From Candidatus Omnitrophota bacterium (lineage in GTDB: Bacteria > Omnitrophota > Gorgyraeia > Aquiviventales > Aquiviventaceae), in the NCBI GenBank assembly GCA_016180575.1, contig JACPAY010000002.1, positions 27,235 through 91,234 of the forward strand: DNA of 64,000 nucleotides. Reading direction: 5' to 3'. The notes beneath the pieces are model-generated. The model worked only from the letters and a program-made list of their open reading frames with translations. It had not been told where the DNA came from and ran no database searches. This document shows, piece by piece, positions 1 through 64,000 of the stretch; position 1 is the first letter of the stretch, and each line of letters starts with the position of its first letter. The translations under genes and the position numbers were made by a program.

Positions 1-1055
1 CGGCCGCCGTCGCGGGGTTCCTGGCCGCCTGCGCGCTCTCCATCGCGTTCAGCGGGCACCCGCAGTTGAGCGTGCGCGGCTTCGTGGGGAAGTGGCTGGA
101 GTACTTGTTGCTGATGGTGATCGCGGCCGATGTCGCCTCGCGTCCGCGGGTGGCTCAGCGCGGCGTGATGGCGCTCATTGCCGGGTCGGTGTTTGTCCTC
201 ATCGAGGGGGTCACCCAGGAGCTCTTCGGCAAGGGCCTCTTCCGCGGGCACCTGATCGGGTGGGAGGGAGGGTCCCTCTATCAGCGCATGATCGGCCCGT
301 ACGAAAACCCGATTGATCTCGCGACCTACCTCATGGTGGTCATCCCCATCCTGGCGGCCTTCGCCATGAGCCGCAAGGGAGGGATCCGGTGGGGGCTGTG
401 GGGGCTCCTGCTCTCGCTGCTCCTCTGCCTGGCGAGGACGCAGGCCCGGGGCGCCTGGATCAGCCTCGCCGTCGGCGGGCTCATCGTGGCGGGCTGGCGC
501 GCCGCGCCTCGGCGGGCCGGGATGGTCCTCGCGGCCGTCGCGCTGCTGGCCGGCGGCGTCCTGCTCATGAGGCAGGGAAGGCCGCTCGGAGACGCCGTGG
601 CCCTGCACGACATCGGGACGCGCGACCGGTGGGTGATGTGGCAGGCGGCCATCGGGATGATCCGGGATCGGCCGATCGTCGGCCACGGGGTGAACACCTT
701 CATGGCCAACTACCTCGAGTACTGGGTCGGGGGCGAGCGCATGCCGCGGTACGCCCACAACTGTTACCTGCAGGTCGCGGCGGAGACCGGGATCGTCGGC
801 CTCGCCGCGTTCCTCTGGCTGCTGGCGGCCCTGTTTCTCCGGCTGGGGCGCGCGGCCAGGCGCCCGCCGCTCGACGCCTCGCGCCTGCTGCTCGTCGGGA
901 TCTGCGCAGGCCTGGCGGCGTTCGCGGTGCAGGCGGCGATCGACACGAATTTCTACGCGCTGCGGCAGGCGGCGCTCTTCTGGGTGCTGGCCGGGATGGC
1001 CGTGGGGTTGAGCGAACATGCCGCCGCTCCTCAGCATCATCGTCCCGGTCTATAA
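1..1055 (+). CDS. O-antigen ligase / Wzy_C family membrane protein, 5'-truncated at window edge
   Basis: The reading frame is open from nt 3. The C-terminal region GHGVNTFMANYLEYW..RYAHNCYLQVAAETGIVGLAAF resembles the matching loop of the paralog at 1866..3086, and several hydrophobic segments are present. Confidence 0.6.
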   Translation, partial: AAVAGFLAACALSIAFSGHPQLSVRGFVGKWLEYLLLMVIAADVASRPRVAQRGVMALIAGSVFVLIEGVTQELFGKGLFRGHLIGWEGGSLYQRMIGPYENPIDLATYLMVVIPILAAFAMSRKGGIRWGLWGLLLSLLLCLARTQARGAWISLAVGGLIVAGWRAAPRRAGMVLAAVALLAGGVLLMRQGRPLGDAVALHDIGTRDRWVMWQAAIGMIRDRPIVGHGVNTFMANYLEYWVGGERMPRYAHNCYLQVAAETGIVGLAAFLWLLAALFLRLGRAARRPPLDASRLLLVGICAGLAAFAVQAAIDTNFYALRQAALFWVLAGMAVGLSEHAAAPQHHRPGL

Positions 1056-1728
1056 CGAGGCTCGGCTCATCGAGCCGACGCTCCGCAGGGTGCTGGCCTC
1101 GCCGCTGGAGAAGGAGGTCATCGTGGTCGATGACGCCTCCACGGACGGGACCGCCGGGGTGCTCGCGCGCCTGGCGCAGGAGCTGCCGATCCGCGTCCTC
1201 ACCCACCCGGCGAATCGGGGCAAGGGGGCGGCCGTGCGCACGGGGTTTCAGGCCGCGACCGGCATGATCCTCCTCATCCAGGACGCGGACCTCGAATACG
1301 ATCCCGCCGACTACCCGGCGCTCATCGAGCCGATCCGCCGGGGCGAGGCCGACGCGGTCATGGGCTCGCGCTTCCTGCGCGAGCGCCCTCGGTTCTTCAC
1401 CCCGCGCGGCGATCCGTTCTTCTCCCACTACATCGGCAATAAAATCATCATCTGGCTCACCAACCTGCTCTACGGCTTCCACGCCACCGACTATGAGGGG
1501 TGCTACAAGGCGTTCAGCCGGGAGGTGGTCGACTCGACGCCGGTCCTCGCCGACGGCTTCGAATTCGACAACGAGCTCGTCTGCAAGCTCCTGCGTCGGC
1601 ACCGGCGGATCGTCGAGGTGCCGATCCGCTACACCCCCCGCGACTACCGGGAGGGGAAGAAGATCCGGTGGCCGCACGGCGTCAAGATGGTGTGGACCAT
1701 CCTGAAATGGCGCGTGAAGCCGTTCTAG
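1018..1728 (+). CDS. GT2 glycosyltransferase (dolichyl-phosphate-sugar synthase-like)
   Basis: N-terminus LSIIVPVYNEA...VIVVDDASTDGT carries a DxD-type motif (QDADLEYDP). Length 236 aa. It overlaps the upstream gene by 38 nt. Confidence 0.8.
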   Translation: MPPLLSIIVPVYNEARLIEPTLRRVLASPLEKEVIVVDDASTDGTAGVLARLAQELPIRVLTHPANRGKGAAVRTGFQAATGMILLIQDADLEYDPADYPALIEPIRRGEADAVMGSRFLRERPRFFTPRGDPFFSHYIGNKIIIWLTNLLYGFHATDYEGCYKAFSREVVDSTPVLADGFEFDNELVCKLLRRHRRIVEVPIRYTPRDYREGKKIRWPHGVKMVWTILKWRVKPF

Positions 1729-1740
1729 GGAACGGCGGCC

Positions 1741-1850
1741 GGACGTCGGTGACGTTGCCCGTATCGGTTGTCGGTGACGGTGGTCGGCCACGGTCATTGA
1801 CGAAGACCGACAACCAACGGACGACACGGGCCACGTCACCGAGAGACGAC
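1741..1850. repeat. Long imperfect intergenic palindrome (about 110 nt)
   Basis: Arms cggtgacgttgcccgtatcggttgtcgg and ccgacaaccaacggacgacacgggccacgtcaccg are near reverse complements, flanking the loop ccacggtcattgacgaagacc. Confidence 0.45.
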
Positions 1851-1865
1851 TGACGAACACCTGAG

Positions 1866-3086
1866 ATGACCCGCTCCATACCGTGGGCACCTCGCATCCA
1901 ATACGCGGCGGTGGTGGCGTTCGCCGCGGTCCTCCCGCTCGGGCAGGCGCCAGCCGAGATCACCCTGGTGATCGGCCTGGCGGCCTGGGTGTTCCGCGCC
2001 GTGCGGGAACGGCGCGGGTCCCAGCTGCTGAGGAATCCCCTCAGCGGGCTCCTGGTCCTCTGGTTCCTGGCGGCACTCGTCTCCATGCTGAACTCCGTTG
2101 ATCCGGCGGCGAGCCTGCACGGCCTGCGCAAGCTCCTGAAGGGGTTCGGCCTCTACTTCCTCGTCGTCGACACGGTCGGCTCCCGGGATGCCCTCCGCGG
2201 CGTCGTTGCCGGATCGCTGGCGGGCCTCAGTCTCGTCGTGGGAGACGGCCTGTGGCAGTGGGCCGCTGGCCGCGATCTCATCTACGGCCACGTCCCGGTC
2301 AACGAGTTGCCGACCGGCAAGACCATCCTGCGGTTGTCGGCGATGTTCGGCCACTCGGCGAGCCTGGCGATGTACCTGGTCAGTTGGGCTCCCCTGGCGA
2401 TCGCGGCCGGGCTGGCCGGGGGGCGGCGATGGCGGCGTTGGCTGTTCGGTCTGGGCGCGCTGGCCGCCGTGGTCCTCGTGTTCAGCCGGACCCGCGGGGG
2501 GATCCTTGGGTTTGCGTGCGCGCTCCCGCTCATGAGCTGGTGGCTGCGCAGCTGGATTCCCGCGGCGGTGGGGGTGGCGGCCGCGGCGCTGCAGGTCGCC
2601 ACGGTGCCGCCGGCGGTGGCCGAGTGGGCGGCGGCGATGCCGACGCTGCTGCATCAATTCACGGAGCCGGAGCGGCTCATGTATTGGCAGGCGGCGCTGC
2701 GGATGGTGCAGGCCCATCCGCTCATCGGCGTCGGGGTCAACACGTTCGTCAAGGCATATCCCTCCTATCGCGTCGCGGGCGACCCGTATGCGGCCCTGGG
2801 CCCCTATGCGCATAACCAGTACCTGCAGGTGGCGGCCGAGCTGGGGCTGGTCGGCCTTGCCGTATTCGCGGGGGTCCTGGTCCGGCTCGGTCTTGCGCTG
2901 CGCCGGGGCCTCGCCGCGCGGTCCGGGCACCCGTTCGAAGCGGCCGTCGCCGCGGGCGTGGGGGCGGGGCTCGTGGGCTACCTGATCCTCGGGGGCCTTG
3001 AGTCCTCGCTCTTCTACGGGCGGGGCTCGCTCATCTTCTGGACGCTGGCAGGACTGTTGGTTGCGGTCGAGCGGCGATACAAATGA
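1866..3086 (+). CDS. O-antigen ligase / Wzy family membrane protein
   Basis: 406 aa, multi-TM, with the motif GVGVNTFVKAYPSY...YAHNQYLQVAAELGLVGLAVF. Its stop TGA lies inside the family-A repeat. Confidence 0.75.
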   Translation: MTRSIPWAPRIQYAAVVAFAAVLPLGQAPAEITLVIGLAAWVFRAVRERRGSQLLRNPLSGLLVLWFLAALVSMLNSVDPAASLHGLRKLLKGFGLYFLVVDTVGSRDALRGVVAGSLAGLSLVVGDGLWQWAAGRDLIYGHVPVNELPTGKTILRLSAMFGHSASLAMYLVSWAPLAIAAGLAGGRRWRRWLFGLGALAAVVLVFSRTRGGILGFACALPLMSWWLRSWIPAAVGVAAAALQVATVPPAVAEWAAAMPTLLHQFTEPERLMYWQAALRMVQAHPLIGVGVNTFVKAYPSYRVAGDPYAALGPYAHNQYLQVAAELGLVGLAVFAGVLVRLGLALRRGLAARSGHPFEAAVAAGVGAGLVGYLILGGLESSLFYGRGSLIFWTLAGLLVAVERRYK

Positions 3087-3152
3087 GGAGTCCGGTTCCC
3101 GCTTTCCCATCGGAGAACTCCAGGAAACCGGGAACCGGACCCGGGACTATCG
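3080..3152 (+). repeat. Family-A palindromic element, copy 1 (caaATGAGGAGTCCGGTTCCC...GGGAACCGGACCCGGGAC)
   Basis: Four copies in the window: 3080, 6765 (short), 19270 and 31410. A nested inverted repeat is present, and copies 1 and 3 differ by a compensatory CCCG/CGGG versus CCCT/AGGG change. Confidence 0.8.
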
Positions 3153-4156
3153 GGGACTGTCCGCGTCTCCTGTTCATTCGGACTGATCGGCTCGGCGAAA
3201 CGCTCCTCGCCCTGCCGGCGGCGCTGGCGCTGCGCGCCGCGTCCCCCGGGGCGCACCTGACGCTGCTCGTGCAGCCTGGGCTCCAGCCGCTTCTGGCCGG
3301 CGTGCCGGGGATCGACGAGGTGCTGGCCTATGACGAGACCGCCCCGCCCCAATGGTGGCGGCGGGCGCTGCGCCTGGGGCGCGCGCTGCGGCCCAGGCGG
3401 TTTGACGCGGCGGTCATCGCCAACCCGAAGAAGGAGCTGCACCTGGCGGTGTGGCTGGCCGGCATCCCGGTGCGGGCGGGCTACGGCCGGAAGTGGGGCG
3501 GCCTGTTGACCCACCGGGTGCCGGACCGCAAAGCGCTTGGCGAGCGTCACGAAGTCGAGTATAATCTGAGGCTGGTCGAGGCGGTCCTCGGGCCGCTCGC
3601 CCCGGCGTCGGCTCCGACGGTGCGGCTGCCGCTCCGCGAGGAGGCGAAGGGCCGCGTCCTGCAGCGGCTGGCCCGCCACGGCGTGCAGGGGACCGACCCG
3701 TTCCTCGCGGTCCATCCGTGGACCTCGAACCCCGTCAAGCGATGGGCGTCCGCCCGCTACGGGGAGCTGGTCCGCGCGATGGCGCAGCGCCTTCCCGTCG
3801 TGGTCATCGGCGGCCCTGAAGCCGTGGGCTGGGCCCCAGACGTTGCTCCCGCCGGTCAGCCTCGCGTCGTGAACCTCGTGGGAGGCCTGTCGTTGAGCGA
3901 GCTGGCCGAGCTCCTGCGCGCTGCCCGGCTGCTGGTGTCGAACGACAGCGGGCCCGTCCATCTCGCGGCGGCGGTGGGGACGCCGACGGTGGTGCTCTTC
4001 GGCGGCTCGTCCCCGGCGGCCGGCCCGCGCCGCTGGGGACCCTGGGGGGATGGCCACACGGTGATCTGGAAAGGCTCGATGGAGGAGATCACGGTCGATG
4101 AAGTCGTCGCGGCGGCCCGCGACGTCCTGGACGCTCGCGATCCCCGCGCAGGATGA
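3083..4156 (+). CDS. ADP-heptose:LPS heptosyltransferase (GT9)
   Basis: Motifs LLFIRTDRLGETLL and NDSGPVHLAAAVGTPTVVLFG. No ATG, GTG or TTG lies between the repeat and the conserved N-terminus, so the ATG inside the family-A repeat (overlapping the upstream TGA) is the likely start. The alternative is a rare ATC or CTG near 3149-3170. Confidence 0.75.
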   Translation: MRSPVPAFPSENSRKPGTGPGTIGDCPRLLFIRTDRLGETLLALPAALALRAASPGAHLTLLVQPGLQPLLAGVPGIDEVLAYDETAPPQWWRRALRLGRALRPRRFDAAVIANPKKELHLAVWLAGIPVRAGYGRKWGGLLTHRVPDRKALGERHEVEYNLRLVEAVLGPLAPASAPTVRLPLREEAKGRVLQRLARHGVQGTDPFLAVHPWTSNPVKRWASARYGELVRAMAQRLPVVVIGGPEAVGWAPDVAPAGQPRVVNLVGGLSLSELAELLRAARLLVSNDSGPVHLAAAVGTPTVVLFGGSSPAAGPRRWGPWGDGHTVIWKGSMEEITVDEVVAAARDVLDARDPRAG

Positions 4157-4229
4157 TCCTTCGACTCGCTTCGCTCGCTCAGGATCATGGTGAGCAAGGC
4201 CCCGCCGTACGGCGGGGCCGCGTCGAACC

Positions 4230-5339
4230 ATGAGCGCCGCCCCCGATCGCATCCTCGTCATCAACCCGTTCGGGATCGGGGACGTGCTGTTCACGACCCC
4301 CCTCGTGCGGGCGGTGCGCCGCGCCTTTCCCTCGAGCCGCCTCTGCTACCTCTGCAACCGACGGACGGAAATGATCCTCCGGACCAACCCGCATCTCGAC
4401 CGCCTGTTCGTGTACGAAAAGGACGAGCTGGTCGCGCGCTGGCGCGCGTCCCCCCGGCAGGGCCTGCGCGAGGTGGGCCGGCTGTTCCGGCGGCTGCGAC
4501 AGGAGCGGTTTGACCTCGTGATCGATCTCTCCCTGGGCGAGCGCTACGGGTTTCTTCTGAAGTGGTTCGGCGCCCCCCGCCGCATCGGGTTCACCTACCG
4601 CAACCGCGGCCGGTTCCTCTCGGACGCGCTGGGGATCGACGGCTACCACGAGGTCCACGTGGTGGAGTACTACCGGCGGCTGCTGCGGTTCATGGGGATG
4701 CGGCTGCTGGAGGATGCGTTGGAGCTTGAGCCGTCCGAGGAGGATCAGCGATGGGCCGCGGAGTGGCTGCGGTCCCGCGGCCTGGGGAGCGGCCGGTTCC
4801 TCGTCGGGATGGTCCCGGCGGGCGGCGTGAGCTGGGGGGTGAGCGCGCCGTTCCGGCGGTGGAACGCCGAGGGGTTCGCGGCGGTGGGCGATTGGCTGAT
4901 CGAGCGCCACGGCGCGCAGGTGCTCCTCTTCGGCGAGGCGGCGGATGGGTCCATCTGCCAGATGGTGGCGCAGCTCATGCAGCATCCCACCCTCGACGTG
5001 AGCGGGCAGACGACGCTGGGCCAGTTCGTCGGGCTGCTTGGCCGCCTGGACTTGGTCATCTGCAATGACGGCGGGCCGCTCCACCTCGCCGTCACGCAGG
5101 GGGTGAAGACCGTCTCGGTCTTCGGACCGGTTGACCCGCGCGTGTACGGGCCGTACCCGCCCGGCCCCAGGCACCGGGTGGTGTACCGGGCTGACCTGAC
5201 GTGCCGCCCCTGCTATCGCAATTTTCGGCTGCCGCCGTGCCCCTATGAGCGCGCCTGCCTGCGCGAGCTCGGCGCGGAGGCGGTCATGGAGGCCTGCGGC
5301 GACCTCCTCGCGGACGCAACCCCGATCGGCCGCGGATGA
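4230..5339 (+). CDS. ADP-heptose:LPS heptosyltransferase (GT9), second paralog
   Basis: Motifs ILVINPFGIGDVLFTTPL and ICNDGGPLHLAVTQGVKTVSVFGP. Length 369 aa. Confidence 0.8.
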   Translation: MSAAPDRILVINPFGIGDVLFTTPLVRAVRRAFPSSRLCYLCNRRTEMILRTNPHLDRLFVYEKDELVARWRASPRQGLREVGRLFRRLRQERFDLVIDLSLGERYGFLLKWFGAPRRIGFTYRNRGRFLSDALGIDGYHEVHVVEYYRRLLRFMGMRLLEDALELEPSEEDQRWAAEWLRSRGLGSGRFLVGMVPAGGVSWGVSAPFRRWNAEGFAAVGDWLIERHGAQVLLFGEAADGSICQMVAQLMQHPTLDVSGQTTLGQFVGLLGRLDLVICNDGGPLHLAVTQGVKTVSVFGPVDPRVYGPYPPGPRHRVVYRADLTCRPCYRNFRLPPCPYERACLRELGAEAVMEACGDLLADATPIGRG

Positions 5340-5358
5340 GCGGCCTCGCCACCCCACA

Positions 5359-5523
5359 GCTGCGGGGCCTGGCAGGGTGGTGTCTCGCCGGACCGCTCGG
5401 CGTGCCCCACCGTGGCACGCCGTCGCTCGGCTTCCGGGGCTCGCTCGTCCCGCCTGCGGCGGGACACCATGGCCGCTCGCCCCGTCAGACGTCCGGCTCG
5501 ACATCCACCCTGCCACCCGCAGC
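5359..5523 (+). ncRNA. Candidate structured RNA or structured repeat, family E copy 1
   Basis: About 85 % identical to 49803..49972. The closing helix is GCUGCGGG/CCCGCAGC plus GGCAGGGUGG/CCACCCUGCC. Compensatory changes between the copies occur in three helices, so structure is conserved. Confidence 0.45.
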
Positions 5524-5673
5524 CACGCGGTGGCTCAATGGCCCGACGGGTGACGCGGAGCGAGCCCACCGCCCGCGCGCAGTCCCGCCATCGGCGGGAC
5601 GAGCACGGACGGTGGGGTCGCGCAGCGGCAGGACCCGTCGGGCGATCGAGCCAGGGCGGGGGGGAGCGAGTCA

Positions 5674-6771
5674 ATGAGCCCGGTGCCGTTCCTTGAGGTG
5701 GCGCCGTCCCCCGCGCTCCAGGGGGAGCTGGAGGCGGCGGTGCGCGGGGTCCTCGCGGGCGGGCAGTACATCCTCGGGGAGCGGGTGCGCGCGTTCGAAG
5801 AGGCGCTGGCCGCCCGGTGCGGCTGCCGCTTCGGCGTGGGCGTGAACTCGGGCACCGACGCGCTGGAGCTTGCCCTGCGCGCCTGCGGGATCGGGCCGGG
5901 CGATGAGGTGATCGTGCCCGCGTTCACCTTCATGGCCACCGCGCTCGCGGTGACCTGCGCCGGGGCGACGCCGGTCCTGGCGGATATCGACGAGGCGTCC
6001 TATGGCATCGACGTGGAGGACGCCGCCCGCCGCGTGAGCGCCAAGACGAAAGCCATCATCCCCGTCCACCTCTACGGCCAGCCCTGCGACCTGGACGGGG
6101 TGCTGCGCCTCGCGGAGCGCCGGCGCCTGTGCGTCATCGAGGACTGCGCGCAGGCGATCGGCGCCGCCTACCGCGGACGAGCGGTGGGCGGCTTCGGCGC
6201 GGCCGGGTGCTTCAGCTTCTACCCGACGAAGAACCTGGGCGCGGCCGGAGACGGCGGGGCGGTCGTCACCAACGACCCCGCGATCGCCGAGCGGCTGTCG
6301 CTGCTACGCCAATGCGGCACGCGCGACAAGGTGCGCTATGAGATGGTCGGGCGCAACAGCCGGCTGGACGAGCTGCAGGCGGCCATCCTCCTCGTCAAGC
6401 TCAAGTATCTGGACGGCTGGAATGAGGCCCGGCGGGCGCGGGCGGGGTGGTACCGCGCGGCATTCGAGCAGGAGCGGGTGGAGGGGGTCGGCCTGCCCCA
6501 GGAGCTCGCGGAGCGGCGCCACGTCTACAACGTGTTCACCGTGCGCGTGAGCGAGCGGGACCAGGTGCGGGCAGAGCTGGCGTCGGGGGGCATCGAGACC
6601 ATGGTGTACTATGCGCGCCCGCTGCACCTGGATTCGTTCTACGAGGGCGGCGCGGCCAAGCGGGGAGACCTGCCGCGGGCCGAGCAGGCCGCCCGCGAGG
6701 CGCTGGCGCTGCCGATGTATCCCGGGCTCAGCCGGGAAGCGATCGCGGCGGTCGTGCGCGCCTTCAAATGA
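5674..6771 (+). CDS. DegT/DnrJ/EryC1/StrS family sugar aminotransferase (PLP-dependent)
   Basis: 365 aa with motifs GQYILGERVRAFEE, FYPTKNLGAAGDGGAV and YGQP. Its stop TGA lies inside the short family-A copy. Confidence 0.85.
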   Translation: MSPVPFLEVAPSPALQGELEAAVRGVLAGGQYILGERVRAFEEALAARCGCRFGVGVNSGTDALELALRACGIGPGDEVIVPAFTFMATALAVTCAGATPVLADIDEASYGIDVEDAARRVSAKTKAIIPVHLYGQPCDLDGVLRLAERRRLCVIEDCAQAIGAAYRGRAVGGFGAAGCFSFYPTKNLGAAGDGGAVVTNDPAIAERLSLLRQCGTRDKVRYEMVGRNSRLDELQAAILLVKLKYLDGWNEARRARAGWYRAAFEQERVEGVGLPQELAERRHVYNVFTVRVSERDQVRAELASGGIETMVYYARPLHLDSFYEGGAAKRGDLPRAEQAAREALALPMYPGLSREAIAAVVRAFK

Positions 6772-6800
6772 GGAGTCCGGGAACCGGACCCGGGACAATC
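6765..6800 (+). repeat. Family-A element, truncated copy 2
   Basis: caaatgaggagtccgggaaccggacccgggacaat. The internal part of the full element is deleted, leaving the short hairpin GTCCGG-gaa-CCGGAC. Confidence 0.7.
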
Positions 6801-7151
6801 GTCCTTTCACTCGTCGAGCGCGGCTGGCAGGCGGCGCGGGAGTATTCGCTGGACGTGCAGCGGGAGGGCGGAGGCGTGGTCCATCTCGTGAAGGGGGCTC
6901 TCTCGCCGGCGGTCCACGCCATGATCGCCCCCCAGCCGCGCGTCCGCGTCGTGAGCGTCCGGCGCGCGCTGTTCTGGCCCCTCGCGTGGGCGTGGTGCGC
7001 CGGATTGCTCGCGGCGGCCAGGCTGCGCGGGGTGCTCGTGGACAACGAGCGGTCGCTGCGGCGCGTGCGGCGCTGGGTCGGCGGCCCGCGCGTGCGCCTC
7101 GTCCGGGTTGGGCCCGGAGGGCGGGGCTACGAGCTCGCCGGTGGCTCATGA
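6768..7151 (+). CDS. Hypothetical protein (127 aa) that initiates on the repeat ATG
   Basis: It starts at the ATG of the family-A copy, which overlaps the DegT stop as ATGA. It ends in an ATGA overlap with the next gene. No recognisable domain. Confidence 0.35.
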   Translation: MRSPGTGPGTIVLSLVERGWQAAREYSLDVQREGGGVVHLVKGALSPAVHAMIAPQPRVRVVSVRRALFWPLAWAWCAGLLAAARLRGVLVDNERSLRRVRRWVGGPRVRLVRVGPGGRGYELAGGS

Positions 7152-8032
7152 AGCTGGCGTTGATCTTCGATAAGACCCGCCCGGACACGATCGGGGGGTA
7201 CTTCGAGCGGGCCACTCGCGCGCTCGGCCTCTCCGCGGACCACTGGTGGCTGCGGGACGCGGGCCGCATGCCGGCCGCCTATGACCTGTACCTGCGCATC
7301 GACCACGGCGATGACTACGACGTGGCGCTGCCGGAGCATCTGCGGCCGGCCGTGTTTTACGCTATCGACACGCACCTCCCGCACAGCTGGCGCAAGATCC
7401 GGCGCGCCGCGCCGCGGTATGACCTGGTCTTCTGCTGCCATGAGGAGGGCGCCGGCCGCCTGCCCGGGGCCGAGTGGCTGCCGGTGGCCTGCGACCCGGA
7501 GCTGCACGGGCGCCTCGACGTCGAGCCGGCGTGGGACGTTGCGTTCGTCGGGACGGACGGCGGCGTGCCCAGGAAGTTCTACCTCCAGGCGCTGCGGGAG
7601 CGGTATCCGAACAGCTTCCTCGGCATGGCCGGCCACACGCAGCTCGCCGCCATCTACAGCCGGGCCCGGATCGGGTTCAACTATTCCATCGCCGATGACG
7701 TCAACATGCGGGTCTTCGAGGTGCTGGCCGCGGGGACGCTGCTCCTCACCAACGCCCTGAGGGGCGACCCCTTCCGGCGGCTGGGGCTGGAGGATCGGAA
7801 GCACCTCGCGCTCTACCGGAGCCCCGAGGAGCTGTTCCGGCTCCTCGATGAGTGGCTGGGGCGCGCGGAGGAGCGGCAGCGGGTCGCGCGCGCGGGGCGC
7901 GAAGTCGCGCTGGCGCGCCACACCTACGCGCACCGCCTCCGGCGGATCCTGGCCGTCTCGGCCGACCGCCTGGGCCTGGACGCGTCGCGGACGGCGCCTG
8001 AGGGCCGTCCGGCCATGGAGGCGCCGCGATGA
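7148..8032 (+). CDS. CgeB-like / DUF3880-type glycosyltransferase domain protein
   Basis: MKLALIFDK...FVGTDGGVPRKFYLQALRE...RIGFNYSIADDVNMRVFEVLAAGTLLLTN resembles the spore-maturation CgeB glycosyltransferase family. Confidence 0.6.
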   Translation: MKLALIFDKTRPDTIGGYFERATRALGLSADHWWLRDAGRMPAAYDLYLRIDHGDDYDVALPEHLRPAVFYAIDTHLPHSWRKIRRAAPRYDLVFCCHEEGAGRLPGAEWLPVACDPELHGRLDVEPAWDVAFVGTDGGVPRKFYLQALRERYPNSFLGMAGHTQLAAIYSRARIGFNYSIADDVNMRVFEVLAAGTLLLTNALRGDPFRRLGLEDRKHLALYRSPEELFRLLDEWLGRAEERQRVARAGREVALARHTYAHRLRRILAVSADRLGLDASRTAPEGRPAMEAPR

Positions 8033-9141
8033 GGGTCCTCGTCACCGGCGGCGCCGGGTTCATCGGCTCCCATCTCGTGGACGCCCTCGTGCGCGACGGC
8101 CACGCCGTCCGCGTCCTGGACAGCTTCGACCCGCAGGTGCATGGCGGACGAGCCCCGGACTACCTGAACCCGGCAGCCGAGTACGTGGAGGGCGATGTCC
8201 GGGACCGCGACGCGCTGCGCCGCTCGCTCCGGGATATTGAGGTGGTGTTCCACGAGGCGGCGGTCGTCGGCGTCGGCCAGTCCATGTACGAGATCGAGCG
8301 GTACGTCTCGGTCAACGTCCTGGGCACGGCCACCCTCCTCGACGTCATCGTCAATGACCGCCTTCCGCTGAAGAAGCTCGTGGTGGCGAGCTCGATGAGC
8401 ATCTACGGGGAAGGGCAGTACGCCTGCCCGTCCTGCGGGCCGGTGACGCCGCCGCTCCGCCCCCTCGAGCAGCTCAAGGCGCGCGAGTGGGAGATGCGCT
8501 GCCCGCGCTGCAGCCGTCCGGCGCGCCCCCAGCCGACCGCGGAGGCCAAGACGCTTTCCCCCACGTCGGTCTACGCGGTGTCCAAGCGGGACCAGGAGGA
8601 GCTGTGCCTGTGCGTGGGCCGCAGCTACGGCATCCCGACGACGGCGCTGCGCTACTTCAACGTCTACGGGCCCCGCCAGGCGCTGTCGAACCCCTATACC
8701 GGCGTCTGCGCCATCTTCTCGGCGCGGATCAAGAACCGGCACCGCCCCCTCCTGTTCGAGGACGGCGGGCAGACCAGGGATTTCATCGCCGTCCAGGATA
8801 TCGTCCAGGCGAACCTGCTGGTGATGCGGGATGCCCGCGCCGACTTTGAGGTGCTGAACGTGGGCACAGGGCACCCGGTGTCGATCGCCCAGATCGGCCG
8901 GCTGCTCGCCCAGCTCTACGGGGTGCCGGTCGAGCCGGAGCTCACCCGCAAGTACCGCGCCGGCGACATCCGCCATTGTTATGCGGACATTTCCAAGCTG
9001 CAGGCGCTGGACTTTCGCCCGTCCGTCTCGCTGGAGGAGGGGCTGCGCGCGCTGGCGGCGTGGGGCCGTGGGGTGGAGGCGGAGGACCGGGTGGAGAAGG
9101 CGGCGAAGGAGCTGGAATCGCGCGGCCTCACCCGAGGGTGA
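8029..9141 (+). CDS. NAD-dependent epimerase/dehydratase (GalE-like) with an inserted Cys4 zinc ribbon
   Basis: Motifs GGAGFIGSHL and YAVSK...YFNVYGPRQ. An approximately 33-aa insertion CPSCG...CPRCS lies at nt 8424..8525. Confidence 0.85.
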   Translation: MRVLVTGGAGFIGSHLVDALVRDGHAVRVLDSFDPQVHGGRAPDYLNPAAEYVEGDVRDRDALRRSLRDIEVVFHEAAVVGVGQSMYEIERYVSVNVLGTATLLDVIVNDRLPLKKLVVASSMSIYGEGQYACPSCGPVTPPLRPLEQLKAREWEMRCPRCSRPARPQPTAEAKTLSPTSVYAVSKRDQEELCLCVGRSYGIPTTALRYFNVYGPRQALSNPYTGVCAIFSARIKNRHRPLLFEDGGQTRDFIAVQDIVQANLLVMRDARADFEVLNVGTGHPVSIAQIGRLLAQLYGVPVEPELTRKYRAGDIRHCYADISKLQALDFRPSVSLEEGLRALAAWGRGVEAEDRVEKAAKELESRGLTRG

Positions 9142-9147
9142 CCGTCC

Positions 9148-10263
9148 ATGCCAGTCTGCGATCTAGTCTTGATCAGTTGGAATCATCTCGAGCAGACGCG
9201 GCCGTGCCTGGAGACGCTCTTCCGGTCGACCCGGACGCCGTGCCGCCTCTTCATCGTGGACAACGGCAGCACACCTGCGGTGCGCGCGTTCCTCGCCGGG
9301 GTGAAGCCGCAGGGCGAGATCCGGGAGGTCGTGCTGCTGCAGAACGACTCCAATGAGGGGTTCCCCCGCGCCGTGAACCGCGGCATCCGCGCCTCCTCGG
9401 CGCCGTTCGTCTGCCTCCTCAACAACGACCTGCGGTTCGCCGCGGGGTGGCTGGAGGAGATGCTCGAGGTGGCGCGCGCCGGCCCCTCGATCGGCGCGGT
9501 CAACCCGACCAGCAACACGTTCGGCAATGTCCCTCCGGACGGCCTGCCGCTCGACGCCTACGCCGACCGCCTCCGGGCGCGTCACGGCCGGTACACGGAA
9601 GTCGGGATGTGCATCGGGTTCTGCATCCTGACGAAGCGGGAGGTGCTGGATCGGCTGGGGGGGCTCTCCGAGGAGGTCGAGCGGATCTTCTTCGAGGACG
9701 AGGATTTCTCCATCAGGGTCCAGCAGGCCGGGTTTCGGTGCGTCGTGGCGCATGCGGCGTACGTCTTTCACGCGGAGCATCAGACGGTGAAGAAGATGCC
9801 GGAGCGCGAGGCGCTCTTCGTGAGGAACCAGCGGTGGTGCCACGCGAAGTGGGGCCGGTGGGTCCGCATGGCCTGGCCGCGCTTCACGCCGCTCACCCCG
9901 GGCTCGGAGGAGCTGCGCCGGTGGCTGGAGGAGCTGCTGGGCTGGGCCAGGCGCCGGACCCACGTCTACGTCTACTGCCCCCTGCCGCCCCGGATGACGC
10001 GGGACGCGCTGTTCGGCTCCGTCGGCCTCGTCCCGCACGCGGACATCCGGTGGCATCCGGTGGCCGCCGGCTGGGCCCGCTGGGCGGCCGCCGGGCGCAT
10101 CCTGCGGCGGCGGAAGAAGCGGTTCGATATCATCGTGGCGCCGGACGAGCGGTGGCGGCGGGCGCTTGAGCGCCTGGCGTGGGTGCACCGCGCGCAGGTG
10201 GTCCCCGCCGCGCACGCCGAGGAACTGGAGGCGCAATGGGAACGGTCCCGCTCTCGGTTGTGA
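9148..10263 (+). CDS. GT2 glycosyltransferase
   Basis: Motifs LFIVDNGST and LLNNDLRFAAGWLEEM. Length 371 aa. Confidence 0.8.
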   Translation: MPVCDLVLISWNHLEQTRPCLETLFRSTRTPCRLFIVDNGSTPAVRAFLAGVKPQGEIREVVLLQNDSNEGFPRAVNRGIRASSAPFVCLLNNDLRFAAGWLEEMLEVARAGPSIGAVNPTSNTFGNVPPDGLPLDAYADRLRARHGRYTEVGMCIGFCILTKREVLDRLGGLSEEVERIFFEDEDFSIRVQQAGFRCVVAHAAYVFHAEHQTVKKMPEREALFVRNQRWCHAKWGRWVRMAWPRFTPLTPGSEELRRWLEELLGWARRRTHVYVYCPLPPRMTRDALFGSVGLVPHADIRWHPVAAGWARWAAAGRILRRRKKRFDIIVAPDERWRRALERLAWVHRAQVVPAAHAEELEAQWERSRSRL

Positions 10264-11762
10264 TCATCGCCAGGAACGAAGCTGGGCGGCTCCGCGACTG
10301 CATCGAGAGCGCGCGGTGGGCGGGAGAGGTCCTCGTCGTGGACGACCGCAGCACCGACGACACCGCGCGCCTCGCGGAGTCGCTCGGGGCGCGCGTCCTT
10401 GCGCGCGCAATGGACATCGAGGGCCGCCATCGGAACTGGGCCCACGCGCAGGCCCGGCATGACTGGATCCTGAGCCTCGACGCGGATGAGCGGGTGACGC
10501 CGGAGCTGGCCGAGGAGATCCGCGGGCTCTTCGCCGCCGGCCCGCGGTTTGAGCTGTACGCGATCCCGCGCCGGAACTTCATCGGGGGCCGGTGGATCCG
10601 CTACGGGGGCTGGTATCCGAGCGCGCAGATCAAGCTGTTCAAGCGCACGGCGCTGCGCTGGGAGGAGACGACGGTGCACCCCCGGGCGATCTCCGACAAG
10701 CCGGGGGGGACGCTGACGCACGACCTCATCCACCTCTCCTATCGCGACCTGGCGGATTTCCTCGACAAGCTGAACCGCCAGACGACGCTGGAGGCCGAGA
10801 AGTGGCGGCTCGACGGCCGCCGGGTGACGCTGGGCAAGGCGCTGTGGCGCACGGCGGACCGCGCCCTCCGGAGCTATGTCGGGAAGCAGGGCTGGCGCGA
10901 CGGGTTCTGGGGCCTCGTGACGGCGGTCCTGGCCGGCCTGTACCAGTTTGTGGCGTGGGCGAAATACACGGAGCAGCGGCGGGCGCTGGCGGTCGAGGCG
11001 GTCGTGGCGCCGTTCGGGTCGCTGGTCGTCGACCAGGAGCGGTATGATCGCCAGCTGCTCATGTCGCACCTGTGCGCCTATCGGATCGCGGCGCACGTGG
11101 GCCGGCGGAAGCGGATGCTGGAGATCGGCTGCGGGGCGGGCTACGGGGCGTTCTACCTGGCGCATCACGCCCGGGAGGTGACGGCCATCGATGTGCAGCA
11201 GCCGAAGCTCGAGCAGGCCGCGCGGCTCTTCCGCCGCGACAACGTGCGGTTCCTGCCGGCGCAGGGGAGCCGCTTGGCCTTCCCCGACGCGAGCTTCGAG
11301 TGCGTGGGGACCTTCCAGGTCATCGAGCACATCCCGGAGCCGGAGCTTGAGACGTTCGTCCGGGAGATGGCGCGCGTCCTCACCCCCGACGGCGTCCTCG
11401 TCGTCTCGACGCTGAACCTGGACCACAACTGCAAGGACCCGGCGACCTACGTGAAGCCGTCGTTTCACGAAAAGGAGTTCAGGCCGGAGGAGCTCCGGGC
11501 GCTGCTGCAGCGCGCCTTCCCGGCCGTGGAGCTCTTCGGGCTGTACCCGGGCCGGCGCTACCGGATCTACCGGCGGCTCAAGAAATGGGGCCTGGACAAG
11601 TGGGGCCCGGCGCGGTGGAACCCGGTCCGGCGGTTCCTCCAGACGCTCGACACCGACGCGCATGAGCTCCGGCCGCAGCTGGACGCGAGCGCGGTGGACC
11701 TCATCGCGATCTGCCGGAAACAGGCGGCTCCGCTTGACGGGTTGCCGCTGCTGCGCCGGTGA
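10236..11762 (+). CDS. Bifunctional GT2 (WaaE/KdtX-like) fused to a class-I SAM methyltransferase
   Basis: The N-terminus LSVVIIARNEAGRL...VVDDRSTDDT is a GT2 domain. The C-terminus MLEIGCGAGYGAF...VIEHIPEPE is a methyltransferase fold. Start taken at the internal ATG MGTVPLSVV. Confidence 0.7.
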   Translation: MGTVPLSVVIIARNEAGRLRDCIESARWAGEVLVVDDRSTDDTARLAESLGARVLARAMDIEGRHRNWAHAQARHDWILSLDADERVTPELAEEIRGLFAAGPRFELYAIPRRNFIGGRWIRYGGWYPSAQIKLFKRTALRWEETTVHPRAISDKPGGTLTHDLIHLSYRDLADFLDKLNRQTTLEAEKWRLDGRRVTLGKALWRTADRALRSYVGKQGWRDGFWGLVTAVLAGLYQFVAWAKYTEQRRALAVEAVVAPFGSLVVDQERYDRQLLMSHLCAYRIAAHVGRRKRMLEIGCGAGYGAFYLAHHAREVTAIDVQQPKLEQAARLFRRDNVRFLPAQGSRLAFPDASFECVGTFQVIEHIPEPELETFVREMARVLTPDGVLVVSTLNLDHNCKDPATYVKPSFHEKEFRPEELRALLQRAFPAVELFGLYPGRRYRIYRRLKKWGLDKWGPARWNPVRRFLQTLDTDAHELRPQLDASAVDLIAICRKQAAPLDGLPLLRR

Positions 11763-12996
11763 GCAGCCGCCGCTGAGACAACAGGCACCAGGCGAGTGAC
11801 AGCCCGAGGAGGGGGAGGATCATCAGGACTTCGAAGACGTACGTCTCCCCCTTGATGGCCAAGACGCCGAAGAAACGCCACACCTTGGCGTGCGTCAGGG
11901 TGCTGAAGATCGCGAGCGCCGCCGCCCCGAAGAGCAGCGAAGGGCGGCGCAGCGTGGCGCGGGGCGTTGCCGCGAGCAGCGCGAGCGCCACGAAGGCGGG
12001 CCAGAGCAGGGCGCTGTACGTTGCGACCCAGCAGGTGGGGGAGCTGAGCACCATGAGCACGGCCAGCAGCGCGCCATCAAAGACGGCCCGCGCAGGTCCG
12101 GGCGTCGGGCGCGCACGGGGGAGGCACACCGCGGCGAACAGCGCTGCCGCGAGCACGGCGGTGACCGCGGCGACCGCGCCGTCGGAGAGCGCCAGCACGT
12201 TGAAGCCATAGCCGTCCGCGCGCAGCAGCCGCCCCATGAGGGCGAGGAGCGACTGGCTGCCGATTTCAAACGCGCGGTCTGGTCCGCTGGCCGCAAGCGT
12301 CTGCCACCAGGACCCGAGCAGGGTGAGCGGGCCGGCAGGCGCGAGCGCCCAGGCGGCGGCCAGATTGAGGACGAGGAACAGCAGGGCGGCCCGTCCGGCC
12401 GAGGCAAAGCGGCGGCGCACGAGGAGGTACGCGAACACGATGAGCGCCGGCAGCTTGAGCGAGACGGCCAGCGCCAGCGACAGGGCGGCGGGCCAGGGGC
12501 GCCCGCTCGTTTCGCCGAGCAGGAAGGCGAGGACGAGCAGCCCCCAGAGGATGTTGACCTGCCCGTTGAGCAGCTCGGCGGTCAGCGGACGCACGAGGAG
12601 CAGGACGGCGGCTGCCGCAGCGAGCGGATGGACGCGGATGCCATGGCGTCGGCAGAGCCGCGCGGACAGCGCGAGGGTCGCGAGCAGCAGCGCCACGCCG
12701 ACCGCGGTCCAGAGGATGGCGCCGGCGCGCGGCGTGAGCCAGCCGAGCGGCGCCCAGGCGAGCGCCCAGAGGGGCGCGTACTTGAACAGCGCGGTCGCGG
12801 AGAGCGTTGGGTCGTACAGGGCGGCCCCCCCGCCGTCCAGGACGCGCTCCGCCACCGCGCGGTAGACCTCGAAGGTCATGAGGTACGGTTGCGTGAGGGC
12901 AAAGTGGATCGGGAAGCGAATGAGGAACACCGCGCCGAGCAGGGTCAGGCAGGCGCGCTCGAGAATGCGGGGACGTTGCGCGAGCAAATTCCACAT
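11701..12996 (-). CDS. DUF2029 / GT87-like polytopic membrane glycosyltransferase (GT-C type)
   Basis: 431 aa with more than 10 predicted TM helices. Its architecture matches polyprenol-phosphate-dependent mannosyl/arabinosyl transferases. It converges on the upstream gene by about 60 nt. Confidence 0.55.
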   Translation of the reverse strand: MWNLLAQRPRILERACLTLLGAVFLIRFPIHFALTQPYLMTFEVYRAVAERVLDGGGAALYDPTLSATALFKYAPLWALAWAPLGWLTPRAGAILWTAVGVALLLATLALSARLCRRHGIRVHPLAAAAAVLLLVRPLTAELLNGQVNILWGLLVLAFLLGETSGRPWPAALSLALAVSLKLPALIVFAYLLVRRRFASAGRAALLFLVLNLAAAWALAPAGPLTLLGSWWQTLAASGPDRAFEIGSQSLLALMGRLLRADGYGFNVLALSDGAVAAVTAVLAAALFAAVCLPRARPTPGPARAVFDGALLAVLMVLSSPTCWVATYSALLWPAFVALALLAATPRATLRRPSLLFGAAALAIFSTLTHAKVWRFFGVLAIKGETYVFEVLMILPLLGLSLAWCLLSQRRLLTGAAAATRQAEPPVSGRSR

Positions 12997-13035
12997 GGCA
13001 AGCGGCGTTCATTCTAACACACTGGGGGACGCGGC

Positions 13036-15699
13036 ATGAAACCGCCCGTGTTCATCGTCGGATCGGGCGGGTCCGGCACCACCCTCCTTCGGTTGATGCT
13101 GAACGCGCACCCCCACCTCGCGATCCCGCCGGAATCGAACTTCGTCCCGGAGGTGTGGAAGGCGTTCGAGCGCGCGCAGCCCTGCAGCCCGGACACGCGC
13201 CGGGAAATTCTGCGCTTTCTGGAGGGGTTTCCCGGCTACCATGACTTCCAGCTCGACCGCGCCCGCGTCGAGGCCCGGCTGGATGCGCTCTCCCGGCCCA
13301 TGCTGTCGGACGTGCTCGACGCCATCTACCGCGAATACGCCGAGCGGCACGGCAAGTCGCGGTGGGGCGACAAGACGCCCGGCTACGTCGAGCAGCTCAG
13401 GCGGCTCAACGCGCTCTTTCCGAACTGCCTGGTCATCCACCTGATCCGCGACGGCCGGGATGCGGCGCTCTCCATGCTCGCCCGGGGCGTCGGGCCCCGC
13501 ACCCTCTACGAGGCGGCCAGGGAATGGGTGGGGCGCGTCCGGCGGGGGCGTCGCGACGGCGCGCAGGTGCTGGGGAGCGCCCGCTACCTGGAGGTCTATT
13601 ACGAGCGGCTCGTCGCCGAGCCCCGGGAAACGCTGCAGCGCGTCTGCGCGTTCGTCGGCGAGCCTATGGATGAGGTGCTGCTGGCCTTCTACCGCGACGC
13701 GAGCCGGCACATCCCTGAGGCGGAGCGGCAGAAGCACGCGGCGACGACCCGCCCGGTGACGACCGAGCGGGTGGGGCGGTGGGAGCGGGACATGCGCCTG
13801 CTGGACGTACTGATCGTGCAGGCGGTTGCAGGGTCGCTGCTCGCGGAGCACGGCTACGCGCTGAAGCGCTCGCCGCTGGCCGCGCCGGTCAGCGCCGCGG
13901 TCTGGTGCCGCCTGGCGGCCGAGCGGTTGCTGCGAACGCCCAAAAAGCTCTACAATAGCGTCGCCAAACGGCTCACCAAAAAAAGGGGTCAGACCCCTTT
14001 TGCCGAAAAGGGGTCTGACCCCTCTGAGCGCCAGGCGCTGTCGGTGGTCATCATCGCGCGCAACGAGGAGCGGCGGATCGGCCGGTGCCTTTCGAGCGTG
14101 CAGTGGGCGGATGAGATCATCGTCGTGGACGGGATGAGCGAGGACCGGACGGCCGAGATCTGCCGGCAGATGGGGGCGCGGGTCGTGTCGCACCCCTTTG
14201 AGGGGAGCTTTGCAAAGGAGCGAAATCTCGGGATGGAGCACGCCCGGGGTGAGTGGGTGCTGCAGCTTGACGCCGACGACGTGGTCACGCCGGCGTTCCG
14301 GGAGGCGGTGGCGCGGATGCTGAAAACGCCCCAGCCCCACGAGGCGTTCAAGTTCAGGCGGAAGAGTTTCCTGATGGGGCGATTCATGCGCCACGGCGGC
14401 TGGTACCATGAGCTGCCGAACCTCGTGCGGCGGACGGTCCGCTACGAAGGGCTGGTCCATGAGCGTCCGGTGATCCGAGGCACCATCGGCCGGCTGGACG
14501 CCGACGTGGAACACCATCCTTGCGACGACCTGACATCGTTCCTGGACCGGCACAACCGCTACACGACGCTCAGCGCCCAGGAGCTGGCCGGCCGGGGCGA
14601 GCGGCTGACCGAGGCCCAATGGCGCGCGCGCCTCGTCCGGAAGCCGTGGAAGACGTTCTGGAAGACCTGCGTCAAGAAACAGGGGTTCCGGGAGGGGATG
14701 CACGGCCTGGTGTTCTCGCTCTTCTTTGCCGGTGTGGAGCTCATCAAGTGGGCGAAGGTCTGGGAGCGCTCACTGCGCGCCCCCGGCATGCCGCCGGGGG
14801 ACGAGCCGATGGCCGTCCGCGCCGCGCCGCCGGGCGCCGCCCCGTCGAGGGCAGCCCACCGTGAGACGCTGTCGGTCGTCCTCATGACGAAGAACGAGGA
14901 GGCGCGCCTTTCGGCCTGCCTCGACCAGGTCGTCGGATGGGCGGATGAGATCGTCGTCATCGATGACCTGAGCACCGACCGGACCGTGGAGATCGCCCGG
15001 CGCTATACCGACAAGGTCTTCGCCTTCGCCTTGGAGGACAACCACGACCGGCAGTGGAACCGGGGGATCGAGCGCGCCACCGGCGAATGGGTCCTCCACA
15101 TCGATGCGGACGAGGTGGTGACGCCCGCGCTCCGGGAGGCGATTGACCGGCGGCTCGCGGGGGCGGAGGGCTACGGCGCATTTGAGCTGATGCGGAAAAA
15201 CTTCTTTCTGGGCCGCCCGATGCGCGACGGCGGCTGGTACCACCGGCACCTCGTCCTGTTCCGCCGCCGGCTGTCGCGGTGCGTGGGGCAGGGGATCCAC
15301 GTGCGGCTGCAGGTGGACGGCCGCATCGGGTTCCTGGATGCCGAGATCGAGCACTACCCCTTCAGCTCCCTCGCGCAGTTCGTCGAGCGGCAGAACCACT
15401 ACACCGGCGTCGAGGCCCGCGTCCTCTTGGCGGAGCGCGGCGCGCCGAGCCTGCGGGTCCTCCGCTACCAGCTGACGGTGCGGCCGGTGAAGCTGTTCTG
15501 GAAGAGCTACATCAAGCATCGGGGCCGCCGCGAGGGGGTGCACGGGCTCGTGTTCGCGCTCCTCTACGCGTTCGCCCACGTGATGCTGTGGGCCAAGGTC
15601 TGGCAGCTGAGCCTGTCGGAGGCGCCGCCCGCCTCCGCGGCGGCTGCGCAGCCGAACCAGGAGCCTGAGCTGACGCCATGGCACGCCAGTCCGACGTGA
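13036..15699 (+). CDS. Sulfotransferase domain followed by two tandem WaaE/KdtX-like GT2 domains in one stop-free frame (fusion or unseparated genes)
   Basis: The N-terminus VFIVGSGGSGTTLL is a PAPS-binding P-loop sulfotransferase. LSVVIIARNEERRIG starts at about 14040 and LSVVLMTKNEEARLS at about 14870. An AT-rich hairpin element lies in-frame at the first junction. Confidence 0.55.
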   Translation: MKPPVFIVGSGGSGTTLLRLMLNAHPHLAIPPESNFVPEVWKAFERAQPCSPDTRREILRFLEGFPGYHDFQLDRARVEARLDALSRPMLSDVLDAIYREYAERHGKSRWGDKTPGYVEQLRRLNALFPNCLVIHLIRDGRDAALSMLARGVGPRTLYEAAREWVGRVRRGRRDGAQVLGSARYLEVYYERLVAEPRETLQRVCAFVGEPMDEVLLAFYRDASRHIPEAERQKHAATTRPVTTERVGRWERDMRLLDVLIVQAVAGSLLAEHGYALKRSPLAAPVSAAVWCRLAAERLLRTPKKLYNSVAKRLTKKRGQTPFAEKGSDPSERQALSVVIIARNEERRIGRCLSSVQWADEIIVVDGMSEDRTAEICRQMGARVVSHPFEGSFAKERNLGMEHARGEWVLQLDADDVVTPAFREAVARMLKTPQPHEAFKFRRKSFLMGRFMRHGGWYHELPNLVRRTVRYEGLVHERPVIRGTIGRLDADVEHHPCDDLTSFLDRHNRYTTLSAQELAGRGERLTEAQWRARLVRKPWKTFWKTCVKKQGFREGMHGLVFSLFFAGVELIKWAKVWERSLRAPGMPPGDEPMAVRAAPPGAAPSRAAHRETLSVVLMTKNEEARLSACLDQVVGWADEIVVIDDLSTDRTVEIARRYTDKVFAFALEDNHDRQWNRGIERATGEWVLHIDADEVVTPALREAIDRRLAGAEGYGAFELMRKNFFLGRPMRDGGWYHRHLVLFRRRLSRCVGQGIHVRLQVDGRIGFLDAEIEHYPFSSLAQFVERQNHYTGVEARVLLAERGAPSLRVLRYQLTVRPVKLFWKSYIKHRGRREGVHGLVFALLYAFAHVMLWAKVWQLSLSEAPPASAAAAQPNQEPELTPWHASPT
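13978..14026. repeat. Perfect 17-bp-stem hairpin (AAAAGGGGTCAGACCCCTTTT gccg AAAAGGGGTCTGACCCC) embedded in-frame
   Basis: It has family-C-like architecture around a TCAGA/TCTGA core. The local AT-rich, Lys-rich codons are atypical for this genome. TGA occurs in both alternative frames but not in the coding frame. Confidence 0.6.
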
Positions 15700-16070
15700 T
15701 CATCCAGCCGCGGGAGCCGTTCATCGACGCCCGCGGCCGGATCCTGAACCTGATCGATGCGCCGTTTACCAGCGCCGCCGTCGTGACCTCGGTCAAGGGC
15801 GCAGTCCGCGGCAACCACTACCACAAGACCGACTACCATTATTGCTGGCTGCAGCGCGGCGGGCTCATCTACCTGCACCGGCCTGCCGGCGCCGCGACGC
15901 CCCCGGAGCGATGGGTCATCGCGCCGGGGCAGCTCTTCTACACGCCGCCGGGCTATGAGCACGCGATGCGCTTCACGGAGGATTCCGTGATGGTGGTCCT
16001 GGCCCGCAACAACCGCGAGATGGCCAACTACGAGGCGGACACCGTGCGCACCCCGCCCCTCGGTCCATGA
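15678..16070 (+). CDS. FdtA/WxcM-like cupin (NDP-sugar 3,4-ketoisomerase family)
   Basis: 130 aa with the His-rich cupin motif VRGNHYHKTDYHYCW. It overlaps the neighbouring genes by a few nt. Confidence 0.65.
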   Translation: MARQSDVIIQPREPFIDARGRILNLIDAPFTSAAVVTSVKGAVRGNHYHKTDYHYCWLQRGGLIYLHRPAGAATPPERWVIAPGQLFYTPPGYEHAMRFTEDSVMVVLARNNREMANYEADTVRTPPLGP

Positions 16071-17389
16071 GGCAAGAGCCCCCAGCCTCCAGCCTCCAGC
16101 CTCCAGCCCCCGCCGCCGTCAGGCGGCGGACGGACTGCCGGCTGTGCGGGTCCCGCGACTTGCAGCAGGTCATGTCGCTTGGCGCGACGCCGCTCGCCAA
16201 CGCCTTCGTCAGCGCCGCCGACCGAAAGACACCGCAGGCGCGCTTCCCGCTCGACGTGCACCTCTGCGGGGGCTGCGGCCACGTGCAGCTGCTCGACGTG
16301 GTGGACCCGGAGGTCCTCTTCCGGGACTACGTCTATGTCTCCTCGACCTCGCCCGTGTTCGTGGACCATTTCCGCCGCTACGCCGAGGCGATGCTCGCCC
16401 TCACCGGCATGCCGGCGGGTTCGCGGATCGTGGAGATCGGCTCAAATGACGGCGCGCTGCTCGGCTTCTTCCAGGCGGCCGGCATGCGGGTCCTGGGGAT
16501 CGACCCGGCCCGCCGGATCGCCGAGCGAGCCACCGCCGGCGGCATCCCGACGCTGCCCGAGTTCTTCACCCCGGCGCTCGCCAAGCGGCTGCGCACGGAG
16601 GGCGGGGAGGCGGCGCTCGTGGCGGCCAACAACGTCTTCGCGCACGCGGATGACCTGCACGCGATCGCCGAGGGGGTCGCGCAGCTCCTCGCGCCCGACG
16701 GCCTCTTCGTCTTTGAGGTCTCCTACCTCCTCGACGTCGTGGAGAAGACGCTCTTCGACACGATCTACCATGAGCACCTCAGCTACCACACGGTGAAGCC
16801 GCTGGCCAGCTTCTTCGAGCGGCACGGGATGGAGCTCATCGACGCCATCCGCATCGATTCCCATGGCGGATCGCTGCGCGGCATCGCCAAGCGACGCCCG
16901 CCCCGGCGATGGTCAGCGGCGGGCCGGGGCGGCGGCCGCTTCCCCAGGCAGCCGGGCGTGGACCGGCTCATCAGTGAGGAGGCCCGCCTGGGCCTGCACG
17001 GGCCCGAAGCGTTCCGGGCGTTCTTCCGCGACATCCAGAGCCGCAAGGCGGAGCTGACCCAGCTGCTGCGGCGGCTCAAAGGAGAAGGGAAGCGGATCGC
17101 CGGCTTCGGCGCCCCGGCCAAGGCGACGACGCTGATGTTCCACTTCGGCCTCGGGCCAGAGACGCTGGACTACGTGATCGATGACAGCCCCCTCAAGCAG
17201 GGGCTCTACACGCCTGGCCACCACCTGCCGGTCGTGCCCTCCTCCTGCCTCTACGAGGCGTCCCGCCGGCCGGACGAGGTACTCATCCTCGCCTGGAACT
17301 TCGCCGAGCCGATCATGCAGGCGCACCGGAAGTTCCTCGATGCGGGCGGCCATTTCATCGTGCCGCTCCCCCGCGTGGAGGTCCGATGA
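16067..17389 (+). CDS. NDP-hexose C-methyltransferase (TylCIII/NovU-like) with an N-terminal Zn-ribbon
   Basis: CRLCGS...CGGCGHVQL zinc-binding domain, followed by the SAM-binding motif IVEIGSNDG and the C-methyltransferase C-terminal domain. Confidence 0.75.
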   Translation: MRQEPPASSLQPPAPAAVRRRTDCRLCGSRDLQQVMSLGATPLANAFVSAADRKTPQARFPLDVHLCGGCGHVQLLDVVDPEVLFRDYVYVSSTSPVFVDHFRRYAEAMLALTGMPAGSRIVEIGSNDGALLGFFQAAGMRVLGIDPARRIAERATAGGIPTLPEFFTPALAKRLRTEGGEAALVAANNVFAHADDLHAIAEGVAQLLAPDGLFVFEVSYLLDVVEKTLFDTIYHEHLSYHTVKPLASFFERHGMELIDAIRIDSHGGSLRGIAKRRPPRRWSAAGRGGGRFPRQPGVDRLISEEARLGLHGPEAFRAFFRDIQSRKAELTQLLRRLKGEGKRIAGFGAPAKATTLMFHFGLGPETLDYVIDDSPLKQGLYTPGHHLPVVPSSCLYEASRRPDEVLILAWNFAEPIMQAHRKFLDAGGHFIVPLPRVEVR

Positions 17390-18453
17390 CCGCCCCGTAC
17401 GTGGAGAGCGACATCCGGGAGATCGCCGCGACGCTCGGCGAGGAGGCCAAGGCGTTCAGCCGCTCCACCATCCTGCTCTGCGGCGGCGCGGGGTTCCTCG
17501 GCCGCTACTTCACCGCGCTCTTCGCCCACCTCAACGCCCACGTGCTGAAGCACCCCTGCCGCGTCATCGTGTGCGACAACCTCATCACGAGCGGGCGGGC
17601 CGGCGCCAAGGCGCCGCGGCTGGACGGGTTCCGGTTCCTCACGCACGACATCATCAAGCCGCTGAAGATCACCGAGCGCATCGACTACGTGATCCAGGCG
17701 GCCGGCATCGCCAGCCCCTACTACTACCGGAAGTATCCGCTGGAAACGCTGGAGGTGGCGACGCTCGGCACCAAGCGGGTCCTGGAGCTGGGGGTCAGGC
17801 ACCCGCTCAAGGGGTTCCTCTTCTTCAGCTCAAGCGAGATCTACGGCGACCCGGACCCGCGCCATGTGCCGACGCCCGAATCGTACCGGGGCAACATCTC
17901 CTGCCTGGGCCCCCGGGCCTGCTACGACGAGTCGAAGCGGCTCGGGGAGACGCTCTGCGCCATTTTCCACGAGCTCCACGGGGTGCCGACCCGGATGGTC
18001 CGGCCCTTCAACGTCTACGGGCCGGGCATGCAGGAGACCGACTACCGCGTGCTGCCGAACTTCGCCAGCCGGATCATCGCGGGGAAGCCCGTGCAGGTGT
18101 ACGGCAGCGGGAAGCAGACCCGCACCTTCTGCTACGTGACGGACGCGATCACCGGCTTCATCAAGGTGCTCCTGCGCGGCAGCCCGGGCCAGGCCTACAA
18201 CATCGGCAACCCGGTGCCGGAGCTCTCCATGCTGGAGCTGGCACGTGTGCTCGAGCGCGTCGCCGGCCGGAAGCTCGACGTGCGGGTCGTGGAATACCCC
18301 GACACGTACCCGGCCGATGAGCCGCAGCGGCGCTGTCCTGATATCGCCAAGGCCGCGCGCCAGCTTGGCTACAAGCCGGCGGTCAGCCTCGAGGAGGGGC
18401 TGAAGCGGTTCATGGCGTGGGCGAGCGCGGTCTACACGGGAACGCAGTTCTAG
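17386..18453 (+). CDS. SDR-family NDP-sugar dehydratase/decarboxylase (UXS / dTDP-glucose-4,6-dehydratase-like)
   Basis: Motifs ILLCGGAGFLGRYF, YDESKRLGE and FNVYGPGM. Confidence 0.85.
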   Translation: MTAPYVESDIREIAATLGEEAKAFSRSTILLCGGAGFLGRYFTALFAHLNAHVLKHPCRVIVCDNLITSGRAGAKAPRLDGFRFLTHDIIKPLKITERIDYVIQAAGIASPYYYRKYPLETLEVATLGTKRVLELGVRHPLKGFLFFSSSEIYGDPDPRHVPTPESYRGNISCLGPRACYDESKRLGETLCAIFHELHGVPTRMVRPFNVYGPGMQETDYRVLPNFASRIIAGKPVQVYGSGKQTRTFCYVTDAITGFIKVLLRGSPGQAYNIGNPVPELSMLELARVLERVAGRKLDVRVVEYPDTYPADEPQRRCPDIAKAARQLGYKPAVSLEEGLKRFMAWASAVYTGTQF

Positions 18454-18456
18454 CCG

Positions 18457-19554
18457 ATGCCTGAGCCGGTCCGTTTGGGCCTGATCGGCGCCGGGCGGTG
18501 GGGGCGCGTCCACCTCCGGACCCTCCTCTCGCTCGGGGACCGCGTCCGGCTCACGCACCTGTGCACCACCAAGCCGGCTGCGGCCGACCTCTTGCCGTAC
18601 CCGGTGAGCGTCGTGCCCGACTGGCGGCAGCTCCTCCGGGCGCCGTGCGATGCGCTGATCATCGCGACGCCTCCCGCGTACCATCCCGAGATGCTCGAGG
18701 CCTGCCTGGACGCCGCCAAACCGTGCCTGGTGGAGAAGCCGCTGTGCCTCGACGTCGCCACTGCCGAGCGGCTCCACGAGCGCATCCGGGCCTCAGGCGT
18801 CCCGGTGCTGGTCAACCACACCCACCTCTTCGCGCCGGCGTATCGCGCCCTGAAGCGGGCGGTGGCGGAGGGCGGGGAGCCGATCCGGATCCTCCTCTCG
18901 GAGGGGATGGGCTTCGGCCCGTTCCGGACCCACACCCCCACCCTCTGGGATTGGGGTCCGCATGACGTGAGCCTCTGCCTCGACCTCCTGGGGGAATCCC
19001 CGCGCGGCGTGGAGGCGCTGGGCGGCCCGCGCAGCCCGGACGGCGACCCGGAGCTGGTCAGCCTGCGCCTCGAGTTTCCGGGGGGCGCCTGCGCCTGGAT
19101 CCAGACGGGGCGGCTCGCCGCCAAGAAGCGGCGGAGCCTGGCGGTCATCACCAACAGCCGGCTCTATCTCCTCGACGACCTGGCGGCCGAGCCGCTGACG
19201 GTCGCTCCCATCCAGTTCTCAGAACGGTACACCGATGGCGTGCCGGAGCCGCCGGCCCCTGTGCCGCTACAAATGAGGAGTCCGGTTCCCTCTTTCCCTT
19301 CGGAACACTCGGGGAAACAGGGAACCGGACCCGGGACTGGCATGGCGACGATGGCCCATGTCCTGACCTATTTCCTGGACGGGCTGGCCGGAGGCGACCG
19401 CAGCCAGTTCGGGACCGGGCTTGCGCTGGAGGTGACCCGCGTGCTGGCCGCCTGCGAGCGGGCGCGCATCTCCCGGTATCAGATACCGGTTGAAGGAAGC
19501 CGCTCTTTCAGGCCGGTATCTGATACCGGAGAGGGACATGGCGCCGTTCCGTGA
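18457..19554 (+). CDS. Gfo/Idh/MocA-family oxidoreductase carrying an in-frame family-A element
   Basis: N-terminus RLGLIGAGRWGRVHL, and DALIIATPPAYH. The C-terminal third contains the repeat translated as QMRSPVPSFPSEHSGKQGTGPGT. Confidence 0.7.
   Translation: MPEPVRLGLIGAGRWGRVHLRTLLSLGDRVRLTHLCTTKPAAADLLPYPVSVVPDWRQLLRAPCDALIIATPPAYHPEMLEACLDAAKPCLVEKPLCLDVATAERLHERIRASGVPVLVNHTHLFAPAYRALKRAVAEGGEPIRILLSEGMGFGPFRTHTPTLWDWGPHDVSLCLDLLGESPRGVEALGGPRSPDGDPELVSLRLEFPGGACAWIQTGRLAAKKRRSLAVITNSRLYLLDDLAAEPLTVAPIQFSERYTDGVPEPPAPVPLQMRSPVPSFPSEHSGKQGTGPGTGMATMAHVLTYFLDGLAGGDRSQFGTGLALEVTRVLAACERARISRYQIPVEGSRSFRPVSDTGEGHGAVP
19270..19340 (+). repeat. Family-A element copy 3 (inside a CDS, in-frame)
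   Basis: caaatgaggagtccggttccctctttcccttcggaacactcggggaaacagggaaccggacccgggactgg. Confidence 0.8.
19473..19528. repeat. Family-C REPIN-like element (CCGGTATCAGATACCGG ... CCGGTATCTGATACCGG)
   Basis: Two self-palindromic 17-mers in inverted orientation separated by a 22-nt spacer. It overlaps the 3' end of the oxidoreductase and the 5' region of the methyltransferase. Confidence 0.8.
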
Positions 19555-20428
19555 CCGGCGGATGGAGGCGGGCTTCCCCTCATGGGGGCTGCCCGGCAGC
19601 CGCGCCGCCCGGCTGGTCTTCGGAGACCTGGCCGCCTACCTCCGGCAGCCGCTGGAGACGGTCGCAGAGGCCTACTGGCGCCACCGGGACGGCGACGACC
19701 TGGCCGCGCAGCGGCGGGTCGGCGAGGCGACGGAGGCGGCCGACGTCCTGGCCTACTACGCGGCGACGCCCCACTATCTCTATGAGCTGAGCTACTGGGA
19801 GGCCTCGCCCGACAAGCAGGCGTGGTTCCGCGTCATCGAGCGGGCCTGCCGGCGGCACCGGCTGCGGCGCGTCCTGGATTTCGGCGGGGGGGTGGGCGGC
19901 CTGTGCCTGTTCCTCAACGCCCGGGGCATCCGCTGCGACTACCTCGACGTGGGCGGCAAGACGTTTGAGTACGCGGCCTGGCGGTTCGCGCGGCACCGGC
20001 TCGACGTGGCGATGCATGACGCGGCATCCGGCGACGGCCACTCGTCCGGCTCGTACGATGCCGTGGTCGCCTGGGATGTCCTGGAGCACCTCTTCGATCT
20101 GGAGGGGGCGATCCGGCGCATAGCCGCCCTCCTGCGCCCCCGGGGCTGGTTCCTCAGCAAGTCGACCTTCGCGGTGTCCGGCACTGAGCATGAGGCGATC
20201 CACCTGGCCCAGCATGCCCGGTACGCGGACGTCGCGGAGCTCAACCGCCTGATGGCCCGCAGCGGCTTTCGGTTCGTCGGGCAGCTCAAGCCGGACCGGC
20301 TCTCCCGGCTGCTGCGGCTGTGTGGCCTCCGGCAGGCGGTCGCGGGGATCCGGATCGCGCCGCGCCTGAAGCACGGCGGCAACTTCCTCATCCATGAGCG
20401 GGGCGGCACCGAGGCGGGCGATGCATAA
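19538..20428 (+). CDS. Class-I SAM-dependent methyltransferase
   Basis: VLDFGGGVGGL motif. Start chosen at ATG MAPFRDRR, downstream of a GGAGAGGGA Shine-Dalgarno-like site. An upstream in-frame extension through the repeat is also possible. Confidence 0.65.
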   Translation: MAPFRDRRMEAGFPSWGLPGSRAARLVFGDLAAYLRQPLETVAEAYWRHRDGDDLAAQRRVGEATEAADVLAYYAATPHYLYELSYWEASPDKQAWFRVIERACRRHRLRRVLDFGGGVGGLCLFLNARGIRCDYLDVGGKTFEYAAWRFARHRLDVAMHDAASGDGHSSGSYDAVVAWDVLEHLFDLEGAIRRIAALLRPRGWFLSKSTFAVSGTEHEAIHLAQHARYADVAELNRLMARSGFRFVGQLKPDRLSRLLRLCGLRQAVAGIRIAPRLKHGGNFLIHERGGTEAGDA

Positions 20429-21227
20429 GACGGTGCGGAAGGTCCTGCGGGCGGTGGCGGACTACGACCCGGACTACTTCGACATGTACGCGGATGCGGC
20501 CGAGGCGATGTTCGCCCGGCTCTACGTGGAGCGGATCCTGCGGCACGCCTCCGCCGCGGGCATCCGCCAGCCGGCCACGCTGCTGGAGGCCGGCTGCCAG
20601 GCGGGGCGGCTCGTGGTCCCGTTCGCAAGAGCGGGCTTCCGCGTGACCGGCATCGACACCTCCGGCTTCGCCCTCCGGCGCGCCCGCGAGCACGCGAAGG
20701 CCGCCGGCGTGGACGCCGCGTTCATCCAGGGCGACCTGCTCGCGGTGCTGCGCCGCCAGCCGGCGCCGCAATTCGATGTGGTCGTCTGCGCCGAGGTGGT
20801 CTATCTCTCGCCGCAGCACCGCCAGATGCTGGAGGCGCTCGCGGCGGCGGTCAGGCCGGGGGGGCTGCTGTGCGTCTCGCACCGGCCGAAAATGTATTAC
20901 CTGCTCGAGGCGCTCCGGCAGTATGATGTGACGAGCGCAACGGACGTCCTGCGGCGCGGCGAGGGACCGTTTCGGGACAGCGCCTATTACAACTGGCAGA
21001 CCCCAGACGAGCTGCGCGCCCTGTACCGGTCGCTTGGGCTGCGCTGCCTCGCGGTGCATCCCATCGACCGCCTGGCGTGGCTGGCCCAAGTGGACGTGAA
21101 GCGGCTGAGCGAGCCGCAGCGCGCGCAGTGGGTGCAGTGGGAGCTGGAGCTGCCGGATGACACCGCCGGGGACTGCGCCCGCTACCTCCTCATCGTGGCG
21201 GAGCGTCCGGCAGAATCGCACGCATGA
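20421..21227 (+). CDS. Class-I SAM-dependent methyltransferase
   Basis: LLEAGCQAGRL motif. Its ATG overlaps the upstream TAA as ATGCATAA. Confidence 0.7.
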   Translation: MHKTVRKVLRAVADYDPDYFDMYADAAEAMFARLYVERILRHASAAGIRQPATLLEAGCQAGRLVVPFARAGFRVTGIDTSGFALRRAREHAKAAGVDAAFIQGDLLAVLRRQPAPQFDVVVCAEVVYLSPQHRQMLEALAAAVRPGGLLCVSHRPKMYYLLEALRQYDVTSATDVLRRGEGPFRDSAYYNWQTPDELRALYRSLGLRCLAVHPIDRLAWLAQVDVKRLSEPQRAQWVQWELELPDDTAGDCARYLLIVAERPAESHA

Positions 21228-21934
21228 GCCGCTGGGCGTACCATCTCCCCATCCTGGCCTATCACCGCGTGGGCCCCTTCAGAGCGGACCACGTCCCGAC
21301 CGTTTCGGCGGAAGCCTTCGAGCGGCAGCTCGAGCTCCTGGCCAGGTTCCAGTACCGTGTCCTGCCCCTGGAGGACCTCATCAGCTGCCTCGACCGCGGC
21401 GAGCGGCTCCCGCGCCGCAGCGTCGTCATCACGTTCGACGACGGCTATGCGGAGACCCACACCGTGGCCTGGCCGCTCCTCAAGCGGTTCGGCTATCCAG
21501 CGGCCGTCTTCGTCGCGCCGGGAGAGGTGGGACGGGCAGGCTTTGCGACCTGGGAGCAGCTCGCGGAGCTGGCGCGGGACGGCATCGCGGTCGGCAGCCA
21601 CACGATGCACCACAGCTACGTCCCGCTGCTGAGCGCGGAGCGCCTCCAGGAGGAGTTCCGGCAGTCGAAGGCGGTCATCGAGTCGCGCATCGGACGCGTG
21701 GTCCAGTGTCTCAGCTATCCCAGCGGGGGGTTCACGCCGCAGGCGCAGGCGGCCGCACGAGCTGCCGGGTACCTTGCGGCCTGCACGACGAACCGCTCGC
21801 TCCCCGGTGCTTCGCTCGACCGCTGGGCGCTTCGCCGGATCAAGATGACGGAGCGCGACGCCCAGCCGCTGCGCCTGCTCGCCAAGGTCTCCGGGCACTA
21901 TGACTGTTTTCGCCGGCTGAAGCGGCCGAACTAG
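21224..21934 (+). CDS. Polysaccharide deacetylase (CE4 family)
   Basis: Motifs VITFDDGY and SHTMHH. Confidence 0.8.
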   Translation: MSRWAYHLPILAYHRVGPFRADHVPTVSAEAFERQLELLARFQYRVLPLEDLISCLDRGERLPRRSVVITFDDGYAETHTVAWPLLKRFGYPAAVFVAPGEVGRAGFATWEQLAELARDGIAVGSHTMHHSYVPLLSAERLQEEFRQSKAVIESRIGRVVQCLSYPSGGFTPQAQAAARAAGYLAACTTNRSLPGASLDRWALRRIKMTERDAQPLRLLAKVSGHYDCFRRLKRPN

Positions 21935-21950
21935 CCAACTTCCTACGCCG

Positions 21951-23093
21951 ATCCGCATCCTCGTCACCTACGTCACCGCCGGCGCGGGCCATCGCCGGGC
22001 CGCCGAAGCGGTCGCGCAGGCGGCCGGCGCCCAGTACCCCGACGCGGACATCCGCTGCGTGGACGCGCTCGACTACACCTCGCGGCGGTTCCGCGCGTTC
22101 TACGGGGCCACCTACATCTTCCTCGTCCGGCATGCGCCATGGCTGTGGCGGGCGAGCTACGCCCTGCTGGACTGGGGGCCGGTGTACCGCCTCATCCAGC
22201 CCTTCCGCCGGCGGTGGAACCTCTGGATCTGCCGGCCGCTGACGGCATGGCTGCGGGAGTTCCAGCCCGACGTGATCGTCACGACGCATTTCCTGCCCGC
22301 CGACGTCTGCGGCGCCGGGAAGGCCGCCGGCTGGCTCACCAGCGCGCTGGTCGTCGTGGTGACGGACCTCTTTCCGCACCGCTTCTGGATCGCCCCGGAG
22401 GCGGAGGCGTTCGTCATCAGCACCGCTGAGGGGCGGGAGGTGCTGACGCGGCGGGGGATGGCCCCTGACCGGATCCACATGCAGGGCATCCCCATCGCGC
22501 GCGCCTTCAACTCGGCCATCGGCGACCGTGCCGTGCTGTATGAGCGGCTTGCGCTGGACCCCGGCCGCCTGACGGTGCTGGTGACGAGCGGCGGCACGAC
22601 GGTGGGACAGTTCGAGCGCGTGGTGCACTCGCTTGCGGAGCTGGAGGTCGCACTGCCGCAGCGGCTGCAGCTGCTCGTGGTCTGCGGGGAAGACGGCCGG
22701 GCCTGCCGCCGGCTGGCCGAGCGGGCGGGAGCCCTCGCGATGCCGATCCGGGTCTTCGCGTTCATCGACCACATGGCCGAGCTGATGGCGGCGAGCGACC
22801 TGATCGTCACGAAGGCGGGCGGCCTCACGGTGAGCGAGGCGCTGGGCCGCGGCCTGCCGATTGTCCTCTACCATGTGATCCCGGGGCAGGAGCGGATGAA
22901 CGCGCACTACATCGCCCTGCACGGGGCGGGGCTCATCGCGAGGCGCCCCCGCGCCGTCGCGCAGACGGTGCGGCGGCTCGCGGAGGATCCTGAGCTGCTG
23001 GCGCGGATGCGGGCGGCGGCGAGGGCGCTTTCCCGTCCGGACGCCGCAGCGCAGATCGTGTCGCAGGCGGTGCAGCCGCTCGTGCGCCGATGA
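21951..23093 (+). CDS. MGDG-synthase-like glycosyltransferase (GT28, diacylglycerol glycosyltransferase family)
   Basis: N-terminus IRILVTYVTAGAGHRRAAEAV and C-terminal motif KAGGLTVSEAL. No ATG, GTG or TTG lies in-frame between the upstream stop (21918-20) and the conserved N-terminus. Confidence 0.6.
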   Translation: MRILVTYVTAGAGHRRAAEAVAQAAGAQYPDADIRCVDALDYTSRRFRAFYGATYIFLVRHAPWLWRASYALLDWGPVYRLIQPFRRRWNLWICRPLTAWLREFQPDVIVTTHFLPADVCGAGKAAGWLTSALVVVVTDLFPHRFWIAPEAEAFVISTAEGREVLTRRGMAPDRIHMQGIPIARAFNSAIGDRAVLYERLALDPGRLTVLVTSGGTTVGQFERVVHSLAELEVALPQRLQLLVVCGEDGRACRRLAERAGALAMPIRVFAFIDHMAELMAASDLIVTKAGGLTVSEALGRGLPIVLYHVIPGQERMNAHYIALHGAGLIARRPRAVAQTVRRLAEDPELLARMRAAARALSRPDAAAQIVSQAVQPLVRR

Positions 23094-23785
23094 GCCGCGT
23101 CCTGGCCTCCCCCCTGGTCCGAGCGGTGCAGCAGCATCTTGAGGGGCTGCGCGCGCTCGGGGTCACCGCGGTGCCGGCGTCCCCCGTGGGCGCAGCCCCT
23201 CCGACTGGGGCAAAGGGCGGCGCTTCAAAGGAGGAGCGGTTGAGCCGGCTCGCCCGCGAGGTCGAGCGCTGCCGGCGCTGCACGCTCTACCGCACGCGCA
23301 CCCACGCCGTCGTCAGCGACGGCTCGCCGCATGCGCGCCTGGTCTTCATCGGCGAGGCGCCCGGACGCGACGAGGATCTCCAGGGCAAGCCGTTCGTCGG
23401 CGCGGCCGGCAAGCTCCTCACGAAGATGATCGAGGCGATGGGCCTCGCGCGCGAGGCGGTGTACATCTGCAACGTCCTCAAGGACCGGCCCCCCGGCAAC
23501 CGGACGCCGCTGCCGGAGGAGGTCGAGGCCTGCCTGCCGTTCCTGCAGGAGCAGCTCGCCATCATCCGGCCGGCGGTCATCTGCACGCTGGGGGCGGTCG
23601 CGGCCAAGGCGCTCCTGGGGCCGCATGTCGCCATCACCAAGGTCCGCGGCGAGGTCAGGGAGTATCAGGGGGTTCCGCTGGTGCCCACGTTCCATCCGGC
23701 GTACCTCCTGCGCAATCCGGACGCCAAGCGATACGCCTGGGCCGACCTCAAGAAAGTAAAGCGGCTGCTTGAGAGAGAGCAATGA
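23090..23785 (+). CDS. Uracil-DNA glycosylase, family 4
   Basis: Motifs CRRC and LVFIGEAPGRDEDLQGKPFVGAAGKLL. Confidence 0.85.
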   Translation: MSRVLASPLVRAVQQHLEGLRALGVTAVPASPVGAAPPTGAKGGASKEERLSRLAREVERCRRCTLYRTRTHAVVSDGSPHARLVFIGEAPGRDEDLQGKPFVGAAGKLLTKMIEAMGLAREAVYICNVLKDRPPGNRTPLPEEVEACLPFLQEQLAIIRPAVICTLGAVAAKALLGPHVAITKVRGEVREYQGVPLVPTFHPAYLLRNPDAKRYAWADLKKVKRLLEREQ

Positions 23786-25986
23786 TGGATCCATCGAAAT
23801 CCCGTGTGGCCGCGGGTGACGCGGAGCCGGGGACCCCGTCGCCTGCCCGCAGGCCGAGGCCGAGGACAGCCGACGGGGTGGCGGCGCGGCAGGACCCGCG
23901 GCCGACGATTGCTGAGGTCGCCTTCAATCTGCCGCTCGACAAGTCGTTCCACTACCTCATCCCGGAGGCGATGCGCCAGACGCTCGCGCCCGGGATGCGG
24001 GTGGCGGCCCCGTTCGGCCCTCGCGAGCGCATCGGCTTCGTCCTCAAGGTTGTGGCCGAGAGCCCCGTGAAGGAGCTGAAGGAGATCCGCCGCGTCCTGG
24101 ACCCGCGGCCGGTGATCGGCGAGGAGCAGTGGGCGCTGGCGTCGTGGCTGTCCACCTACTACTGCTGCAGCATGGGCGAGGCGCTGGCCACGATGGTGCC
24201 TGGCGGCCTGCGCCTCCGAGCGGGGGCGGGTCCTGCCGCCTCGGGCACTCCGCCTGCCGTCCTCGTCCCTGACGGGACTGCGGCCGGCGGCGGAGGCCTC
24301 CCCTCGGCGTCACCCGTCCCCACGGGTGTTGTGATGTTGACCGCGCATCAGCGGCAGGCGCTGCCGCCCATCCTCGAGGCGCTGGAGGCGAAACGCTTCG
24401 CCTCCATCCTCCTCTTCGGGGTCACCGGGTCAGGGAAGACCGAGCTCTACCTGCAGGCGATCGACCGCGCGCTGCGCCAGGGACGCTCCGCCATCTGCCT
24501 CATCCCGGAGATCGCGCTCACGCCGCAGACGACCGACCGCTTCGTCGAGCGCTTCGGCGGCGGCGTCGCGGTCTGGCACAGCCGCATGAGCGCACGAGCT
24601 CGCTCGCGCGACTGGATGCGGATGAGCGACGGGGCGTGCCGGATCGTGGTCGGGGCCCGCTCGGCGGTCTTCGCCCCGGTGCAGCGCCTGGGGCTCATCA
24701 TCATCGATGAAGAGCACGAGCCGACCTACAAGCAGGAGGATGCCCCGCGCTACCACGCCCGCGAGGTCGCCATGGCCCGCGCGCGGCTCGCCGGCGCCGC
24801 CGTCGTGCTGGGGAGCGCCACGCCGTCCGTGGAGAGCTACTATGCCGCCGCGCGGCGGGCGGGGGGTGTCGTGACGCTGCCGGAGCGGATCGCGGGACGG
24901 GGGCTGCCGGCGGCGGAGGTCATCGACATGCGGGAGGAGATGAGCAGCCGCCGCCGCTTCGGCCCTCTCTCAGCCCGCCTGGAGCGGGCGCTCGCGCAGA
25001 CCGTGGAGCGCGGGGAGCAGGCCATGCTCCTGCTCAACCGGCGCGGGTTCGCGCGGGTGGCGCAGTGCAAAACGTGCGGGGCGGTCGAGCGGTGCGCGCG
25101 CTGCTCCGTCCCGCTCGTCTACCACGCCGGCCGCCGGGAGCTGGTCTGCCACTATTGCAACTTCCATGAGCCGCCGCGGGAGCTCTGCCGCCAGTGCCGG
25201 AAGGGCTACCTGAGCTTTCGGGGGAGCGGGACGGAGCGGGTCGAGTCCGAGCTGCACCGGCTCTTTCCCGTGGCGTCCATCGCCCGGATGGACCGGGACA
25301 CCACCGCGCGCCGCGGCAGCCACCGCGAGCTCTACGAGGCGGTCAAGACGCGCCAGGTGAACCTCCTCGTCGGCACGCAGATGATCGCCAAGGGGTTCGA
25401 TTTCCCGCAGGTGACGCTCGTCGGCGTGGTGTCGGCGGACACGGCGCTCAACCTGCCGGATTTCCGGGCCGGCGAGCGGACGTTCGACCTCCTGACGCAG
25501 ATGGCGGGACGGGCGGGGCGGGGGGAGCGGCCGGGGCGGGTGCTGATCCAGACTTTCTGCCCGGGCCACTACGCGATCCAGGCCGCCAAGGCGCACGACT
25601 ACCTGGGATTCTACGCGCAGGAGATCCGGATGCGGCGAGCGCTGCGGCTGCCGCCCTTCGTGCACCTCATCGAGCTGACGGTGCTCGGCTCCTCGCTGCC
25701 GCGCGTGGAGGAGGCGGCGCAGTGGCTCGCGGGCCGCCTGCGGCGGGCGCTCGCCCGCCGCCTGCCTGCCGCGCCGGGGAAAGGCGCGACTCGCGCGGCG
25801 CAGGCAGGCGCCGTCCTGCTCGGGCCGGCGCCGCACCGCATCCCGCGGCTGCGCCGGGCCTACCGGGTGCACCTCCTCCTCAAGGCCCGGTCGGTCGAGG
25901 CGGTGACGCCGATCGTGCGCCGGGTCCTCGCGCCGGGGCGGAAGGCGAAGGGCCTCCCCGTGATCGTCAACGTCGACCCACTGTGA
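23782..25986 (+). CDS. priA: Primosomal protein N' (PriA helicase)
   Basis: Contains the 3' DNA-binding domain NLPLDKSFHYLIP, Walker A GVTGSGKT, Cys-rich zinc motifs (CKTCG, CARC, CHYC, CRQC) and a C-terminal region. Its ATG overlaps the UDG stop as ATGATG, which implies an N-terminal extension of about 38 aa read through the family-B repeat. Confidence 0.85.
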   Translation: MMDPSKSRVAAGDAEPGTPSPARRPRPRTADGVAARQDPRPTIAEVAFNLPLDKSFHYLIPEAMRQTLAPGMRVAAPFGPRERIGFVLKVVAESPVKELKEIRRVLDPRPVIGEEQWALASWLSTYYCCSMGEALATMVPGGLRLRAGAGPAASGTPPAVLVPDGTAAGGGGLPSASPVPTGVVMLTAHQRQALPPILEALEAKRFASILLFGVTGSGKTELYLQAIDRALRQGRSAICLIPEIALTPQTTDRFVERFGGGVAVWHSRMSARARSRDWMRMSDGACRIVVGARSAVFAPVQRLGLIIIDEEHEPTYKQEDAPRYHAREVAMARARLAGAAVVLGSATPSVESYYAAARRAGGVVTLPERIAGRGLPAAEVIDMREEMSSRRRFGPLSARLERALAQTVERGEQAMLLLNRRGFARVAQCKTCGAVERCARCSVPLVYHAGRRELVCHYCNFHEPPRELCRQCRKGYLSFRGSGTERVESELHRLFPVASIARMDRDTTARRGSHRELYEAVKTRQVNLLVGTQMIAKGFDFPQVTLVGVVSADTALNLPDFRAGERTFDLLTQMAGRAGRGERPGRVLIQTFCPGHYAIQAAKAHDYLGFYAQEIRMRRALRLPPFVHLIELTVLGSSLPRVEEAAQWLAGRLRRALARRLPAAPGKGATRAAQAGAVLLGPAPHRIPRLRRAYRVHLLLKARSVEAVTPIVRRVLAPGRKAKGLPVIVNVDPL
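23806..23905 (+). repeat. Family-B palindromic element copy 1 (about 100 nt, ends GGCCGCGGGT...ACCCGCGGCC)
   Basis: Four copies: 23806, 35505, 49537 and 56788 (inverted). The internal pairing is CCCCGTCG/CGACGGGG. A conserved left-flank TCGAA motif precedes every copy. Confidence 0.8.
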
Positions 25987-26008
25987 GGTTGGCGTGTTTG
26001 CCGGTTAG

Positions 26009-26052
26009 CGTGTTTGCGCGTTAACGCACGAACGCGCCAACGCGCAAACGAA
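26009..26052. terminator. Hairpin between convergent priA and the TPR gene (GTTTGCGCGTT...AACGCGCAAAC), candidate bidirectional terminator
   Basis: An 11-bp stem lies in the 75-nt gap between the convergent stops. It is followed by the AAAGGCGCTTTTAGGCGGAAAAACCTTT hairpin. Confidence 0.4.
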
Positions 26053-26060
26053 AGGCGCTT

Positions 26061-26660
26061 TTAGGCGGAAAAACCTTTCTTGATGGTGCCGAGGGCGTCG
26101 AGGTTGCGCAGGCTCTGCTGCGCCTCGATGTCGCCTGGGTGGAGCTGGAGGATCCGCTCGAAACAGTGGCGGGCCTTCGGGTCGTCGCCGCGCTTCATGG
26201 CCAGCCGGGAGAGCTTGCGCAGCGCCCCGAGGTGGTTGGGGTCGACGGTGAGCAGCTCCTCGTAGGTCTGCAGCCCGGCGTCATCCAGCCCGCTCTGCGT
26301 GAGGGTGCCCGCCAGGCGCATCAGGAGCGAGCGGGAGCGCGGGGTGAGGCTCAGGAGCCACTCATAGACGTTGATCGCCTGCCGGCTCTGCCCCCGCAGC
26401 TGGCACACGATCGCCCAGCCGCGGAGGGGAAGGGTGGCGAGCAGCAGGCCCGCCTGCGTCAGCGCCGACGGCGGGTGCTGGCTGAATTGTTTCTGCACGG
26501 CGAGGCGCAGATAGCGGCGCGCCTCGGTGGCGTCCGGCGCGTGTCTGACGACGAATGTCAGCAGGTCAACGGCGTACGCGTAGCTGCCCTGCGTGTAGGC
26601 CTGGATGCCCTTGTCGAAATACGGCTGGAGGTCGGTCGGGACCGCGGCGGCGCCGGCCAT
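26061..26660 (-). CDS. TPR-repeat protein
   Basis: 199 aa with repeated A..Y..A helical TPR-like motifs. It is the only confident minus-strand gene in this stretch. Confidence 0.65.
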   Translation of the reverse strand: MAGAAAVPTDLQPYFDKGIQAYTQGSYAYAVDLLTFVVRHAPDATEARRYLRLAVQKQFSQHPPSALTQAGLLLATLPLRGWAIVCQLRGQSRQAINVYEWLLSLTPRSRSLLMRLAGTLTQSGLDDAGLQTYEELLTVDPNHLGALRKLSRLAMKRGDDPKARHCFERILQLHPGDIEAQQSLRNLDALGTIKKGFSA

Positions 26661-26684
26661 GACGCCCTATCATACCACACGTGA

Positions 26685-26712
26685 TTGCAATTTCACCCCC
26701 CATCGCTAGAAT
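26685..26712 (+). promoter_or_regulatory. Sigma-70-like promoter TTGCAA-N16-TAGAAT, placing the def ATG at the predicted transcription start (leaderless)
   Basis: -35 at 26685-90 and -10 at 26707-12. The ATG at 26720 lies 7 nt downstream of the -10 box. Confidence 0.4.
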
Positions 26713-26719
26713 ACCATCA

Positions 26720-27220
26720 ATGGATCATCCGGCCCTGTGCACGGCCCCGCACCCTGCGCTCCGCGCCGTGGCGCGTCCGGTGGAGGCGTTCGCGGAGGAG
26801 GTGCGCCGCCTTGCGCACGACCTCATCGAGACCATGTACGCCCACGACGGCATCGGCCTCGCGGCGCCGCAGATCGGCCGCGATGTCCAGGTCTTCGTGG
26901 CGAACCCCTCGCAGCGGCGTGGGAGCGAGCTCGTCGTCGTCAATCCCGTGCTGCGCGGCTCGCGCGGGCGCGCCTCCGTGACGGAAGGGTGCCTCAGCCT
27001 GCCCAGCATCTGGGCGCGGGTGCGGCGCGCGTCGGCCGTCCGCCTGGAGGGATGGGACCTGGCGGGGAAGCCGCTCGTCGTCGAGGCGGAGGGGCTGCTT
27101 GCCATCGTCCTCCAGCATGAGTGCGATCATCTGCAGGGCCGCTTGTTCATCGACCGCCTGCCGTGGCTCCAGCGCCGCCGGGTGGAGGCGCGGCTCCGCG
27201 ACACTGCCGCATGCGCGTGA
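26720..27220 (+). CDS. def: Peptide deformylase
   Basis: Motifs GIGLAAPQIG, EGCLS and HECDHL. Confidence 0.85.
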   Translation: MDHPALCTAPHPALRAVARPVEAFAEEVRRLAHDLIETMYAHDGIGLAAPQIGRDVQVFVANPSQRRGSELVVVNPVLRGSRGRASVTEGCLSLPSIWARVRRASAVRLEGWDLAGKPLVVEAEGLLAIVLQHECDHLQGRLFIDRLPWLQRRRVEARLRDTAACA

Positions 27221-28134
27221 TGTTTTGCGGCACGGCGGCCTTTGCGGTGCCGAGCCTGGAACGGCTCCTCGCCGCGGGGCACACGATCGCGCGGTGCATC
27301 ACGCAGCCCGACCGGCCCCGGGGCCGGGGGCTCGCCCGTGAACCCTCCCCGGTGAAAGCGGCGGCGCTGCGCCTCCGCGTGCCGCTCGCCCAGCCGGAGC
27401 GCCTTTCGGCGGCGCCGCTGGAGGGCCTGGGCGCGGATGTCGGGGTCGTGGCGGCGTACGGGCAGCTGATTCCCCGGGACGTCCTGGCCTTGAGCCCGCA
27501 TGGGATGTTGGGCGTGCATCCGTCGCTCCTGCCGAAATACCGGGGTGCCGCGCCAGTCGCCTGGGCGCTCTTACACGGCGACACGGTGACCGGGGTCACG
27601 ATTTTCCGCCTCAACGAGCGCCTGGACGCCGGGGACATCCTGCTGCAGCGGCGTATGGAGGTCGAGCCGCGCGAGGACGCCCAGGCGCTCACGAGCCGGT
27701 TGGCGGAGGCGGGGGCCGAGGCGCTGGTGGAGGCGCTGGAGGCGGTGGCGGAGGGCCGAGCGCGCGCCACGCCGCAGGATGAGGCGCAGGCCACCCTGGC
27801 GCCGAAGCTGGCCAAGGCGCAGGGCCGGATTGACTGGCGCGCGCCGGCCGAGACGATTGAGCGGCTCGTGCGCGCGACCGTGCCGTGGCCTGGCGCCTCC
27901 ACCGCGTGGCGGGGCGTCTCCTTGAGGGTGTGGCGCGCCGCAGTCGGGGCGGGCGATTCCGCCTCCGCCCCGCCGGGGACGGTCGCGGCGGCGGGGCAGG
28001 GCATCATTCGTGTGGCGGCCGGGCGAGGGTGCGTGGATCTCCTCGAGGTGCAGCCGGCGGGCCGACGCCGGATGGGTGTTGCGGAGTTCCTCGCCGGCCA
28101 TCGCATGACTGTGGGAGAGCGGTTTGAGACATGA
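27211..28134 (+). CDS. fmt: Methionyl-tRNA formyltransferase
   Basis: N-terminus MRVMFCGTAAFAVPSL, and GVHPSLLPKYRGAAP. Overlaps def by 10 nt. Confidence 0.85.
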   Translation: MRVMFCGTAAFAVPSLERLLAAGHTIARCITQPDRPRGRGLAREPSPVKAAALRLRVPLAQPERLSAAPLEGLGADVGVVAAYGQLIPRDVLALSPHGMLGVHPSLLPKYRGAAPVAWALLHGDTVTGVTIFRLNERLDAGDILLQRRMEVEPREDAQALTSRLAEAGAEALVEALEAVAEGRARATPQDEAQATLAPKLAKAQGRIDWRAPAETIERLVRATVPWPGASTAWRGVSLRVWRAAVGAGDSASAPPGTVAAAGQGIIRVAAGRGCVDLLEVQPAGRRRMGVAEFLAGHRMTVGERFET

Positions 28135-28200
28135 GACAGGAGACAAGTGCAAGCCACACCTGTCCCATGTCCCATGTCCCATGTCCCATGTCTCAGCTTT
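28127..28200. repeat. Family-D palindromic heptamer array (GGACATG x4 and inverse) upstream of GalT-like gene 1
   Basis: gagacatgagacaggagacaagtg...cacctgtcccatgtcccatgtcccatgtcccatgtctc. The fmt stop lies in the left arm. Confidence 0.75.
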
Positions 28201-28204
28201 TCAC

Positions 28205-29287
28205 ATGCCTGAGCTGCGCAAGGATCCCTTGATCGGCCGGTGGGTGATCATCGCCACCGAGCGGGCCAAGCGGCCGGTGGACTTCATCGCGTTCCATGAG
28301 GAGCCGGCGCTGCAGGCCGACTGCCCGTTCTGCGCCGGAAACGAGGCGCGCACGCCCAAGGAGATCCTCGTCCTCCGCGGCGACGGGCCCGGCGCCCCAA
28401 ACGGCTGGCAGGTCCGGGTCGTCCCCAGCATCAACCCGGTGCTGCGCATCGAGGGGGCGCTCAACCGGCGCGGCAAGGGGATGTACGACATGATGGACGG
28501 CATCGGCGCGCATGAGATCGTGGTCGAGAGCCCGCAGCACATCGCCAATGCCGCGGACCTGCCGGTGGAACAGGTCCACGCCGCGCTCCAGGCGTCGATC
28601 GCGCGCATCGCGGACCTGGAGCGCGACCCCCGGTTCCGCTATGCGCTGTGGTTCAAGAACTACGGGTCGGTCGCCGGGGCCGGCCGGATCGAGCACACCC
28701 GGTCCCAGCTGATCGCCACCCCCGTGACCCCGCTGCGGGTCAAGGAGGAGCTGGTCGGCGCGCGGCGCTACTACGAGGACAAGGAGCGCTGCCTCATCTG
28801 CGACCTGCTCTTCCAGGAGCGGGAGGCCAAGCTCCGTGTGGTCATCGACTCGACCCACATCATCGCGCTGTGCCCCTTCGCGTCCCGGTTCCCCTTCGAG
28901 CTCTGGCTCCTCCCCAAACGGCACAACTGCGACTTCGCGAAGATGCAGCCGGAGGAGCTGAGCGACCTCGCGGCGGTCCTCAAGCAGGTCCTCAGCCGGC
29001 TCAAGACGGTGCTGGACGATCCGCCCTACAACGCCCTCCTGCACACCGCGCCCTTCCGCCGGCAGCGCGGGAAGGTCGGCCACTGGAAGACGATCGAGGA
29101 GGACTACCACTGGCACATCGAGCTGATCCCCCGCCTCACGCGGGTGGCGGGCTTTGAGTGGGGCAGCGGGTTCTACATCAACCCCACCCCGCCGGAGGAG
29201 TCGGCGAAGTACCTGCGGGAAGCCGGGGTCGACGTCGGCGAACATGTTGGGACAGGAGACAGGGGACAGGAGACAGGGGACAGGTAA
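28205..29287 (+). CDS. Galactose-1-phosphate uridylyltransferase-like (GalT/HIT superfamily) paralog 1, with HPH replaced by HTR
   Basis: CPFCAGNE zinc motif and FKNYGSVAGAGRIEHTRSQ. The position of the nucleophilic His is Arg (codons 28694-28702). The last approximately 14 aa (GTGDRGQETGDR) are encoded by the family-D array. Confidence 0.7.
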   Translation: MPELRKDPLIGRWVIIATERAKRPVDFIAFHEEPALQADCPFCAGNEARTPKEILVLRGDGPGAPNGWQVRVVPSINPVLRIEGALNRRGKGMYDMMDGIGAHEIVVESPQHIANAADLPVEQVHAALQASIARIADLERDPRFRYALWFKNYGSVAGAGRIEHTRSQLIATPVTPLRVKEELVGARRYYEDKERCLICDLLFQEREAKLRVVIDSTHIIALCPFASRFPFELWLLPKRHNCDFAKMQPEELSDLAAVLKQVLSRLKTVLDDPPYNALLHTAPFRRQRGKVGHWKTIEEDYHWHIELIPRLTRVAGFEWGSGFYINPTPPEESAKYLREAGVDVGEHVGTGDRGQETGDR

Positions 29288-29325
29288 TATGTCTCACGTC
29301 TCTTGTCTCCTGTCTCAGCAATTCC
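29237..29325. repeat. Family-D palindromic heptamer array (GACAGG[A/G] x5 and inverse) upstream of GalT-like gene 2
   Basis: gggacaggagacaggggacaggagacaggggacagg taatat gtctcacgtctcttgtctcctgtctc. It is followed by the conserved CTCAG-N12-CTGAG hairpin with the ATG in its loop. Confidence 0.75.
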
Positions 29326-30330
29326 ATGTCTGAGCTGAGGCGCGATCCCGTCATCGGGCGGTGGAACATCATCGAGGCCGAGGGGCCGGTCGGCCCGGAG
29401 GCGTTCGAGGTGGCGCGGCACACGCCAAGCGGCGGCCGCTGCCCCTTCTGCGTCGGAAACGAGGGGATGACCCCGCCGGAGATCTACACGGTGCGGCCCG
29501 CCGGGAGCGCCGCCAACGGCGCTGGCTGGCAGCTCCGCGTCGTCTCGAACAAGTTCCCCGCGCTCAAGATCGAGGGGGACCTGGACCGCCGCGGCATCGG
29601 CGTCTTCGACTTCTGCAACGGGGTCGGCGCGCACGAGGTGATCATCGAGACGCCCGACCACCAGCGGCAGATGAGCGACCTCTCTCTGGAGGAGCTCTCA
29701 GGCGTCATCACGGCGTTCAAGGTGCGGTCGCTGGACCTCCGGGGCGACCGGCGGTTCCGGTACACGCTCATCTTCAAGAACTTCGGGATCTCCGCCGGGG
29801 CGTCGCTTGAGCACTCGCACTCGCAGCTCATCGCGCTGCCCATCGTCCCGAAGCGGGTCCAGGAGGAGCTGAAGGGCGCGCAGCTCTACTTCGAGTTCCG
29901 CGAGCGCTGCCCCTACTGCGACATGCTCCACCAGGACCTGCAGGAGGATGAGCGGCTGGTCTGCGAGAACCGCTCCTTCGTGGCCCTCTGCCCGTTCATG
30001 TCGGGCTTCCCGTTCGAGGTCTGGATCCTCCCGAAGGAGCACCGGGCCGACTTCGCCCAGATCGGCCCCGAGGCGGTCGGCGATTTCGCGCGGGTCCTCA
30101 GGGAGGTCCTGCTGCGCGTCCGGACGACCCTCTCGAACCCGTCGTACAACTTCATCATCCACACGGCACCCATCGAGACGCGCGAGCGGGAGGAGTACCA
30201 CTGGCACCTGGAGCTGATCCCGAAGCTCACCAAGATCGCCGGCTTCGAGTGGGGGACCGGGTTCTACATCAACCCCACCTCGCCGGAGCGCGCCGCCAAG
30301 GCCCTCCGCGAGGCCGCCCTTCCATCCTGA
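29326..30330 (+). CDS. Galactose-1-phosphate uridylyltransferase-like (GalT/HIT superfamily) paralog 2, canonical HSHSQ
   Basis: CPFCVGNE and FKNFGISAGASLEHSHSQLIALP. Length 334 aa. Confidence 0.8.
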   Translation: MSELRRDPVIGRWNIIEAEGPVGPEAFEVARHTPSGGRCPFCVGNEGMTPPEIYTVRPAGSAANGAGWQLRVVSNKFPALKIEGDLDRRGIGVFDFCNGVGAHEVIIETPDHQRQMSDLSLEELSGVITAFKVRSLDLRGDRRFRYTLIFKNFGISAGASLEHSHSQLIALPIVPKRVQEELKGAQLYFEFRERCPYCDMLHQDLQEDERLVCENRSFVALCPFMSGFPFEVWILPKEHRADFAQIGPEAVGDFARVLREVLLRVRTTLSNPSYNFIIHTAPIETREREEYHWHLELIPKLTKIAGFEWGTGFYINPTSPERAAKALREAALPS

Positions 30331-32661
<2,331 letters not shown>

Positions 32662-32669
<8 letters not shown>

Positions 32670-33438
32670 GCCCATCGTCGCCGGGAACTGGAAGGCGAAC
32701 CTGACGGCGGGGGAGGCGGCCGCCCTCGTGCGGCAGTTGAAGGCCTCCTGCGAAACGGCTGCCGCGGAGGTCGTCGTCTGCCCCCCGTTCACGGCGCTGG
32801 CGGCGGTCGCGCCGCTCCTGAAAGGCTCGCGGATCGCCCTCGGCGCCCAGGACGTCTTCTGGGAGCCGGCCGGCGCGTTCACCGGCGAGGTGACCCCGCC
32901 GATGCTGCGCGATGCCGGCTGCCAGTACGTCATCGTCGGCCACTCGGAGCGCCGGACGCACTTCGGCGAGACGGACCAGATTGTCAGGCGCAAGCTGCAG
33001 GCGGCGCTCGCCCACGGCCTGACCCCGATCGTGTGCATCGGCGAGACGCTGGCCCAGCGGGAGGCCGGGCAGACGTTTGACATCCTGACCAGGCAGCTGG
33101 ACGGGGCGCTGGGTGATTGCCCTCCGGAGACGTGCCGCCGTCTCATTCTGGCCTATGAGCCGGTCTGGGCGATCGGGACCGGGAAGAACGCGACGCCTGA
33201 GCAAGCGCAGGAGGCCCATCAGGCCATCCGCCGGTGGGTGGCGGACCGCTGCGGCTCGTCGGCGGGCGGGGGGATCCGGATTCAATACGGCGGCAGCGTG
33301 ACCCCTGCCAACGCCGCGAGCCTGCTCCAACAGCCGGACGTGGACGGCGCGCTCGTGGGCGGGGCGAGCCTGAAGGCGGACGCATTCAGCGCGATCGTCA
33401 AAGCGGCGAAGACAGGGGCGGCGGCCCCGCACGAATAG
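32662..33438 (+). CDS. tpiA: Triosephosphate isomerase
   Basis: Motifs AGNWKAN, VGHSERR and AYEPVWAIGTG. Confidence 0.92.
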
Positions 33439-33447
33439 GTGGGTGGC

Positions 33448-33837
33448 ATGCTCTATGCGCTGGTGTTGGTGGTCCACGTCCTGGTCTCGTTCTTTCTCGT
33501 CGGCGTCATCCTCCTGCAGGGCGGGCGGGGGGGCCTGGGCGAAGCGCTGGGCGGCTCCGGGACGCAGTCGCTCTTCGGCGGCGGGGCGAACATCGTCATG
33601 ACGAAAATCACCGCGGTGGTCGGGACGCTGTTCATGGTGACGTGCCTCTCCCTGGCGGCGCTCTCCACCGCGCAGGGGCGGTCGGTGATCGACCGCCTGC
33701 CGGCCTCGATCGACCAGCTCCCGTTCACCCTGCCGTCCGAGCCCGCTCCAGCGCCGGCTGCCCCCGAACCGAGCTCCGCCCTCGATCCGGAGCTGACAGA
33801 GCCGCCATCCTCTGAGGCCCCGCAGCCGGCCCCGTAG
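33448..33837 (+). CDS. secG: Preprotein translocase subunit SecG
   Basis: MLYALVLVVHVLVSFFLVGVILLQGGRGGLG is a typical SecG N-terminus. The gene order pgk-tpiA-secG is conserved. Confidence 0.75.
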   Translation: MLYALVLVVHVLVSFFLVGVILLQGGRGGLGEALGGSGTQSLFGGGANIVMTKITAVVGTLFMVTCLSLAALSTAQGRSVIDRLPASIDQLPFTLPSEPAPAPAAPEPSSALDPELTEPPSSEAPQPAP

Positions 33838-33850
33838 CGACGGAGGTCTC

Positions 33851-35470
33851 GTGCGCCCGCGCAAGTGGTTGGTGGCCGGCGCGATCGCCGCGCTCGCCAT
33901 CGGGATCGCCCTTCCGGTTCCCGTGACGGCGCAGTCCCAGCCGGCGTCCGGGGACGCGCTCGTCGTCAGCTCCATCGGGGACGCCAGCCGCCTCCTGCCT
34001 CTCCTCGCCACCGACAGCGCCTCGGGCGACATCGTCGGGCTGCTGTTCAACGGCCTCCTGAAGTACAACGAGCGGCTGGAGATCGTGGGCGACCTCGCCG
34101 AATCGTGGACCGTGAGTCCGGACGGCCTCACGATCACCTTCGTCCTGCGCCCCGGCATCCGCTGGCATGACGGGGCGCCGGTCACGGCGGAGGACGTCCG
34201 GTTCACCTACGAGAAGCTCATCGATCCAGCCGTCCTGACCCCCTACTCGAGCAGCTACCAGCTCGTGGAGGCCGTGGAGGTGCTCGATCCTCGGACCATC
34301 CGCGTGCGCTACCGCGAGCCGTTCGCGCCGGCGCTGGAGAGCTGGATGATGGGCATCATCCCGAAGCACCTGCTCGAGGGGGAGGACCTCAACACGACGC
34401 CGTTCCTGCGCCGGCCCGTGGGGATGGGGCCCTATCGCTTCAGGCGATGGAGCACCGGCGAGCTGATCGAGCTTGCGGCCAACCCGGACTACTTCGAGCA
34501 CCGGCCGCACATCGACCGCTACCTCTACCGCATCATCCCGGACCAGGCCACGGCGTTCCTGGAGCTGCTCACCGGCCAGGTGGACCTGGCGGGGCTTTCG
34601 CCGCTGCAGTACCGCCGGCAGACCGACACCCCGTACATCCGGCGGTCCTACCGGAAGTTCCGCTATCCCTCCTTCGGCTTCACGTACGTCGGCTACAACC
34701 TGCAAGACGCGCGGTTTGCGGACCCGCGGGTGCGGCAGGCGTTCAACCTGGCGATCGACAAGCAATCGCTCATCGACGGGGTGCTCTTCGGCCTCGGCGC
34801 TGCCGCCACCGGGCCGTACCCGCAGGAATCCTGGGCCTACGACCCGTCGATCCAGCCGCCGCCGCCGGATCGGGAGGCGGCCCGGGCGCTGCTGGCGGAG
34901 GCCGGGTGGCGCGACCAGGACGGCGACGGCGTGCTCGACAAGGACGGGCGGCCGTTCCAGTTCACCCTCATCACCAACCAGGGCAACGAGGTGCGCCGGC
35001 AGGTCGCGGAGCTTGTCCAGCAGCAGCTCCGGGCGCTCGGGGTGGACGTGAAGATCCGGATCATCGAGTGGAGCTCGTTCGTCCACGAGTTCATTGACAA
35101 GCGCCGCTTCGAGGCGGTCCTGCTCGGCTGGAGCCTCTCGCGCGACCCGGACCTCTATGACCTCTTCCACTCCTCGAAGACCCGGGAGGGCGAGTACAAC
35201 TTCGTGGGCTACGCGAGCCCCGAGGTGGACCGGCTCCTTGAGCGGGGCCGGCGCGTGTTCGACCAGGCCGAGCGGCAGCGCATCTACCGCGAGGTCCACC
35301 GCCGCCTGGCGGAGGACCAGCCCTACACGTTCCTGTTCGTCCCGGATGCGCTGCCCATCCTCCACGCGCGGTTCCGCAACGTCGCCGCCACCCCCATCGG
35401 CATCGCCTACAACCTCATCGACTGGCACGTGCCGCCGGCGGAGCAGCGCTACCGCCGGATGACGCCATGA
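33851..35470 (+). CDS. ABC transporter substrate-binding protein, family 5 (Opp/Dpp peptide-binding)
   Basis: 539 aa. GTG start preceded by GGAGG. Signal-peptide-like N-terminus and SBP_bac_5-type length and composition. Confidence 0.75.
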   Translation: MRPRKWLVAGAIAALAIGIALPVPVTAQSQPASGDALVVSSIGDASRLLPLLATDSASGDIVGLLFNGLLKYNERLEIVGDLAESWTVSPDGLTITFVLRPGIRWHDGAPVTAEDVRFTYEKLIDPAVLTPYSSSYQLVEAVEVLDPRTIRVRYREPFAPALESWMMGIIPKHLLEGEDLNTTPFLRRPVGMGPYRFRRWSTGELIELAANPDYFEHRPHIDRYLYRIIPDQATAFLELLTGQVDLAGLSPLQYRRQTDTPYIRRSYRKFRYPSFGFTYVGYNLQDARFADPRVRQAFNLAIDKQSLIDGVLFGLGAAATGPYPQESWAYDPSIQPPPPDREAARALLAEAGWRDQDGDGVLDKDGRPFQFTLITNQGNEVRRQVAELVQQQLRALGVDVKIRIIEWSSFVHEFIDKRRFEAVLLGWSLSRDPDLYDLFHSSKTREGEYNFVGYASPEVDRLLERGRRVFDQAERQRIYREVHRRLAEDQPYTFLFVPDALPILHARFRNVAATPIGIAYNLIDWHVPPAEQRYRRMTP

Positions 35471-35504
35471 AAAAGTGCCAGGCTGCTCCATCGAAGACTC
35501 CCGT

Positions 35505-35606
35505 GCGGCCGCGGGTGACGCGGAGCCGGGGACCCCGTCGCCTGCCCGCAGGCCGACCAGGCCGAGGACAGCCGACGGGGTGGCGGCGCGGCAGGACCCG
35601 CGGCCA
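35505..35606 (+). repeat. Family-B element copy 2 (in the 5' leader of the permease gene)
   Basis: Near-identical to copy 1. Confidence 0.8.
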
Positions 35607-35621
35607 AACCGGGGGGCCGAG

Positions 35622-36473
35622 ATGATCGGCTATCTCGCCCGGCGGCTGCTCGGCCTGATCCCCGTCCTGCTCGGCATCACCCTGATCTCGTTCGGCGTCA
35701 TGAAGCTCGCCCCCGGCAAGCCGACCGACGCCGCGGTGCAGTTCAACCCCAAGGCCTCCTTCGAGGCGCGCGAGCGGATGGAGAAGCTCCTGGGCCTCGA
35801 TCAGCCGCTCCATCGCCAGTACCTCCGGTGGCTGGGCCGCGTGGTCCGCTTCGACTTCGAGGTCCGGCCCGGAGGGCTCTTCGACCGGCTGACCACGGTG
35901 CTCGTCTTCATCGGCTACTCCGCGCCGGGATTCTGGCTCGCGCTCCTGGCGATCGGCTGGTTCGGCGTGACGCTGCGCTGGTTCCCGGTCTCCGGCCTCC
36001 ACGCGATCGACCACGAGGCGATGGGGCTTCTCCGGCGCGGCCTGGACGTCGCCTGGCACCTCGCCCTGCCGGTGGGGGTCATGACGTTCGTCGGCCTCGC
36101 CGGGCTCTCGCGGTACGCCCGCTCCGGGATGATCGAGGTCCTGCGGCAGGACTACATCCGCACGGCCCGCGCCAAGGGGCTGCCCGAGCGCCGGGTGCTG
36201 TTCCGCCACGGCCTGCGCAACGCCCTGCTGCCGATCATCACGATCCTGGGGCTCTCGCTTCCCGACCTCATCGCGGGCAGCGTCGTCATGGAGACGGTCT
36301 TCTCCATCCCCGGGATGGGGCGGCTCTTCTACGACGCGGTGATGGCGCGCGACCAGAACGTGGTCATGGCGCTGGTGACCATCGGGGCGCTGCTGACGCT
36401 GCTGGGCAACCTGCTCGCGGACCTGGCGTACGCCTACGCCGACCCGCGCATCCGCGTCAGGGGCGGCAGATGA
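35622..36473 (+). CDS. ABC peptide transporter permease (OppB/DppB-like)
   Basis: MIGYLARRLLGLIPVLLGITLISF is a typical N-terminus. Confidence 0.8.
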   Translation: MIGYLARRLLGLIPVLLGITLISFGVMKLAPGKPTDAAVQFNPKASFEARERMEKLLGLDQPLHRQYLRWLGRVVRFDFEVRPGGLFDRLTTVLVFIGYSAPGFWLALLAIGWFGVTLRWFPVSGLHAIDHEAMGLLRRGLDVAWHLALPVGVMTFVGLAGLSRYARSGMIEVLRQDYIRTARAKGLPERRVLFRHGLRNALLPIITILGLSLPDLIAGSVVMETVFSIPGMGRLFYDAVMARDQNVVMALVTIGALLTLLGNLLADLAYAYADPRIRVRGGR

Positions 36474-37315
36474 AAAAAGTACCGGGTACTTTTCCCGCTT
36501 TGCGAAGTACCCGGTACTTCGGCAACCGGCTGGCGGCGACCGGGGCCGCGGTGCTGCTCCTGCTGGCGGTCATCGCGGTCTGCGCCCCGTGGCTGGCCCC
36601 CTACGACCCCTTGGCCGTCAACCTGCCGGAGGCGCTCCTGGCGCCGTCGCCGGCCCACTGGCTGGGGACGGACCCGCTCGGCCGCGACGTCCTCAGCCGG
36701 CTCATCTTTGGCAGCCGCATCTCGCTCCTCATCGGGTTCATCGCGGTCGGCGTGGCGGTCGTCATCGGGACGGCGGTGGGGCTCCTGGCCGGCTACGCCG
36801 GCGGGCGGTGTGATGCGGCGCTCATGCGCCTGGTGGACACGATGCTCGCGTTTCCCTCCATCTTCCTCCTCCTCGCGGTGATCGCGATCCTGGAGCCGAA
36901 CATCTACAACATCATGGCGGTCATCGGGCTGACGAGCTGGATGGGGGTGGCCCGCCTCGTGCGCGCCGAGATCCTCAGCCTCAAGGAGCGCGACTTCGTG
37001 CTCGCGGCGCGCGCCCTTGGCGCCTCGCCGCTTCGGCTCATGGTCCGCCACCTGCTGCCCAACGCGATGGGGCCGGTGCTGGTGGCCGCGACGCTGGGCG
37101 TCGGCGGCGCCATCCTGACCGAATCGGTGCTGAGCTACCTCGGGCTCGGGGTGCAGCCCCCCACGCCGAGCTGGGGGAACATCCTCAACGAAGGGCGGGT
37201 GGCGCTGGGGATCGCCTGGTGGCTGACGCTCACGCCAGGGGTGTGCATCCTGGTGACGGTGCTCGCGTTCAACCTGCTCGGGGAAGGGATCCGGGATGGC
37301 CTTGCTCGACGTTGA
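36470..37315 (+). CDS. ABC peptide transporter permease (OppC/DppC-like)
   Basis: ATGA overlap with the upstream gene. Typical permease motifs. Confidence 0.8.
   Translation: MKKVPGTFPALRSTRYFGNRLAATGAAVLLLLAVIAVCAPWLAPYDPLAVNLPEALLAPSPAHWLGTDPLGRDVLSRLIFGSRISLLIGFIAVGVAVVIGTAVGLLAGYAGGRCDAALMRLVDTMLAFPSIFLLLAVIAILEPNIYNIMAVIGLTSWMGVARLVRAEILSLKERDFVLAARALGASPLRLMVRHLLPNAMGPVLVAATLGVGGAILTESVLSYLGLGVQPPTPSWGNILNEGRVALGIAWWLTLTPGVCILVTVLAFNLLGEGIRDGLARR
36477..36520. repeat. Paired self-palindromic 15-mers AAGTACCGGGTACTT / AAGTACCCGGTACTT inside the DppC-like N-terminal coding region
   Basis: Same arm, spacer, inverse-arm architecture as family C. It lies in a locally AT-rich, Lys-rich coding stretch. 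Confidence 0.6.
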
Positions 37316-38114
37316 AGACCTCTCGGTGACCTACCACGGGCGCGGCGCTGACGTCCGCGCCGTCGACCGGGTCAGCCTGTCGGTAGAGCCCGGCGAGGTG
37401 GTGGCGGTCGTCGGAGAGTCCGGCTCGGGGAAGTCGACGCTCGCGCTCTCGCTCACCCGGCTCTTGCCGTCTCCGCCGGCTGAGCTGCGCGCCCGGCGCG
37501 TGCGCTTCGAGGGGGTGGACCTCCTGACCGCCTCGGAGCCGCAGCTCCAGCGCCTGCGGGGCGGCCGGATCGCCTACGTGTTCCAGGATCCCGCCACGTC
37601 GCTCAACCCGGTCCTGACCATCGGGGAGCAGCTCCGGGAGCCCATCGAGCGGCACACGGACCGGCGCGGGCATGACGCGGACACCGTGGCGCTGGACTGG
37701 CTCTCGCGCGTCGGCATCCCGTCCGCGCAGCGCCGCCTCGGCGCCTACCCGCACGAGTTCTCCGGCGGGATGCAGCAGCGCGTCATGATCGCGATGGCGA
37801 TGGCCTCGCACCCGCAGCTCCTCATCGCCGATGAGCCGACCTCGGCGCTCGACGTGACGGTCCAGGTCCAGATCCTGCGCCTGCTGCGCGACCTTCAGCG
37901 CCGGCTGGGCCTCTCGCTGCTCCTCATCTCCCACGACCTGCTCGTCGTGCAGCGCCTGGCGCATCGCACCGTGGTGCTCTCGCGCGGCGCCGTGGTGGAA
38001 TCCGGGCCGACCGAGCAGGTCCTGCAGCGGCCGGCGCACCCCTACACGAAGAGCCTGCTCGAGGCGCGCGCCTCGATGACCTGGCGGAGAGGGGAAGGCG
38101 GGCCGGATGGCTGA
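37296..38114 (+). CDS. ABC peptide transporter ATP-binding protein (OppD/DppD-like)
   Basis: Walker A GESGSGKST and signature LSGGMQQR. Confidence 0.85.
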   Translation: MALLDVEDLSVTYHGRGADVRAVDRVSLSVEPGEVVAVVGESGSGKSTLALSLTRLLPSPPAELRARRVRFEGVDLLTASEPQLQRLRGGRIAYVFQDPATSLNPVLTIGEQLREPIERHTDRRGHDADTVALDWLSRVGIPSAQRRLGAYPHEFSGGMQQRVMIAMAMASHPQLLIADEPTSALDVTVQVQILRLLRDLQRRLGLSLLLISHDLLVVQRLAHRTVVLSRGAVVESGPTEQVLQRPAHPYTKSLLEARASMTWRRGEGGPDG

Positions 38115-38922
38115 GCCGGTCCTGGCGGTCCGGTCGCTGACGAAATCGTTCCCCATCCACTGGGGATGGCTGCGCCGAGAGACCAGCCGCATCGAGGCGG
38201 TGCGGGAGGTGACCTGGTCGCTGGCCAAGGGGGAAACGCTCGGCCTGGTGGGGGAATCCGGGTGCGGCAAGTCCACGCTGGCGAAGCTGTGCGTGGGGCT
38301 GCTGGCGCCGACCGCCGGCGAGGTCCTGGTCGCGGGGGCGCGCCTCGCCGGGCTGCGGGGCGGAGCAGCCCGCGCGGCGCGCCGGATGATCCAGATGGTC
38401 TTTCAGGACCCCACCGGCAGCCTCAACCCGCGGATGACGGTTGGCGAGATGCTCGATGAGCCGCTGGTCATCCACCGCCTCGCGGCCGGCCGGGCCGCGC
38501 GCCGCCGGCGGGTGGCGGAGCTGCTGGAGACGGTGCAGCTGCCGGCAGGCTTCGCCCGCCGCCTGCCGAGGGAGCTGAGCGGGGGAGAGCGCCAGCGCGT
38601 CGGCATCGCCCGGGCGCTCGCCGTCGAGCCGGCGGCGCTGATCTTGGACGAGCCGGTGGCATCGCTCGATGTGTCGGTGGGCGCCAAGATCCTGGAGCTG
38701 CTGCGCGCGCTGCGCGCGCGCCTTGGCATGGCGGTGCTGTTCATCTCGCATGACCTCGGCATGGTGGCCTCGCTCTGCGAGCGGATGGCGGTCATGCGCG
38801 AGGGGCGCCTGGTGGAGCTTGCCCCGACCCAGCAGCTCCTGGCCCATCCGGCGCACCCCTATACCCAGCTCCTCATCCGCTCATCCGCGCTCGACCTCGA
38901 CGCCGACACGTCCCGTATCTGA
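38107..38922 (+). CDS. ABC peptide transporter ATP-binding protein (OppF/DppF-like)
   Basis: Walker A GESGCGKST and signature LSGGERQR. The stop TGA is inside the family-C arm. Confidence 0.85.
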   Translation: MAEPVLAVRSLTKSFPIHWGWLRRETSRIEAVREVTWSLAKGETLGLVGESGCGKSTLAKLCVGLLAPTAGEVLVAGARLAGLRGGAARAARRMIQMVFQDPTGSLNPRMTVGEMLDEPLVIHRLAAGRAARRRRVAELLETVQLPAGFARRLPRELSGGERQRVGIARALAVEPAALILDEPVASLDVSVGAKILELLRALRARLGMAVLFISHDLGMVASLCERMAVMREGRLVELAPTQQLLAHPAHPYTQLLIRSSALDLDADTSRI

Positions 38923-38971
38923 TACGGGTACGGGGCCTATGTTATAATGAAGCCCCGTATCAGATACGGGG
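38912..38971. repeat. Family-C REPIN-like element (CCCGTATCTGATACGGG ... CCCCGTATCAGATACGGGG) with an internal TTATAAT hairpin
   Basis: The left arm contains the oppF stop codon. The spacer carries TATAAT 26 nt upstream of the marC ATG. Confidence 0.8.
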
Positions 38972-38974
38972 ACG

Positions 38975-39553
38975 ATGGAACAGTTCTGGCATGCGTTCAT
39001 CCCCCTGTTCGTGGCGTTTGACGCCGTGGGGCTGCTGCCGCTCTTCTGGGGGCTGGCCCACCGTCTGAGGCCCAGCGAGCGCAGAAGGGCGGTGACCGAG
39101 GCGGCCGCCACCGCGCTCCTCGTGGGGCTGGGGTTTCTCCTCGTCAGCCGCTTCGTCTTCGCGCTGATGGGGCTCGAGCTCGCCGACGTCATGGTCGCCG
39201 GCGGGGCCATCCTCATCGTCCTCTCGCTGCGGGACCTGCTGCTCCCGGGCCCGCCGCCCCAGGAGACGCTCCAGAGCCCCGGGGTGGTGCCGCTGGGGGT
39301 CCCGCTGCTCGCGGGGCCGGCGGTCCTGACGACGCTGCTGCTGGTCAGGGACCGGCACGGCTGGGTGGTCACCCTTGCCGCGCTCCTCGCGAACATGGCG
39401 GTGGTGTGGATCGTGCTGCGCGGCGCCGAGGGGCTGATGCGGCGGCTCGGCCAGGACGGGGCGCAGGTCATCTCGAAGATTGCGAGCCTGATCCTCACCG
39501 CGTACGGGGTCATGCTGATCCGGCACGGCCTGGCCGTGTTCGTGACGAGATAG
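38975..39553 (+). CDS. MarC family integral membrane protein
   Basis: MEQFWHAFIPLFVAFDAVGLLPLF is a typical MarC N-terminus. Confidence 0.8.
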   Translation: MEQFWHAFIPLFVAFDAVGLLPLFWGLAHRLRPSERRRAVTEAAATALLVGLGFLLVSRFVFALMGLELADVMVAGGAILIVLSLRDLLLPGPPPQETLQSPGVVPLGVPLLAGPAVLTTLLLVRDRHGWVVTLAALLANMAVVWIVLRGAEGLMRRLGQDGAQVISKIASLILTAYGVMLIRHGLAVFVTR

Positions 39554-39565
39554 GGGCGCGCAATC

Positions 39566-40816
39566 ATGCGGCGTGTCGTGACGTTCATCATGGCGGGGGG
39601 CAAGGGGGAGCGGCTGCTGCCGCTCACGAAGGACCGCGCCAAGCCGGCGGTGCCGTTCGGCGGGACCTACCGGATCATCGACTTCACCCTGTCCAACTGC
39701 ATCAACTCAGGGATCCGGACGATCCACGTCCTCACCCAATACAAGTCCATCTCGCTCCAGCGCCACCTGCAGATGGGGTGGAATGTCTTCAACAGCGAGC
39801 TGGGCGAGTACATCGACGTGATGCCGGCGCAGCAGCGCACCGGGGAGCACTGGTACCTGGGCACGGCCGATGCCGTGTACCAGAACCTCCATGTCCTGGC
39901 GCATGAGCGGCCGGACCAGGTCCTCATCCTGGCGGGCGACCACGTCTACAAGATGAACTACGCCGACATGGTCGCGTTCCACCAGGCCCAGCGGGCCGCC
40001 GTCACCGTTGGGGTGATCGAAATGGAGCAGGAGCGCGCGAGGGGCTTCGGCATCGTCGAGGTGGACGCGCAGGAGCGGATCAGCGGGTTCGAGGAGAAGC
40101 CGGCGCGGCCCAAGACGATCCCCGGACGAGCGGGGCGGTGCTACGTGTCGATGGGCATCTACCTCTTCAACCGGCCCCTGCTGGACGAGGTCCTGGACGA
40201 GGACGCGCGGCGCGCGGACAGCACCCACGATTTCGGCCGGGACGTGATCCCGAGGATCGCGCGCAGCGTCCGCGTCATGGCCTACACCTTCCGGGATGAG
40301 GCCAGCCAGGAGCCCCGGTACTGGCGGGACATCGGGACCCTCGACGCGTACTATGAGGCCAACATGGACCTGGTGCAGGTGACGCCGCAGTTCAACCTGT
40401 ACGACCGGGATTGGCCGATCCGGACCTATCACGAGCAGTGGCCGCCCGCGAAGACGGTCTTCGCCGACGAGGCGACGGGCCGGGTGGGGAAGGTGCTGGA
40501 CTCGCTCGTCTCCAACGGCTGCATCATCAGCGGCGGCCGGGTCGAGCGCAGCGTGCTCTCCCCGGACGTGCGCGTCAACAGCTTCGCCCAGGTCGAGGAC
40601 GCGATCCTGATGGAGCACGTGGAGGTGGGGCGCTACGCCAAGATCCGGCGCGCCATCGTCGACAAGGACGTCGTGATCCCGCGCTACGCGGAGATCGGCT
40701 ACAACCTGGAGGAGGACCGGCGGCGCTTCACGGTGACCGAGTCCGGGATCGTTGTCGTCGGCAAGGGGACGGTCATCGACGAGCCGCGGCCCGCCGTGTC
40801 GCTCGCGGGGACCTGA
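39566..40816 (+). CDS. glgC: Glucose-1-phosphate adenylyltransferase
   Basis: Motifs [14 protein letters not shown] and YLGTADAV. C-terminal LbH domain. Confidence 0.9.
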
Positions 40817-40818
40817 CG

Positions 40819-41634
40819 ATGGATGAGCTGCGGATCGGGGAGCGCGCCTTTTCATCGCGGCTGATCGTGGGGACGGGGAAGTACGCGAGCTTCCCGCTGA
40901 TGCGGGACGCCATCGAGGCCTCCGGCGCCCAGGTCGTGACCGTCGCCGTGCGCCGCATCAACCTCGACCGGCCCAAGGAGGAGGGCCTCCTGGATTACCT
41001 GGATCGCTCCCGGCTCACCATCCTGCCCAACACGGCGGGCTGCTACACGGCGGAGGAGGCCATCCGCACCGCGCGCCTGGGCCGCGAGGCGGGGCTCTCC
41101 AACCTGGTCAAGCTCGAGGTGATCGGCGACCGGACGACGCTGCTGCCGGATACCGAGGCACTCCTCGAGGCGACCCGCGCGCTGGTCCGCGAGGGGTTCA
41201 TCGTCATGCCCTACACCAACGACGACCCGATCATGGCGAGGAAGCTCCAGGACGCCGGCGCCGCGTGCGTGATGCCGCTCGCAGCACCCATCGGCTCGGG
41301 CCAGGGCATCCTCAACCCGCTGAACATCCGGTTCATCCTCGAGGCCGTTTCGGTGCCGGTGATCGTCGATGCCGGCGTCGGGACCGCCTCGGATGCCTCG
41401 GTCGCGATGGAGCTCGGCGCGGACGGCGTGCTCATGAACACCGCCATCGCCGGAGCGCGGGACCCGGTCAAGATGGCGCGGGCGATGCGCCTGGCGGTGG
41501 AGGCGGGGCGCCTGGCCTATGAGGCCGGGAGGATCGCGAAGAGGCCGCACGCCGCCGCCTCCAGCCCGCCGGAGGGCCGGGTGGCGCCCGCCCCGCCGGC
41601 GGCGGGGCCCGCGCGCGAGCCGGTCCGCTCATGA
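40819..41634 (+). CDS. thiG: Thiazole synthase
   Basis: Motifs [16 protein letters not shown] and [12 protein letters not shown]. Confidence 0.85.
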
Positions 41635-44600
41635 GCGCGCTACAGCGCGAGACGGCCGCGGTGCTGCGGAACGTCCACCTCTGCTACTTCCTCTCCGGGG
41701 CGCTCGGCCTGGCCTATCAGATCCTCTGGCTGCGCAAGCTCCTCCTGGTATTCGGCAGCACGGTGCATGCCGTGAGCACCGTGCTCACCGTCTTTTTCGG
41801 CGGCCTGGCGCTGGGCAGCTGGCTGTTCGGCCGGCTCATCGACCGGCCGCGGTGGACGGGGACCGGCCTGCGCTGGTACGCGGCCCTGGAGGTCGGGGTC
41901 GGCCTCTGCGCGTTCGCCACGCTGCCGCTCTTCGAGGCGATGCAGCGCCTGTATCTCCCGGCGTATCAGGCGTCGGGGTTCTCCCCGGCGATCCTCATGG
42001 GCGGCGCGTTTGTCTGCTCGGCCGCCATCCTGCTTGTGCCCACGACGCTGCTGGGCGGGACGTTCCCCGTGCTGAGCCGGTTCCTCATCCGGTCAAGCGA
42101 AGGGCGCGGCCCCGCCATCGCCACGCTGTACGCGGTGAACACGGCCGGCGCGATGGCCGGCACCCTGCTGGTGTACTTCGTGGGCCTGCCGGTCCTGGGG
42201 ATGTTCCGCACCCTGTTATGCGCGGGCATCCTGAACGTAGGGATCGGGCTGCTGTGTCTCGCCTTTGACCGCCATCTGGCGACCCTCGGCTGGACGGCGC
42301 CGCGCGCGGCGGACACGTCCCCCGCCGCGCGACCGAGCCCAGCAGGCGAGGGAGTCCCGAGCGAGCGCAAGCGAGTCGAGGGGCCGCCCCGGCAGCCGCT
42401 CGGGCCCCTCCGCTGGGTGTTCGCGGCCTTCGCGCTCTCAGGCTTTTCGGCGATGGTCTATGAGGTGGCCTGGACGCGCGCCCTGAGCCTGGTCCTCGGC
42501 AGCTCCACCTACGCGTTCTGCCTCATGCTGGCGACGTTCCTCGGCGGCATCGCCCTGGGCAGCGCCCTGGCGCGACGGGACCTGCGCGCGCGGCCCGCCA
42601 CCGTGAAGCTGTTCATCGATCTGGAGCTGTGGCTGGGCGGCTATGGCCTGCTCTCGGTGTGGCTGTTCAGCCAGCTGCCGTCCGTGTTTCTCTCCCTGTG
42701 GCCGGCGGCGGGGCGGACGTTCGCGGGCCTGTTGTGGCTGCAGGCGACGCTGAGCGCGCTCGCGATGCTGACGCCCACCCTGATGCTGGGCGTGCTGTTC
42801 CCGCTGGTGAGCGACCTCGTGACCACGCGGTTCGGCCAGTTCGGCGAGCGGCTCGGGGCCGCCTATGCCGTCAACACGGCGGGGGGGATCCTCGGGTCGT
42901 TCCTGGCCGGGTTTGCGCTGATCCCGTGGCTCGGGCTCCCGGGGGCGATCGTCGCGGCGGCCCTGGTCAACCTGCTCGCGGCGGCGGTCCTCTACGTCCG
43001 GTTCGAGCCGCAGCGCGCGCTGCCGGTGCGCCTGGGCCTCGCGGCGCTCCTGCTGGCGCAGGCCGCGTGGCTGGGCGCCGCGGCGGTCGTCCCCGCCTGG
43101 CAGCGGCAGGCCTTCGCCGCGGGCGTGTACATGTATGCCGATAGGCTCCAGCCGGCATCGGTCGAAGAGGGGGCGGGCGCCAAGCTGCTCTACTACCGGG
43201 ACGGCCTCAATACGACGGTCAGCGTCCACCAGACCAGCGACACGACCTTCCTCCGGGTCGGGGGGAAGACGGATGCGTCCAATGGCCGCGACATGGGGAC
43301 CCAGGTGCTGGCTGCGCACGTCCCACTTCTGATGCACGCGGACCCGCAGCGCGTGCTCGTCATCGGGTTGGGGAGCGGGGTGACGCTCGGCCACGCGGCG
43401 CGCCATCCGGTGTCGCTCGTCCACTGCGCGGAGATCGAGCCGGCGGTCATCGAGGCCGCGCGGTACTTCAAGAAGGAAAACTACGGCGTCCACGAGGATC
43501 CCAAGGTGCGGATCATCGCCGCGGACGGCCGCAACTTCCTGCGGGCGACGCGCGAGGCGTACGACGTCATCATCTCAGAGCCGTCCAACCCATGGATGAC
43601 GGGGGTGGCCGCGCTGTTCACGGAGGAGTTCTACGAGCTGGCGAAGGCGCGCCTCGCGCCGGACGGCATCATGTGCCAATGGCTCCAGCTCTACGGGCTC
43701 TTCCCGAACGACGTGAAGCTGATGCTGAAGACCTTTCACGAGGCGTTCCCGCACGTGTCGGTGTGGTCCTCGGCGCCGGGCGACCTGCTCCTCATCGGCT
43801 CGATGGCGTCCCAGCGGCTCGACCACCAGCGGCTCTCGGCGCGCATGGCCGCGCCAGCGGTCCACGACAGCCTGGCGGTCGTCCATGCCGAGCGGCCCAA
43901 CATGCTCCTCCAGCTCTTCTGGTTTGGGACGCGCGAGGTGGAGGCGCTGACGGCGGACATCACGTGGGTCCATGAAGATGACCAGCCTTCCGTGGAGTTC
44001 AACGCGCCCAAGTCGCTCTACGCTCGCGACGCCTTCAGGATCAACAGCGAGGGGCTGAAGCGGTTCGCGGGCCGTCCCCGCGCGATCGCGCTCGACTACG
44101 CTCCGGAGGAAGATGCCGAGTTTTACCGGGCGCTGGCGCGGCTGCGGCGGTTCCGCGACGAGCGGGAGGAAGGGATGGCGGCGCTGGAGCGGGCGGTGGA
44201 GCTGGACCCGTCTTCCGGCGACACGTGGAGGCAATTGGGGACATTGGCGCTCGAGCGCCACCAGCCGTTGAGGGCGCAGGAGGCCTGGCTGCGCGCCATC
44301 GAAGCGGACCCGGCAGACGCCGAGGCGCATCGCCTCCTGGCGAGGCTCTCCCGGCAGCAGGGCCAGCGCGAGGAGGCGCAGGCGTGGTACCGCCGCGCCG
44401 CCGCCATCGCGCGCCCCGACGGGATGTTCGCCGCCGAGCTGGGGGACGTGCTGCGCGAGGCCGGCGAGCTGCCGCTGGCGGTCGAATGCTACCGCTCCGC
44501 CATGTCGCTCGGGGGAGGGGATCGGCCGCCGTTCCTGCTGGCGTATGGCCGCGCGCTGCGGGACCTGCGCGCATGGGAGGAGGGGGAGTGGATTGCGGCG

Positions 44601-44870
44601 TTTGCGATGCGCCAGTTTCCATCGGACGGCGCATTTCCGCTGCTCTTGGGCGAGACGCTGCTGGCGCAGGAGCGGTGGCGGGACGCCGAGCCGCTGCTGG
44701 CCCGGGCCGCGGAGCTCGATCCGCGGAGCGCAGAGGCGTATAGCGGGCTGGGACGCGCGGCGCTGGGACAGGGCGCGCGCGCGGAGGCCGCCCGGTGGTT
44801 CGAGCGCGCCCTGGCCCAGGATCCGTACCATCGCAGGGCCGCGCAGGGGCTCTACGACGCGTTGAACTGA
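41631..44870 (+). CDS. Giant membrane-anchored spermidine-synthase-like protein with a C-terminal TPR array
   Basis: The N-terminal half is polytopic (MFS-like). The core is a spermine/spermidine-synthase fold ([10 protein letters not shown]...ISEPSNPW). The C-terminus has multiple TPR-like repeats. Length 1079 aa. Confidence 0.65.
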
Positions 44871-44896
44871 CCATCCACCAGGCGAGGGGTGCGCGC

Positions 44897-45997
44897 ATGA
44901 CGACAGGAACGACGAAGCGACCCGCGGCGGCCCGCACCGCGACGCGGACCTATCAGGTGGCGGTGATCCCGGGCGACGGCACCGGCCCCGAGGTGATCCG
45001 CGAAGGGCGCAAGGTCCTGGACGCCGCGGCCGGTCGGGGCGGATTCCGGGTCGACTGGCGCGCCTATGACATCGGCGGCGCGCGGTACCTCAAGACGGGC
45101 GAGGCGCTGCCGTCCGCCGTGCTCAAGGAGCTGCGCGAGGCGGACGCCATCTATCTTGGCGCCATCGGCCATCCGGACGTCAAGCCGGGCATCCTGGAGC
45201 AGGGGATCCTGCTCCGGATCCGCTTCGAGCTGGACCAGTACATCAACCTGCGCCCCGTGAAGCTCTATCCCGGGGTGTGGACGCCGCTCAAGGACAAGGG
45301 GCCCGAGCACATCGACTTCATCGTGGTGCGGGAGAACACGGAGGGGCTCTACGCCGGGGTCGGGGGGTTCCTGCGCAAGGGGACGCCCGAGGAGGTCGCG
45401 CTCCAGACGTCGGTCAACACGCGGCGCGGGGTGGAGCGGTGCATCCGGTTCGCCTTCGACCTCACGCGGAAGCGGGGAAAGAGCAAGAAGCTCACGCTGT
45501 GCGGCAAGACCAACGTCCTGACCTACGCGCATGACCTGTGGCAGCGCGCCTTCAACGAGGTCGCCGCGGAGTACCCGGACGTCCGGACCGACTACACGCA
45601 CGTGGACGCCTGCTGCATGTGGATGGTGAAGAACCCGGAGTGGTTCGACGCCATCGTGACGGACAACATGTTCGGCGACATCATCACGGACCTCGGCGCC
45701 ATGATCCAGGGCGGGATGGGGATCGCGGCGGGCGGCAACCTCAACCCCGGGGGGGTCTCCATGTTCGAGCCCATCGGGGGCTCGGCGCCGAAGTACACCG
45801 GCAAGGGGGTCATCAATCCGCTCGCCGCCATCTGCGCGGGCGGCATGATGCTGGAGCAGCTGGGCGAGCCCCAGGCCGGGCGGGCCGTGGAGCAGGCGGT
45901 CATGCAGGTGACCCCGCGGCTGAAGAGCCTCGCGGCCGGCAAGATGGGGTTTTCGACCTCGGAAGTTGGCGACCTTGTGGTCGAAGCTTTGCGATGA
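44897..45997 (+). CDS. Isocitrate/isopropylmalate dehydrogenase family enzyme (tartrate-dehydrogenase TtuC-like)
   Basis: Motifs VIPGDGTGPEV, LDQYINLRPVKLYPGV and IVRENTEGLYAG. Confidence 0.8.
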   Translation: MTTGTTKRPAAARTATRTYQVAVIPGDGTGPEVIREGRKVLDAAAGRGGFRVDWRAYDIGGARYLKTGEALPSAVLKELREADAIYLGAIGHPDVKPGILEQGILLRIRFELDQYINLRPVKLYPGVWTPLKDKGPEHIDFIVVRENTEGLYAGVGGFLRKGTPEEVALQTSVNTRRGVERCIRFAFDLTRKRGKSKKLTLCGKTNVLTYAHDLWQRAFNEVAAEYPDVRTDYTHVDACCMWMVKNPEWFDAIVTDNMFGDIITDLGAMIQGGMGIAAGGNLNPGGVSMFEPIGGSAPKYTGKGVINPLAAICAGGMMLEQLGEPQAGRAVEQAVMQVTPRLKSLAAGKMGFSTSEVGDLVVEALR

Positions 45998-47112
45998 AGA
46001 GACGCTATAACGTCGCCGTCGTCGGCGCCACGGGCGCCGTCGGCACGGAGATGCTCCGGGTGCTTGCGGAGCGCCGGTTCCCCGTGAACCGGCTCCGGGT
46101 CCTGGCGTCCGCCCGCTCGGCGGGCCGGCGCGTGCCGTTCAACGGCGCCACGCACGCGGTGGAGGAACTGCGCGGGCGGTCATTCGACGGGATCGACTTA
46201 GCGCTCTTCAGCGCCGGGGCGACGCGGAGCCTCGAGTTTGCGCCCGAGGCGGTCCGGCGGGGCGCGGTGGTCGTCGACAACTCCAGCGCCTTCCGCATGG
46301 CGCCGAACGTGCCGCTCATCGTGCCCGAGGTCAACCCCGAGGCGCTGTCGGGTCACCGCGGGCTCATCGCCAACCCCAACTGCTCCACCATCATCATGCT
46401 GGTGCCATTGGCCCCGCTGCACCGGGCAGCAGCCCTGCGGCGCATCGTCGTGGCGACCTACCAGTCGGTGTCGGGCGCGGGCGCCAAAGCCATGTGGCAA
46501 CTCCTCAACGAGACAAAAAAGGCCCTGAGACATTACGAGGCTAGGGGCTCAGGGCTAGGGGCTCAGGGCAAAAGCCCCAAAGGGTTTTCAATGAAGCAAC
46601 TCCTTGCTCGGCCCATAGCCCATAGCCCACAGCCCAGGGTCTTGCCCGCGCAGATCGCCTTCAACGTCATCCCGCAGGTGGACGTCTTCCTCGACAACCG
46701 CTCCACCAGGGAAGAGTTGAAGATGGTGAACGAGACCCGCAAGATCCTCGGCGAACCGCGCCTGCCGGTCTCCGCCACGTGCGTCCGCGTGCCGGTCTTC
46801 GTCTCGCATTCGGAGGCGGTGTGGATCGAGACCGAGCGGCCGCTCTCACGCGCGCGGGCGGCCGCGCTCCTGCGCCGCGCGCCGGGGGTGAAGCTGATCG
46901 ACGACCCCGGCCGGGGGGCCTACCCGCTGCCGATCCAGGCAGCCGGGCAGGACGACGTGCTCGTCGGCCGCCTCCGGCGGGATGAGTCGGTGGCGCACGG
47001 GCTCGCCCTCTGGATCAGCGGCGATAACCTCCGCAAAGGGGCGGCGACCAACGCCGTCCAGATCGCCGAGCTACTTACCGGTATCAGATACCGAACTCGC
47101 TTTGGTATCTGA
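45994..47112 (+). CDS. asd: Aspartate-semialdehyde dehydrogenase, with an in-frame repeat insertion and a repeat-encoded C-terminus
   Basis: Motifs VAVVGATGAVG and NPNCSTI (active-site Cys). IAFNVIPQVD. Stop inside the family-C arm. Confidence 0.85.
   Translation: MKRRYNVAVVGATGAVGTEMLRVLAERRFPVNRLRVLASARSAGRRVPFNGATHAVEELRGRSFDGIDLALFSAGATRSLEFAPEAVRRGAVVVDNSSAFRMAPNVPLIVPEVNPEALSGHRGLIANPNCSTIIMLVPLAPLHRAAALRRIVVATYQSVSGAGAKAMWQLLNETKKALRHYEARGSGLGAQGKSPKGFSMKQLLARPIAHSPQPRVLPAQIAFNVIPQVDVFLDNRSTREELKMVNETRKILGEPRLPVSATCVRVPVFVSHSEAVWIETERPLSRARAAALLRRAPGVKLIDDPGRGAYPLPIQAAGQDDVLVGRLRRDESVAHGLALWISGDNLRKGAATNAVQIAELLTGIRYRTRFGI
46537..46640. repeat. Palindromic heptamer-array element inserted in-frame in asd (GGGGCTCAGGGCTAGGGGCTCAGGGC ... 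GCCCATAGCCCATAGCCCACAGCCC)
   Basis: The arms are imperfect reverse complements built from the 7-mer GGGCT[C/A][A/G]. The centre is AT-richer. It adds about 25 aa (ARGSGLGAQGKSPKGFSMKQLLARPIAHSPQPR) between conserved Asd blocks. Confidence 0.65.
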
Positions 47113-47118
47113 TACCGG
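47078..47118. repeat. Family-C REPIN-like element (CCGGTATCAGATACC ... GGTATCTGATACCGG)
   Basis: It encodes the last 12 aa and the stop of asd (TGIRYRTRFGI*). Confidence 0.8.
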
Positions 47119-47123
47119 GACTG

Positions 47124-47888
47124 ATGCGGACGCTCAAGCTGACCGTCGCCTACGACGGGACGCGCTACGCCGGCTGGCAGGCGCAGCGTCGAAGCCGCAC
47201 GGGCGGCAAGCCGACGATCCAGGAGACACTGGAGCGGGCGCTGCGCCGGATCCTGCGGGAGCCGGTGCGGGTCGTCGGCAGCGGCCGGACAGACGCCGGC
47301 GTCCACGCCGAATCACAGGTCGCCCACCTCCGGACGCGCACGACCCTCCCCGTCGCCGGGCTGCTGCGCGGCGTCAACGCCTTGCTGCCGGCCGACCTGG
47401 CCGTGACGCGCATCGAAGAGGTCCGCGGCTCGTTCCATGCCCGGTTCGGGGCGTCTCGCAAGCGATACCGCTACCGCCTCTTCACCGGTCCGGTGGCGCC
47501 CCCGTTCATCCGGCCCTACGTCCATCACGTCCGCGCCCCCCTGAACGTCGCCCTGATGCGGCGGGAGGCGGCGGCCCTGCGCGGTACGCACGACTTCAAG
47601 GCCTTCGCCCGCGCCGCAGCGGTCCCGCGCGGCACGACCCGCCGGACCATCACGGACATCCAGGTGCGCAGACGCGGCGGCGAGTTGCAGGTTGACGTCG
47701 AGGGCAATGGGTTCCTCCACACGATGGTCCGCACGATCGCTGGCACGCTGATCGACGTCGGGCGGGGCCGCCTGCCGCCCGGGACGGTGCGCCGCATGCT
47801 GCGCACCGGCTCGCGGTCGCTCGCCGGCACGGTGGCGCCGGCGCAGGGGCTCACACTGCGCGCCGTGACCTATCGGGACGCCCCCTGA
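47124..47888 (+). CDS. truA: tRNA pseudouridine(38-40) synthase
   Basis: Motifs KLTVAYDGTRYAGWQ and VVGSGRTDAGVHA. Confidence 0.85.
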   Translation: MRTLKLTVAYDGTRYAGWQAQRRSRTGGKPTIQETLERALRRILREPVRVVGSGRTDAGVHAESQVAHLRTRTTLPVAGLLRGVNALLPADLAVTRIEEVRGSFHARFGASRKRYRYRLFTGPVAPPFIRPYVHHVRAPLNVALMRREAAALRGTHDFKAFARAAAVPRGTTRRTITDIQVRRRGGELQVDVEGNGFLHTMVRTIAGTLIDVGRGRLPPGTVRRMLRTGSRSLAGTVAPAQGLTLRAVTYRDAP

Positions 47889-49435
47889 TGGCGAAGCCGA
47901 CCGCGGCTGCCGCCATCCACGCCGGCGGCCACGAGCGATGGGGCTCAAAGCTGGGCGTCATCCTCGCGGTGGCCGGCAGCGCGGTGGGCCTTGGCAACTT
48001 CCTCAGGTTCCCGGTCCAGGCGGCGCAGAACGGCGGCGGCGCCTTCATGATCCCGTACTTCCTCGCCCTCATCTTCCTGGGGATCCCGCTGGCGGTGGTG
48101 GAGTGGACGATCGGCCGCCACGGCGGCATGCACGGGCACAACACCGCCGCCGGCGCCTTCAGCGCGATGTGGCCCTGGCGCGGGGCCAAGTACCTGGGGC
48201 TGCTGGGGGTGTTCGGCCCGTGGGTGATCTTCCTCTATTACACCTACATCGAGAGCTGGACCCTGGCCTTCAGCTACTTTTCCTTGGCGGGCCTCCTGGG
48301 ACAGGCCAGGGAACAGGCCGCGATGACCGGGTTCCTCCAGGCGTTCCAGGGTCTTTCGCCGAACGCCATCTTCCCGCATATCGGCACTGCCTACTTCTTC
48401 TTCCTCCTGACGTTCGCCGTGAACCTCCTCGTCGTCGCCGGGGGGATCCAGAAGGGCATCGAGTTCGTTTCCAAGGTGTTCCTGCCGCTGCTCTTTCTCT
48501 TCGCGTTCGTGCTGGCCGTCCGTGTCTTCTGGATCGGCGCGCCGGACCCGGCCCGGCCGGACTGGCACGTGGTTAACGGCCTCGGCTACCTTTGGAACCC
48601 GAACCTGTCCGTCTTGGGCAGCTCCCGCGTGTGGCTGGCGGCGGCCGGGCAGGTCCTCTTCACCCTGAGCGTCGGCATCGGCGCGATCGTGACCTATGCG
48701 AGCTACCTCAGGCGGGATGACGACGTCGCGCTCTCCTCGCTGACCGCCGTCGGCACCAACGAGTTCGCGGAGGTGATCCTGGGCGGCTGCCTGGTCATCC
48801 CGGCCGCCTTCGCGTTCTTCGGCCCGGAGCAACTGGCCGCCATCGCCAAGGGCGGCGCCTTCAACCTGGGGTTCGTCACCATGCCGCTCGTGCTGGGGCA
48901 GCTCTCCTGGGGCCAGCTGTTCGGGTGCCTCTGGTTCCTCCTCCTCTTCCTCGCCGGCATCACCTCATCAATCTCGCTCGCCCAGCCGGTCATCGCCTTC
49001 TTCCAGAACGTCTACGGCTGGCGGCGGGCCAGGGCGGTGGCGGTCTTCGGCGCGGTGAGCTTCGTGCTGAGCCAGCCGGCGATCCTCTGGCTCGGCCGGG
49101 GCGCGCTGGATGAGATGGATTTCTGGGGCGGGACGGTGTGCCTGGTCGTCTTCGGCCTGCTGGAGGTGCTGCTCTTTGCCTGGGTCTTCGGGATGGAGCG
49201 GGGCTGGCGCGAGATCCACCACAGCTCGGACATCCGCCTGCCAGGGTTCTTCCGGTGGGTCATCGCCTACGCCACCCCGGCCTACCTGCTCTTCGTCCTC
49301 GGCTTCTGGCTCTATGACAACGCGAAGACCACCATCAGCATGGCCGGCGTGGATGCCGCGAATCGGCCCTACGTCATCGGGGTCCGATGGATGCTGATCG
49401 GCCTTCTCCTGGTCATGGCGCTGACGATGCGCTGA
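47888..49435 (+). CDS. Sodium:neurotransmitter symporter (SNF) family transporter
   Basis: N-terminus RWGSKLGVILAVAGSAVGLGNFLRFP, with 11-12 TM segments. TGATG overlap with truA. Confidence 0.8.
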   Translation: MAKPTAAAAIHAGGHERWGSKLGVILAVAGSAVGLGNFLRFPVQAAQNGGGAFMIPYFLALIFLGIPLAVVEWTIGRHGGMHGHNTAAGAFSAMWPWRGAKYLGLLGVFGPWVIFLYYTYIESWTLAFSYFSLAGLLGQAREQAAMTGFLQAFQGLSPNAIFPHIGTAYFFFLLTFAVNLLVVAGGIQKGIEFVSKVFLPLLFLFAFVLAVRVFWIGAPDPARPDWHVVNGLGYLWNPNLSVLGSSRVWLAAAGQVLFTLSVGIGAIVTYASYLRRDDDVALSSLTAVGTNEFAEVILGGCLVIPAAFAFFGPEQLAAIAKGGAFNLGFVTMPLVLGQLSWGQLFGCLWFLLLFLAGITSSISLAQPVIAFFQNVYGWRRARAVAVFGAVSFVLSQPAILWLGRGALDEMDFWGGTVCLVVFGLLEVLLFAWVFGMERGWREIHHSSDIRLPGFFRWVIAYATPAYLLFVLGFWLYDNAKTTISMAGVDAANRPYVIGVRWMLIGLLLVMALTMR

Positions 49436-49450
49436 AGCATCGGCGCGACC

Positions 49451-49518
49451 ATGGTGTCAGACACCATATTCCTGACCGGGGCAGCGAGGCGACCGAGCTG
49501 AACATGGTGTCTGACGGC
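49451..49518. repeat. Family-C variant arms (ATGGTGTCAGACACCAT ... CATGGTGTCTGAC)
   Basis: GTGTCAGACAC is a covarying version of GGTATCAGATACC around the same TCAGA/TCTGA core. Confidence 0.7.
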
Positions 49519-49536
49519 TCTGTCGAACACCTCCGT

Positions 49537-49637
49537 GTGGCCGCGGGTGACGCGGAGCCGGGGCCCCCGCCGCCTGCCCGCAGGCCGACGAGGCCGAGGA
49601 CAGCCGGCGGGGTGGCGGCGCGGCAGGACCCGCGGCT
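49537..49637 (+). repeat. Family-B element copy 3
   Basis: gtgtggccgcgggtgacgcggagccggggcccccgccgcctgcccgcaggccgacgaggccgaggacagccggcggggtggcggcgcggcaggacccgcggc. Confidence 0.8.
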
Positions 49638-49656
49638 CAGCGAAGTATTCGATAGA

Positions 49657-49676
49657 GCAGTGTCTGACACCATATT
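49657..49676. repeat. Family-C variant arm (AGCAGTGTCTGACACCATAT)
   Basis: Third GTGTCTGACAC arm of the cluster. Family-B copy 3 sits between arms. Confidence 0.6.
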
Positions 49677-49679
49677 TAA

Positions 49680-49790
49680 ATGACGCGGGCTGGGTGGGTG
49701 TTCCTGGTGGTGTCGTGGGGCGCGATCCTGGCGCTGTGCGCCTTCTGCTTCAGTCGAGTCTTTCGGCACCACCGGCAGCGACGGTCATGA
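49680..49790 (+). CDS. Possible small single-TM membrane peptide (36 aa, MTRAGWVFLVVSWGAILALCAFCFSRVFRHHRQRRS)
   Basis: ATG directly after an AT-rich catatttaa box. One hydrophobic helix followed by a basic tail. No SD, so it would be leaderless. Confidence 0.25.
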   Translation: MTRAGWVFLVVSWGAILALCAFCFSRVFRHHRQRRS

Positions 49791-49802
49791 GCACGCGTGG
49801 CG

Positions 49803-49972
49803 GGTCCCGCTAGCTGCGGGTCCTGGCAGGATGGTGTCTCGCCGGACCGCTCGGCCCGCCCCACCGTGGCGGGCCTTCGCTCGGCTTCAGGGGTTCGCTC
49901 GTCCCTCCGGTTCACCGAGGGGACACCATGGCCGCTCACCCCTTCAGACGTCCGGCTCGACATCCATCCTGC
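49803..49972 (+). ncRNA. Candidate structured RNA or structured repeat, family E copy 2
   Basis: Homologous to 5359..5523. The covarying helices are GGCCCGCC/GGCGGGCC (versus GGCGTGCC/GGCACGCC), CCCTC/GAGGG (versus CCCGCC/GGCGGG) and GGCAGGATGG/CCATCCTGCC (versus GGCAGGGTGG/CCACCCTGCC). Confidence 0.45.
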
Positions 49973-50127
49973 CACCCGCAGCCAACAAGGACCCATGCCC
50001 GCCCGCACGACCGCGAGCCCCGGCATCGCAAGTCCCCTGTCACCCGCCAACCTTTTTCGCTTGACAGCGGAACCTGGAGGCTCCATAATTTCCAACAAAT
50101 GGTTGGTAAGGCATTGGGGGGGGAAGG

Positions 50128-50586
50128 TTGATGAGAGAGACGCAGCCGGTTGCGGTGAATGTGCCCCTAGAGCTTCAAAAGACCCTAGCGGAGCTTTTGA
50201 AGCTTGAGAAGGCAATGGATATCCTCGGCAAGCGGATTGCCGATCGCCGATGCTACGTTGATGCGCTCAAGCGAGTGCAGAACCATTTCAACGATCATCT
50301 GGAAACGTCCGAGTCCTCCAACCCCTCCTCGTCAAGCTCATCCTGCTCTTCCTCCAGCTCCATTCCAATTAGTGAATCAGCGGCACCTGTCACTTCCGCT
50401 TGTCTTGAGATTTTCAGGCAAGAACACGGCCCCCTCAGGTTGAGCTTTATTGAGAAACGACTTCGCGAACGGGGAGTTCGAGTGGGGCGAAACACGGCAT
50501 GGATGGCGATCAAGCGACTTGAGCAGAGGCACCGCATCCGTAAACGTAGCCGCGGTGTCTACGAGTTGATGAATGGTTCGAGCTAG
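50128..50586 (+). CDS. Hypothetical protein (152 aa) in a low-GC patch, with coiled-coil N-terminus, Ser-rich linker and basic C-terminal domain
   Basis: Its GC is markedly lower than the genome. GGGGGGAAGG lies upstream of the ATG. No recognisable family. Confidence 0.4.
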   Translation: MMRETQPVAVNVPLELQKTLAELLKLEKAMDILGKRIADRRCYVDALKRVQNHFNDHLETSESSNPSSSSSSCSSSSSIPISESAAPVTSACLEIFRQEHGPLRLSFIEKRLRERGVRVGRNTAWMAIKRLEQRHRIRKRSRGVYELMNGSS

Positions 50587-50724
50587 GGAATAAAAACAGG
50601 GCCAGTAGCTTCCACTACTGGCCCCGCAAAACTGATCGGTGCCCCGACTAGGAGACACGCGATCTGCGCTTTCGCGCTTTAATTTATTCTAAACCAATTG
50701 GAACTCCTGTCAAGCACTTTATGC

Positions 50725-50815
50725 GGAGGGGTGGGCGAGTGGTCGAAGCCAGCTGACTTAAAATCAGCCAATCGTCTGGGAGGACGGTTCACGAGTTCAA
50801 ATCTCGTCCCCTCCG
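50725..50815 (+). tRNA. tRNA-Leu (anticodon TAA), class II with a long variable arm
   Basis: Acceptor GGAGGGG/CCCCTCC, U8, 3-bp D stem, anticodon stem GCTGA/TCAGC with loop CTTAAAA, 22-nt variable arm, T arm ACGAG-TTCAAAT-CTCGT. No CCA is encoded. Confidence 0.85.
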
Positions 50816-51407
50816 CACACTCTTTAAGCTAAGTTGTCAAGGACCTATTAGCTTAATTCGGAGAAAGTACCCGCATAATTGTGCCTGTCCGGTCAAGTAA
50901 ATGTCAAATAAATTAATAAATTGAGCCGTTGATGAACCAGGAAGGCGACGGCAAGTGTGGGAGTAGTTAACCGTGAGGCGTGCATGGCGAAGAACGAGCG
51001 CACATCCCGGCGTGTCGCGTCGATTGCCAGCCGCATCCTTCGCGACCCTTGGGCAACTAGGGCGCAGAAGAGTGCGGCGGGTTCGGCGCTGACTCAGATT
51101 CGGGATCGCAAGCGGCGCGGACGGTAAGGCTCACTTAGCCGAGTGAGACGGACAATTGCGCAGGCTGGTATGGTAATCTGCCCTATCACCTGCGCATTGT
51201 CCTTTGTAGTATTCAAGCTCTGAGCCAGCGTCTTGTAGTCCTTCTGATTATCTGTCAGGAACCCGACGGAGAAACGCCGAGCTGGGAAAAAGGGTAGAAT
51301 ACCTTCCAGATGTTCCCAGCCAGGATCAGTCCTCTTGCTGTCTAGCCATTCGACTAGGACGAGCGGCGGCGGGTAGTGTCTCATTTTGAACGGTAGGAGG
51401 TCATAAG

Positions 51408-51521
51408 ATGCCTGAGTGTCAGCATGAGTGGGTGCAGGTGGTTGAAGACAAGGCGATTGGCCTGAAGCACATTGAGGTCTGCCGTTTGTGCGGCGTCAAG
51501 AAGTCCGAGAAGCAAACTTGA
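51408..51521 (+). CDS. Possible small zinc-ribbon protein (37 aa, MPECQHEWVQVVEDKAIGLKHIEVCRLCGVKKSEKQT)
   Basis: A perfect AGGAGG lies 8 nt upstream of the ATG. C4/H...CxxC arrangement. Located in the low-GC patch. Confidence 0.4.
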   Translation: MPECQHEWVQVVEDKAIGLKHIEVCRLCGVKKSEKQT

Positions 51522-51557
51522 CCACTACCGGCTCGACCACGCGGCTCGACCGCGCGG

Positions 51558-51586
51558 TTGACAGCTGCGCCCTCGTGTGTTACACT
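51558..51586 (+). promoter_or_regulatory. Consensus sigma-70 promoter TTGACA-N17-TACACT for rplM-rpsI
   Basis: -35 at 51558-63 and -10 at 51581-86. The rplM ATG (51596) lies about 10 nt downstream, giving a near-leaderless transcript. Confidence 0.55.
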
Positions 51587-51595
51587 CCCTCGCTA

Positions 51596-52001
51596 TGTCG
51601 ACGACGTTTCCCGCGGTCAAGACGATGCAGCGCGATTGGCTCGGATCGCGCTCATCCTCCGCGGCAAGCACAAGCCGACCTACACGCCGTTCCTGGACAC
51701 CGGCGATTTCGTCGTGGTCATCAACGCGGGGAAGGTCGCGGTGACCGGCAACAAGCTGAAGCAGAAGACGTATCAGCGCTACTCCGGCTACCCGGGCGGG
51801 CGGCGGGCGCGCACGCTGGAGGAGGTCCTCCGGACGCATCCCGACCGGGCGCTCCGCCAGGCGGTGAAGGGCATGATGCCGGACGGGCCGCTGGGGCGGC
51901 GGCTGCTCGGCAAGCTCAAGGTCTACGCCGGCCCGGCGCACCCGCACGCAGCGCAGCAGCCGAAACCGATTGACGTGGGGACCTCGACTCGCCATGGCTG
52001 A
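51596..52001 (+). CDS. rplM: 50S ribosomal protein L13, with the canonical N-terminus in a different frame from the body (apparent frameshift/deletion near codon 15)
   Basis: The ATG at 51596 encodes [15 protein letters not shown], matching the L13 consensus M.TF.A....V.RDW. The body [40 protein letters not shown]... reads in the +2 frame from about 51631 (the ORF track starts it at a TTG inside the -35 box). Confidence 0.75.
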
Positions 52002-52410
52002 CGCGACCGCACCGGCCGCCTCCGCGGGGCCGCTCTTGGGCACCGGGCGCCGGAAAGAGTCCGTCGCGCGCGTGCGCCTCATGCCGGGGGCCGGCACGAT
52101 CCTGATCAACGAGCGGCCGTATGAGGAGTACTTTCCCCGCGAGGCGCTGCGCCTGGCCATCCGCGCGCCGCTCTTGCTGACGCACCAACTGGGCAAGATG
52201 AACGTCCTCGTCAACGTCGAAGGGGGCGGGCTCACCGGCCAGGCCGGTGCGGTCCGCCTCGGCATCGCCCGGGCCCTGGCGGGCCTGGACCCCGCGCACC
52301 GCGTGAGCCTGCGCGGCGCCGGGCTGCTCACCCGGGATCCCCGGATGAAGGAACGGAAGAAGTACGGGCACAAAGGGGCCCGCAAGCGGTTCCAGTGGAC
52401 GAAGCGCTGA
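51994..52410 (+). CDS. rpsI: 30S ribosomal protein S9
   Basis: [14 protein letters not shown] and the C-terminus [11 protein letters not shown]. Confidence 0.9.
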
Positions 52411-52472
52411 GCCCGCGTATCGTTGCGCCCCTGAAGCGGTTCTGTTAAGATGACAGCCACTCAACCTCACAG

Positions 52473-53513
52473 ATGTCCACGATTCGCGTCGCGATCGCAG
52501 GCGCGACCGGCTACGCAGGCGAAGAGCTTATCCGGTTGCTCCTCCAACACCCGCATGTCCAGCTCACCTGCTTGGCGGCCTCAGCCAAGTGGGAGCGCCC
52601 GACCTCTGTCGCAGAGGTCTATCCACGGTTCGCCCGCCAGCTAGACCTTCCCGTTGAAGCGCTCGACCTCGGCCGGCTCGCCCGGGCCGCCGACGCGGTC
52701 TTCCTCGCGCTGCCCCATGGCACGGCCATGGCGCTGGTCCCCTCGCTCTTGGAGGCGGGCAAACGCGTCATCGACTTAAGCGGCGACTTCCGGCTGCGCG
52801 ACCCCTCGCTCTACCCGCGGTGGTACCGCTTCACCCACGCCCACCCCGAGTGGCTTGGCCAAGACGGGCTCGCCTACGGCCTCACCGAGTTCCACCAAGA
52901 GGCCATCAAGAAGGCCCGCCTCGTGGCCAACCCCGGCTGCTACGCGACCAGCATCCTGCTCGGCGTCCTGCCGCTCTTCCAGGCCCAGCTCATCGAGGAG
53001 GGCCGCTTCCTGGTGGACGCCAAATCCGGCCTGAGCGGGGCGGGCCGCAAGGCCGATACCTCGCTCCTCTTCACCGAGATGACGGAGAACCTCCGCGCCT
53101 ACAAGGTGAACGAGCACCAGCACATGCCGGAGGTCCTGCAGGAGCTGGAGCGGGCCTCCGAGACCCGGCCGCTCATGGGGTTCGTCCCGCAGGTCATCCC
53201 GGTCAGCCGCGGCCTCATCTCGATGATCTACGCGAAGACGCGCGCCACGCCCGATGCGATTGCGGCGGCGTACCGCTCGGCGTACCCGGAGGACCGCGCG
53301 CCGTTTGTCCGCGTCCGGCCGCATGGCGCGCTGCCCGAGCTGCGGGACGTCGTCGGGACGAACTTCTGCGACGTCGGCTTCCAGCTCGACCCCGCGCTCG
53401 GCTATGTCATCGTGGCGAGCGCCCTGGACAACCTCACGAAGGGCGCCGCGGGCCAGGCGATCCAGAACTTCAACGTGATGCACGGGTTCCCTGAAGCCGC
53501 AGGTCTGCGCTGA
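52473..53513 (+). CDS. argC: N-acetyl-gamma-glutamyl-phosphate reductase
   Basis: Motifs VAIAGATGYAGEEL and PGCYAT. Confidence 0.9.
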   Translation: MSTIRVAIAGATGYAGEELIRLLLQHPHVQLTCLAASAKWERPTSVAEVYPRFARQLDLPVEALDLGRLARAADAVFLALPHGTAMALVPSLLEAGKRVIDLSGDFRLRDPSLYPRWYRFTHAHPEWLGQDGLAYGLTEFHQEAIKKARLVANPGCYATSILLGVLPLFQAQLIEEGRFLVDAKSGLSGAGRKADTSLLFTEMTENLRAYKVNEHQHMPEVLQELERASETRPLMGFVPQVIPVSRGLISMIYAKTRATPDAIAAAYRSAYPEDRAPFVRVRPHGALPELRDVVGTNFCDVGFQLDPALGYVIVASALDNLTKGAAGQAIQNFNVMHGFPEAAGLR

Positions 53514-54712
53514 TGCGGTGGGTGCCGGGCGGGGTGACCGCCCCCAAGGGGTTCGTCGCCGCAGGGGTCGCGGCGGGGATCAAGCGCAGCCGCAAGCCGG
53601 ACCTCGCGCTCGTGGCGGCGGATCGGCCGGCCGCCGCGGCCGCGGTGTTCACGACGAACCGTGTCCAGGCCGCCCCGGTCCTCATCAGCCGGGCGCGGGC
53701 CCGCCGCGGCCGCGCGCAGGCGGTGCTCATCAACAGCGGCTGCGCCAACTGCCTGACCGGCCCGGCCGGGATGCGCGATGCGCTGCGCGTGAGCCGGGCG
53801 GCCGCGGAGGCGCTGCGCATCAAGGAGTCTCACGTGCTGGTCGCCTCGACCGGGCTCATCGGGACCCGCCTGCCGGTGGCCAAGATCGAGCGGGCCTTGC
53901 CGAAGCTCGCGCGGCAGCTGAGCCGCCGCCGCCACGAGGCGGCCGCCCAGGCGATCCTGACGACCGACCTGCACCCCAAAGAGGCGGCGGTGGAGGCGCG
54001 CATCAACGGGCGCTTCGTCCGCGTCGGCGGCATGGCCAAGGGGTCGGGCATGATCGCGCCCTCGATGGCGACGATGCTGTGCGTGCTCACCACCGATGCG
54101 GCCGCGCCGGCCCGGTGGCTCGGCGGGCTCCTGCGCGAGGCGGCCGAGGAGACGTTCAACCGGATCAGCGTGGACCATGACATGAGCACCAACGACACCG
54201 TCTTCGCCCTCGCCGGGGGCGGCTCCGGCGCCGCGATCCGTCCCGGGACCGCCGGGGCGCGGCGCTTCGCGCGGATGGTGACCGCGGTGGCCGGGCGCCT
54301 CGCCGAGCGGCTCGTGCGGGACGGGGAAGGCGCCACCAAGCGCATGACGGTGGAGGTCTGCGGGGGCCGGACGGCCCGGGAGGCGCAGGCCTGCGCCCGG
54401 CAGGCGGCCGGTTCGCCGCTTGTGAAGACGATGCTCGCCGGCAGCGACGCCAACGTCGGCCGGCTCGCCGCCGCCGCGGGCGCGTCGGGGGCGCGGTTTG
54501 ATCCGGCGCGCCTTGAGATCCACGTGGAGGGGGTTCGCCTCGTCGCCGGCGGGGCGGCCCTGCCGGTGCCGGCGGCGGCGCTGCGTCGGCTGCTGCGGCG
54601 GCCGCACGTGCGCGTGCGCATCCACCTGCACGCGGGGCGCGCCTCGGCCCGCATGCTCACGTGCGACCTGACCGAGGAGTACGTGCGGATCAACGCGGGC
54701 TACGCGACGTAG
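53513..54712 (+). CDS. argJ: Bifunctional glutamate N-acetyltransferase / amino-acid acetyltransferase
   Basis: PKGFVAAGVAAGIK, and the self-cleavage region ATMLCVLTTDA. Confidence 0.9.
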   Translation: MRWVPGGVTAPKGFVAAGVAAGIKRSRKPDLALVAADRPAAAAAVFTTNRVQAAPVLISRARARRGRAQAVLINSGCANCLTGPAGMRDALRVSRAAAEALRIKESHVLVASTGLIGTRLPVAKIERALPKLARQLSRRRHEAAAQAILTTDLHPKEAAVEARINGRFVRVGGMAKGSGMIAPSMATMLCVLTTDAAAPARWLGGLLREAAEETFNRISVDHDMSTNDTVFALAGGGSGAAIRPGTAGARRFARMVTAVAGRLAERLVRDGEGATKRMTVEVCGGRTAREAQACARQAAGSPLVKTMLAGSDANVGRLAAAAGASGARFDPARLEIHVEGVRLVAGGAALPVPAAALRRLLRRPHVRVRIHLHAGRASARMLTCDLTEEYVRINAGYAT

Positions 54713-54719
54713 CGGGCTC

Positions 54720-55568
54720 ATGCGCGCATCGATCCGGAAAGCGGACATCCTCATCGAGGCGATCCCGTACATCCAAGCGTTCCGGGGGAAGGTCATCGTG
54801 GCGAAGTACGGCGGCAGCGCCATCGACGACCCCGCCGCGATGCGGCGGATCCTCCAGGACCTCATCTTCCTCACGGAGGTCGGGGTCCGGTCGGTCCTCG
54901 TCCACGGGGGCGGGCCGGCCATCACGAAGCGGCTGGCCGCCTCGGGCGCGGAGAGCCGGTTCGTGGACGGGCTGCGCGTGACGGACGCGCGCGCGGTCCG
55001 CCTCGTCAACCGAGCGCTGGCGGAGGTCAACCGCCGCCTCGTGCGGCAGGTCCGGTCGCTGGGCGGGCGCGCGGTCGGGCTCACCCCCCGGCAGAAGGTC
55101 GTCGCCGCCGAGCCGCACCCGCGGGCCGGGGAGCTGGGCGCCGTCGGGACGGTCGCCTGGGTCCAGAACGGGCTCATCCGGCGCGTCCTCGCCGGGCACG
55201 CGATCCCGGTCATCTCGCCGGTGGGGGTCGGGCACGGGCGGCTCTACAACGTCAACGCCGACGACGTGGCGAGCGAGGTGGCCGCGGCGCTGCGGGCGGA
55301 GAAGCTCGTCCTGCTCACGAACGTCCGGGGCATCTGCCGCACGCCGGGGGAGCCGTCGTCGCTCATCCCCCACGTGTCGGTGAAGGACGCCAAGGCGCTG
55401 GCGCGCCGCGGGGTCGTCCAGTCCGGGATGATCCCGAAGGTCCGGGCCTGCGTGCGGGCGTTGCGGCGCGGCGTGAAGAAGACGCACATCATCGACGCCG
55501 CGATCCCGCACGCTCTCCTGCTTGAGATCTTCACGAAGCGGGGCATCGGGACCGAGATCGTCCGCTGA
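54720..55568 (+). CDS. argB: Acetylglutamate kinase
   Basis: Motifs VIVAKYGGSA and VLVHGGGP. Confidence 0.9.
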   Translation: MRASIRKADILIEAIPYIQAFRGKVIVAKYGGSAIDDPAAMRRILQDLIFLTEVGVRSVLVHGGGPAITKRLAASGAESRFVDGLRVTDARAVRLVNRALAEVNRRLVRQVRSLGGRAVGLTPRQKVVAAEPHPRAGELGAVGTVAWVQNGLIRRVLAGHAIPVISPVGVGHGRLYNVNADDVASEVAAALRAEKLVLLTNVRGICRTPGEPSSLIPHVSVKDAKALARRGVVQSGMIPKVRACVRALRRGVKKTHIIDAAIPHALLLEIFTKRGIGTEIVR

Positions 55569-56755
55569 TGGGACAGGCGACCGACGAGGTCATGCAGCAG
55601 TACGAGCGGTACGTGATGAACACGTACGTGCGGCAGCCGCTCGTCATCACCAAGGCGAAGGGCAGCCGGGTGTGGGACGTCGAGGGGCATGAGTACCTGG
55701 ACCTCTTTCCCGGCTGGGGGGTGGGGGGCCTCGGCTACAACCACCCGTGGGTGACGGCGGCGCTGCGCGGGCAGGCGGGCCGCGTCCTCCACGTCTCGAA
55801 CAACTACTACCACCCGCTCCAGTGGCGGGCGGCCAAGCGGCTCATCACAGCCTCGTTCGACGGGACGGTCTTCTTCACGAACAGCGGCGCCGAGGCGGTC
55901 GAGACCGCGGTCAAACTCAGCCGACGCTGGGGGGGTGGCCGCCACGAGATCATCGTCATGGAGCGGTCGTTCCACGGCCGGACGATGGCAGCGCTGAGCG
56001 CCACCGGGCAGTCCAAGCACCAGGAGGGGTTTGAGCCGCTGCTGGCGGGGTTCGTGCGCGTGCCGTTCAACGACCTGGCCGCGGCGCAGGCGGCGGTGAC
56101 GCCGAAGACCGTCGCCGTGCTGGTCGAGCCGATCCAGGGGGAAGGGGGGGTGCGCGTGGCGGACGACGAGTTCCTCACGGGGCTGCGCCGGCTGTGCGAT
56201 GAGCGGCGCCTCTTGCTCATCATGGATGAGATTCAGACCGGGATGGGACGGACCGGGACCTGGTTCGCCTACCAGCGCAGCGGGGCCGAGCCGGACCTCT
56301 TGCTCGTCGCGAAGATGCTCGGCGGGGGGTTCCCGATCGGGGCGGTGGTGGCCAAGCGGGCGCTGGCGGGCGTGCTGAGCCCGGGGACCCATGCGACCAC
56401 GTACGGCGGAAGCCCGCTCGGCTGCGCCTGCGTCCTGGCGGCCTTCGAGGCGATCGAGAAGCAGCGGCTGCTGGAGCGGGTCAACACGCTGAGCCCGATC
56501 CTGTTTGAGCGGCTGCGCGCGCTCAAGGAGCGCGTCCCCGCCATCCGCGAGGTGCGCGGGCGGGGGTTCATGGCCGGCATCGAGCTGGCGGCGAGCGGCA
56601 AGCCCATCGTCGAGGCGTGCCGCGCCAAGCGGCTGCTCATCAACTGCACGCAGGAGACCGTCCTGCGCCTGCTGCCCGCGCTGACGATCACGCGCGCGCA
56701 GCTGGACCGGGGGCTGGGCGTCTTGGAGGAGACACTCGTGGAGTCGAGCCGATGA
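55568..56755 (+). CDS. argD: Acetylornithine aminotransferase
   Basis: Motifs FTNSGAEAVE, DEIQTGMGRTG and LLVVAKMLGGG. Confidence 0.9.
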   Translation: MGQATDEVMQQYERYVMNTYVRQPLVITKAKGSRVWDVEGHEYLDLFPGWGVGGLGYNHPWVTAALRGQAGRVLHVSNNYYHPLQWRAAKRLITASFDGTVFFTNSGAEAVETAVKLSRRWGGGRHEIIVMERSFHGRTMAALSATGQSKHQEGFEPLLAGFVRVPFNDLAAAQAAVTPKTVAVLVEPIQGEGGVRVADDEFLTGLRRLCDERRLLLIMDEIQTGMGRTGTWFAYQRSGAEPDLLLVAKMLGGGFPIGAVVAKRALAGVLSPGTHATTYGGSPLGCACVLAAFEAIEKQRLLERVNTLSPILFERLRALKERVPAIREVRGRGFMAGIELAASGKPIVEACRAKRLLINCTQETVLRLLPALTITRAQLDRGLGVLEETLVESSR

Positions 56756-56787
56756 AGCCGCGTCTGTTCCGTCGAACACCCCGCCTG

Positions 56788-56886
56788 GGCCGCGGGTCCT
56801 GCCGCGCCGCCACCCCACCGGCTGTCCTCGGCCTCGGCCTGCGGGCAGGCGGCGGGGGCCCCGGCTCCGCGTCACCCGCGGCCGGA
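56788..56886 (-). repeat. Family-B element copy 4, internal segment inverted relative to the other copies
   Basis: The plus strand reads the reverse complement of the copy 1-3 core, but retains the same left-flank gtcgaacacc motif seen in copy 3. Confidence 0.75.
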
Positions 56887-56892
56887 CGACGT

Positions 56893-57834
56893 TTGCAACA
56901 GCGCAGCGCGCGCCACTTCCTCACGGTGAGCGACCTCACCCGCGAAGAGCTGGGCGCGCTCTTCCGCACCGCCGCGCGCGTCAAGCGGCGGCCCTCGGCC
57001 GGACGGGCCGCGCTGGCGGGGAAGACTGTCGCCCTAGTCTTCCAGAAACCGTCCATGCGGACCCGCGTGGCGTTTGAGGTGGCGGTGCTTCAGCTGGGCG
57101 GGTCGGTGGTCTATCTCGGCCAGGACGATATCCAGCTGGGGCTGCGGGAGCCGGTCAAGGACGTCGCGCGGGCGCTCTCGCGCTACGTGGACGGGATCGT
57201 GGTGCGGACGTTCTCGCACGAGAACGCGGTGGAGTTCGCGGCGTACGCGGCGATCCCGGTCATCAACGGGCTCTCGGACCTCGTCCACCCGTGCCAGGCG
57301 CTGGCGGACCTCTTCACGCTGCAGGAAACGTTCGGCCGCCTCAAGGGGCTGCGGCTGGCCTACGTGGGCGACGGGAACAACGTGCTGCACTCGCTGCTGG
57401 AGGGATGCGCCCTCTTCGGCGTGCGCGTGGCGGTGGCGACGCCGAGCCGCTACCGGCCCGATCCGGCCATCTGGAAGGCGGCCTCGCGGCAGGCGGCGGC
57501 GCACGGCGGCTCGCTGCGGTGGGACGCGGATCCGCGCCGCGTGATGCGCAAGGCGGACGCCGTGTACACCGATGTCTGGGTGAGCATGGGGCAGGAGCGG
57601 GAGCGCGCGCGACGGCTGCGGGCGTTTGCGCCCTACCAGCTCAACCGGGCGCTGCTGGGGCAGGCGCCGCGCGGCTGCCGGGTCATGCACTGCCTGCCGG
57701 CGCACCGGGGCGAGGAGATCACCGACGAGGTGATGGAAAGCCCGCGCTCCGTCATCTTCGACCAAGCGGAGAACCGGCTGCACGTCCAGAAGGCGCTCTT
57801 GATGATGCTCCTCGGAACGAAAGGGTCGCGATGA
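56893..57834 (+). CDS. argF: Ornithine carbamoyltransferase
   Basis: RHFLTVSDLTREEL and STRTR-like motif region, HCLPAHRGEE. The start is uncertain; TTG at 56893 was chosen downstream of the repeat. Confidence 0.8.
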   Translation: MQQRSARHFLTVSDLTREELGALFRTAARVKRRPSAGRAALAGKTVALVFQKPSMRTRVAFEVAVLQLGGSVVYLGQDDIQLGLREPVKDVARALSRYVDGIVVRTFSHENAVEFAAYAAIPVINGLSDLVHPCQALADLFTLQETFGRLKGLRLAYVGDGNNVLHSLLEGCALFGVRVAVATPSRYRPDPAIWKAASRQAAAHGGSLRWDADPRRVMRKADAVYTDVWVSMGQERERARRLRAFAPYQLNRALLGQAPRGCRVMHCLPAHRGEEITDEVMESPRSVIFDQAENRLHVQKALLMMLLGTKGSR

Positions 57835-59012
57835 ATCGCACGGTGGTGCTGGCCTACTCGGGGGGGTTGGACACGTCGGTCTGCGTGAAGTGGCTGACGG
57901 AGCGCGGGTCCCGCGTCGTCGCGTTCATGGCCGACGTCGGCCAGGGCGATCCCTCGGCCAAGGCGATCGCCCGCGCCAAAGCGGCCGGGGCGTCCCGGGT
58001 CATCGTCCGGGACCTGCGCCGGGAGTTCGTGGCGGACTACTGCTGGCCGGCGCTGCAGGCGCACGCGGTCTATGAGGGCAAGTACCTGCTGGCCACGGCG
58101 CTCTCCCGGCCGCTCATCGCGGCCCACCTGGTGGACGTGGCGCACCGCCTCGGCGCGACGGCGGTCGCGCACGGGTGCACGGGCAAAGGGAACGATCAGG
58201 TGCGATTCGAGGTGACCGTGCGCACCCTCGATCCGCGGCTTGAGATTGTGGCGCCGGTGCGGGAATGGGAGTTCAAGTCGCGCGAGGAGGAGATCGACTA
58301 CGCCAAGCGCCACCGCATCCCCATCGACATCTCCAAGCGCAGCCCGTACAGCATCGACCAGAACCTGTGGGGCACGAGCATCGAGTCGGGCGTGCTGGAG
58401 GACCCGCAGGCGGAGCCGCCCGCGGACACGTACCGGTCCATCCGCGCCCCGGAGCGCGCCAAGGGCGCGCCGGCGTACGTGACGGTGGCGTTCTCGCGCG
58501 GGGTGCCGACGCGGCTCAACGGGACGGCGCATGCGCCGGTGGCGCTGGTCGAGCGGCTCAATCGGCTGGGTGCGGCGCACGGCATCGGGCGCTCGGACCT
58601 CATCGAGAGCCGGGTCGTCGGGATCAAGTCGCGCGAGGTGTACGAGGCGCCGGCCGGGACGATCCTGTTCGAGGCGCACCAGGAGCTTGAGCGCCTCGTG
58701 CTCGACCGCGAGCTGCTGCAGTTCAAGCAGGGGGTGGCGGGCGACTACGCGCGCCTCGTCTACGCGGGGCTGTGGCTGACGCCGCTCAAGCGCGCGCTGG
58801 ACGCGTTCGTGCGCCAGACGCAGCGCCGCGTGACCGGGACGGTCCGGCTCAAGCTGTTCAAGGGCTCCTGCCGCGTCGTGGGCCGCAGCTCGCCGTACAG
58901 CCTGTATCGGGAGCGCCTCGCGACCTACTCCGCGCGCGATGCGTTCGACCAGCGCGCAGCGGAGGGATTTATTAAACTCTACGGCCTCCCGTATGAAGGG
59001 AGCGGGAAATAG
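57831..59012 (+). CDS. argG: Argininosuccinate synthase
   Basis: Motifs VLAYSGGLDTS and GCTGKGNDQVRFE. ATGA overlap with argF. Confidence 0.9.
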   Translation: MNRTVVLAYSGGLDTSVCVKWLTERGSRVVAFMADVGQGDPSAKAIARAKAAGASRVIVRDLRREFVADYCWPALQAHAVYEGKYLLATALSRPLIAAHLVDVAHRLGATAVAHGCTGKGNDQVRFEVTVRTLDPRLEIVAPVREWEFKSREEEIDYAKRHRIPIDISKRSPYSIDQNLWGTSIESGVLEDPQAEPPADTYRSIRAPERAKGAPAYVTVAFSRGVPTRLNGTAHAPVALVERLNRLGAAHGIGRSDLIESRVVGIKSREVYEAPAGTILFEAHQELERLVLDRELLQFKQGVAGDYARLVYAGLWLTPLKRALDAFVRQTQRRVTGTVRLKLFKGSCRVVGRSSPYSLYRERLATYSARDAFDQRAAEGFIKLYGLPYEGSGK

Positions 59013-59013
59013 G

Positions 59014-60417
59014 ATGGCACGCAAACTGTGGGGTGGACGGTTCATGAAGCGGACGGACCCGCTCGTGGAGCGGTACACCTCGAGCATCGGGGTGGATTAC
59101 CGGCTTGCCCGGTACGATGTCCTGGGCTCCATCGCGCATGCCCAGATGCTGGGCAAGTGCCGCATCATCCGGGCGGCGGAGAGCCGCCGGCTCGTCGCCG
59201 GCCTCACGCGCATCCTCCGCGCCGTCGAGGCGGGGCGATGGCGGCCTGACCCCCGGGCGGAGGACATCCACACGCAGATCCAGCAGTGGCTCACGCGGCT
59301 CGTCGGCCCGGCGGCCCGCACGCTCCACACCGCGCGCAGCCGCAACGACCAGGTGGCGCTGGACCTGCGGCTCTACTGCCGCGAGGCGGTGGCGGAGCTG
59401 TCGGCGCGCATCCGGGAGCTGCAGCGCTCGCTCGTCCGGATCGCCGCCGCGCACCGCCGGGCGGTGATCCCCGGCTACACGCACCTGCAGCGGGCCCAGC
59501 CGGTGCTGCTCGCGCACCACCTGCTCGCCTATGTGGAGATGCTGGAGCGCGACCAGGAACGGCTGCGGGACGCCCGCAAGCGGATCGACGTCCTGCCGCT
59601 GGGCGCCGGCGCGCTCGCGGGGACGTCGCTTCCCATCGACCGCCGCGACGTGGCCAAGCGGCTCGGCTTTCCCCGGGTGGCCGAGAACAGCATCGATGCG
59701 GTGTCCGACCGGGACTTCGCGCTGGAGCTGCTGTCGGCGCTCGCGATCCTGGGCGTGCACCTCTCCCGCCTGGCCGAGGATGGCGTCCTGTGGACCACGG
59801 AGGAGTTCGGCATCCTCGCCCTGGACGACGCGGTGGCGACCGGCTCGAGCCTCATGCCGCAGAAGAAGAACCCCGACGTCTTCGAGCTGGTCCGCGGCCA
59901 GGCCGGGATCGTCATCGGGGAGCTGACGGCGCTTTTGGCGGTGCTGAAGGGGTTGCCCCTGTCGTATAATCGAGATCTGCAGTGGGACAAGCGGTGCGTG
60001 TTCGGCGCCGTGGAGATCAGCCTTGACGCGCTGGCGGCGCTGGCGCTCGTGCTTCGGCACGCCCAGGTGCGGACGGCGCGCCTGCCGGCGCTCCTCGTCT
60101 CCGACGCGCTCTGCGCGACGGACCTGGCCGAGCATCTGGTCGAGCGGGGCGTGGCGTTCGCCGACGCGCATGGGGTCGTCGGCCGGGTCGTGTCCTACGC
60201 CGAGCAGCGGGGCAAGCGGCTCCGGGACCTGTCCCTCGATGAGCTGCGCCGGTTCTCCGGCCGGTTCGACCGCCAGGCGCTGGCCCGGCTCGACCCGGAG
60301 CGCTCCGTCGAGCGCAAGCGCAGCCTGGGCAGCACGAGCCCTGCGGAGGTCGCGCGGGCGCTGGCCCGCTGGCAGCGGCAGCTTGGTATCAGATACCAAT
60401 CGGGGCACGGTATCTGA
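59014..60417 (+). CDS. argH: Argininosuccinate lyase
   Basis: Motifs KLWGGRF and GSSLMPQKKNPD. The last 11 aa and the stop are encoded by a family-C element. Confidence 0.9.
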   Translation: MARKLWGGRFMKRTDPLVERYTSSIGVDYRLARYDVLGSIAHAQMLGKCRIIRAAESRRLVAGLTRILRAVEAGRWRPDPRAEDIHTQIQQWLTRLVGPAARTLHTARSRNDQVALDLRLYCREAVAELSARIRELQRSLVRIAAAHRRAVIPGYTHLQRAQPVLLAHHLLAYVEMLERDQERLRDARKRIDVLPLGAGALAGTSLPIDRRDVAKRLGFPRVAENSIDAVSDRDFALELLSALAILGVHLSRLAEDGVLWTTEEFGILALDDAVATGSSLMPQKKNPDVFELVRGQAGIVIGELTALLAVLKGLPLSYNRDLQWDKRCVFGAVEISLDALAALALVLRHAQVRTARLPALLVSDALCATDLAEHLVERGVAFADAHGVVGRVVSYAEQRGKRLRDLSLDELRRFSGRFDRQALARLDPERSVERKRSLGSTSPAEVARALARWQRQLGIRYQSGHGI

Positions 60418-60420
60418 TAC
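60384..60420. repeat. Family-C REPIN-like element (TTGGTATCAGATACCAA ... GGTATCTGATAC)
   Basis: It encodes LGIRYQSGHGI* of argH. Confidence 0.8.
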
Positions 60421-60431
60421 GCTGAGGTGAG

Positions 60432-61709
60432 ATGTACTATCCACACGACTTCAAGCGGGTGAGGGGCGAGCTCTACTGTGAGCAGGTGCCGGTGGCGCGC
60501 ATCGCCGAGGCGGTGGGGACGCCCGTCTACATCTACAGCCACAAGACGCTGGTGGACCACCTCCGGAAGCTGCAAGCGGCCTTTCGGACGCTGCGCCCGC
60601 TCATCTGCTTTTCCGTCAAGGCGAACGGGAACCTGGCGATCCTCCGCCTCCTCGTCCGCGAGGGGGCGGGCCTGGACATCGTCTCCGGCGGGGAGCTGTT
60701 CAAGGCGCTGCGGGTCGGCTGCCCCCCGTCGCGGATCGTCTTCGCGAGCGTCGGGAAGCGGCCGGAGGAGATCCGCGAGTCGCTCCGGGCCGGCATCTTC
60801 TGCTTCAACGTCGAGTCGGCGCCCGAGCTGGACGCGGTCGACCGGATCGCCCGCGCGATGGGCCGGACGGCGCGCGTCGCGCTGCGGGTCAACCCCGACG
60901 TCGAGGCCCACACGCACCGCTACATCACGACCGGGGTCGCCGAGAGCAAGTTCGGCATCGACCCCCGCACGGCCGTGGAGCTCCTGCGCCGCGCGGAGAC
61001 GTTCGCCGGGGTGCGCATCGTGGGGCTGCACCTGCACATCGGCTCGCAGATCACGCAGGCCGAGCCCTTTGTCCGGGCGATCCGGCGGGTGGCGGAGGTG
61101 CTGAAGGCGGGCAGGCACGCCGGGGCGCCGCTGGAATGGCTGAACCTCGGCGGCGGCCTCGGGATCATCTACAAGAACGAGCGCCCGCAGACCCCGCAGC
61201 AGTTCGCCGCGGCGGTCCTGCCGCTCCTGCGGCCGCTGCGGGCGCGGCTCATCCTGGAGCCGGGCCGGTTCATCGTCGGCAACGCGGGGATCCTCGTGAC
61301 CGAGGTGCTGTACGTCAAACAGGCCCGCGGCAAGCGGTTCGCCGTGGTGGATGCGGGCATGAACGACCTGGTCCGCCCCGCGCTCTACGGCGCCTACCAC
61401 GAGGTCATCCCGGCGGTGCAGCCCGCGCGCGCGGCAAGCGGCCTCGCGCGCTATGACGTGGTCGGGCCGGTGTGCGAGAGCGCCGACGTCCTGGCGAGGA
61501 ACCGGCGCCTGGGGCCGGTGAAGCCCGGGCACCTGCTGGCGGTGCTGGGCGCCGGGGCGTACGGCTCCGTGATGGCGTCGAACTACAACGGGCGGCTGCG
61601 GCCGGCCGAGGTCCTCGTCCGGGGCCGCCGCTTTGCGCTCATCCGGCGGCGCGAGACGGTGCGCGACCTCATCCGCCACGACGTGATGCCCCGCGCGCTG
61701 CTCAGATGA
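60432..61709 (+). CDS. lysA: Diaminopimelate decarboxylase
   Basis: Motifs CFSVKAN, GLHLHIGSQ and EPGR. Confidence 0.9.
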   Translation: MYYPHDFKRVRGELYCEQVPVARIAEAVGTPVYIYSHKTLVDHLRKLQAAFRTLRPLICFSVKANGNLAILRLLVREGAGLDIVSGGELFKALRVGCPPSRIVFASVGKRPEEIRESLRAGIFCFNVESAPELDAVDRIARAMGRTARVALRVNPDVEAHTHRYITTGVAESKFGIDPRTAVELLRRAETFAGVRIVGLHLHIGSQITQAEPFVRAIRRVAEVLKAGRHAGAPLEWLNLGGGLGIIYKNERPQTPQQFAAAVLPLLRPLRARLILEPGRFIVGNAGILVTEVLYVKQARGKRFAVVDAGMNDLVRPALYGAYHEVIPAVQPARAASGLARYDVVGPVCESADVLARNRRLGPVKPGHLLAVLGAGAYGSVMASNYNGRLRPAEVLVRGRRFALIRRRETVRDLIRHDVMPRALLR

Positions 61710-62626
61710 CGGGCGTGCCGATTCCATTCACCAAGATGGTCGGGACCGGCAACGACTTCGTCGTGGTGGATGCCGTGGCGCGTTCCTTCGGCCGCCTGCG
61801 GGCGAGGTGGGGCGCGGTCAGCCGGGCGCTGTGCGACCGGCACGCCGGGATCGGCGCCGACGGATTGCTCGTGCTGGAGCGCTCGCCCCGCGCGGATGTC
61901 CGGATGCGGGTGTTCAACCCGGACGGCTCGGAGGCCGAGATGTGCGGCAACGGGGCCCGCTGCGTCGCGCGCTATCTCCAGGAACGCATCCGGCGGCGCG
62001 GCGACGGCAAGGCGCCCGTCACAATCGAGACGCGGGCCGGGCTCATTGCCGCCAAGGTGCTCGGCCGTCCCGCGGCCGACGGCGCCCGGCGCGTCGCCAT
62101 GCGGATGACGGACCCAACGGGGCTGCGCCTCGAGATGAGCCTGCCGGTCGAGGGGCGCCGCCTGCGCCTGGGGTTCGTGAACGCTGGCGTCCCTCACGCG
62201 GTCGTGTCCGTCGCCTCGCTTGACGCCGTCGATGTGGCGCGCCTGGGGCGGCTGATCCGGCGCCACCGCGCGTTCGCCCCGGCGGGGGCCAACGTGAACT
62301 TCATCCAGCCGGATGCCCGGCATCCGTCGCGGTTGCGGGTGCGGACCTATGAGCGCGGCGTCGAAGGCGAGACGCTCGCCTGCGGGACCGGCGCGGCCGC
62401 CTCGGCGGTCGTGTACGGCGCGCGCCGCCAGCTCGTGGCGGACGGTGCGATGCCCTCGACGGAGCGGCATCGGTACGAGGTGCAGGTGCAGAGCGGCGAG
62501 GTGATGGCGGTGTCCTTCCGCGCCTCCCGCGCCGGGCGAACCCCGCGCGTCACCGACCTCATGCTCGAGGGCGGGGCGGAGCAAGTCTTCGAGGGCACCG
62601 TCGTGTGGCCAGGGGGGAGGGGCTGA
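61706..62626 (+). CDS. dapF: Diaminopimelate epimerase
   Basis: Motifs FTKMVGTGNDFVVVD and CGNGARC. Confidence 0.85.
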   Translation: MTGVPIPFTKMVGTGNDFVVVDAVARSFGRLRARWGAVSRALCDRHAGIGADGLLVLERSPRADVRMRVFNPDGSEAEMCGNGARCVARYLQERIRRRGDGKAPVTIETRAGLIAAKVLGRPAADGARRVAMRMTDPTGLRLEMSLPVEGRRLRLGFVNAGVPHAVVSVASLDAVDVARLGRLIRRHRAFAPAGANVNFIQPDARHPSRLRVRTYERGVEGETLACGTGAAASAVVYGARRQLVADGAMPSTERHRYEVQVQSGEVMAVSFRASRAGRTPRVTDLMLEGGAEQVFEGTVVWPGGRG

Positions 62627-63531
62627 TGGCACGGCTGATCCTGCAGGGATCCATGGTGGCGCTGGTCACCCCGTTCCGGAACGACCAGATCGACGAGCCC
62701 GCGCTCAAGCGGCTCATCGAGCTGCAGGTGGAGGGCGGCACCAGCGCCATTGTGCCCTGCGGCACGACGGGAGAGTCCGCGACGCTTTCCTTCGACGAGC
62801 ATGAGCGCGTCATCGAGCTGGCGGTGCAGGCGGTGCGGGGCCGCATCCCGGTCATCGCCGGGACCGGCTCCAACAACACGCGGGAGGCGATCCGGCTGAC
62901 GAAGCACGCGAAGGAGGCCGGGGCGGACGCGGCGCTGCTCATCTCGCCCTACTACAACAAGCCGACGCAGCGGGGGCTCACCCTGCACTTCAAGGCGATC
63001 GCCGAAGCGGTCGATCTGCCGCTGATCGTCTATAACATCGCCTCGCGGACGGCGGTCAACATCGAGCCGGAGACGTTCGCCCAGCTGGCCGCCATCAAGA
63101 ACATTGTGGCAGTCAAGGAGTCAAGCGGCAACCTCGAGCAGATGAGCCGGATCCTGCAGCTCACCCAGGGAAAGCTCACGCTCCTCTCAGGGGACGACGC
63201 GCTGACGCTGCCGGTCCTCGCCATTGGAGGCACGGGGGTCATCTCCGTGGCGGCCAACCTGGTCCCCCGCGACGTGGCCGCGATGGTCGCGGCGTTCCGC
63301 GCCGGGCGGCAGGAGGAGGCGCTCCAGCGGCACCAGCGCCTTGCGCCGCTCGTGAAAGCGCTGTTCCTGGAGACCAACCCCATCCCGGTCAAGACCGCGA
63401 TGGGCCTGCTGGGGATGATCGAGCCGGAGCTGCGCCTGCCCCTCTGCGGGATGTCCGAGGCGAACGAGGCCAGGCTCCGCCAGGCCCTGGAGGCCTACGG
63501 CCTGCTGAAACCGGGCGCTCGTCTGGATTGA
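62626..63531 (+). CDS. dapA: 4-hydroxy-tetrahydrodipicolinate synthase
   Basis: Motifs GSMVALVTPF and GTTGES. Confidence 0.9.
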   Translation: MARLILQGSMVALVTPFRNDQIDEPALKRLIELQVEGGTSAIVPCGTTGESATLSFDEHERVIELAVQAVRGRIPVIAGTGSNNTREAIRLTKHAKEAGADAALLISPYYNKPTQRGLTLHFKAIAEAVDLPLIVYNIASRTAVNIEPETFAQLAAIKNIVAVKESSGNLEQMSRILQLTQGKLTLLSGDDALTLPVLAIGGTGVISVAANLVPRDVAAMVAAFRAGRQEEALQRHQRLAPLVKALFLETNPIPVKTAMGLLGMIEPELRLPLCGMSEANEARLRQALEAYGLLKPGARLD

Positions 63532-63533
63532 AC

Positions 63534-64000
63534 ATGGCGATTAAGCTGGTCATCTCAGGTTGTTGCGGGCGGATGGGGCGCAGCATCGCGCTGCTCGCCC
63601 TGCAGGATCCGGCGTTCACCCTCAGCGCGGCCGTGGAGGCCGCCGGGCATGAGGCGGTGGGCCGCGACCTCGGGTTGGCGATCGGCCACCCGTCGGACCT
63701 TGGCGTGAAGGTGGCGAGCGACGCCCGGGCGGCGATCGCGCAGGGCGACGTCGTCATCGAATTCACCACGCCCGACGTGACGGTCGCCCACGCGCAGCTG
63801 GCCCAGGAGCTGCGCAAGGCGATGGTCATCGGGACGACCGGGCTCTCCGACGCCCAGCTGCAGACGGTCCGCCTGGCGTCGAAGACGGTCCCCATCGTGC
63901 TGAGCCCGAACATGAGCCCCGGCGTCAATGTGCTCTTCGAGCTCGCCCAGGCTGCGGCCCAGCGGCTGGGGCCGGACTATGACGCGGAGGTGGTGGAATG
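63534..64000 (+). CDS. dapB: 4-hydroxy-tetrahydrodipicolinate reductase, 3'-truncated at window edge
   Basis: MAIKLVISGCCGRMGR is a typical DapB N-terminus. Confidence 0.8.
   Translation, partial: MAIKLVISGCCGRMGRSIALLALQDPAFTLSAAVEAAGHEAVGRDLGLAIGHPSDLGVKVASDARAAIAQGDVVIEFTTPDVTVAHAQLAQELRKAMVIGTTGLSDAQLQTVRLASKTVPIVLSPNMSPGVNVLFELAQAAAQRLGPDYDAEVVE

Follow-up and report, generated by a model that had tools for sequence, protein, structure and literature searches.

A mobile palindromic repeat at gene junctions of uncultured Omnitrophota as a putative translational relay

Introduction

Where does translation of a gene begin when no canonical start codon separates its conserved N-terminus from a repeat that recurs elsewhere in the genome? 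This question is raised by the pgk and heptosyltransferase genes in a 64,000-nt stretch of a Candidatus Omnitrophota genome (the window hereafter), each of which follows a copy of a short palindromic element. A preliminary description of the window regarded this element as a portable cassette whose TGA ends the upstream gene, whose overlapping ATG opens the downstream frame and whose translation adds a conserved N-terminal peptide. Here, we compare the element across related assemblies and weigh how it might contribute to the translation of its neighbors.

Results

A four-copy repeat with overlapping stop and start codons

ATGAGGAGTCCGG was found exactly four times in the 64-kb window, as previously claimed, always on the + strand and with its ATG at 3083, 6768, 19273 and 31413; a four-copy repeat of this kind is beyond chance, and an nhmmer profile built from the copies matched the three long ones with E-values of 8e-25, 5e-24 and 2e-23. 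The full-length first copy (3078–3152, +; E = 8e-25) comprises an ATG (3083–3085) overlapping a TGA (3084–3086), a GAGGAG motif (3085–3090), a 5′ and a 3′ stem arm (3090–3101 and 3129–3140) and an ATC (3149–3151). Its TGA terminates a Wzy_C (O-antigen ligase-like) gene (1866–3086, +), and the GT9 heptosyltransferase gene that follows (3083–4156, +) has as available starts only the ATC at 3149 or the element ATG at 3083, from which NCBI annotates a 357-aa protein (MBI2104134.1). The second copy (6763–6801, +; ATG 6768, TGA 6769–6771, ATC 6798–6800) is a short form that has lost the hairpin interior through a 39-nt deletion between two CCGG microhomologies, with the frame kept. It provides the stop codon of a DegT/DnrJ aminotransferase gene (5674–6771, +) and lies at the start of a gene for a 127-aa hypothetical protein (6768–7151, +; coding by GC3), which NCBI likewise begins at the element ATG (MBI2104137.1). 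Exact look-ups showed both MBI2104134.1 and MBI2104137.1 to carry the element peptide; a 46-aa tandem peptide query against a database of 5.8 billion proteins returned no match, the word index having missed them. The fourth copy (31408–31482, +; ATG 31413, TGA 31414–31416, ATC 31479–31481) sits between gap, encoding GAPDH (30370–31416, +; its product is 9 aa longer than the orthologue in the sister MAG nzgw327), and pgk (31413–32669, +). Counted from the element ATG, pgk encodes 418 aa, while NCBI annotates 396 aa from the ATC at 31479 (MBI2104160.1), so that start calls are mixed within one contig: the element ATG for two genes, the ATC for pgk.

At all three of these junctions, the ATG frame runs stop-free into the downstream gene. 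Direct reading confirmed that, for both the heptosyltransferase and Pgk, the interval from the element to the conserved N-terminus (RLLFIRTDRLGETLL in the former) contains no in-frame ATG, GTG or TTG. The residues preceding the TGA are YK (Wzy_C), FK (DegT) and FK (gap). The proposed rule of a tyrosine or phenylalanine followed by lysine holds in the window only, as the upstream proteins of the relatives end in NK, NT, YE, IK, HT or FK. The view that the arrangement matches the genome's own coupling style is well founded, with 4-nt [A/G/T]TGA stop/start overlaps being the dominant junction type of the window (27 of 53 + strand ORF ends).

The remaining copy, away from any gene junction, lies inside an intact Gfo/Idh/MocA oxidoreductase ORF (18457–19554, +; MBI2104147.1, 365 aa), where it forms an in-frame 23-codon insertion (19268–19341, +). 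Here the TGA is out of frame, and the 3′ end reads ACTGGC, followed by an ATG at 19342. The 23 codons are without counterpart in homologues of 43–58% identity. The insertion is kept in nzgw327 and in ERZ27276474, restructured to 93 nt and still in frame (69 or 93 nt across the three assemblies). As judged from this retention in two further assemblies, in-frame translation of the element is demonstrably tolerated.

A family confined to one clade

Eleven further loci were identified in the sister MAG and in metagenome contigs, amounting to 15 loci overall, with nhmmer E-values down to 1e-25. For this family, 64 kb of the window genome and ~100 kb of the sister MAG were read. A pattern scan with the exact two-arm motif, which by design misses copies with a variant stem (L002b and L014, for instance), returned one MAG in genome_contigs (8 matches) and two contigs in metagenome_contigs. 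The element is a mobile palindromic repeat of ~75 nt, MITE/REP-like but outside every named family, with a host range confined to a narrow clade of uncultured 70%-GC Omnitrophota. Most likely, it is selfish DNA.

Twelve loci are in sense and two in antisense orientation (binomial p ~0.007, by our own count). Among 14 independent loci, 11 lie in sense on a stop/start junction and one more on a junction in antisense. The preliminary description had missed the selfish, mobile nature of the repeat and its other contexts: one copy is intragenic, one is antisense between rpmE and prfA, and one is non-genic. Antisense copies include L002b, located 3′ of the last gene of an operon, as well as L009/L010. 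Tandem arrays were not found; L014 is a composite of a full unit and a 21-nt remnant that looks like a second insertion at the same point.

In nine sense copies the element's own TGA serves as the upstream stop codon, in agreement with the role assigned to it, and in two more the upstream stop lies 3–7 nt before the ATG.

A conserved hairpin between asymmetric ends

The copies share the conserved end motifs CAAATGAGGAGTCCGG...CCGGACCCGGGACTATCG. At the 5′ end, (W)WCAAATGA gives the TGA for the upstream gene together with the overlapping ATG, and nearly all copies have WWCAA before the ATG. The inverted repeat is subterminal and the two ends, CAAATGAGGA... and ...CCCGGGACTATCG, do not complement each other; terminal inverted repeats, the classical MITE criterion, are absent. 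Nor was a consistent direct repeat seen as a target-site duplication around the 15 copies, the two filled/empty pairs being too diverged for exact boundaries. End asymmetry, hairpin and the lack of an evident target-site duplication are consistent with a palindromic element derived from IS200/IS605 (PATE). PATEs have asymmetric ends, a subterminal hairpin and no target-site duplication, insert 3′ of a fixed 4–5-nt target and have a Y1 TnpA as partner. Insertion after a host CAAATG was rejected as the main model: four of the five CAAATGA occurrences on the + strand of the window are element copies, where chance would give ~1.2 over the two strands combined, which argues that CAAATGA is part of the element rather than a host target. 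The target-site idea had been favored by the observation that deleting 69 nt from the window restores a perfect overlap of the gap TGA with a pgk ATG and the N-terminus MKQTV.

Between the ends, the element is predicted to fold into a hairpin of about −30 to −45 kcal/mol, with a lower stem of 12 bp and an upper one of 5 bp. Not one pair of the 12-bp stem is broken across 15 copies, and three pairs have changed in a compensatory manner: the CCCG/CGGG versus CCCT/AGGG covariation noted in the window is genuine, and relatives show two more such pairs. GAGGAG is invariant (15 of 15 copies) and directly adjoins the stem, from which the 9-nt spacer CCCGGGACT leads to the ATC or ATG. GGAGG is very common in coding sequence of 70% GC, so that window-wide distances from Shine-Dalgarno motif to ATG are uninformative. 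At gathering threshold, an Rfam scan of the window matched only a tRNA, and a permissive scan of 3050–3180 yielded a generic likeness to miRNA precursors (13–20 bits, against gathering scores of 35–99).

A hairpin this stable and this well conserved could be selected at the RNA or DNA level in the manner of REP sequences, with roles such as 3′ exonuclease protection, an RNase III/E site, differential operon expression or a transposition substrate, and with stop, ATG and open frame as a residue of purifying selection. REP and Correia elements do modulate mRNA stability and processing (PMC2229807), and start function is impossible for some copies (L002b and the antisense L009/L010). An intrinsic terminator was not detected at the element, whose stem is followed by CCCGGGACTATCG without a U-tract. 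Taken alone, however, a structural or regulatory hairpin does not account for translation of pgk, era, GT9 and GT2 after loss of the native start, nor for the 12:2 sense bias or the association between reading frame and ATG described below, and we regard it as quite improbable. It is compatible with the relay explanation developed below, which it would supplement, not replace.

The encoded peptide itself, MRSPVPxFPS..K.GTGPGTI, is common to unrelated proteins, and its basic residues are in two cases followed by a hydrophobic, signal-like segment, as might be expected of an N-terminal targeting or sorting peptide to which the DNA palindrome is incidental. Yet what is conserved is the nucleotide sequence, with the upstream stop codon as part of it, and the compensatory changes keep pairs while altering residues (SPVP/GTGP to RPLP/GSGP). 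In addition, some copies are internal, the carriers include the cytosolic Pgk and Era, and the peptide is absent from orthologues. Antisense and non-coding copies together with empty orthologous sites effectively refute this idea, the chances of which we put as very slim.

Filled and empty sites reveal lost native starts

Comparison of the window genome with nzgw327 (85–89% nucleotide identity) revealed filled and empty orthologous sites in both directions, in line with the proposed portability of the element; since the flanks have diverged, the insertion boundaries are not exact to the nucleotide. The junction preceding a GT2 gene is filled in nzgw327 (L008, 7102–7182, minus strand) and empty in the window, where an epimerase and the GT2 gene are separated as TGA ccgtcc ATG (9139–9150, +). 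Conversely, the gap-pgk junction is filled in the window and empty in nzgw327 (L016) and ERZ27280021 (L017), both of which have a native GTGA overlap; for gap-pgk, the 4-nt overlap is the ancestral state.

In both comparisons (2 of 2), the native start is missing from the filled allele: ATG has become ACG in L008, and GTG has become GCA before the window pgk. With the native start absent, it must be the element that contains the start, as the preliminary description had proposed.

Stop codon, stable hairpin and Shine-Dalgarno-like motif superficially resemble the bypass element of T4 gene 60, and a signal for recoding, by ribosomal bypass or frameshift, might in principle fuse the upstream to the downstream protein. 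We rejected this reading as extremely improbable: the genes on either side encode complete, unrelated proteins (Wzy/GT9, DegT/hypothetical, gap/pgk, tuf/rpmG and others), no matched codons for take-off and landing were seen, and at the empty sites the two are ordinary separate genes.

Reading frame statistics favor the 5′ ATG over the 3′ ATC

In eight copies, the downstream gene is in frame with the element ATG through 22 stop-free codons (10 in the short form) up to the conserved ATC, and in seven of these eight a canonical start other than the element ATG is lacking. Viewed across the family, every gene-preceding copy with a 3′ ATC has its 5′ ATG in frame and open (8 of 8, including the 39-nt deletion form), and every copy with a broken internal frame (length 56/57) is accompanied by a separate downstream ATG (3 of 3; L003, L004 and L005). 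This association is significant (Fisher p = 0.006, or 0.024 if the adjacent GTG of L002a is counted as a start), albeit based on 11 gene-preceding copies, many of them very similar, so that their common length may partly reflect recency and not selection. Because copies with an ATC retain an open, in-frame 5′ ATG while frame-broken copies have a separate ATG, the 5′ ATG is favored as the probable initiation codon. Only in L005, whose 5′ frame contains a stop, has the ATC position become ATG, which argues that elsewhere the ATC is an ordinary Ile codon.

A contrasting reading, which we deem unlikely, has translation begin at the element's 3′ end, on the ATC (ATG in L005), by means of a split ribosome-binding site; N-termini would then be near-native and the frame of the 5′ ATG incidental. 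Folding of the hairpin would place the invariant, stem-adjoining GAGGAG ~8–9 nt from the ATC, and the pgk of a relative (L011) indeed has GAGGAG, 8 nt and a GTG. The ATC and the Met of the orthologues are 0–2 codons apart (MKQTV versus I-AKQTV in pgk; MPVCDL versus I-ETSVCDL in GT2), and it is at the ATC that the NCBI annotation of pgk begins. L005 must use the ATG at this position, its 5′ frame being closed and the DUF1015 profile setting in at residue 4, which makes initiation at this point of the element feasible, and Shine-Dalgarno sites bridged by a hairpin have precedent in phage T4 genes 38 and 25 (PMC3014915). However, initiation at AUC in E. coli reaches only 0.02–3% of the AUG level (bioRxiv 10.1101/063800), and one C-to-G change would give ATG; the ATC is nonetheless kept before pgk, era and six other genes. 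In the predicted minimum free energy fold, three of the six GAGGAG bases sit within the helix, and the hairpin to be bridged measures 50–55 nt, as opposed to the spacers of 22–27 nt between Shine-Dalgarno motif and AUG in the T4 cases. Initiation at the ATC would also leave unexplained why ATC copies are open and frame-broken copies come with an ATG. Moreover, two secreted proteins, encoded 3′ of L002a and L007, lack a charged n-region unless the extension is counted; started at the ATC, their signal peptides would have uncharged n-regions. That the element is a mobile carrier of split ribosome-binding sites, with pgk, era and glycosyltransferases routinely starting on AUC and the 5′ AUG ORF serving only to open or regulate the structure, strikes us as distinctly unlikely.

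A putative translational relay

We consider it probable, from the sequence comparisons above, that the selfish element functions as a translational relay, through re-initiation at the ATGA overlap, read-through of the hairpin and addition of an N-terminal peptide. A ribosome that ends the upstream gene on AAAUGA would by then have melted the foot of the hairpin within its mRNA channel. It would re-initiate on the overlapping AUG and unwind the hairpin by translating through it, whereby the downstream protein would gain the P/G/S/T-rich extension. De novo binding of a 30S subunit at this AUG would be blocked by the hairpin, which starts 5–8 nt downstream, so that expression of the downstream gene would be tied to translation of the upstream one. 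We infer re-initiation at the 5′ AUG, coupling enforced by the hairpin and an extension that is present in the mature proteins. The relay reading assumes that Pgk, Era and others bear a 22-aa tail without harm.

In copies broken by indels (L003, L004 and L005), the ORF of the element would act as a short relay ORF ending near the separate ATG. Indeed, the ORF of L003 has its own stop near the downstream ATG, and that of L004 ends downstream of the rpmG ATG. The antisense copy L010 is spanned by a relay ORF that opens at the rpmE stop, on its ATGA, and whose TGA abuts the prfA ATG. This design would let insertions at operon junctions survive. Models in which translational coupling proceeds by RNA unfolding and re-initiation are established (PMC12548453). 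Overall, the interpretation given in the preliminary description is partly supported, and its core idea withstands these comparisons.

Discussion

[quoted passage not shown] MIRUs are direct tandem repeats of 46–101 bp (VNTRs) known from mycobacteria only (Supply et al. 1997, summarized in PMC12548453). Like the Omnitrophota element, they are short, apparently mobile and located at start codons or intercistronic junctions, with an ORF co-oriented with the flanking genes and a 4-nt overlap, and both are thought to insert with minimal effect on expression. The MIRU ORF, however, forms a mini-cistron of its own, with its stop on the start of the next gene, whereas the element described here is single and palindromic, and its ORF is mostly fused to the downstream gene, whose start it replaces and to whose product it adds a peptide. 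Of the MIRU-type features, a 5′ ATGA overlap was found in nine copies and a separate stop near an ATG only in L003 and L010, the ORF being fused in eight; L003, L004, L005 and the antisense L010 would act as MIRU-style relay ORFs.

RPEs (~100–150 bp, mostly gene-internal; Ogata et al. 2000; PMC10969869, PMC2229807) are likewise palindromic and mobile, possess a stop-free frame and reside in frame within conserved genes, exactly as does the oxidoreductase copy; the N-terminal fusions proposed here would in effect be the same kind of peptide addition. RPEs have not been described with a stop/start overlap or a systematic junction position, and at ~75 nt the Omnitrophota element differs in size as well as in GC content and host, so that we do not assign it to RPE-1 to RPE-10. 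With ERIC, YPAL, the 107-bp Correia element and REP/REPIN it shares a small, non-autonomous and hairpin-forming nature, co-transcription with its neighbors, occasional in-frame fusion to ORFs, with YPAL supplying part of a signal peptide, and filled and empty sites between close relatives (PMC2229807, PMC3733652). REPs, by contrast, are extragenic palindromes of 20–40 nt that have GTAG or CGTC as a conserved head and frequently form inverted pairs (PMC3733652). The foot of the present stem, GAGTCCGG.../...CCGGACCC, is without GTAG or CGTC, and the copies occur singly, without paired arrangement, in translated sequence. The fixed stop/start position and strong sense bias, in the absence of evident terminal inverted repeats or target-site duplications, further distinguish the element from MITEs and REPs.

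Mechanistically, the relay reading has analogues in phage f1 VII/IX and MS2 coat/lysis, where structure near the downstream start is opened only by upstream ribosomes (PMC12548453), as has initiation at the ATC in T4 genes 38 and 25, where a hairpin brings the Shine-Dalgarno motif to start distance (PMC3014915). All of these phage features are unique and fixed at a single locus, unlike a dispersed, portable repeat.

For genome annotation, the mixed NCBI starts pose a problem, in that comparisons of orthologues will meet spurious 22-aa N-terminal differences. Should the extension be present, a tryptic peptide SPVPSFPSEHSR would be expected, and for Pgk started at the ATC instead, fMet/Met-AKQTVR. 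The element extends the idea behind MIRUs and RPEs to a candidate phylum represented by metagenomes alone, and would be a compact, naturally occurring adaptor for coupling, akin to engineered bicistronic designs. Where about half of a genome's junctions are 4-nt overlaps, selfish DNA equipped with a stop codon, a start codon and an open frame through its hairpin may colonize such sites by rebuilding with each insertion the junction that it interrupts. With the native starts of the core genes pgk and GT2 gone, a mobile element would now provide initiation for central metabolism.

Four copies of a mobile palindromic repeat and their relatives

Four occurrences of ATGAGGAGTCCGG, the number given in the preliminary description, were found in the window, all on the + strand, with their ATGs at 3083, 6768, 19273 and 31413; that description holds, with the correction that the copy at 19273 is intragenic. 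The three full-length copies (~75 nt) follow the pattern (W)WCAAATGAGGAGTCCGGTTCCC[G/T]CTTTCCC..loop..GGAAAC[C/A]GGGAACCGGACCCGGGACTATCG and are predicted to fold into a lower stem of 12 bp and an upper stem of 5 bp (MFE −34 to −45 kcal/mol in 96-nt contexts), while the copy at 6768 misses 39 nt between two CCGG microhomologies with the frame kept. In an alignment of 15 copies, the 20 proposed pairs were 97.7% paired, the 12-bp stem was unbroken in every copy, three pairs had changed on both sides (UA/AU, GC/CG and UA/GC), in agreement with the hairpin-keeping covariation noted earlier, and ATGAGGAG was invariant. The repeat is real, beyond chance. Its conserved stem and compensatory changes may answer to the demands of transposition no less than to a role at the RNA level. 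The element matched no Rfam family, and no U-tract terminator was found at it.

Further copies, for which the preliminary description had suggested a search, were recovered from a sister MAG and from metagenome contigs. An orientation-specific two-arm pattern gave eight copies among GTDB species representatives, all in the single MAG Ca. Omnitrophota nzgw327 (GCA_023247155.1; loci L001–L008), and two among JGI metagenome contigs, which form an orthologous pair (L009/L010); an nhmmer profile added one stem variant (L002b), and protein look-ups yielded oxidoreductase orthologues in nzgw327 (L014) and ERZ27276474 (L015) in which a variant copy occupies the corresponding position. In the window, the Wzy_C gene, the DegT gene and gap indeed terminate on the element TGA, ahead of a GT9 heptosyltransferase (3083), a hypothetical protein of 127 aa (6768) and pgk (31413), respectively. 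The same sense-junction arrangement precedes era (L001), a secreted T2SS-B-like protein (L002a), an aldo/keto reductase (L003), rpmG (L004, where tuf ends on the TGA), DUF1015 (L005) and a SpoIID-like secreted protein (L007), and at L006 and L008 the upstream stop lies 3–7 nt ahead of the element ATG. The copy at 19273 and its orthologue L014 are intragenic, L009/L010 are antisense, placed after the rpmE stop and before the prfA ATG, and L002b is antisense and non-genic, past the last gene of an operon. Directly upstream of L002b (L002 ~905–945), an AT-rich non-coding stretch carries the 12-bp palindrome GGTAGCGCTACC twice, with the spacer TTATTTAT.

The residues preceding the element TGA include YK, FK, NK, NT, YE, IK and HT, so the [Y/F]K ending proposed as a rule is local to the window. 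CAAATGA was considered as a host target and rejected: four of its five + strand occurrences in the window are element copies, whereas chance would give ~1.2 on the two strands combined, indicating that the heptamer moves with the element.

The window (70.4% GC) belongs to a contig of 103,869 bp in an NCBI MAG that bears the label Candidatus Omnitrophica/Omnitrophota (locus tags HYT90_, proteins MBI21041xx). Its + strand carries 42 of the 46 long ORFs, and a 4-nt [A/G/T]TGA stop/start overlap marks some half of the ORF ends on that strand (27/53), with four more TGATG overlaps. This points to gene arrays of great length that are co-oriented and coupled in translation, and it bears out the 4-nt overlap as the genome's own style of junction.

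Filled, empty and composite sites indicate mobility

Ortholog alignment, proposed beforehand as a check, revealed sites without the element in both directions. Locus L008 is syntenic with window 8322–16049 (84–91% nucleotide identity); its GT2 junction holds the element, whereas the window has only TGA-ccgtcc-ATG (9139–9150). Conversely, the gap–pgk junction is filled in the window and empty in nzgw327 (L016) and ERZ27280021 (L017), where the gap TGA overlaps a GTG start (GCC TCG TGA AAC AAA; pgk, MKQTV), and likewise empty, with an ATGA overlap, in GCA_964561685.1 (L012). Past ...KKGLG, the C-terminal tail of GAPDH differs between close relatives both in length and in sequence (window 31370–31416, L016 ~3960–4004, L012 ~125–187), the protein measuring 348 aa in the window and 339 aa in nzgw327, with a 16-residue tail after ...KRGL in GCA_964561685.1; hence the edge of the insertion upstream of TTCAAATGA cannot be placed to the nucleotide.

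A 365-aa Gfo/Idh/MocA ORF (18457–19554) holds the copy at 19273 and passes through it in the ATG frame, the TGA of the copy being out of frame. Since the 23 element residues are absent from oxidoreductase homologues at 43–58% identity and two other assemblies (nzgw327, ERZ27276474) keep the insertion in frame, translation of the element frame is tolerated. The site is filled in all three assemblies, but composite in nzgw327 (L014 1864–1961; L015 1394–1491 in ERZ27276474): a complete stem-variant unit (ATGAGGAGACCGCTTCCC...GGGAAGCGGTCCCGGGACTATCGCA) is followed by the last 21 nt of a TCCGG-type unit, 93 nt in total and in frame, which suggests that an element re-inserted at a resident copy or recombined with one. 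Judged from these sequence comparisons, the element is mobile, and gains and/or losses as well as restructuring have taken place since the two species split.

The 3′ end of the same oxidoreductase ORF overlaps the first of several paired 13-bp palindromes, GGTATC[A/T]GATACC, two per site and 10–30 nt apart (19475–19527, 47080–47116, 60385–60421 and ~38910–38965). These end 10–15 nt upstream of ATGs at ~19540, 47124, 60432 and 38975 (6 matches vs 0.01 expected) and have the look of a recurrent operator pair read by a single regulator.

A second palindromic family (~95 nt; GGCCGCGGGTGACGCGGAGCC...GGCAGGACCCGCGGCC) occurs at window 23805–23905 (+), 35505–35605 (+), 49537–49637 (+) and 56785–56885 (−) and at L008 3839–3928, and one reading frame stays open across the four window copies. 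Of these, the one at 23812 falls between an ATG at 23782 and the PriA-like conserved N-terminus (IAEVAFNLPL), where it would add ~40 residues, and the one at 35511 closely precedes the ATG of a permease-like gene; this family may act in the manner of the first.

Sequence comparison supports a downstream start within the element

The 23-residue peptide of the ATG frame runs stop-free into the GT9 heptosyltransferase, the 127-aa ORF, which has a clear GC3 coding signal, and pgk. As previously described, for the heptosyltransferase and pgk the window sequence offers no in-frame ATG, GTG or TTG from the element up to the conserved N-terminus. Eight copies that precede genes carry ATC as their 3′ codon and, from the 5′ ATG, keep an in-frame stretch with no stop codon (66 nt, or 27 nt for the short form at 6768); with N-termini judged from Pfam, seven have no canonical start before the conserved sequence, the eighth (L002a) having a GTG directly after the ATC. 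Conversely, three copies with a 1- or 2-nt loop indel have a closed 5′ frame and an ATG of their own, 4 nt (L003) or 9 nt (L004) past the ATC position or at that position itself (L005). For this association of frame and start codon, Fisher p = 1/165 = 0.006 (0.024 with L002a scored as having a start). Moreover, the native start is gone from the filled allele in both filled/empty comparisons (GT2, ATG in the window vs ACG in L008; pgk, GTG in nzgw327 vs GCA in the window), so the start must lie within the element. The preliminary interpretation is thereby supported in part, namely that the element behaves as a cassette and that the start lies within it.

Initiation probably occurs at the 5′ ATG. 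The ATC lies within 0–2 codons of the orthologous Met, and GAGGAG abuts the hairpin with the ATC 8–9 nt beyond, an arrangement that recalls the split Shine-Dalgarno sites known from T4 genes 38 and 25 (PMC3014915); a relative's pgk has GAGGAG, 8 nt, then GTG. Public annotation is inconsistent, starting the heptosyltransferase (MBI2104134.1, 3083) and the 127-aa protein (MBI2104137.1, 6768) at the element ATG and pgk (MBI2104160.1, 31479; MAKQTV, 396 aa) at the non-canonical ATC. We nevertheless consider initiation at the ATC unlikely: AUC initiates at 0.02–3% of AUG in E. coli (bioRxiv 10.1101/063800), the codon persists ahead of essential genes although a single mutation would yield ATG, and the only copy with ATG there (L005) carries a stop in its 5′ frame. 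The ATC is therefore probably an ordinary codon. As to the 5′ ATG, the signal-peptide proteins after L002a and L007 have K/R before the hydrophobic core, as the established n-region rule has it, only if the extension is counted, a pattern that is only suggestive.

A putative ribosome relay and comparison with known elements

As inferred from the arrangement of the element, coupling could operate as a relay. Because the hairpin begins 5–8 nt past the AUG, free 30S subunits should fail to load there. When a ribosome terminates on AAAUGA, its channel would already contain the AUG along with the stem's foot, and it could re-initiate and then unwind the hairpin by translating through it, a mechanism that would match the re-initiation and RNA-unfolding models of translational coupling (PMC12548453) and reproduce the genome's native 4-nt overlap. 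Frame-broken copies would act as short relay ORFs; that of L003 has its TAG 2 nt ahead of the ATG, and the antisense copy in L010 is spanned by one whose ATG overlaps the rpmE stop (AAATGA) and whose TGA abuts the prfA ATG. The excess of sense over antisense copies (12 vs 2; binomial p ~0.007) fits survival of relay-competent insertions.

MIRUs are described, in Supply 1997 as relayed by PMC12548453, as mobile, inserting at start codons and holding an internal ORF coupled at −4 nt, a logic that the element resembles; in its in-frame peptide insertion it parallels the RPEs of Rickettsia as well as further bacterial MITEs that bear ORFs (PMC10969869, PMC2229807). However, the element is neither tandem nor mycobacterial, nor is it rickettsial, and is assigned neither to MIRUs nor to RPEs. 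Unlike classical MITEs it lacks terminal inverted repeats, with no target-site duplication seen, and unlike REPs it lacks a GTAG/CGTC head. What is distinctive is that a single strong hairpin joins a stop/start overlap to a fused ORF, which takes the place of the native start codons of housekeeping genes.

Follow-up and report, generated by a model that had tools for sequence, protein, structure and literature searches.

The 165-nt element at positions 5359 to 5523 of the window, by which we mean the whole 64,000-nt stretch of Omnitrophota DNA analyzed here, probably belongs to the long subfamily (F1) of a new family of structured, nonautonomous mobile repeats of the MITE/REPIN class in an Omnitrophota lineage. 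This reading follows from gene junctions that are filled in one genome and empty in another, from termini that F1 shares with a second size class (F2), from a 9-bp duplication around one F2 copy, from insertion in both orientations, and from copies that adjoin one another or lie in frame within a gene. The first-pass annotation of this DNA had proposed a novel structured, regulatory RNA. Our analysis upholds the element as structured, covarying between copies, and without a match in Rfam, but not as a gene-associated RNA that acts on the ATG downstream of it.

Copies of F1 and their predicted fold

The window carries two copies of F1, and a third, divergent copy lies in the related sequence L102 (JGI 3300025157):

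5359-5523, + strand: F1 copy A, 165 nt, 187 bits with covariance model R1
49813-49982, + strand: F1 copy B, 170 nt, 205 bits with covariance model R1, one hairpin loop 5 nt longer
about 14850-15095 of L102, strand opposite to argJ/argB: third F1 copy, 34 bits with the F1 model (E = 2e-5)

The two-copy + strand element described by the first-pass annotation is real, with copies A and B 87.9% identical by BLAST (173 columns, E ~1e-56), although the coordinates given for the second copy (49803-49972) were 10 nt too low. The two copies differ by 16 substitutions and one 5-nt loop indel, leaving 149 of 165 positions identical when the indel is set aside. For A and B together, RNAalifold predicts a fold of 60 pairs in which an 8-bp closing stem (GCTGCGGG/CCCGCAGC) and a 3-nt bulge are followed by stems of 15 and 7 bp and by a multiloop bearing two hairpin domains; the element has terminal inverted repeats in addition to the 15-bp second stem. 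Six pairs are altered on both sides between the copies and none is broken, such that compensation accounts for 12 of the 16 substitutions, a stronger pattern than had been claimed. The helices originally quoted for it are all present, namely, the hairpin that reads GGCGTGCC/GGCACGCC in one copy and GGCCCGCC/GGCGGGCC in the other, the CCCGCC-TGC-GGCGGG hairpin with its longer form in copy B, the helix that reads GGCAGGGTGG/CCACCCTGCC versus GGCAGGATGG/CCATCCTGCC, and the closing stem.

Nearly all F1 pairs are Watson-Crick (59/60 in copy A and 58/60 in copy B), which means that both strands fold equally well and neither is favored, and the counts of G-U versus A-C are too few for choosing a strand. 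Relative to shuffled sequences, the + strand folds of copies A and B have z-scores of -6.2 and -6.4, the - strand folds have z-scores of -7.1 and -7.5, and F1 folded as single-stranded DNA has a z-score of -7.05. One strand of F1 contains six GCTCG pentamers (0.64 expected), an enrichment that is marginal once all pentamers are counted. The GC content of the F1 and F2 elements is 76 to 85%, and that of the window is ~71%. Proteins encoded in the window match those of an NCBI MAG labelled Candidatus Omnitrophica bacterium (MBI2104134-136 and MBI2104175-176).

The L102 copy lies antisense within a 316-nt spacer between argJ and argB, genes that are 7 nt apart in the window. It retains the terminal helix and the junction motifs CGCTCGGC, CCTTCGCTCGGC, TCGCTCGTCCC, and GGGACACC.TG.CCGCTC, while its second and third stems differ in sequence yet pair, and it carries a 78-nt insertion at the apex of one hairpin that was taken out for the three-sequence F1 alignment. 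In that alignment, 95% of cells are paired (37 to 49% in slid controls) and 14 pairs are double changed (0 to 3 in slid controls); values as high as these were obtained in 0 of 500 shuffles. Covariation in further homologs, the lack of which had been named at the outset as grounds for abandoning the RNA proposal, is thus seen with the L102 copy added. We emphasize that covariation alone does not show whether an element is a functional RNA or a palindrome that moves. Across the three copies, unpaired positions are conserved at 81% and stem positions at 67 to 71%, a difference that is not significant (p = 0.11 to 0.23); the kept junction motifs beside rewritten stems hint at a sequence-specific constraint inside F1, which would count against the mobile-repeat reading.

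We found no sequence similarity of F1 or F2 to described families in Rfam or among plasmids and phages. At gathering thresholds, the only Rfam 15 hit in the whole window was a tRNA, and a search of positions 5300 to 5700 with E values up to 10 gave just two noise hits; F1 has no family hit, in agreement with the earlier remark that it could not be matched to RNase P, tmRNA, SRP, or a known riboswitch consensus. F1 had no BLASTN match among plasmids or phages, and F2 had one weak, irrelevant hit among plasmids. The six-frame translation of A and B concatenated, searched against 5.8 billion proteins as a means of catching copies miscalled as ORFs, matched nothing at an E value of ≤0.001. Exact-word scans gave 3 hits to the 20-mer TGTCTCGCCGGACCGCTCGG among GTDB species representatives, all by chance, 85 loci with the 19-mer GACGTCCGGCTCGACATCC among JGI metagenome contigs, none of which contained the element by BLAST or nhmmer, and chance hits only for four end and interior words in IMG/VR. 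Neither the 20-mer nor the 19-mer proved to be conserved. That only three F1 copies are known, with no further real copy from these scans, counts against the mobile-repeat reading.

The F2 family and the ends it shares with F1

We recognized F2 through BLAST of the F1 flanks, in which the sequence after copy A (5523-5661) proved to be a long palindrome. The F2 copies in the window, with covariance model scores, and the duplication around one of them are as follows:

5539-5645, + strand: F2 copy found as a self-complementary BLAST hit, 76.5 bits with covariance model R2 (E 7e-16), extended palindrome 5523-5661
23805-23906, + strand: F2 copy, 100 bits, directly after the UDG-priA ATGATGG junction and read in frame as part of the 5' end of priA
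24219-24324, - strand: divergent F2 copy, 72.8 bits (E 5e-15), in frame inside priA
35504-35608, + strand: F2 copy, 105 bits, flanked by genes for an ABC solute-binding protein and a permease (Pfam)
49507-49515, + strand: left-hand repeat, GTGTCTGAC, of the 9-bp target-site duplication around the F2 copy at 49516-49659
49516-49659 (core 49536-49640), + strand: full-length F2 copy, 97.7 bits, between an SNF gene and its small partner ORF
49660-49668, + strand: right-hand repeat of the 9-bp target-site duplication around the same F2 copy
56785-56886, - strand: F2 copy, 88.6 bits, between argD and argF, which abut or overlap in L102 and L106

These six copies score 73 to 105 bits and occur in two orientations, two of the six being opposed to transcription, and all element copies lie within or between co-directional genes. 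The copy at 5539-5645 begins 15 nt 3' of F1 copy A and fills the space up to the DegT ribosome-binding site, and its 3' end is found upstream of DegT in L096 too. The divergent copy inside priA separates the 3'BD domain (amino acids [aa] 45 to 140) from the helicase domain (aa 187 onward); an 11-bp direct repeat around it is native priA coding sequence (EAL...EAL) and not a target duplication. Two other covariance-model hits, at 62654-62752 and 23998-24105, are chance matches in the coding sequences of dapA and of the 3'BD domain of priA. F2-type copies are also present in the relatives L009, L105, and L106; the L009 copy is 94.5% identical to a window copy, and the orthologous DegT proteins are 83% identical. 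The F2 alignment shows double compensatory changes at 15 of 36 pairs, and, given that F2 covaries too, compensation is a property of the whole repeat class.

F1 and F2 have a terminal helix in common, in which a variable stem of 5 to 9 bp leads into CGGGTGRC on one side and GYCA-GGN-CCCG leads back into the stem on the other, with a fixed 3-nt bulge that does not change sides between members. Their outermost 5 to 9 bp vary but remain complementary, and the interiors of the members vary in length and sequence and keep their self-complementarity. Read on the - strand, the F1 copies start with GGCTGCGGGTGGC and finish with GCCAGG(A/C)CCCGCAGC, and F2 starts with GGCCGCGGGTGAC and finishes with GGCAGGACCCGCGGCC; these inverted ends of 11 to 13 nt each hold a small internal palindrome (e.g., CCGCG-GGTGA-CGCGG). 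Within the window, the exact end motifs GGCYGCGGGTG and CAGG[AC]CCCGCRGC are confined to F1 and F2 ends. We defined a paired-end signature (CGGGTG[AGC]C, 50 to 260 nt, C[AT]GG[ACG]CCCG) that finds 6/6 F2 and 2/2 F1 copies in the window and, by chance, one site within the coding sequence of priA, where 0.49 hits are expected per shuffled window (maximum, 3), and that also matches in L009, L102, L105, and L106. Because the F2 covariance model misses F1, the link between the two size classes (F1, 165 to 250 nt; F2, 100 to 145 nt and commoner) rests on this end signature together with short shared motifs, such as the interior GTCCCGCC-loop-GGCGGGACGAGC common to F1 and the F2 copy at 5539-5645.

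The F2 copy at 49516-49659 has outer ends GGCTCTGTCGAA/TTCGATAGAGCA, and the spacer between the SNF gene and the small ORF that contains it is 244 nt in the window versus 13 nt in L102. When this copy and one of the 9-bp repeats are removed, the joined flanks rebuild the palindromic motif AACATGGTGTCTGACACCATATT, which matches an intact twin motif 50 nt upstream (49447-49471) at 21/23 positions. We found no duplications of at least 7 bp at the boundaries of the other F2 copies.

For a mobile repeat of this kind, we envisage that a trans-acting enzyme would recognize the bulged terminal helix and move the element, and that copies losing their pairing would no longer be propagated, which at the element level would give rise to the compensatory changes. 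That the outermost stem is compensated and is not the most conserved part counts against the mobile-repeat reading, as this is unusual for inverted repeats bound by a transposase. Nor did we find an autonomous parent or matching transposase in the contigs compared here, where Pfam scans covered some of the window ORFs, and this also counts against that reading; the sole transposase seen is an IS256-type enzyme in L102, the flanks of which lack the element ends. The single clean 9-bp duplication suggests a DDE-type transposase as the mover, the alternative being a hairpin-recognizing enzyme of the HUH/RAYT type. F1 and F2 would then be REPIN-type elements moved by a RAYT via single-stranded hairpin DNA instead of DDE-type MITEs, a possibility that concerns only the mechanism of movement and that we consider unlikely. 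REPINs have inverted conserved ends, a spacer constrained mainly by hairpin formation, and common compensatory changes (Bertels and Rainey, PMC3116915). F1 and F2 resemble them in their conserved inverted ends, variable but pairing-constrained spacer, frequent compensation, GC-rich hairpins, and mostly extragenic location. The small internal palindrome in each end, the lack of target-site duplication at most copies, the occurrence of copies beside or inside one another, and the very stable fold as single-stranded DNA would suit such a mechanism as well. The clean duplication around the F2 copy at 49516-49659 does not, nor do the greater length and branching of F1 and F2, the absence of a conserved GTAG-type tetranucleotide, and the in-frame intragenic location of the F2 copy at 24219-24324. 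REPINs are about 70 to 110 nt long, and we know of no target duplication reported for REP or REPIN elements.

Filled and empty gene junctions

Copy A is flanked by genes for a family-9 glycosyltransferase (GT9; 4230-5339) and a DegT aminotransferase (5674-6771). At this site in six relatives (L005, L006, L007, L008, L009, and L097, representing at least four distinct sequences, with 83 to 87% identity to the window in DegT or the DegT region), the two genes overlap by ATGA with no spacer at all; the spacer in the window is 334 nt, about half of which is copy A. Copy A is part of an insertion of ~320 nt that is missing from the related genomes. A 6-bp ATGAGC repeat surrounds the composite insertion at this site and a 5-bp TGATG repeat surrounds the F1 insertion in L102, each of which would restore the stop codon of the gene before and the start codon of the gene after. 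These short flanking repeats are all that we found for F1 itself, which has no clear target-site duplication, and this counts against the mobile-repeat reading. Long DegT homologues (512 to 525 aa) were considered as read-through of an upstream element and rejected, as their extension is C-terminal.

The gene for an SNF-family transporter (47888-49435) and then a conserved small membrane ORF precede copy B, which starts 22 nt past the stop codon of that ORF and is followed by a promoter-like site, a low-GC orphan ORF (50131-50586), and a tRNA-Leu(UAA) gene:

49680-49790, + strand: conserved 36-aa membrane ORF after the SNF gene (MTRAGWVFLVVSWGAILALCAFCF...), which aligns with an ORF in L102 (MTTAGWVFLTLSWGAIIALCALGF...)
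50061-50089, + strand: sigma-70-type promoter match TTGACA-17-CATAAT, 11/12 matches, with 0.3 expected from shuffles of the region

In four related contigs, the content after the SNF gene is different (an IS256-type transposase, cinA, or a GIY-YIG gene). For F1 and F2 together, relatives have empty sites at four loci, and we count three F1 copies and at least nine F2-type copies in five genomes. Short-read contigs from several independent samples stop at or within these repeats.

The first-pass annotation had held that a MITE-like copy number and MITE-like flanks would speak against its RNA proposal. Much of that pattern is now in evidence, in that the insertions are present in some genomes and absent from others, the termini recur in a multicopy family, and that family, F2, shows a target-site duplication. 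A riboswitch-like leader or small RNA gene, with A and B as two paralogues that control + strand genes ~150 nt downstream, has become very improbable. Such an RNA would account for the position of the two window copies, which are both on the + strand and lie 150 nt (copy A) and 148 nt (copy B) before an ATG that follows a G-run, in accord with the 80 to 150 nt first given. It would also account for an intergenic multihelix fold with compensatory changes and, given the absence of an Rfam match, would be new. The orthologous operons, however, lack copy A, and the 150 nt between copy A and DegT is occupied by another repeat, F2. The genes next to the F1 copies (the DegT aminotransferase gene, the orphan ORF, and argJ/argB) are unrelated to one another, the L102 copy runs antisense to the genes beside it, and F2 occurs in both orientations, such that neither gene context nor orientation is fixed. 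The promoter match separates copy B from the orphan ORF and, if used, would place copy B outside the transcript of that ORF, at odds with a fixed location in a 5' untranslated region, and we found no promoter-like or terminator-like sites flanking copy A. G-runs of at least 6 are common in this 71% GC window, also ahead of other start codons, and are an ordinary ribosome-binding context.

Under the mobile-repeat reading, insertions would persist mainly at operon junctions, since the upstream stop and the downstream start would be preserved or re-created there. An element inside an operon is probably cotranscribed, and the transcribed element may form a hairpin of ~-100 kcal/mol that uncouples formerly overlapping genes, which would be a side effect and not the reason for its existence. 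A stronger version of this idea, that the repeat is a domesticated cis-acting RNA module that spread as DNA and was retained because a stable hairpin is useful in operon mRNAs, seems to us quite unlikely. A module of this sort could serve in protection from 3' exonucleases, in processing by RNase III or RNase E, in attenuation of read-through, or in resetting translation downstream. REP elements, alongside ERIC and Correia elements, have been reported to have mRNA-level roles. The location of copies in or between co-directional genes, which makes transcription probable, the extremely stable and covarying fold, the apparent conservation of the junction motifs and of the six GCTCG pentamers on one strand, and the strong G-rich Shine-Dalgarno sequence after several copies all fit retention as RNA. 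Precedent is provided by the RNA-level effects documented for Correia and ERIC elements, which involve RNase III or RNase E (PMC10969869). Arguing against retention as RNA are an orientation to transcription that is not fixed (F1 in L102 and 2/6 F2 copies), sites that are empty in close relatives with the same operons, pairs that are nearly all Watson-Crick and favor no strand, and the marginal enrichment of GCTCG over all pentamers.

Relation to known repeat families and significance

Of the described repeats, those closest in organization are the MITEs, which in prokaryotes have terminal inverted repeats, target duplications that fade, very stable transcript structures, and nested insertions according to a 2024 review (PMC10969869). 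Like Correia/CREE, ERIC/IRU, RUP, Nezha, and Chunjie, F1 and F2 are small, noncoding, dispersed elements with terminal inverted repeats that lie mostly at gene junctions in either orientation. They share with these families presence/absence polymorphism, very stable predicted stem-loop transcripts, nested or adjacent copies, size variants, and, in one instance, a target-site duplication. For ERIC, one report describes size variants of 127 and about 168 bp that result from internal insertions (PMC2759123). The differences are that the outermost stem of F1 and F2 is variable and compensated and the subterminal bulged helix invariant, that the interior of F1 is branched into two domains instead of forming a simple hairpin, and that no parent IS was found. 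Base composition also counts against the mobile-repeat reading, with F1 and F2 at 76 to 85% GC, whereas the MITEs of prokaryotes are generally characterized as AT-rich (PMC10969869).

The priA copies recall a different family, the Rickettsia palindromic elements, which are palindromic repeats of ~100 to 150 bp found in frame within coding genes without destroying them (PMC10969869). The F2 copies in the linker (24219-24324) and at the 5' end (23805-23906) of priA are similar in this respect, but the sequences are unrelated, the phylum and base composition are different, and F2 is mostly intergenic.

Several further identities for the element were rejected. Diversity-generating retroelement (DGR) template and variable repeats do not fit, as the differences between A and B are not adenine-specific, and attL/attR sites of a 44-kb island do not fit, as the repeats are nonidentical and the interval has normal GC content and housekeeping genes. 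Integron attC sites are characterized by uniformly oriented R''/R' core sites (RYYYAAC ... GTTRRRY) at cassette 3' ends; the elements described here end in CGGGTGRC...CAGGNCCCG, occur in both orientations, and occupy sites in conserved housekeeping operons. Neither an IS110 bridge RNA nor a TnpB or IscB guide RNA is compatible with the surroundings, as no such gene adjoins copy A or copy B.

A bolder proposal would treat F1 and F2 as a new structured class of mobile nucleic acid, in which the bulged helix and GCTCG-type junctions bind a dedicated protein or RNP and the elements are retained at operon junctions as RNA modules that reprogram translational coupling; we regard this as decidedly unlikely.

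The mobile-repeat reading carries a practical caution for RNA-discovery scans of GC-rich genomes, in that a mobile palindromic repeat, and not just a functional RNA, can give rise to clean compensation in several helices. Structured insertion elements of at least three families are documented here, apparently for the first time, in an uncultivated, high-GC lineage of Omnitrophota, where they split overlapping genes in lipopolysaccharide (LPS) and arginine operons, occupy priA in frame, and break short-read assemblies. If the bulged terminal helix is indeed the recognition site of a specific enzyme, it would offer a tractable handle on how these repeats move.

A shorter palindromic repeat family and the priA gene

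The 64 kb of the window also contain a second palindromic repeat family, F2, with six copies of 100 to 145 nt. Its ends are common to F2 and to F1, the longer branched palindrome, 15 of 36 pairs in F2 are compensated, and F2 copies are present too in three contigs of related genomes (L009, L105, and L106).

F2 copies and the priA open reading frame
5539-5645, +, F2 copy
23805-23906, +, F2 copy
24219-24324, -, F2 copy
35504-35608, +, F2 copy
49516-49659, +, F2 copy
56785-56886, -, F2 copy
23782-25986, priA ORF

The copy at 24219-24324 lies in frame in the linker of PriA, with the 3'BD domain on one side and the helicase domain on the other. That at 23805-23906 stands immediately 3' of the ATGATGG start of priA, so that the protein would have either extra N-terminal residues encoded by this repeat or a GTG within the repeat as its start codon. 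The placement of F2 in priA is similar to that of the Rickettsia palindromic elements.

Nesting and additional palindromes

A divergent F1 copy in L102, a contig of a related genome, carries a 78-nt branched insertion (14919-14996) at the apex of its second hairpin. Because this insertion includes an end-like motif, CTGGACCCGCC, its sequence suggests one element nested within another.

A third repeat family in the window (∼74 nt, copies 89 to 92% identical) forms the hairpin GTCCGGTTCCCG.TTTCC...GGAAA.CGGGAACCGGAC and starts at CAAATGAGGAG, where two genes meet at ATGA; two of the copies are read as codons 1 to 25 of the ORF that follows. Self-comparison of the window yielded two more near-perfect palindromes.

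Third-family repeats and additional palindromes
3075-3152, third-family copy
19260-19338, third-family copy
31405-31482, third-family copy
13984-14023, palindrome of 40 nt
19473-19529, palindrome of 59 nt

From the SNF transporter gene to the low-GC stretch

Downstream of the SNF-family transporter gene are two copies of a palindromic motif, CATGGTGTC(A/T)GACACCATATT, one of them split by an F2 insertion. Two copies of a related sequence, AAAGGTGTCAGACACCTTT, occupy the corresponding place in L102 (∼10105-10160), and the motif may be a terminator or operator.

Features downstream of the SNF gene
49447-49471, palindromic motif
49500-49515 joined to 49660-49676, palindromic motif, interrupted by F2
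49680-49790, +, conserved hydrophobic ORF of 36 aa, MTRAGWVFLVVSWGAILALCAFCFSRVFRHHRQRRS
50131-50586, orphan ORF with its own near-consensus promoter match
50713-50596, -, promoter-like then terminator-like site
50725-50816, tRNA-Leu(UAA), just upstream of rplM-rpsI

The 36-aa ORF has a homologue by sequence comparison likewise after SNF in L102, and ORFs similar in size and position follow SNF in contigs L104 and P0133; it has no counterpart among the NCBI protein accessions between MBI2104175 and MBI2104176.

The orphan ORF, which has no Pfam match, precedes the tRNA gene. Between them, the minus strand bears a promoter-like site (TTGACA-16-TAGAAT, 11/12) followed ∼60 nt later by a terminator-like site with a 14-bp stem and T-tail, which could represent a small RNA of ∼80 nt or simply a terminator. 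The GC content of 50000-52000 is 58% versus 71%, and the corresponding position in relatives is occupied by a gene for an IS256-type transposase, by cinA, or by a GIY-YIG gene; given this differing gene content, the low-GC stretch looks like an insertion hot spot.

Follow-up and report, generated by a model that had tools for sequence, protein, structure and literature searches.

The open reading frame (ORF) at 13036-15699 on the plus strand of the window, the 64-kb stretch of DNA analysed here, is a real 887-aa tri-domain frame of the order sulfotransferase-GT2-GT2. It very probably encodes a single polypeptide that arose from two genes, 14 nt having been swapped for a 49-nt palindromic element. 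Both the ORF list and the translation show zero stops over the 887 aa, and a Pfam profile search of the product returned Sulfotransfer_3 together with Glycos_transf_2 in two stretches, in agreement with the first-pass annotation of a stop-free 2.6-kb frame holding these three domains. An identical 887-aa product is present in three Logan assemblies beyond the window (SRR12113384, SRR12113383 and SRR12113431), and the junction DNA of these assemblies equals that of the window with no differences. Additionally, we found a second fused lineage, represented by L006 (GCA_964561685.1) and the 860-aa protein P0239, which carries the same element and is 77% identical to the window ORF at the amino acid level. 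The fused ORF was recovered in six assemblies from two lineages and is open along 860-887 aa in both. Together with unfused relatives (described below), these assemblies back the earlier proposal of a real three-domain enzyme with a linker that stems from an inserted element.

Comparison of one fused lineage with the other gave dN/dS values of 0.30, 0.21 and 0.17 for the modules taken in order. Purifying selection acts on each of the three domains, with dN/dS of 0.17-0.30 over dS of 0.33-0.59. With no more than two fused lineages known, whose junction block may have a single recent origin, the persistence of the fusion is weakly sampled.

Origin of the fusion junction

In three close relatives (L127, L128 and L129) the same domains are encoded by separate genes for a 318-aa sulfotransferase and a 531/532-aa GT2-GT2 protein, which overlap by 8 nt as ATGCCTGA. 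In L127 the overlap places ...CAT GCC TGA (stop) over ATG CCT GAG CGC CAG (start). The same ATGGCTGA overlap is found where the GT2-GT2 gene begins in L162/L163, and in L162 this ATGnCTGA overlap involves a different upstream gene. The N-termini of GT2-GT2 homologues read MPERQRLSVV or MMAERRRLSVV. These comparisons show the two-gene arrangement to be the ancestral state. The first-pass annotation had held that homologues occurring always as separate genes would refute the fusion; most are indeed separate, which is the ancestral arrangement, and one further lineage is fused.

Alignment of the window with L127-L129 (alignment A2) defines the change exactly. A stretch of 14 nt (CGGAACGTCCATGC, containing the ATG) is replaced by the 49 nt at 13975-14023, which lengthens the sequence by 35 nt (2 mod 3). 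At the window/L127 junction there is no target-site duplication. The 49-nt element consists of ACC, A7, an arm, a GCCG loop and a second arm, and encodes TKKRGQTPFAEKGSDPS. Downstream of it the window keeps CTGAGCGCCAG, in which the plus-strand TGA at 14025-14027 is the relic stop of the ancestral stand-alone sulfotransferase, now at offset 2.

In the series of events that we propose, the starting state would have been two adjacent genes, for a ~318-aa sulfotransferase and a ~531-aa GT2-GT2 protein, with stop and start overlapping as ATGCCTGA. A 49-nt terminator-like double palindrome, arriving by some mobility or recombination, would have taken the place of the 14 nt bearing the ATG. Since the net gain is 2 mod 3, the sulfotransferase frame would have been brought into the GT2 frame, with the old TGA left out of frame. 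The element would be translated in one of its two stop-free frames, and the resulting Gly/Pro/Ser/Asp-rich TKKRGQTPFAEKGSDPS would serve as an interdomain linker. On the plus strand the element no longer has a 3' T-tract and should therefore let transcription run on through the fused gene. Read in this manner, the locus would offer a view of the birth of a multidomain enzyme at base-pair resolution, with the before and after states kept in living relatives, and would suggest that a small, possibly selfish palindrome can weld neighbouring genes.

The element contains a perfect inverted repeat of 18 bp (arms 13984-14001 and 14006-14023, 4-nt loop GCCG), which is the sole perfect long hairpin within the window and folds as RNA at -47 kcal/mol (z -5.6). 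GC content dips to 0.50 at the junction, compared with 70.4% for the window overall, and 13942-14010 holds 6 of the 30 Lys codons of the ORF and 4 of its 8 AAA codons. The first-pass annotation was thus right that the junction is AAA-rich and low in GC and that the palindrome is perfect, although the stem had been given as 17 bp. Its statement that TGA occurs in both other frames was wrong: the TGAs at 14016-18 and 14025-27 share one alternative frame (offset 2, i.e. -1), and the +1 frame has no stop here. It had also called the whole of 13935-14030 foreign, which holds only for 13975-14023. The AT-richer, Lys-rich stretch at 13935-13974 (PKKLYNSVAKRL; KLYNS..KR) also occurs in stand-alone homologues and is the native C-terminus of the sulfotransferase family.

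The behaviour of the hairpin differs between the strands. A terminator scan made no plus-strand call at the junction and flagged only the minus strand, where an intrinsic-terminator-like site at 13978-14025 has a 20-pair stem followed by T7 and folds at -51 kcal/mol (z -6.5). Its U-tract corresponds to the A7 tract of the element (13978-13984, plus strand), the only A7/T7 run in the window. On the plus strand the stem is followed by CUCUGAGCG. Because a U-tract is absent there, the hairpin is not expected to be a Rho-independent terminator on the plus strand, while the minus strand looks like one. An Rfam search of 13800-14200 at E<=10 gave only sub-threshold chance matches (mir-550; CRISPR-DR31, 20 vs 35 bits; Plastid-psbJ), and the whole 64-kb window gave one tRNA only.

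A homopolymer directly adjoins this strong hairpin, and the first-pass annotation had allowed for a hidden frameshift at a gene boundary. If A7 were miscalled through a sequencing or assembly error, one added A would stop the sulfotransferase at TGA 14016-18, ending in KKKGSDPFCRKGV, and the locus would really be two genes with a terminator between them. However, the junction is the same in the window, in three further assemblies and in two assemblies of a 22%-diverged lineage. The plus strand has no U-tract, and the GT2-GT2 gene has physically lost its ancestral ATG, so that a two-gene reading leaves it without a start. A miscall is therefore extremely improbable and already largely refuted, and the proposed hidden frameshift finds no support.

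Programmed recoding would read the same features differently. A7, a rare AGG codon and the hairpin could cause -1 frameshifting or transcriptional slippage in the manner of dnaX tau/gamma, and the locus would then yield a free ~327-aa sulfotransferase (stop TGA 14016) in addition to the full fusion. The dnaX-type -1 site consists of A_AAA_AAG and a downstream stem-loop. The window junction resembles it in having an A-run by a strong hairpin and a -1 frame that ends early, 11 codons on, inside the second arm. Additionally, the A7 tract is unique in the 64 kb, a very stable structure follows it directly on the 3' side, and both are unchanged between the two fused lineages. The phase, however, is wrong: the zero frame reads ACC AAA AAA AGG, giving a heptamer C_AAA_AAA rather than X_XXY_YYZ, and the stem begins at 13984/5 without the 5-9 nt spacer, so that only the downstream structure agrees with a programmed site. 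The A-tract and TGA are generic to the element family, intergenic copies included, and no recoding is needed where copies lie in frame in NuoL and other genes. Identity between the lineages is accounted for by the recombination block described below. We consider recoding very unlikely and take the likeness to dnaX as a lead only, and we retain translation of the element in the open frame of a single fused gene.

A junction block shared between fused lineages

The two fused lineages are far more alike at the junction than around it. Identity between the window and L006 is 0.99 over 13936-14025, compared with 0.78 in the left flank and 0.87-0.90 in the right, and dS is 0.03 in the junction block against 0.33-0.59 in the flanks. 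This contrast points to recent recombination, with 13902-14034 as the probable tract, and we infer that homologous recombination carried the junction allele from one lineage to the other.

The sulfotransferase part of the window is nearer to that of the unfused L127 (0.88) than to that of the fused L006 (0.78), and a simple tree therefore nests the unfused state within the fused clade. Such a tree would fit a fusion that is ancestral, with the two-gene state of L127-L129 produced by loss of the element. Loss would nevertheless need to recreate both the ATG and the stop overlap, and the ATGnCTGA overlap recurs in L162 with a different upstream gene. The distant sulfotransferases P0122-P0125 are all stand-alone with the same tail type, and the 99%-identical junction block suggests transfer of a fused junction instead. 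An ancestral fusion is highly improbable, and fusion of two ancestral genes remains our reading.

The young-looking block (dS 0.03) and the narrow distribution of the fusion, with two lineages known, could also indicate that the insertion is a recent lesion. At -47 kcal/mol, the very stable hairpin within the ORF could hinder translation or draw RNase III; if it blocked transcription or translation, GT2-GT2 would be poorly made and the locus would be becoming a pseudogene. Against this, 860-887 aa are open with dN/dS of 0.17-0.30 per module, but with a young junction a large share of this divergence is older than the fusion. The U-tract is absent on the plus strand, and nuoL and pepP homologues tolerate copies of the same element. 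We regard a decaying locus as very unlikely, and favour a real single polypeptide.

Relatives of the element in other genomes

The general form of the element is a double palindrome, AAAA-GGGGTCWGACCCC-TTTT twice, in which each arm is itself palindromic (GGGGTCWGACCCC). A 19-mer of it occurs in >120 genome stretches from many phyla, and the 38-nt double palindrome in 32 metagenome loci with variable loops. Where two palindromes form a close pair, their centres are complementary in 11 of 12 cases. Copies lie mostly beside genes, at gene ends or between genes, and some other genomes hold several. In-frame copies were found in NuoL (L132, L160), aminopeptidase P (L078), an AMP-binding enzyme of the acyl-CoA-synthetase type (L019) and the linker of an E2 acyltransferase (L149). 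The junction hairpin belongs to this double-palindrome family. Neither the 64-kb window nor ~90 kb of related loci yielded a second copy (one copy in ~150 kb), and mobility within this lineage therefore lacks support.

As a control, viral contigs were searched for AAAGGGG-N5-CCCCTTT. TCWGA was among the leading centres (9 of 129), level with CAWTG (9) and little ahead of CAACG/CGTTG (7). The outer frame is therefore a general terminator-like shape and the full palindrome alone is distinctive; viral contigs rarely carry the double palindrome (2 loci). A full-text literature search for GGGGTCAGACCCC and GGGGTCTGACCCC found no paper. With phmmer, the 30-aa junction peptide matched one unrelated repeat protein among 1.84 billion representatives, and a synthetic 53-aa element peptide gave no candidates in a protein word index; the ~15-residue peptide is too short for such tools. 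We rejected the Tn3 terminal repeat (GGGGTCTGAC...) as a relative, the mere 10 nt in common being a coincidence.

Several known repeats offer comparisons. Rickettsia palindromic elements (RPE) are short palindromes that lie in frame within genes and are translated as an extra peptide, with the host protein still under selection (PMC10969869). The junction element is likewise short, palindromic and apparently selfish, with in-frame genic copies. RPEs, however, are Rickettsia repeats of ~100-150 bp with no sequence relationship to the junction element, which is ~45-50 nt long and occurs in many phyla. In-frame occurrence fits an RPE, but the length of 49 nt, the host range and the copy number (1 in ~150 kb) do not. 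An RPE adds a loop, while the junction element does away with a start codon and changes the frame, turning two genes into one. It works like an RPE and is not a member of that class; the observation of palindromes within genes would extend to a much smaller, apparently cross-phylum element whose outcome is gene fusion rather than an added loop.

SPRITE of Streptococcus pneumoniae is a terminator-like repeat (PMC10969869). SPRITE and REP/BIME share with the element an A-tract, a GC-rich stem and a T-tract, a location mostly at gene ends or between genes, and the ability to be multi-copy. They are unrelated in sequence, however, and differ from the junction element, whose arms are each palindromic (GGGGTCWGACCCC) and whose window copy is intragenic and has no plus-strand T-tract. 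As to MITEs, the whole element is an inverted repeat, target-site duplication is absent at the window/L127 junction, and the element, single here, occurs in several copies in some other genomes.

It is possible, if doubtful, that these sequences form an undescribed family of cross-phylum mobile ~45-nt double palindromes, able to lodge in genes, fuse neighbours and spread by recombination. Their usual role would then be as bidirectional terminator-like hairpins at gene ends. Two of the three frames on each strand would be stop-free and encode a flexible Gly/Pro-rich peptide, so that the element fits inside essential genes. Landing on a stop/start overlap would fuse the neighbouring genes, and the junction could spread among diverged lineages by short-tract recombination.

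Modules of the fused protein and their cluster

The sulfotransferase module spans aa 1-313 (13036-13974, plus strand), and its Sulfotransfer_3 (PF13469) match scores 121.3 bits against a cut-off of 27 over aa 4-213. Its translation contains GSGGSGTT (aa 9-16) and RDGRDAALS (aa 138-146), which we take to be the 5'-PSB-like 5'-phosphosulfate-binding loop and the 3'-PB-like 3'-phosphate-binding motif of this fold. Both are conserved in P0121-P0125, and the PAPS-binding motifs appear intact. The stand-alone 318-aa homologue P0121 is 85% identical to the module and ends in the tail APNKLYNSARKRFRNVHA, comparable to the native basic tail PKKLYNSVAKRL; the more distant P0122-P0125 are all stand-alone with the same kind of tail. 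Relatives of solved structure are TPST2 and the CurM sulfotransferase.

GT2 module 1 (aa 336-581; 14041-14778, plus strand) comprises a GT-A core with a DAD motif and a helical C-terminal extension, shows dN/dS of 0.16-0.21, and has GmaR and SunS as its best solved-structure relatives. A hypervariable Pro/Ala-rich second linker (14779-14868, plus strand; GC 0.85-0.88) joins it to GT2 module 2 (aa 612-887; 14869-15699, plus strand; dN/dS 0.17-0.25). The Glycos_transf_2 match (PF00535, GT-A fold) scores 148.6 bits over two stretches, aa 336-456 and ~612-700, the second of which falls in module 2 in the same region as a Glyco_tranf_2_4 match (best stretch aa 619-695). Both modules carry DxD motifs (LQLDADD and LHIDADE). 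As the first-pass annotation had proposed, both are paralogues of the GT2 domain in the GT2-methyltransferase at 10179-11762 (identity over ~245 aa 37%, E 4e-41, for one and 34%, E 7e-32, for the other). It had also called them WaaE/KdtX-like, a label given by none of the models searched: NCBIfam returned no equivalog at its cut-off, the best being TIGR04283 (108.8 bits vs 182). The two-module GT2-GT2 core is conserved in relatives P0001-P0011. A reading of P0002 as a 502-aa protein with no sulfotransferase was rejected as an artefact of an N-run in L006.

Other proteins also join Sulfotransfer_3 and GT2 in one polypeptide (P0113-P0118, one an NCBI-named Nitrospirota MAG protein). In contrast to the window ORF, their GT2 is N-terminal, giving the reversed order, there is one GT2 module, the sulfotransferase part is 36-44% identical, and a palindromic junction is absent. 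They are independent fusions.

NodH, NoeE and LpsS of rhizobia are PAPS-dependent enzymes that sulfate glycans at the cell surface or in secreted form, and their genes lie among those for glycosyltransferases. These enzymes, unlike the window protein, are stand-alone, and the NoeE NCBIfam match to the window ORF is weak (E 6.6e-10, 38 bits), far under the 500-bit cut-off. The cluster that holds the fused gene also includes Wzy_C, GT9 and DegT and is of the LPS-core/O-antigen type; the closest named homologues are annotated Candidatus Omnitrophota. Given the PAPS motifs and this cluster setting, a sulfated glycan is a reasonable prediction; the fused protein may sulfate and extend one and the same glycan, and the uncultured lineage would be expected to make a sulfated, methylated LPS-like glycan. 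Sulfotransfer_3 proteins are plentiful in metagenomes (2438 of 8000 scored candidates at E<=0.001), so that the mere presence of one is nothing rare. A GT87 gene on the minus strand (11701-12996), identified by Pfam, is an accessory module that accompanies the sulfotransferase, as judged from the contexts of L004, L128 and L162, and is absent from L004.

The fused gene and its separate counterparts

The reading frame at 13036..15699 (+) is stop-free in the ORF list and its translation, and encodes an 887-aa product with a Sulfotransfer_3 domain (aa 4-213; Pfam, 121 bits) and two stretches of Glycos_transf_2 (aa 336-456 and about aa 612-700; Pfam, 148.6 bits). No NCBIfam equivalog reached its own cut-off with this product. 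As the first-pass annotation had proposed, each GT2 module has a paralogue in the GT2 part of the GT2-methyltransferase at 10179-11762 (37% and 34% identity over about 245 aa). Contigs of three separate sequencing runs encode the identical 887-aa product, with junction DNA that does not differ from the window. In a second lineage, L006 (GCA_964561685.1), where the sulfotransferase part is 77% identical, sulfotransferase, linker and GT2 are continuous as in the window and the hairpin is identical. A '502-aa' gene call in L006 (P0002) is an artefact caused by a 10-N run; P0239, from an independent ENA contig of the same lineage, is an uninterrupted 860-aa tri-domain protein. Because the junction is reproduced in three runs and a second lineage, a miscalled homopolymer is very unlikely. 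The annotation had weighed a real tri-domain enzyme against a frameshift hiding a gene boundary, and six concordant assemblies uphold the former. That two genes lie behind a miscalled A7 deserves almost no credence, since the ATG of the GT2-GT2 gene is also physically lost.

The architectures of homologues divide: the L006 lineage carries the same fusion, but the closest GT2-GT2 homologues (63-84% identity, 500-585 aa) lack the sulfotransferase. In L127 (GCA_023247155.1), L128 and L129, a stand-alone 318-aa sulfotransferase (P0121, 85% identical to the window) precedes a 531/532-aa GT2-GT2 gene, with which it shares an 8-nt overlap (ATGCCTGA at L127:8950-8957); L128 also has the minus-strand GT87 upstream, as in the window (11701-12996). 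L162/L163 (sulfotransferase 71% identical) keep GT87, sulfotransferase, an extra GT2 and GT2-GT2 as separate genes, with 8-nt overlaps at the sulfotransferase/extra-GT2 junction (ATGCGTGA, L162:2796-2803) and at the start of the GT2-GT2 gene (ATGGCTGA, L162:3796-3803). Such exact overlaps between successive cluster genes suggest translational coupling, and with this arrangement any 2 mod 3 indel at the junction is a gene fusion. L004 (GCA_023247235.1) has the GT2-methyltransferase followed directly by the GT2-GT2 gene, with GT87 and the sulfotransferase both absent. Together, the minus-strand GT87 and the sulfotransferase make up an accessory module of two genes (window 11701-13974, against L004:6487-9698), located between GT2-methyltransferase and GT2-GT2 in the window, L128 and L162 and missing in L004.

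Fusion is common in this family: GT2-GT2 is the standard core, GT2-GT2-GT2 forms occur (P0008, P0010, P0017), and GT2-then-sulfotransferase fusions arose independently elsewhere (P0113-P0118). The tri-domain enzyme is in itself ordinary; what is of interest is how it came into being, along with the element family.

The sequence change at the junction

The L127 sulfotransferase ends ...AAG CGG TTC CGG AAC GTC CAT GCC TGA, and the GT2-GT2 start, ATG CCT GAG CGC CAG, is nested within this end. The window instead reads ...AAA CGG CTC, ACC AAAAAAA GGGGTCAGACCCCTTTT GCCG AAAAGGGGTCTGACCCCT, then CTGAGCGCCAG. In a nucleotide alignment with L127-L129, and in the raw L127 sequence, 49 nt (13975-14023) stand in place of 14 nt (CGGAACGTCCATGC). 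The difference, a gain of 35 nt (2 mod 3), is what joins the sulfotransferase frame to the +1-offset GT2 frame. The ancestral ATG is lost, the old sulfotransferase stop is kept as an out-of-frame TGA (14025-27), and ERQ of MPERQRLSVV is kept as ...S-ERQ-ALSVV. The Lys-rich stretch had been taken as foreign; upstream of 13975 it is native, as the tail PKKLYNSVAKRL is matched in stand-alone homologues ending APNKLYNSARKRFRNVHA, APKKLYNSARTQ... and IPRKLARSLAKRL....

Judged from these sequences the unfused state is ancestral, because more distant sulfotransferases all stand alone and because the ATGnCTGA start of GT2-GT2 recurs in L162 behind a different upstream gene. An ancestral fusion from which the element was later lost is extremely unlikely, the outgroups arguing against it. 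Unlike a plain in-frame palindrome insertion, the element here created a gene fusion.

The repeat search gave a perfect 18-bp inverted repeat with a GCCG loop (13984-14001 / 14006-14023), so that the annotated hairpin is indeed perfect but one pair longer than the 17 bp reported. It is the only perfect long hairpin within 64 kb, and the A7 immediately 5' of it is the only A7/T7 run in the window; GC falls to 0.50 at the junction, against 0.70 overall. In RNA folding predictions the plus strand gives -47 kcal/mol (z -5.6) and the minus strand -51 kcal/mol (z -6.5). A terminator scan called the site on the minus strand alone (20 pairs, then T7), and on the plus strand the stem is followed only by CCCCU-CUGAG, with the A7 tract kept. 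On sequence grounds, the plus-strand hairpin is not a terminator of the fused gene. Read in the minus-strand sense, this terminator-like hairpin is some 1 kb upstream of GT87.

Being self-complementary, the element has identical sets of three frames on its two strands: GVRPLF..KRGLTP is open, RGQTPF..KGSDP is open and used in the window, and GSDPF..KGV* is closed by TGA. TGA had been placed in both other frames; the TGAs at 14016 and 14025 share one alternative frame, and the +1 frame is open. A dnaX-like recoding, in which A7 and hairpin yield a free sulfotransferase ending at TGA 14016, is very unlikely: the phase is wrong, the spacer is absent, and it relies on features present in every copy of the element family. 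The TKKRGQTPFAEKGSDPS peptide would be a plausible flexible linker from the basic tail of the sulfotransferase to the first beta-strand (LSVVIIARNEE) of GT2 module 1.

The element family in other genomes

The 19-mer AAAGGGGTCAGACCCCTTT has at least 120 matches in one-genome-per-species contigs. Among the matches listed, hosts include Acidobacteriota, Planctomycetota, Actinomycetota, Lachnospiraceae, Alpha-, Beta- and Gammaproteobacteria, Rickettsiales, Myxococcota and others, several genomes with multiple copies. Allowing any 4-nt loop, the exact 38-nt double palindrome is present at 32 JGI metagenome loci with variable loops and flanks. In 11 of 12 close pairs the two centres are complementary (A then T, or T then A); therefore the long hairpin is the preserved form and not merely two separate sites. 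Most copies have A- and T-tracts at both sides and adjoin genes, such as those immediately 5' of lpxB (L143) and of serA (L158), and some provide the TGA of an upstream ORF. In-frame copies were found in two NuoL homologues (L132, L160), in aminopeptidase P within the Creatinase_N_2 span (L078), in an AMP-binding enzyme (L019) and in the lipoyl/E3-binding linker of an E2 acyltransferase (L149). For the two that were compared with solved homologues (L078, L132), the insert falls in a variable region. Viral contigs show the outer frame AAAGGGG-N5-CCCCTTT to be a general terminator-like shape, with TCWGA among its three commonest centres.

The junction hairpin region matched no Rfam family, and a full-text literature search with the element 13-mer found no paper. 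The nearest known phenomenon is the Rickettsia palindromic elements, selfish palindromes translated in frame inside genes (PMC10969869). The window element acts alike but is not one of them, as length, host and sequence do not fit: it is tiny, has a cross-phylum distribution and made a gene fusion. Terminator-like repeats such as SPRITE are also close. Of the marks of a MITE, the element has the inverted repeat and, in some other genomes, multiple copies, but it shows no target-site duplication.

A single copy of the core AAAGGGGTCWGACCCCTTT often forms the tip of a longer hairpin; the tip is constant, whereas the stem differs by locus (L018, L026, L031, L045, L079, L083, L104, L112, L125). 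In Lachnospiraceae (Faecalicatena, Muricomes, others) a larger palindrome, ...CAGAATATTCTGAAAACGG..GC-core-GC..CCGTTTTCAGAATATTCTG, surrounds the core at L036 (5192, 6680, 7726), L080:682, L090:2602, L099:6640, L101:6771, L115:4174, L117:2314 and L125:2329; this looks like a separate, larger repeat family around the same centre. The densest cluster seen, L110:2316-6341, packs eight core copies into 8 kb of a single contig; a 61-nt tandem duplication and a close A/T pair are among them. In the uncultured MAG CALJYC01 a third small palindrome (AAGGGTTAACCCTT) occupies the loop of the double palindrome (L049:1994-2053, L055:2260-2319, L007:162-200); its repetition on several contigs marks it as a lineage-specific variant.

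Selection, mosaic structure and gene cluster

When the two fused lineages are compared, the sulfotransferase has a dN/dS of 0.30, GT2 module 1 of 0.21 and GT2 module 2 of 0.17 (dS 0.33-0.59), and all three modules are therefore maintained. That the insertion is a crippling lesion is very unlikely, given intact ORFs and low dN/dS, an argument that would be weaker for a young junction.

Identity between the window and L006 is 99% over 13936-14025, against 78% in the left flank and 87-90% in the right, and dS in 13900-14034 is 0.03. The sulfotransferase part of the window has an identity of 0.88 with unfused L127, higher than the 0.78 with fused L006. In the simplest reading, homologous recombination would have moved a tract of about 130 nt with the fused junction from one lineage to another; equivalently, it may be the flanks that were overwritten. 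It is less likely that nucleotide-level selection keeps the block identical, as L127 differs by about 15% in the part upstream of the element. The second interdomain linker (14779-14868), Pro/Ala-rich with GC 0.85-0.88, is a second mosaic patch: here the window is only about 64% identical to L006 and to L127, which are nearly identical to each other at synonymous sites (dS 0.06).

The surrounding cluster contains two Wzy_C (O-antigen-ligase-like) genes, two GT9 heptosyltransferases, a DegT aminotransferase, epimerases, more GT2 genes, a sugar C-methyltransferase and GT87. The tri-domain product would both lengthen and sulfate a single LPS-core/O-antigen-like glycan. GT87 (-) and the tri-domain gene (+) start divergently, only 39 nt apart (12997-13035), and at least one promoter must therefore be inside coding sequence. 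The longest inverted repeat of the window is an imperfect 54-nt palindrome at 25996-26049 (80% complementary, centre GTTAAC), and the only above-threshold Rfam match in the window is a tRNA gene at 50725-50815 (+).
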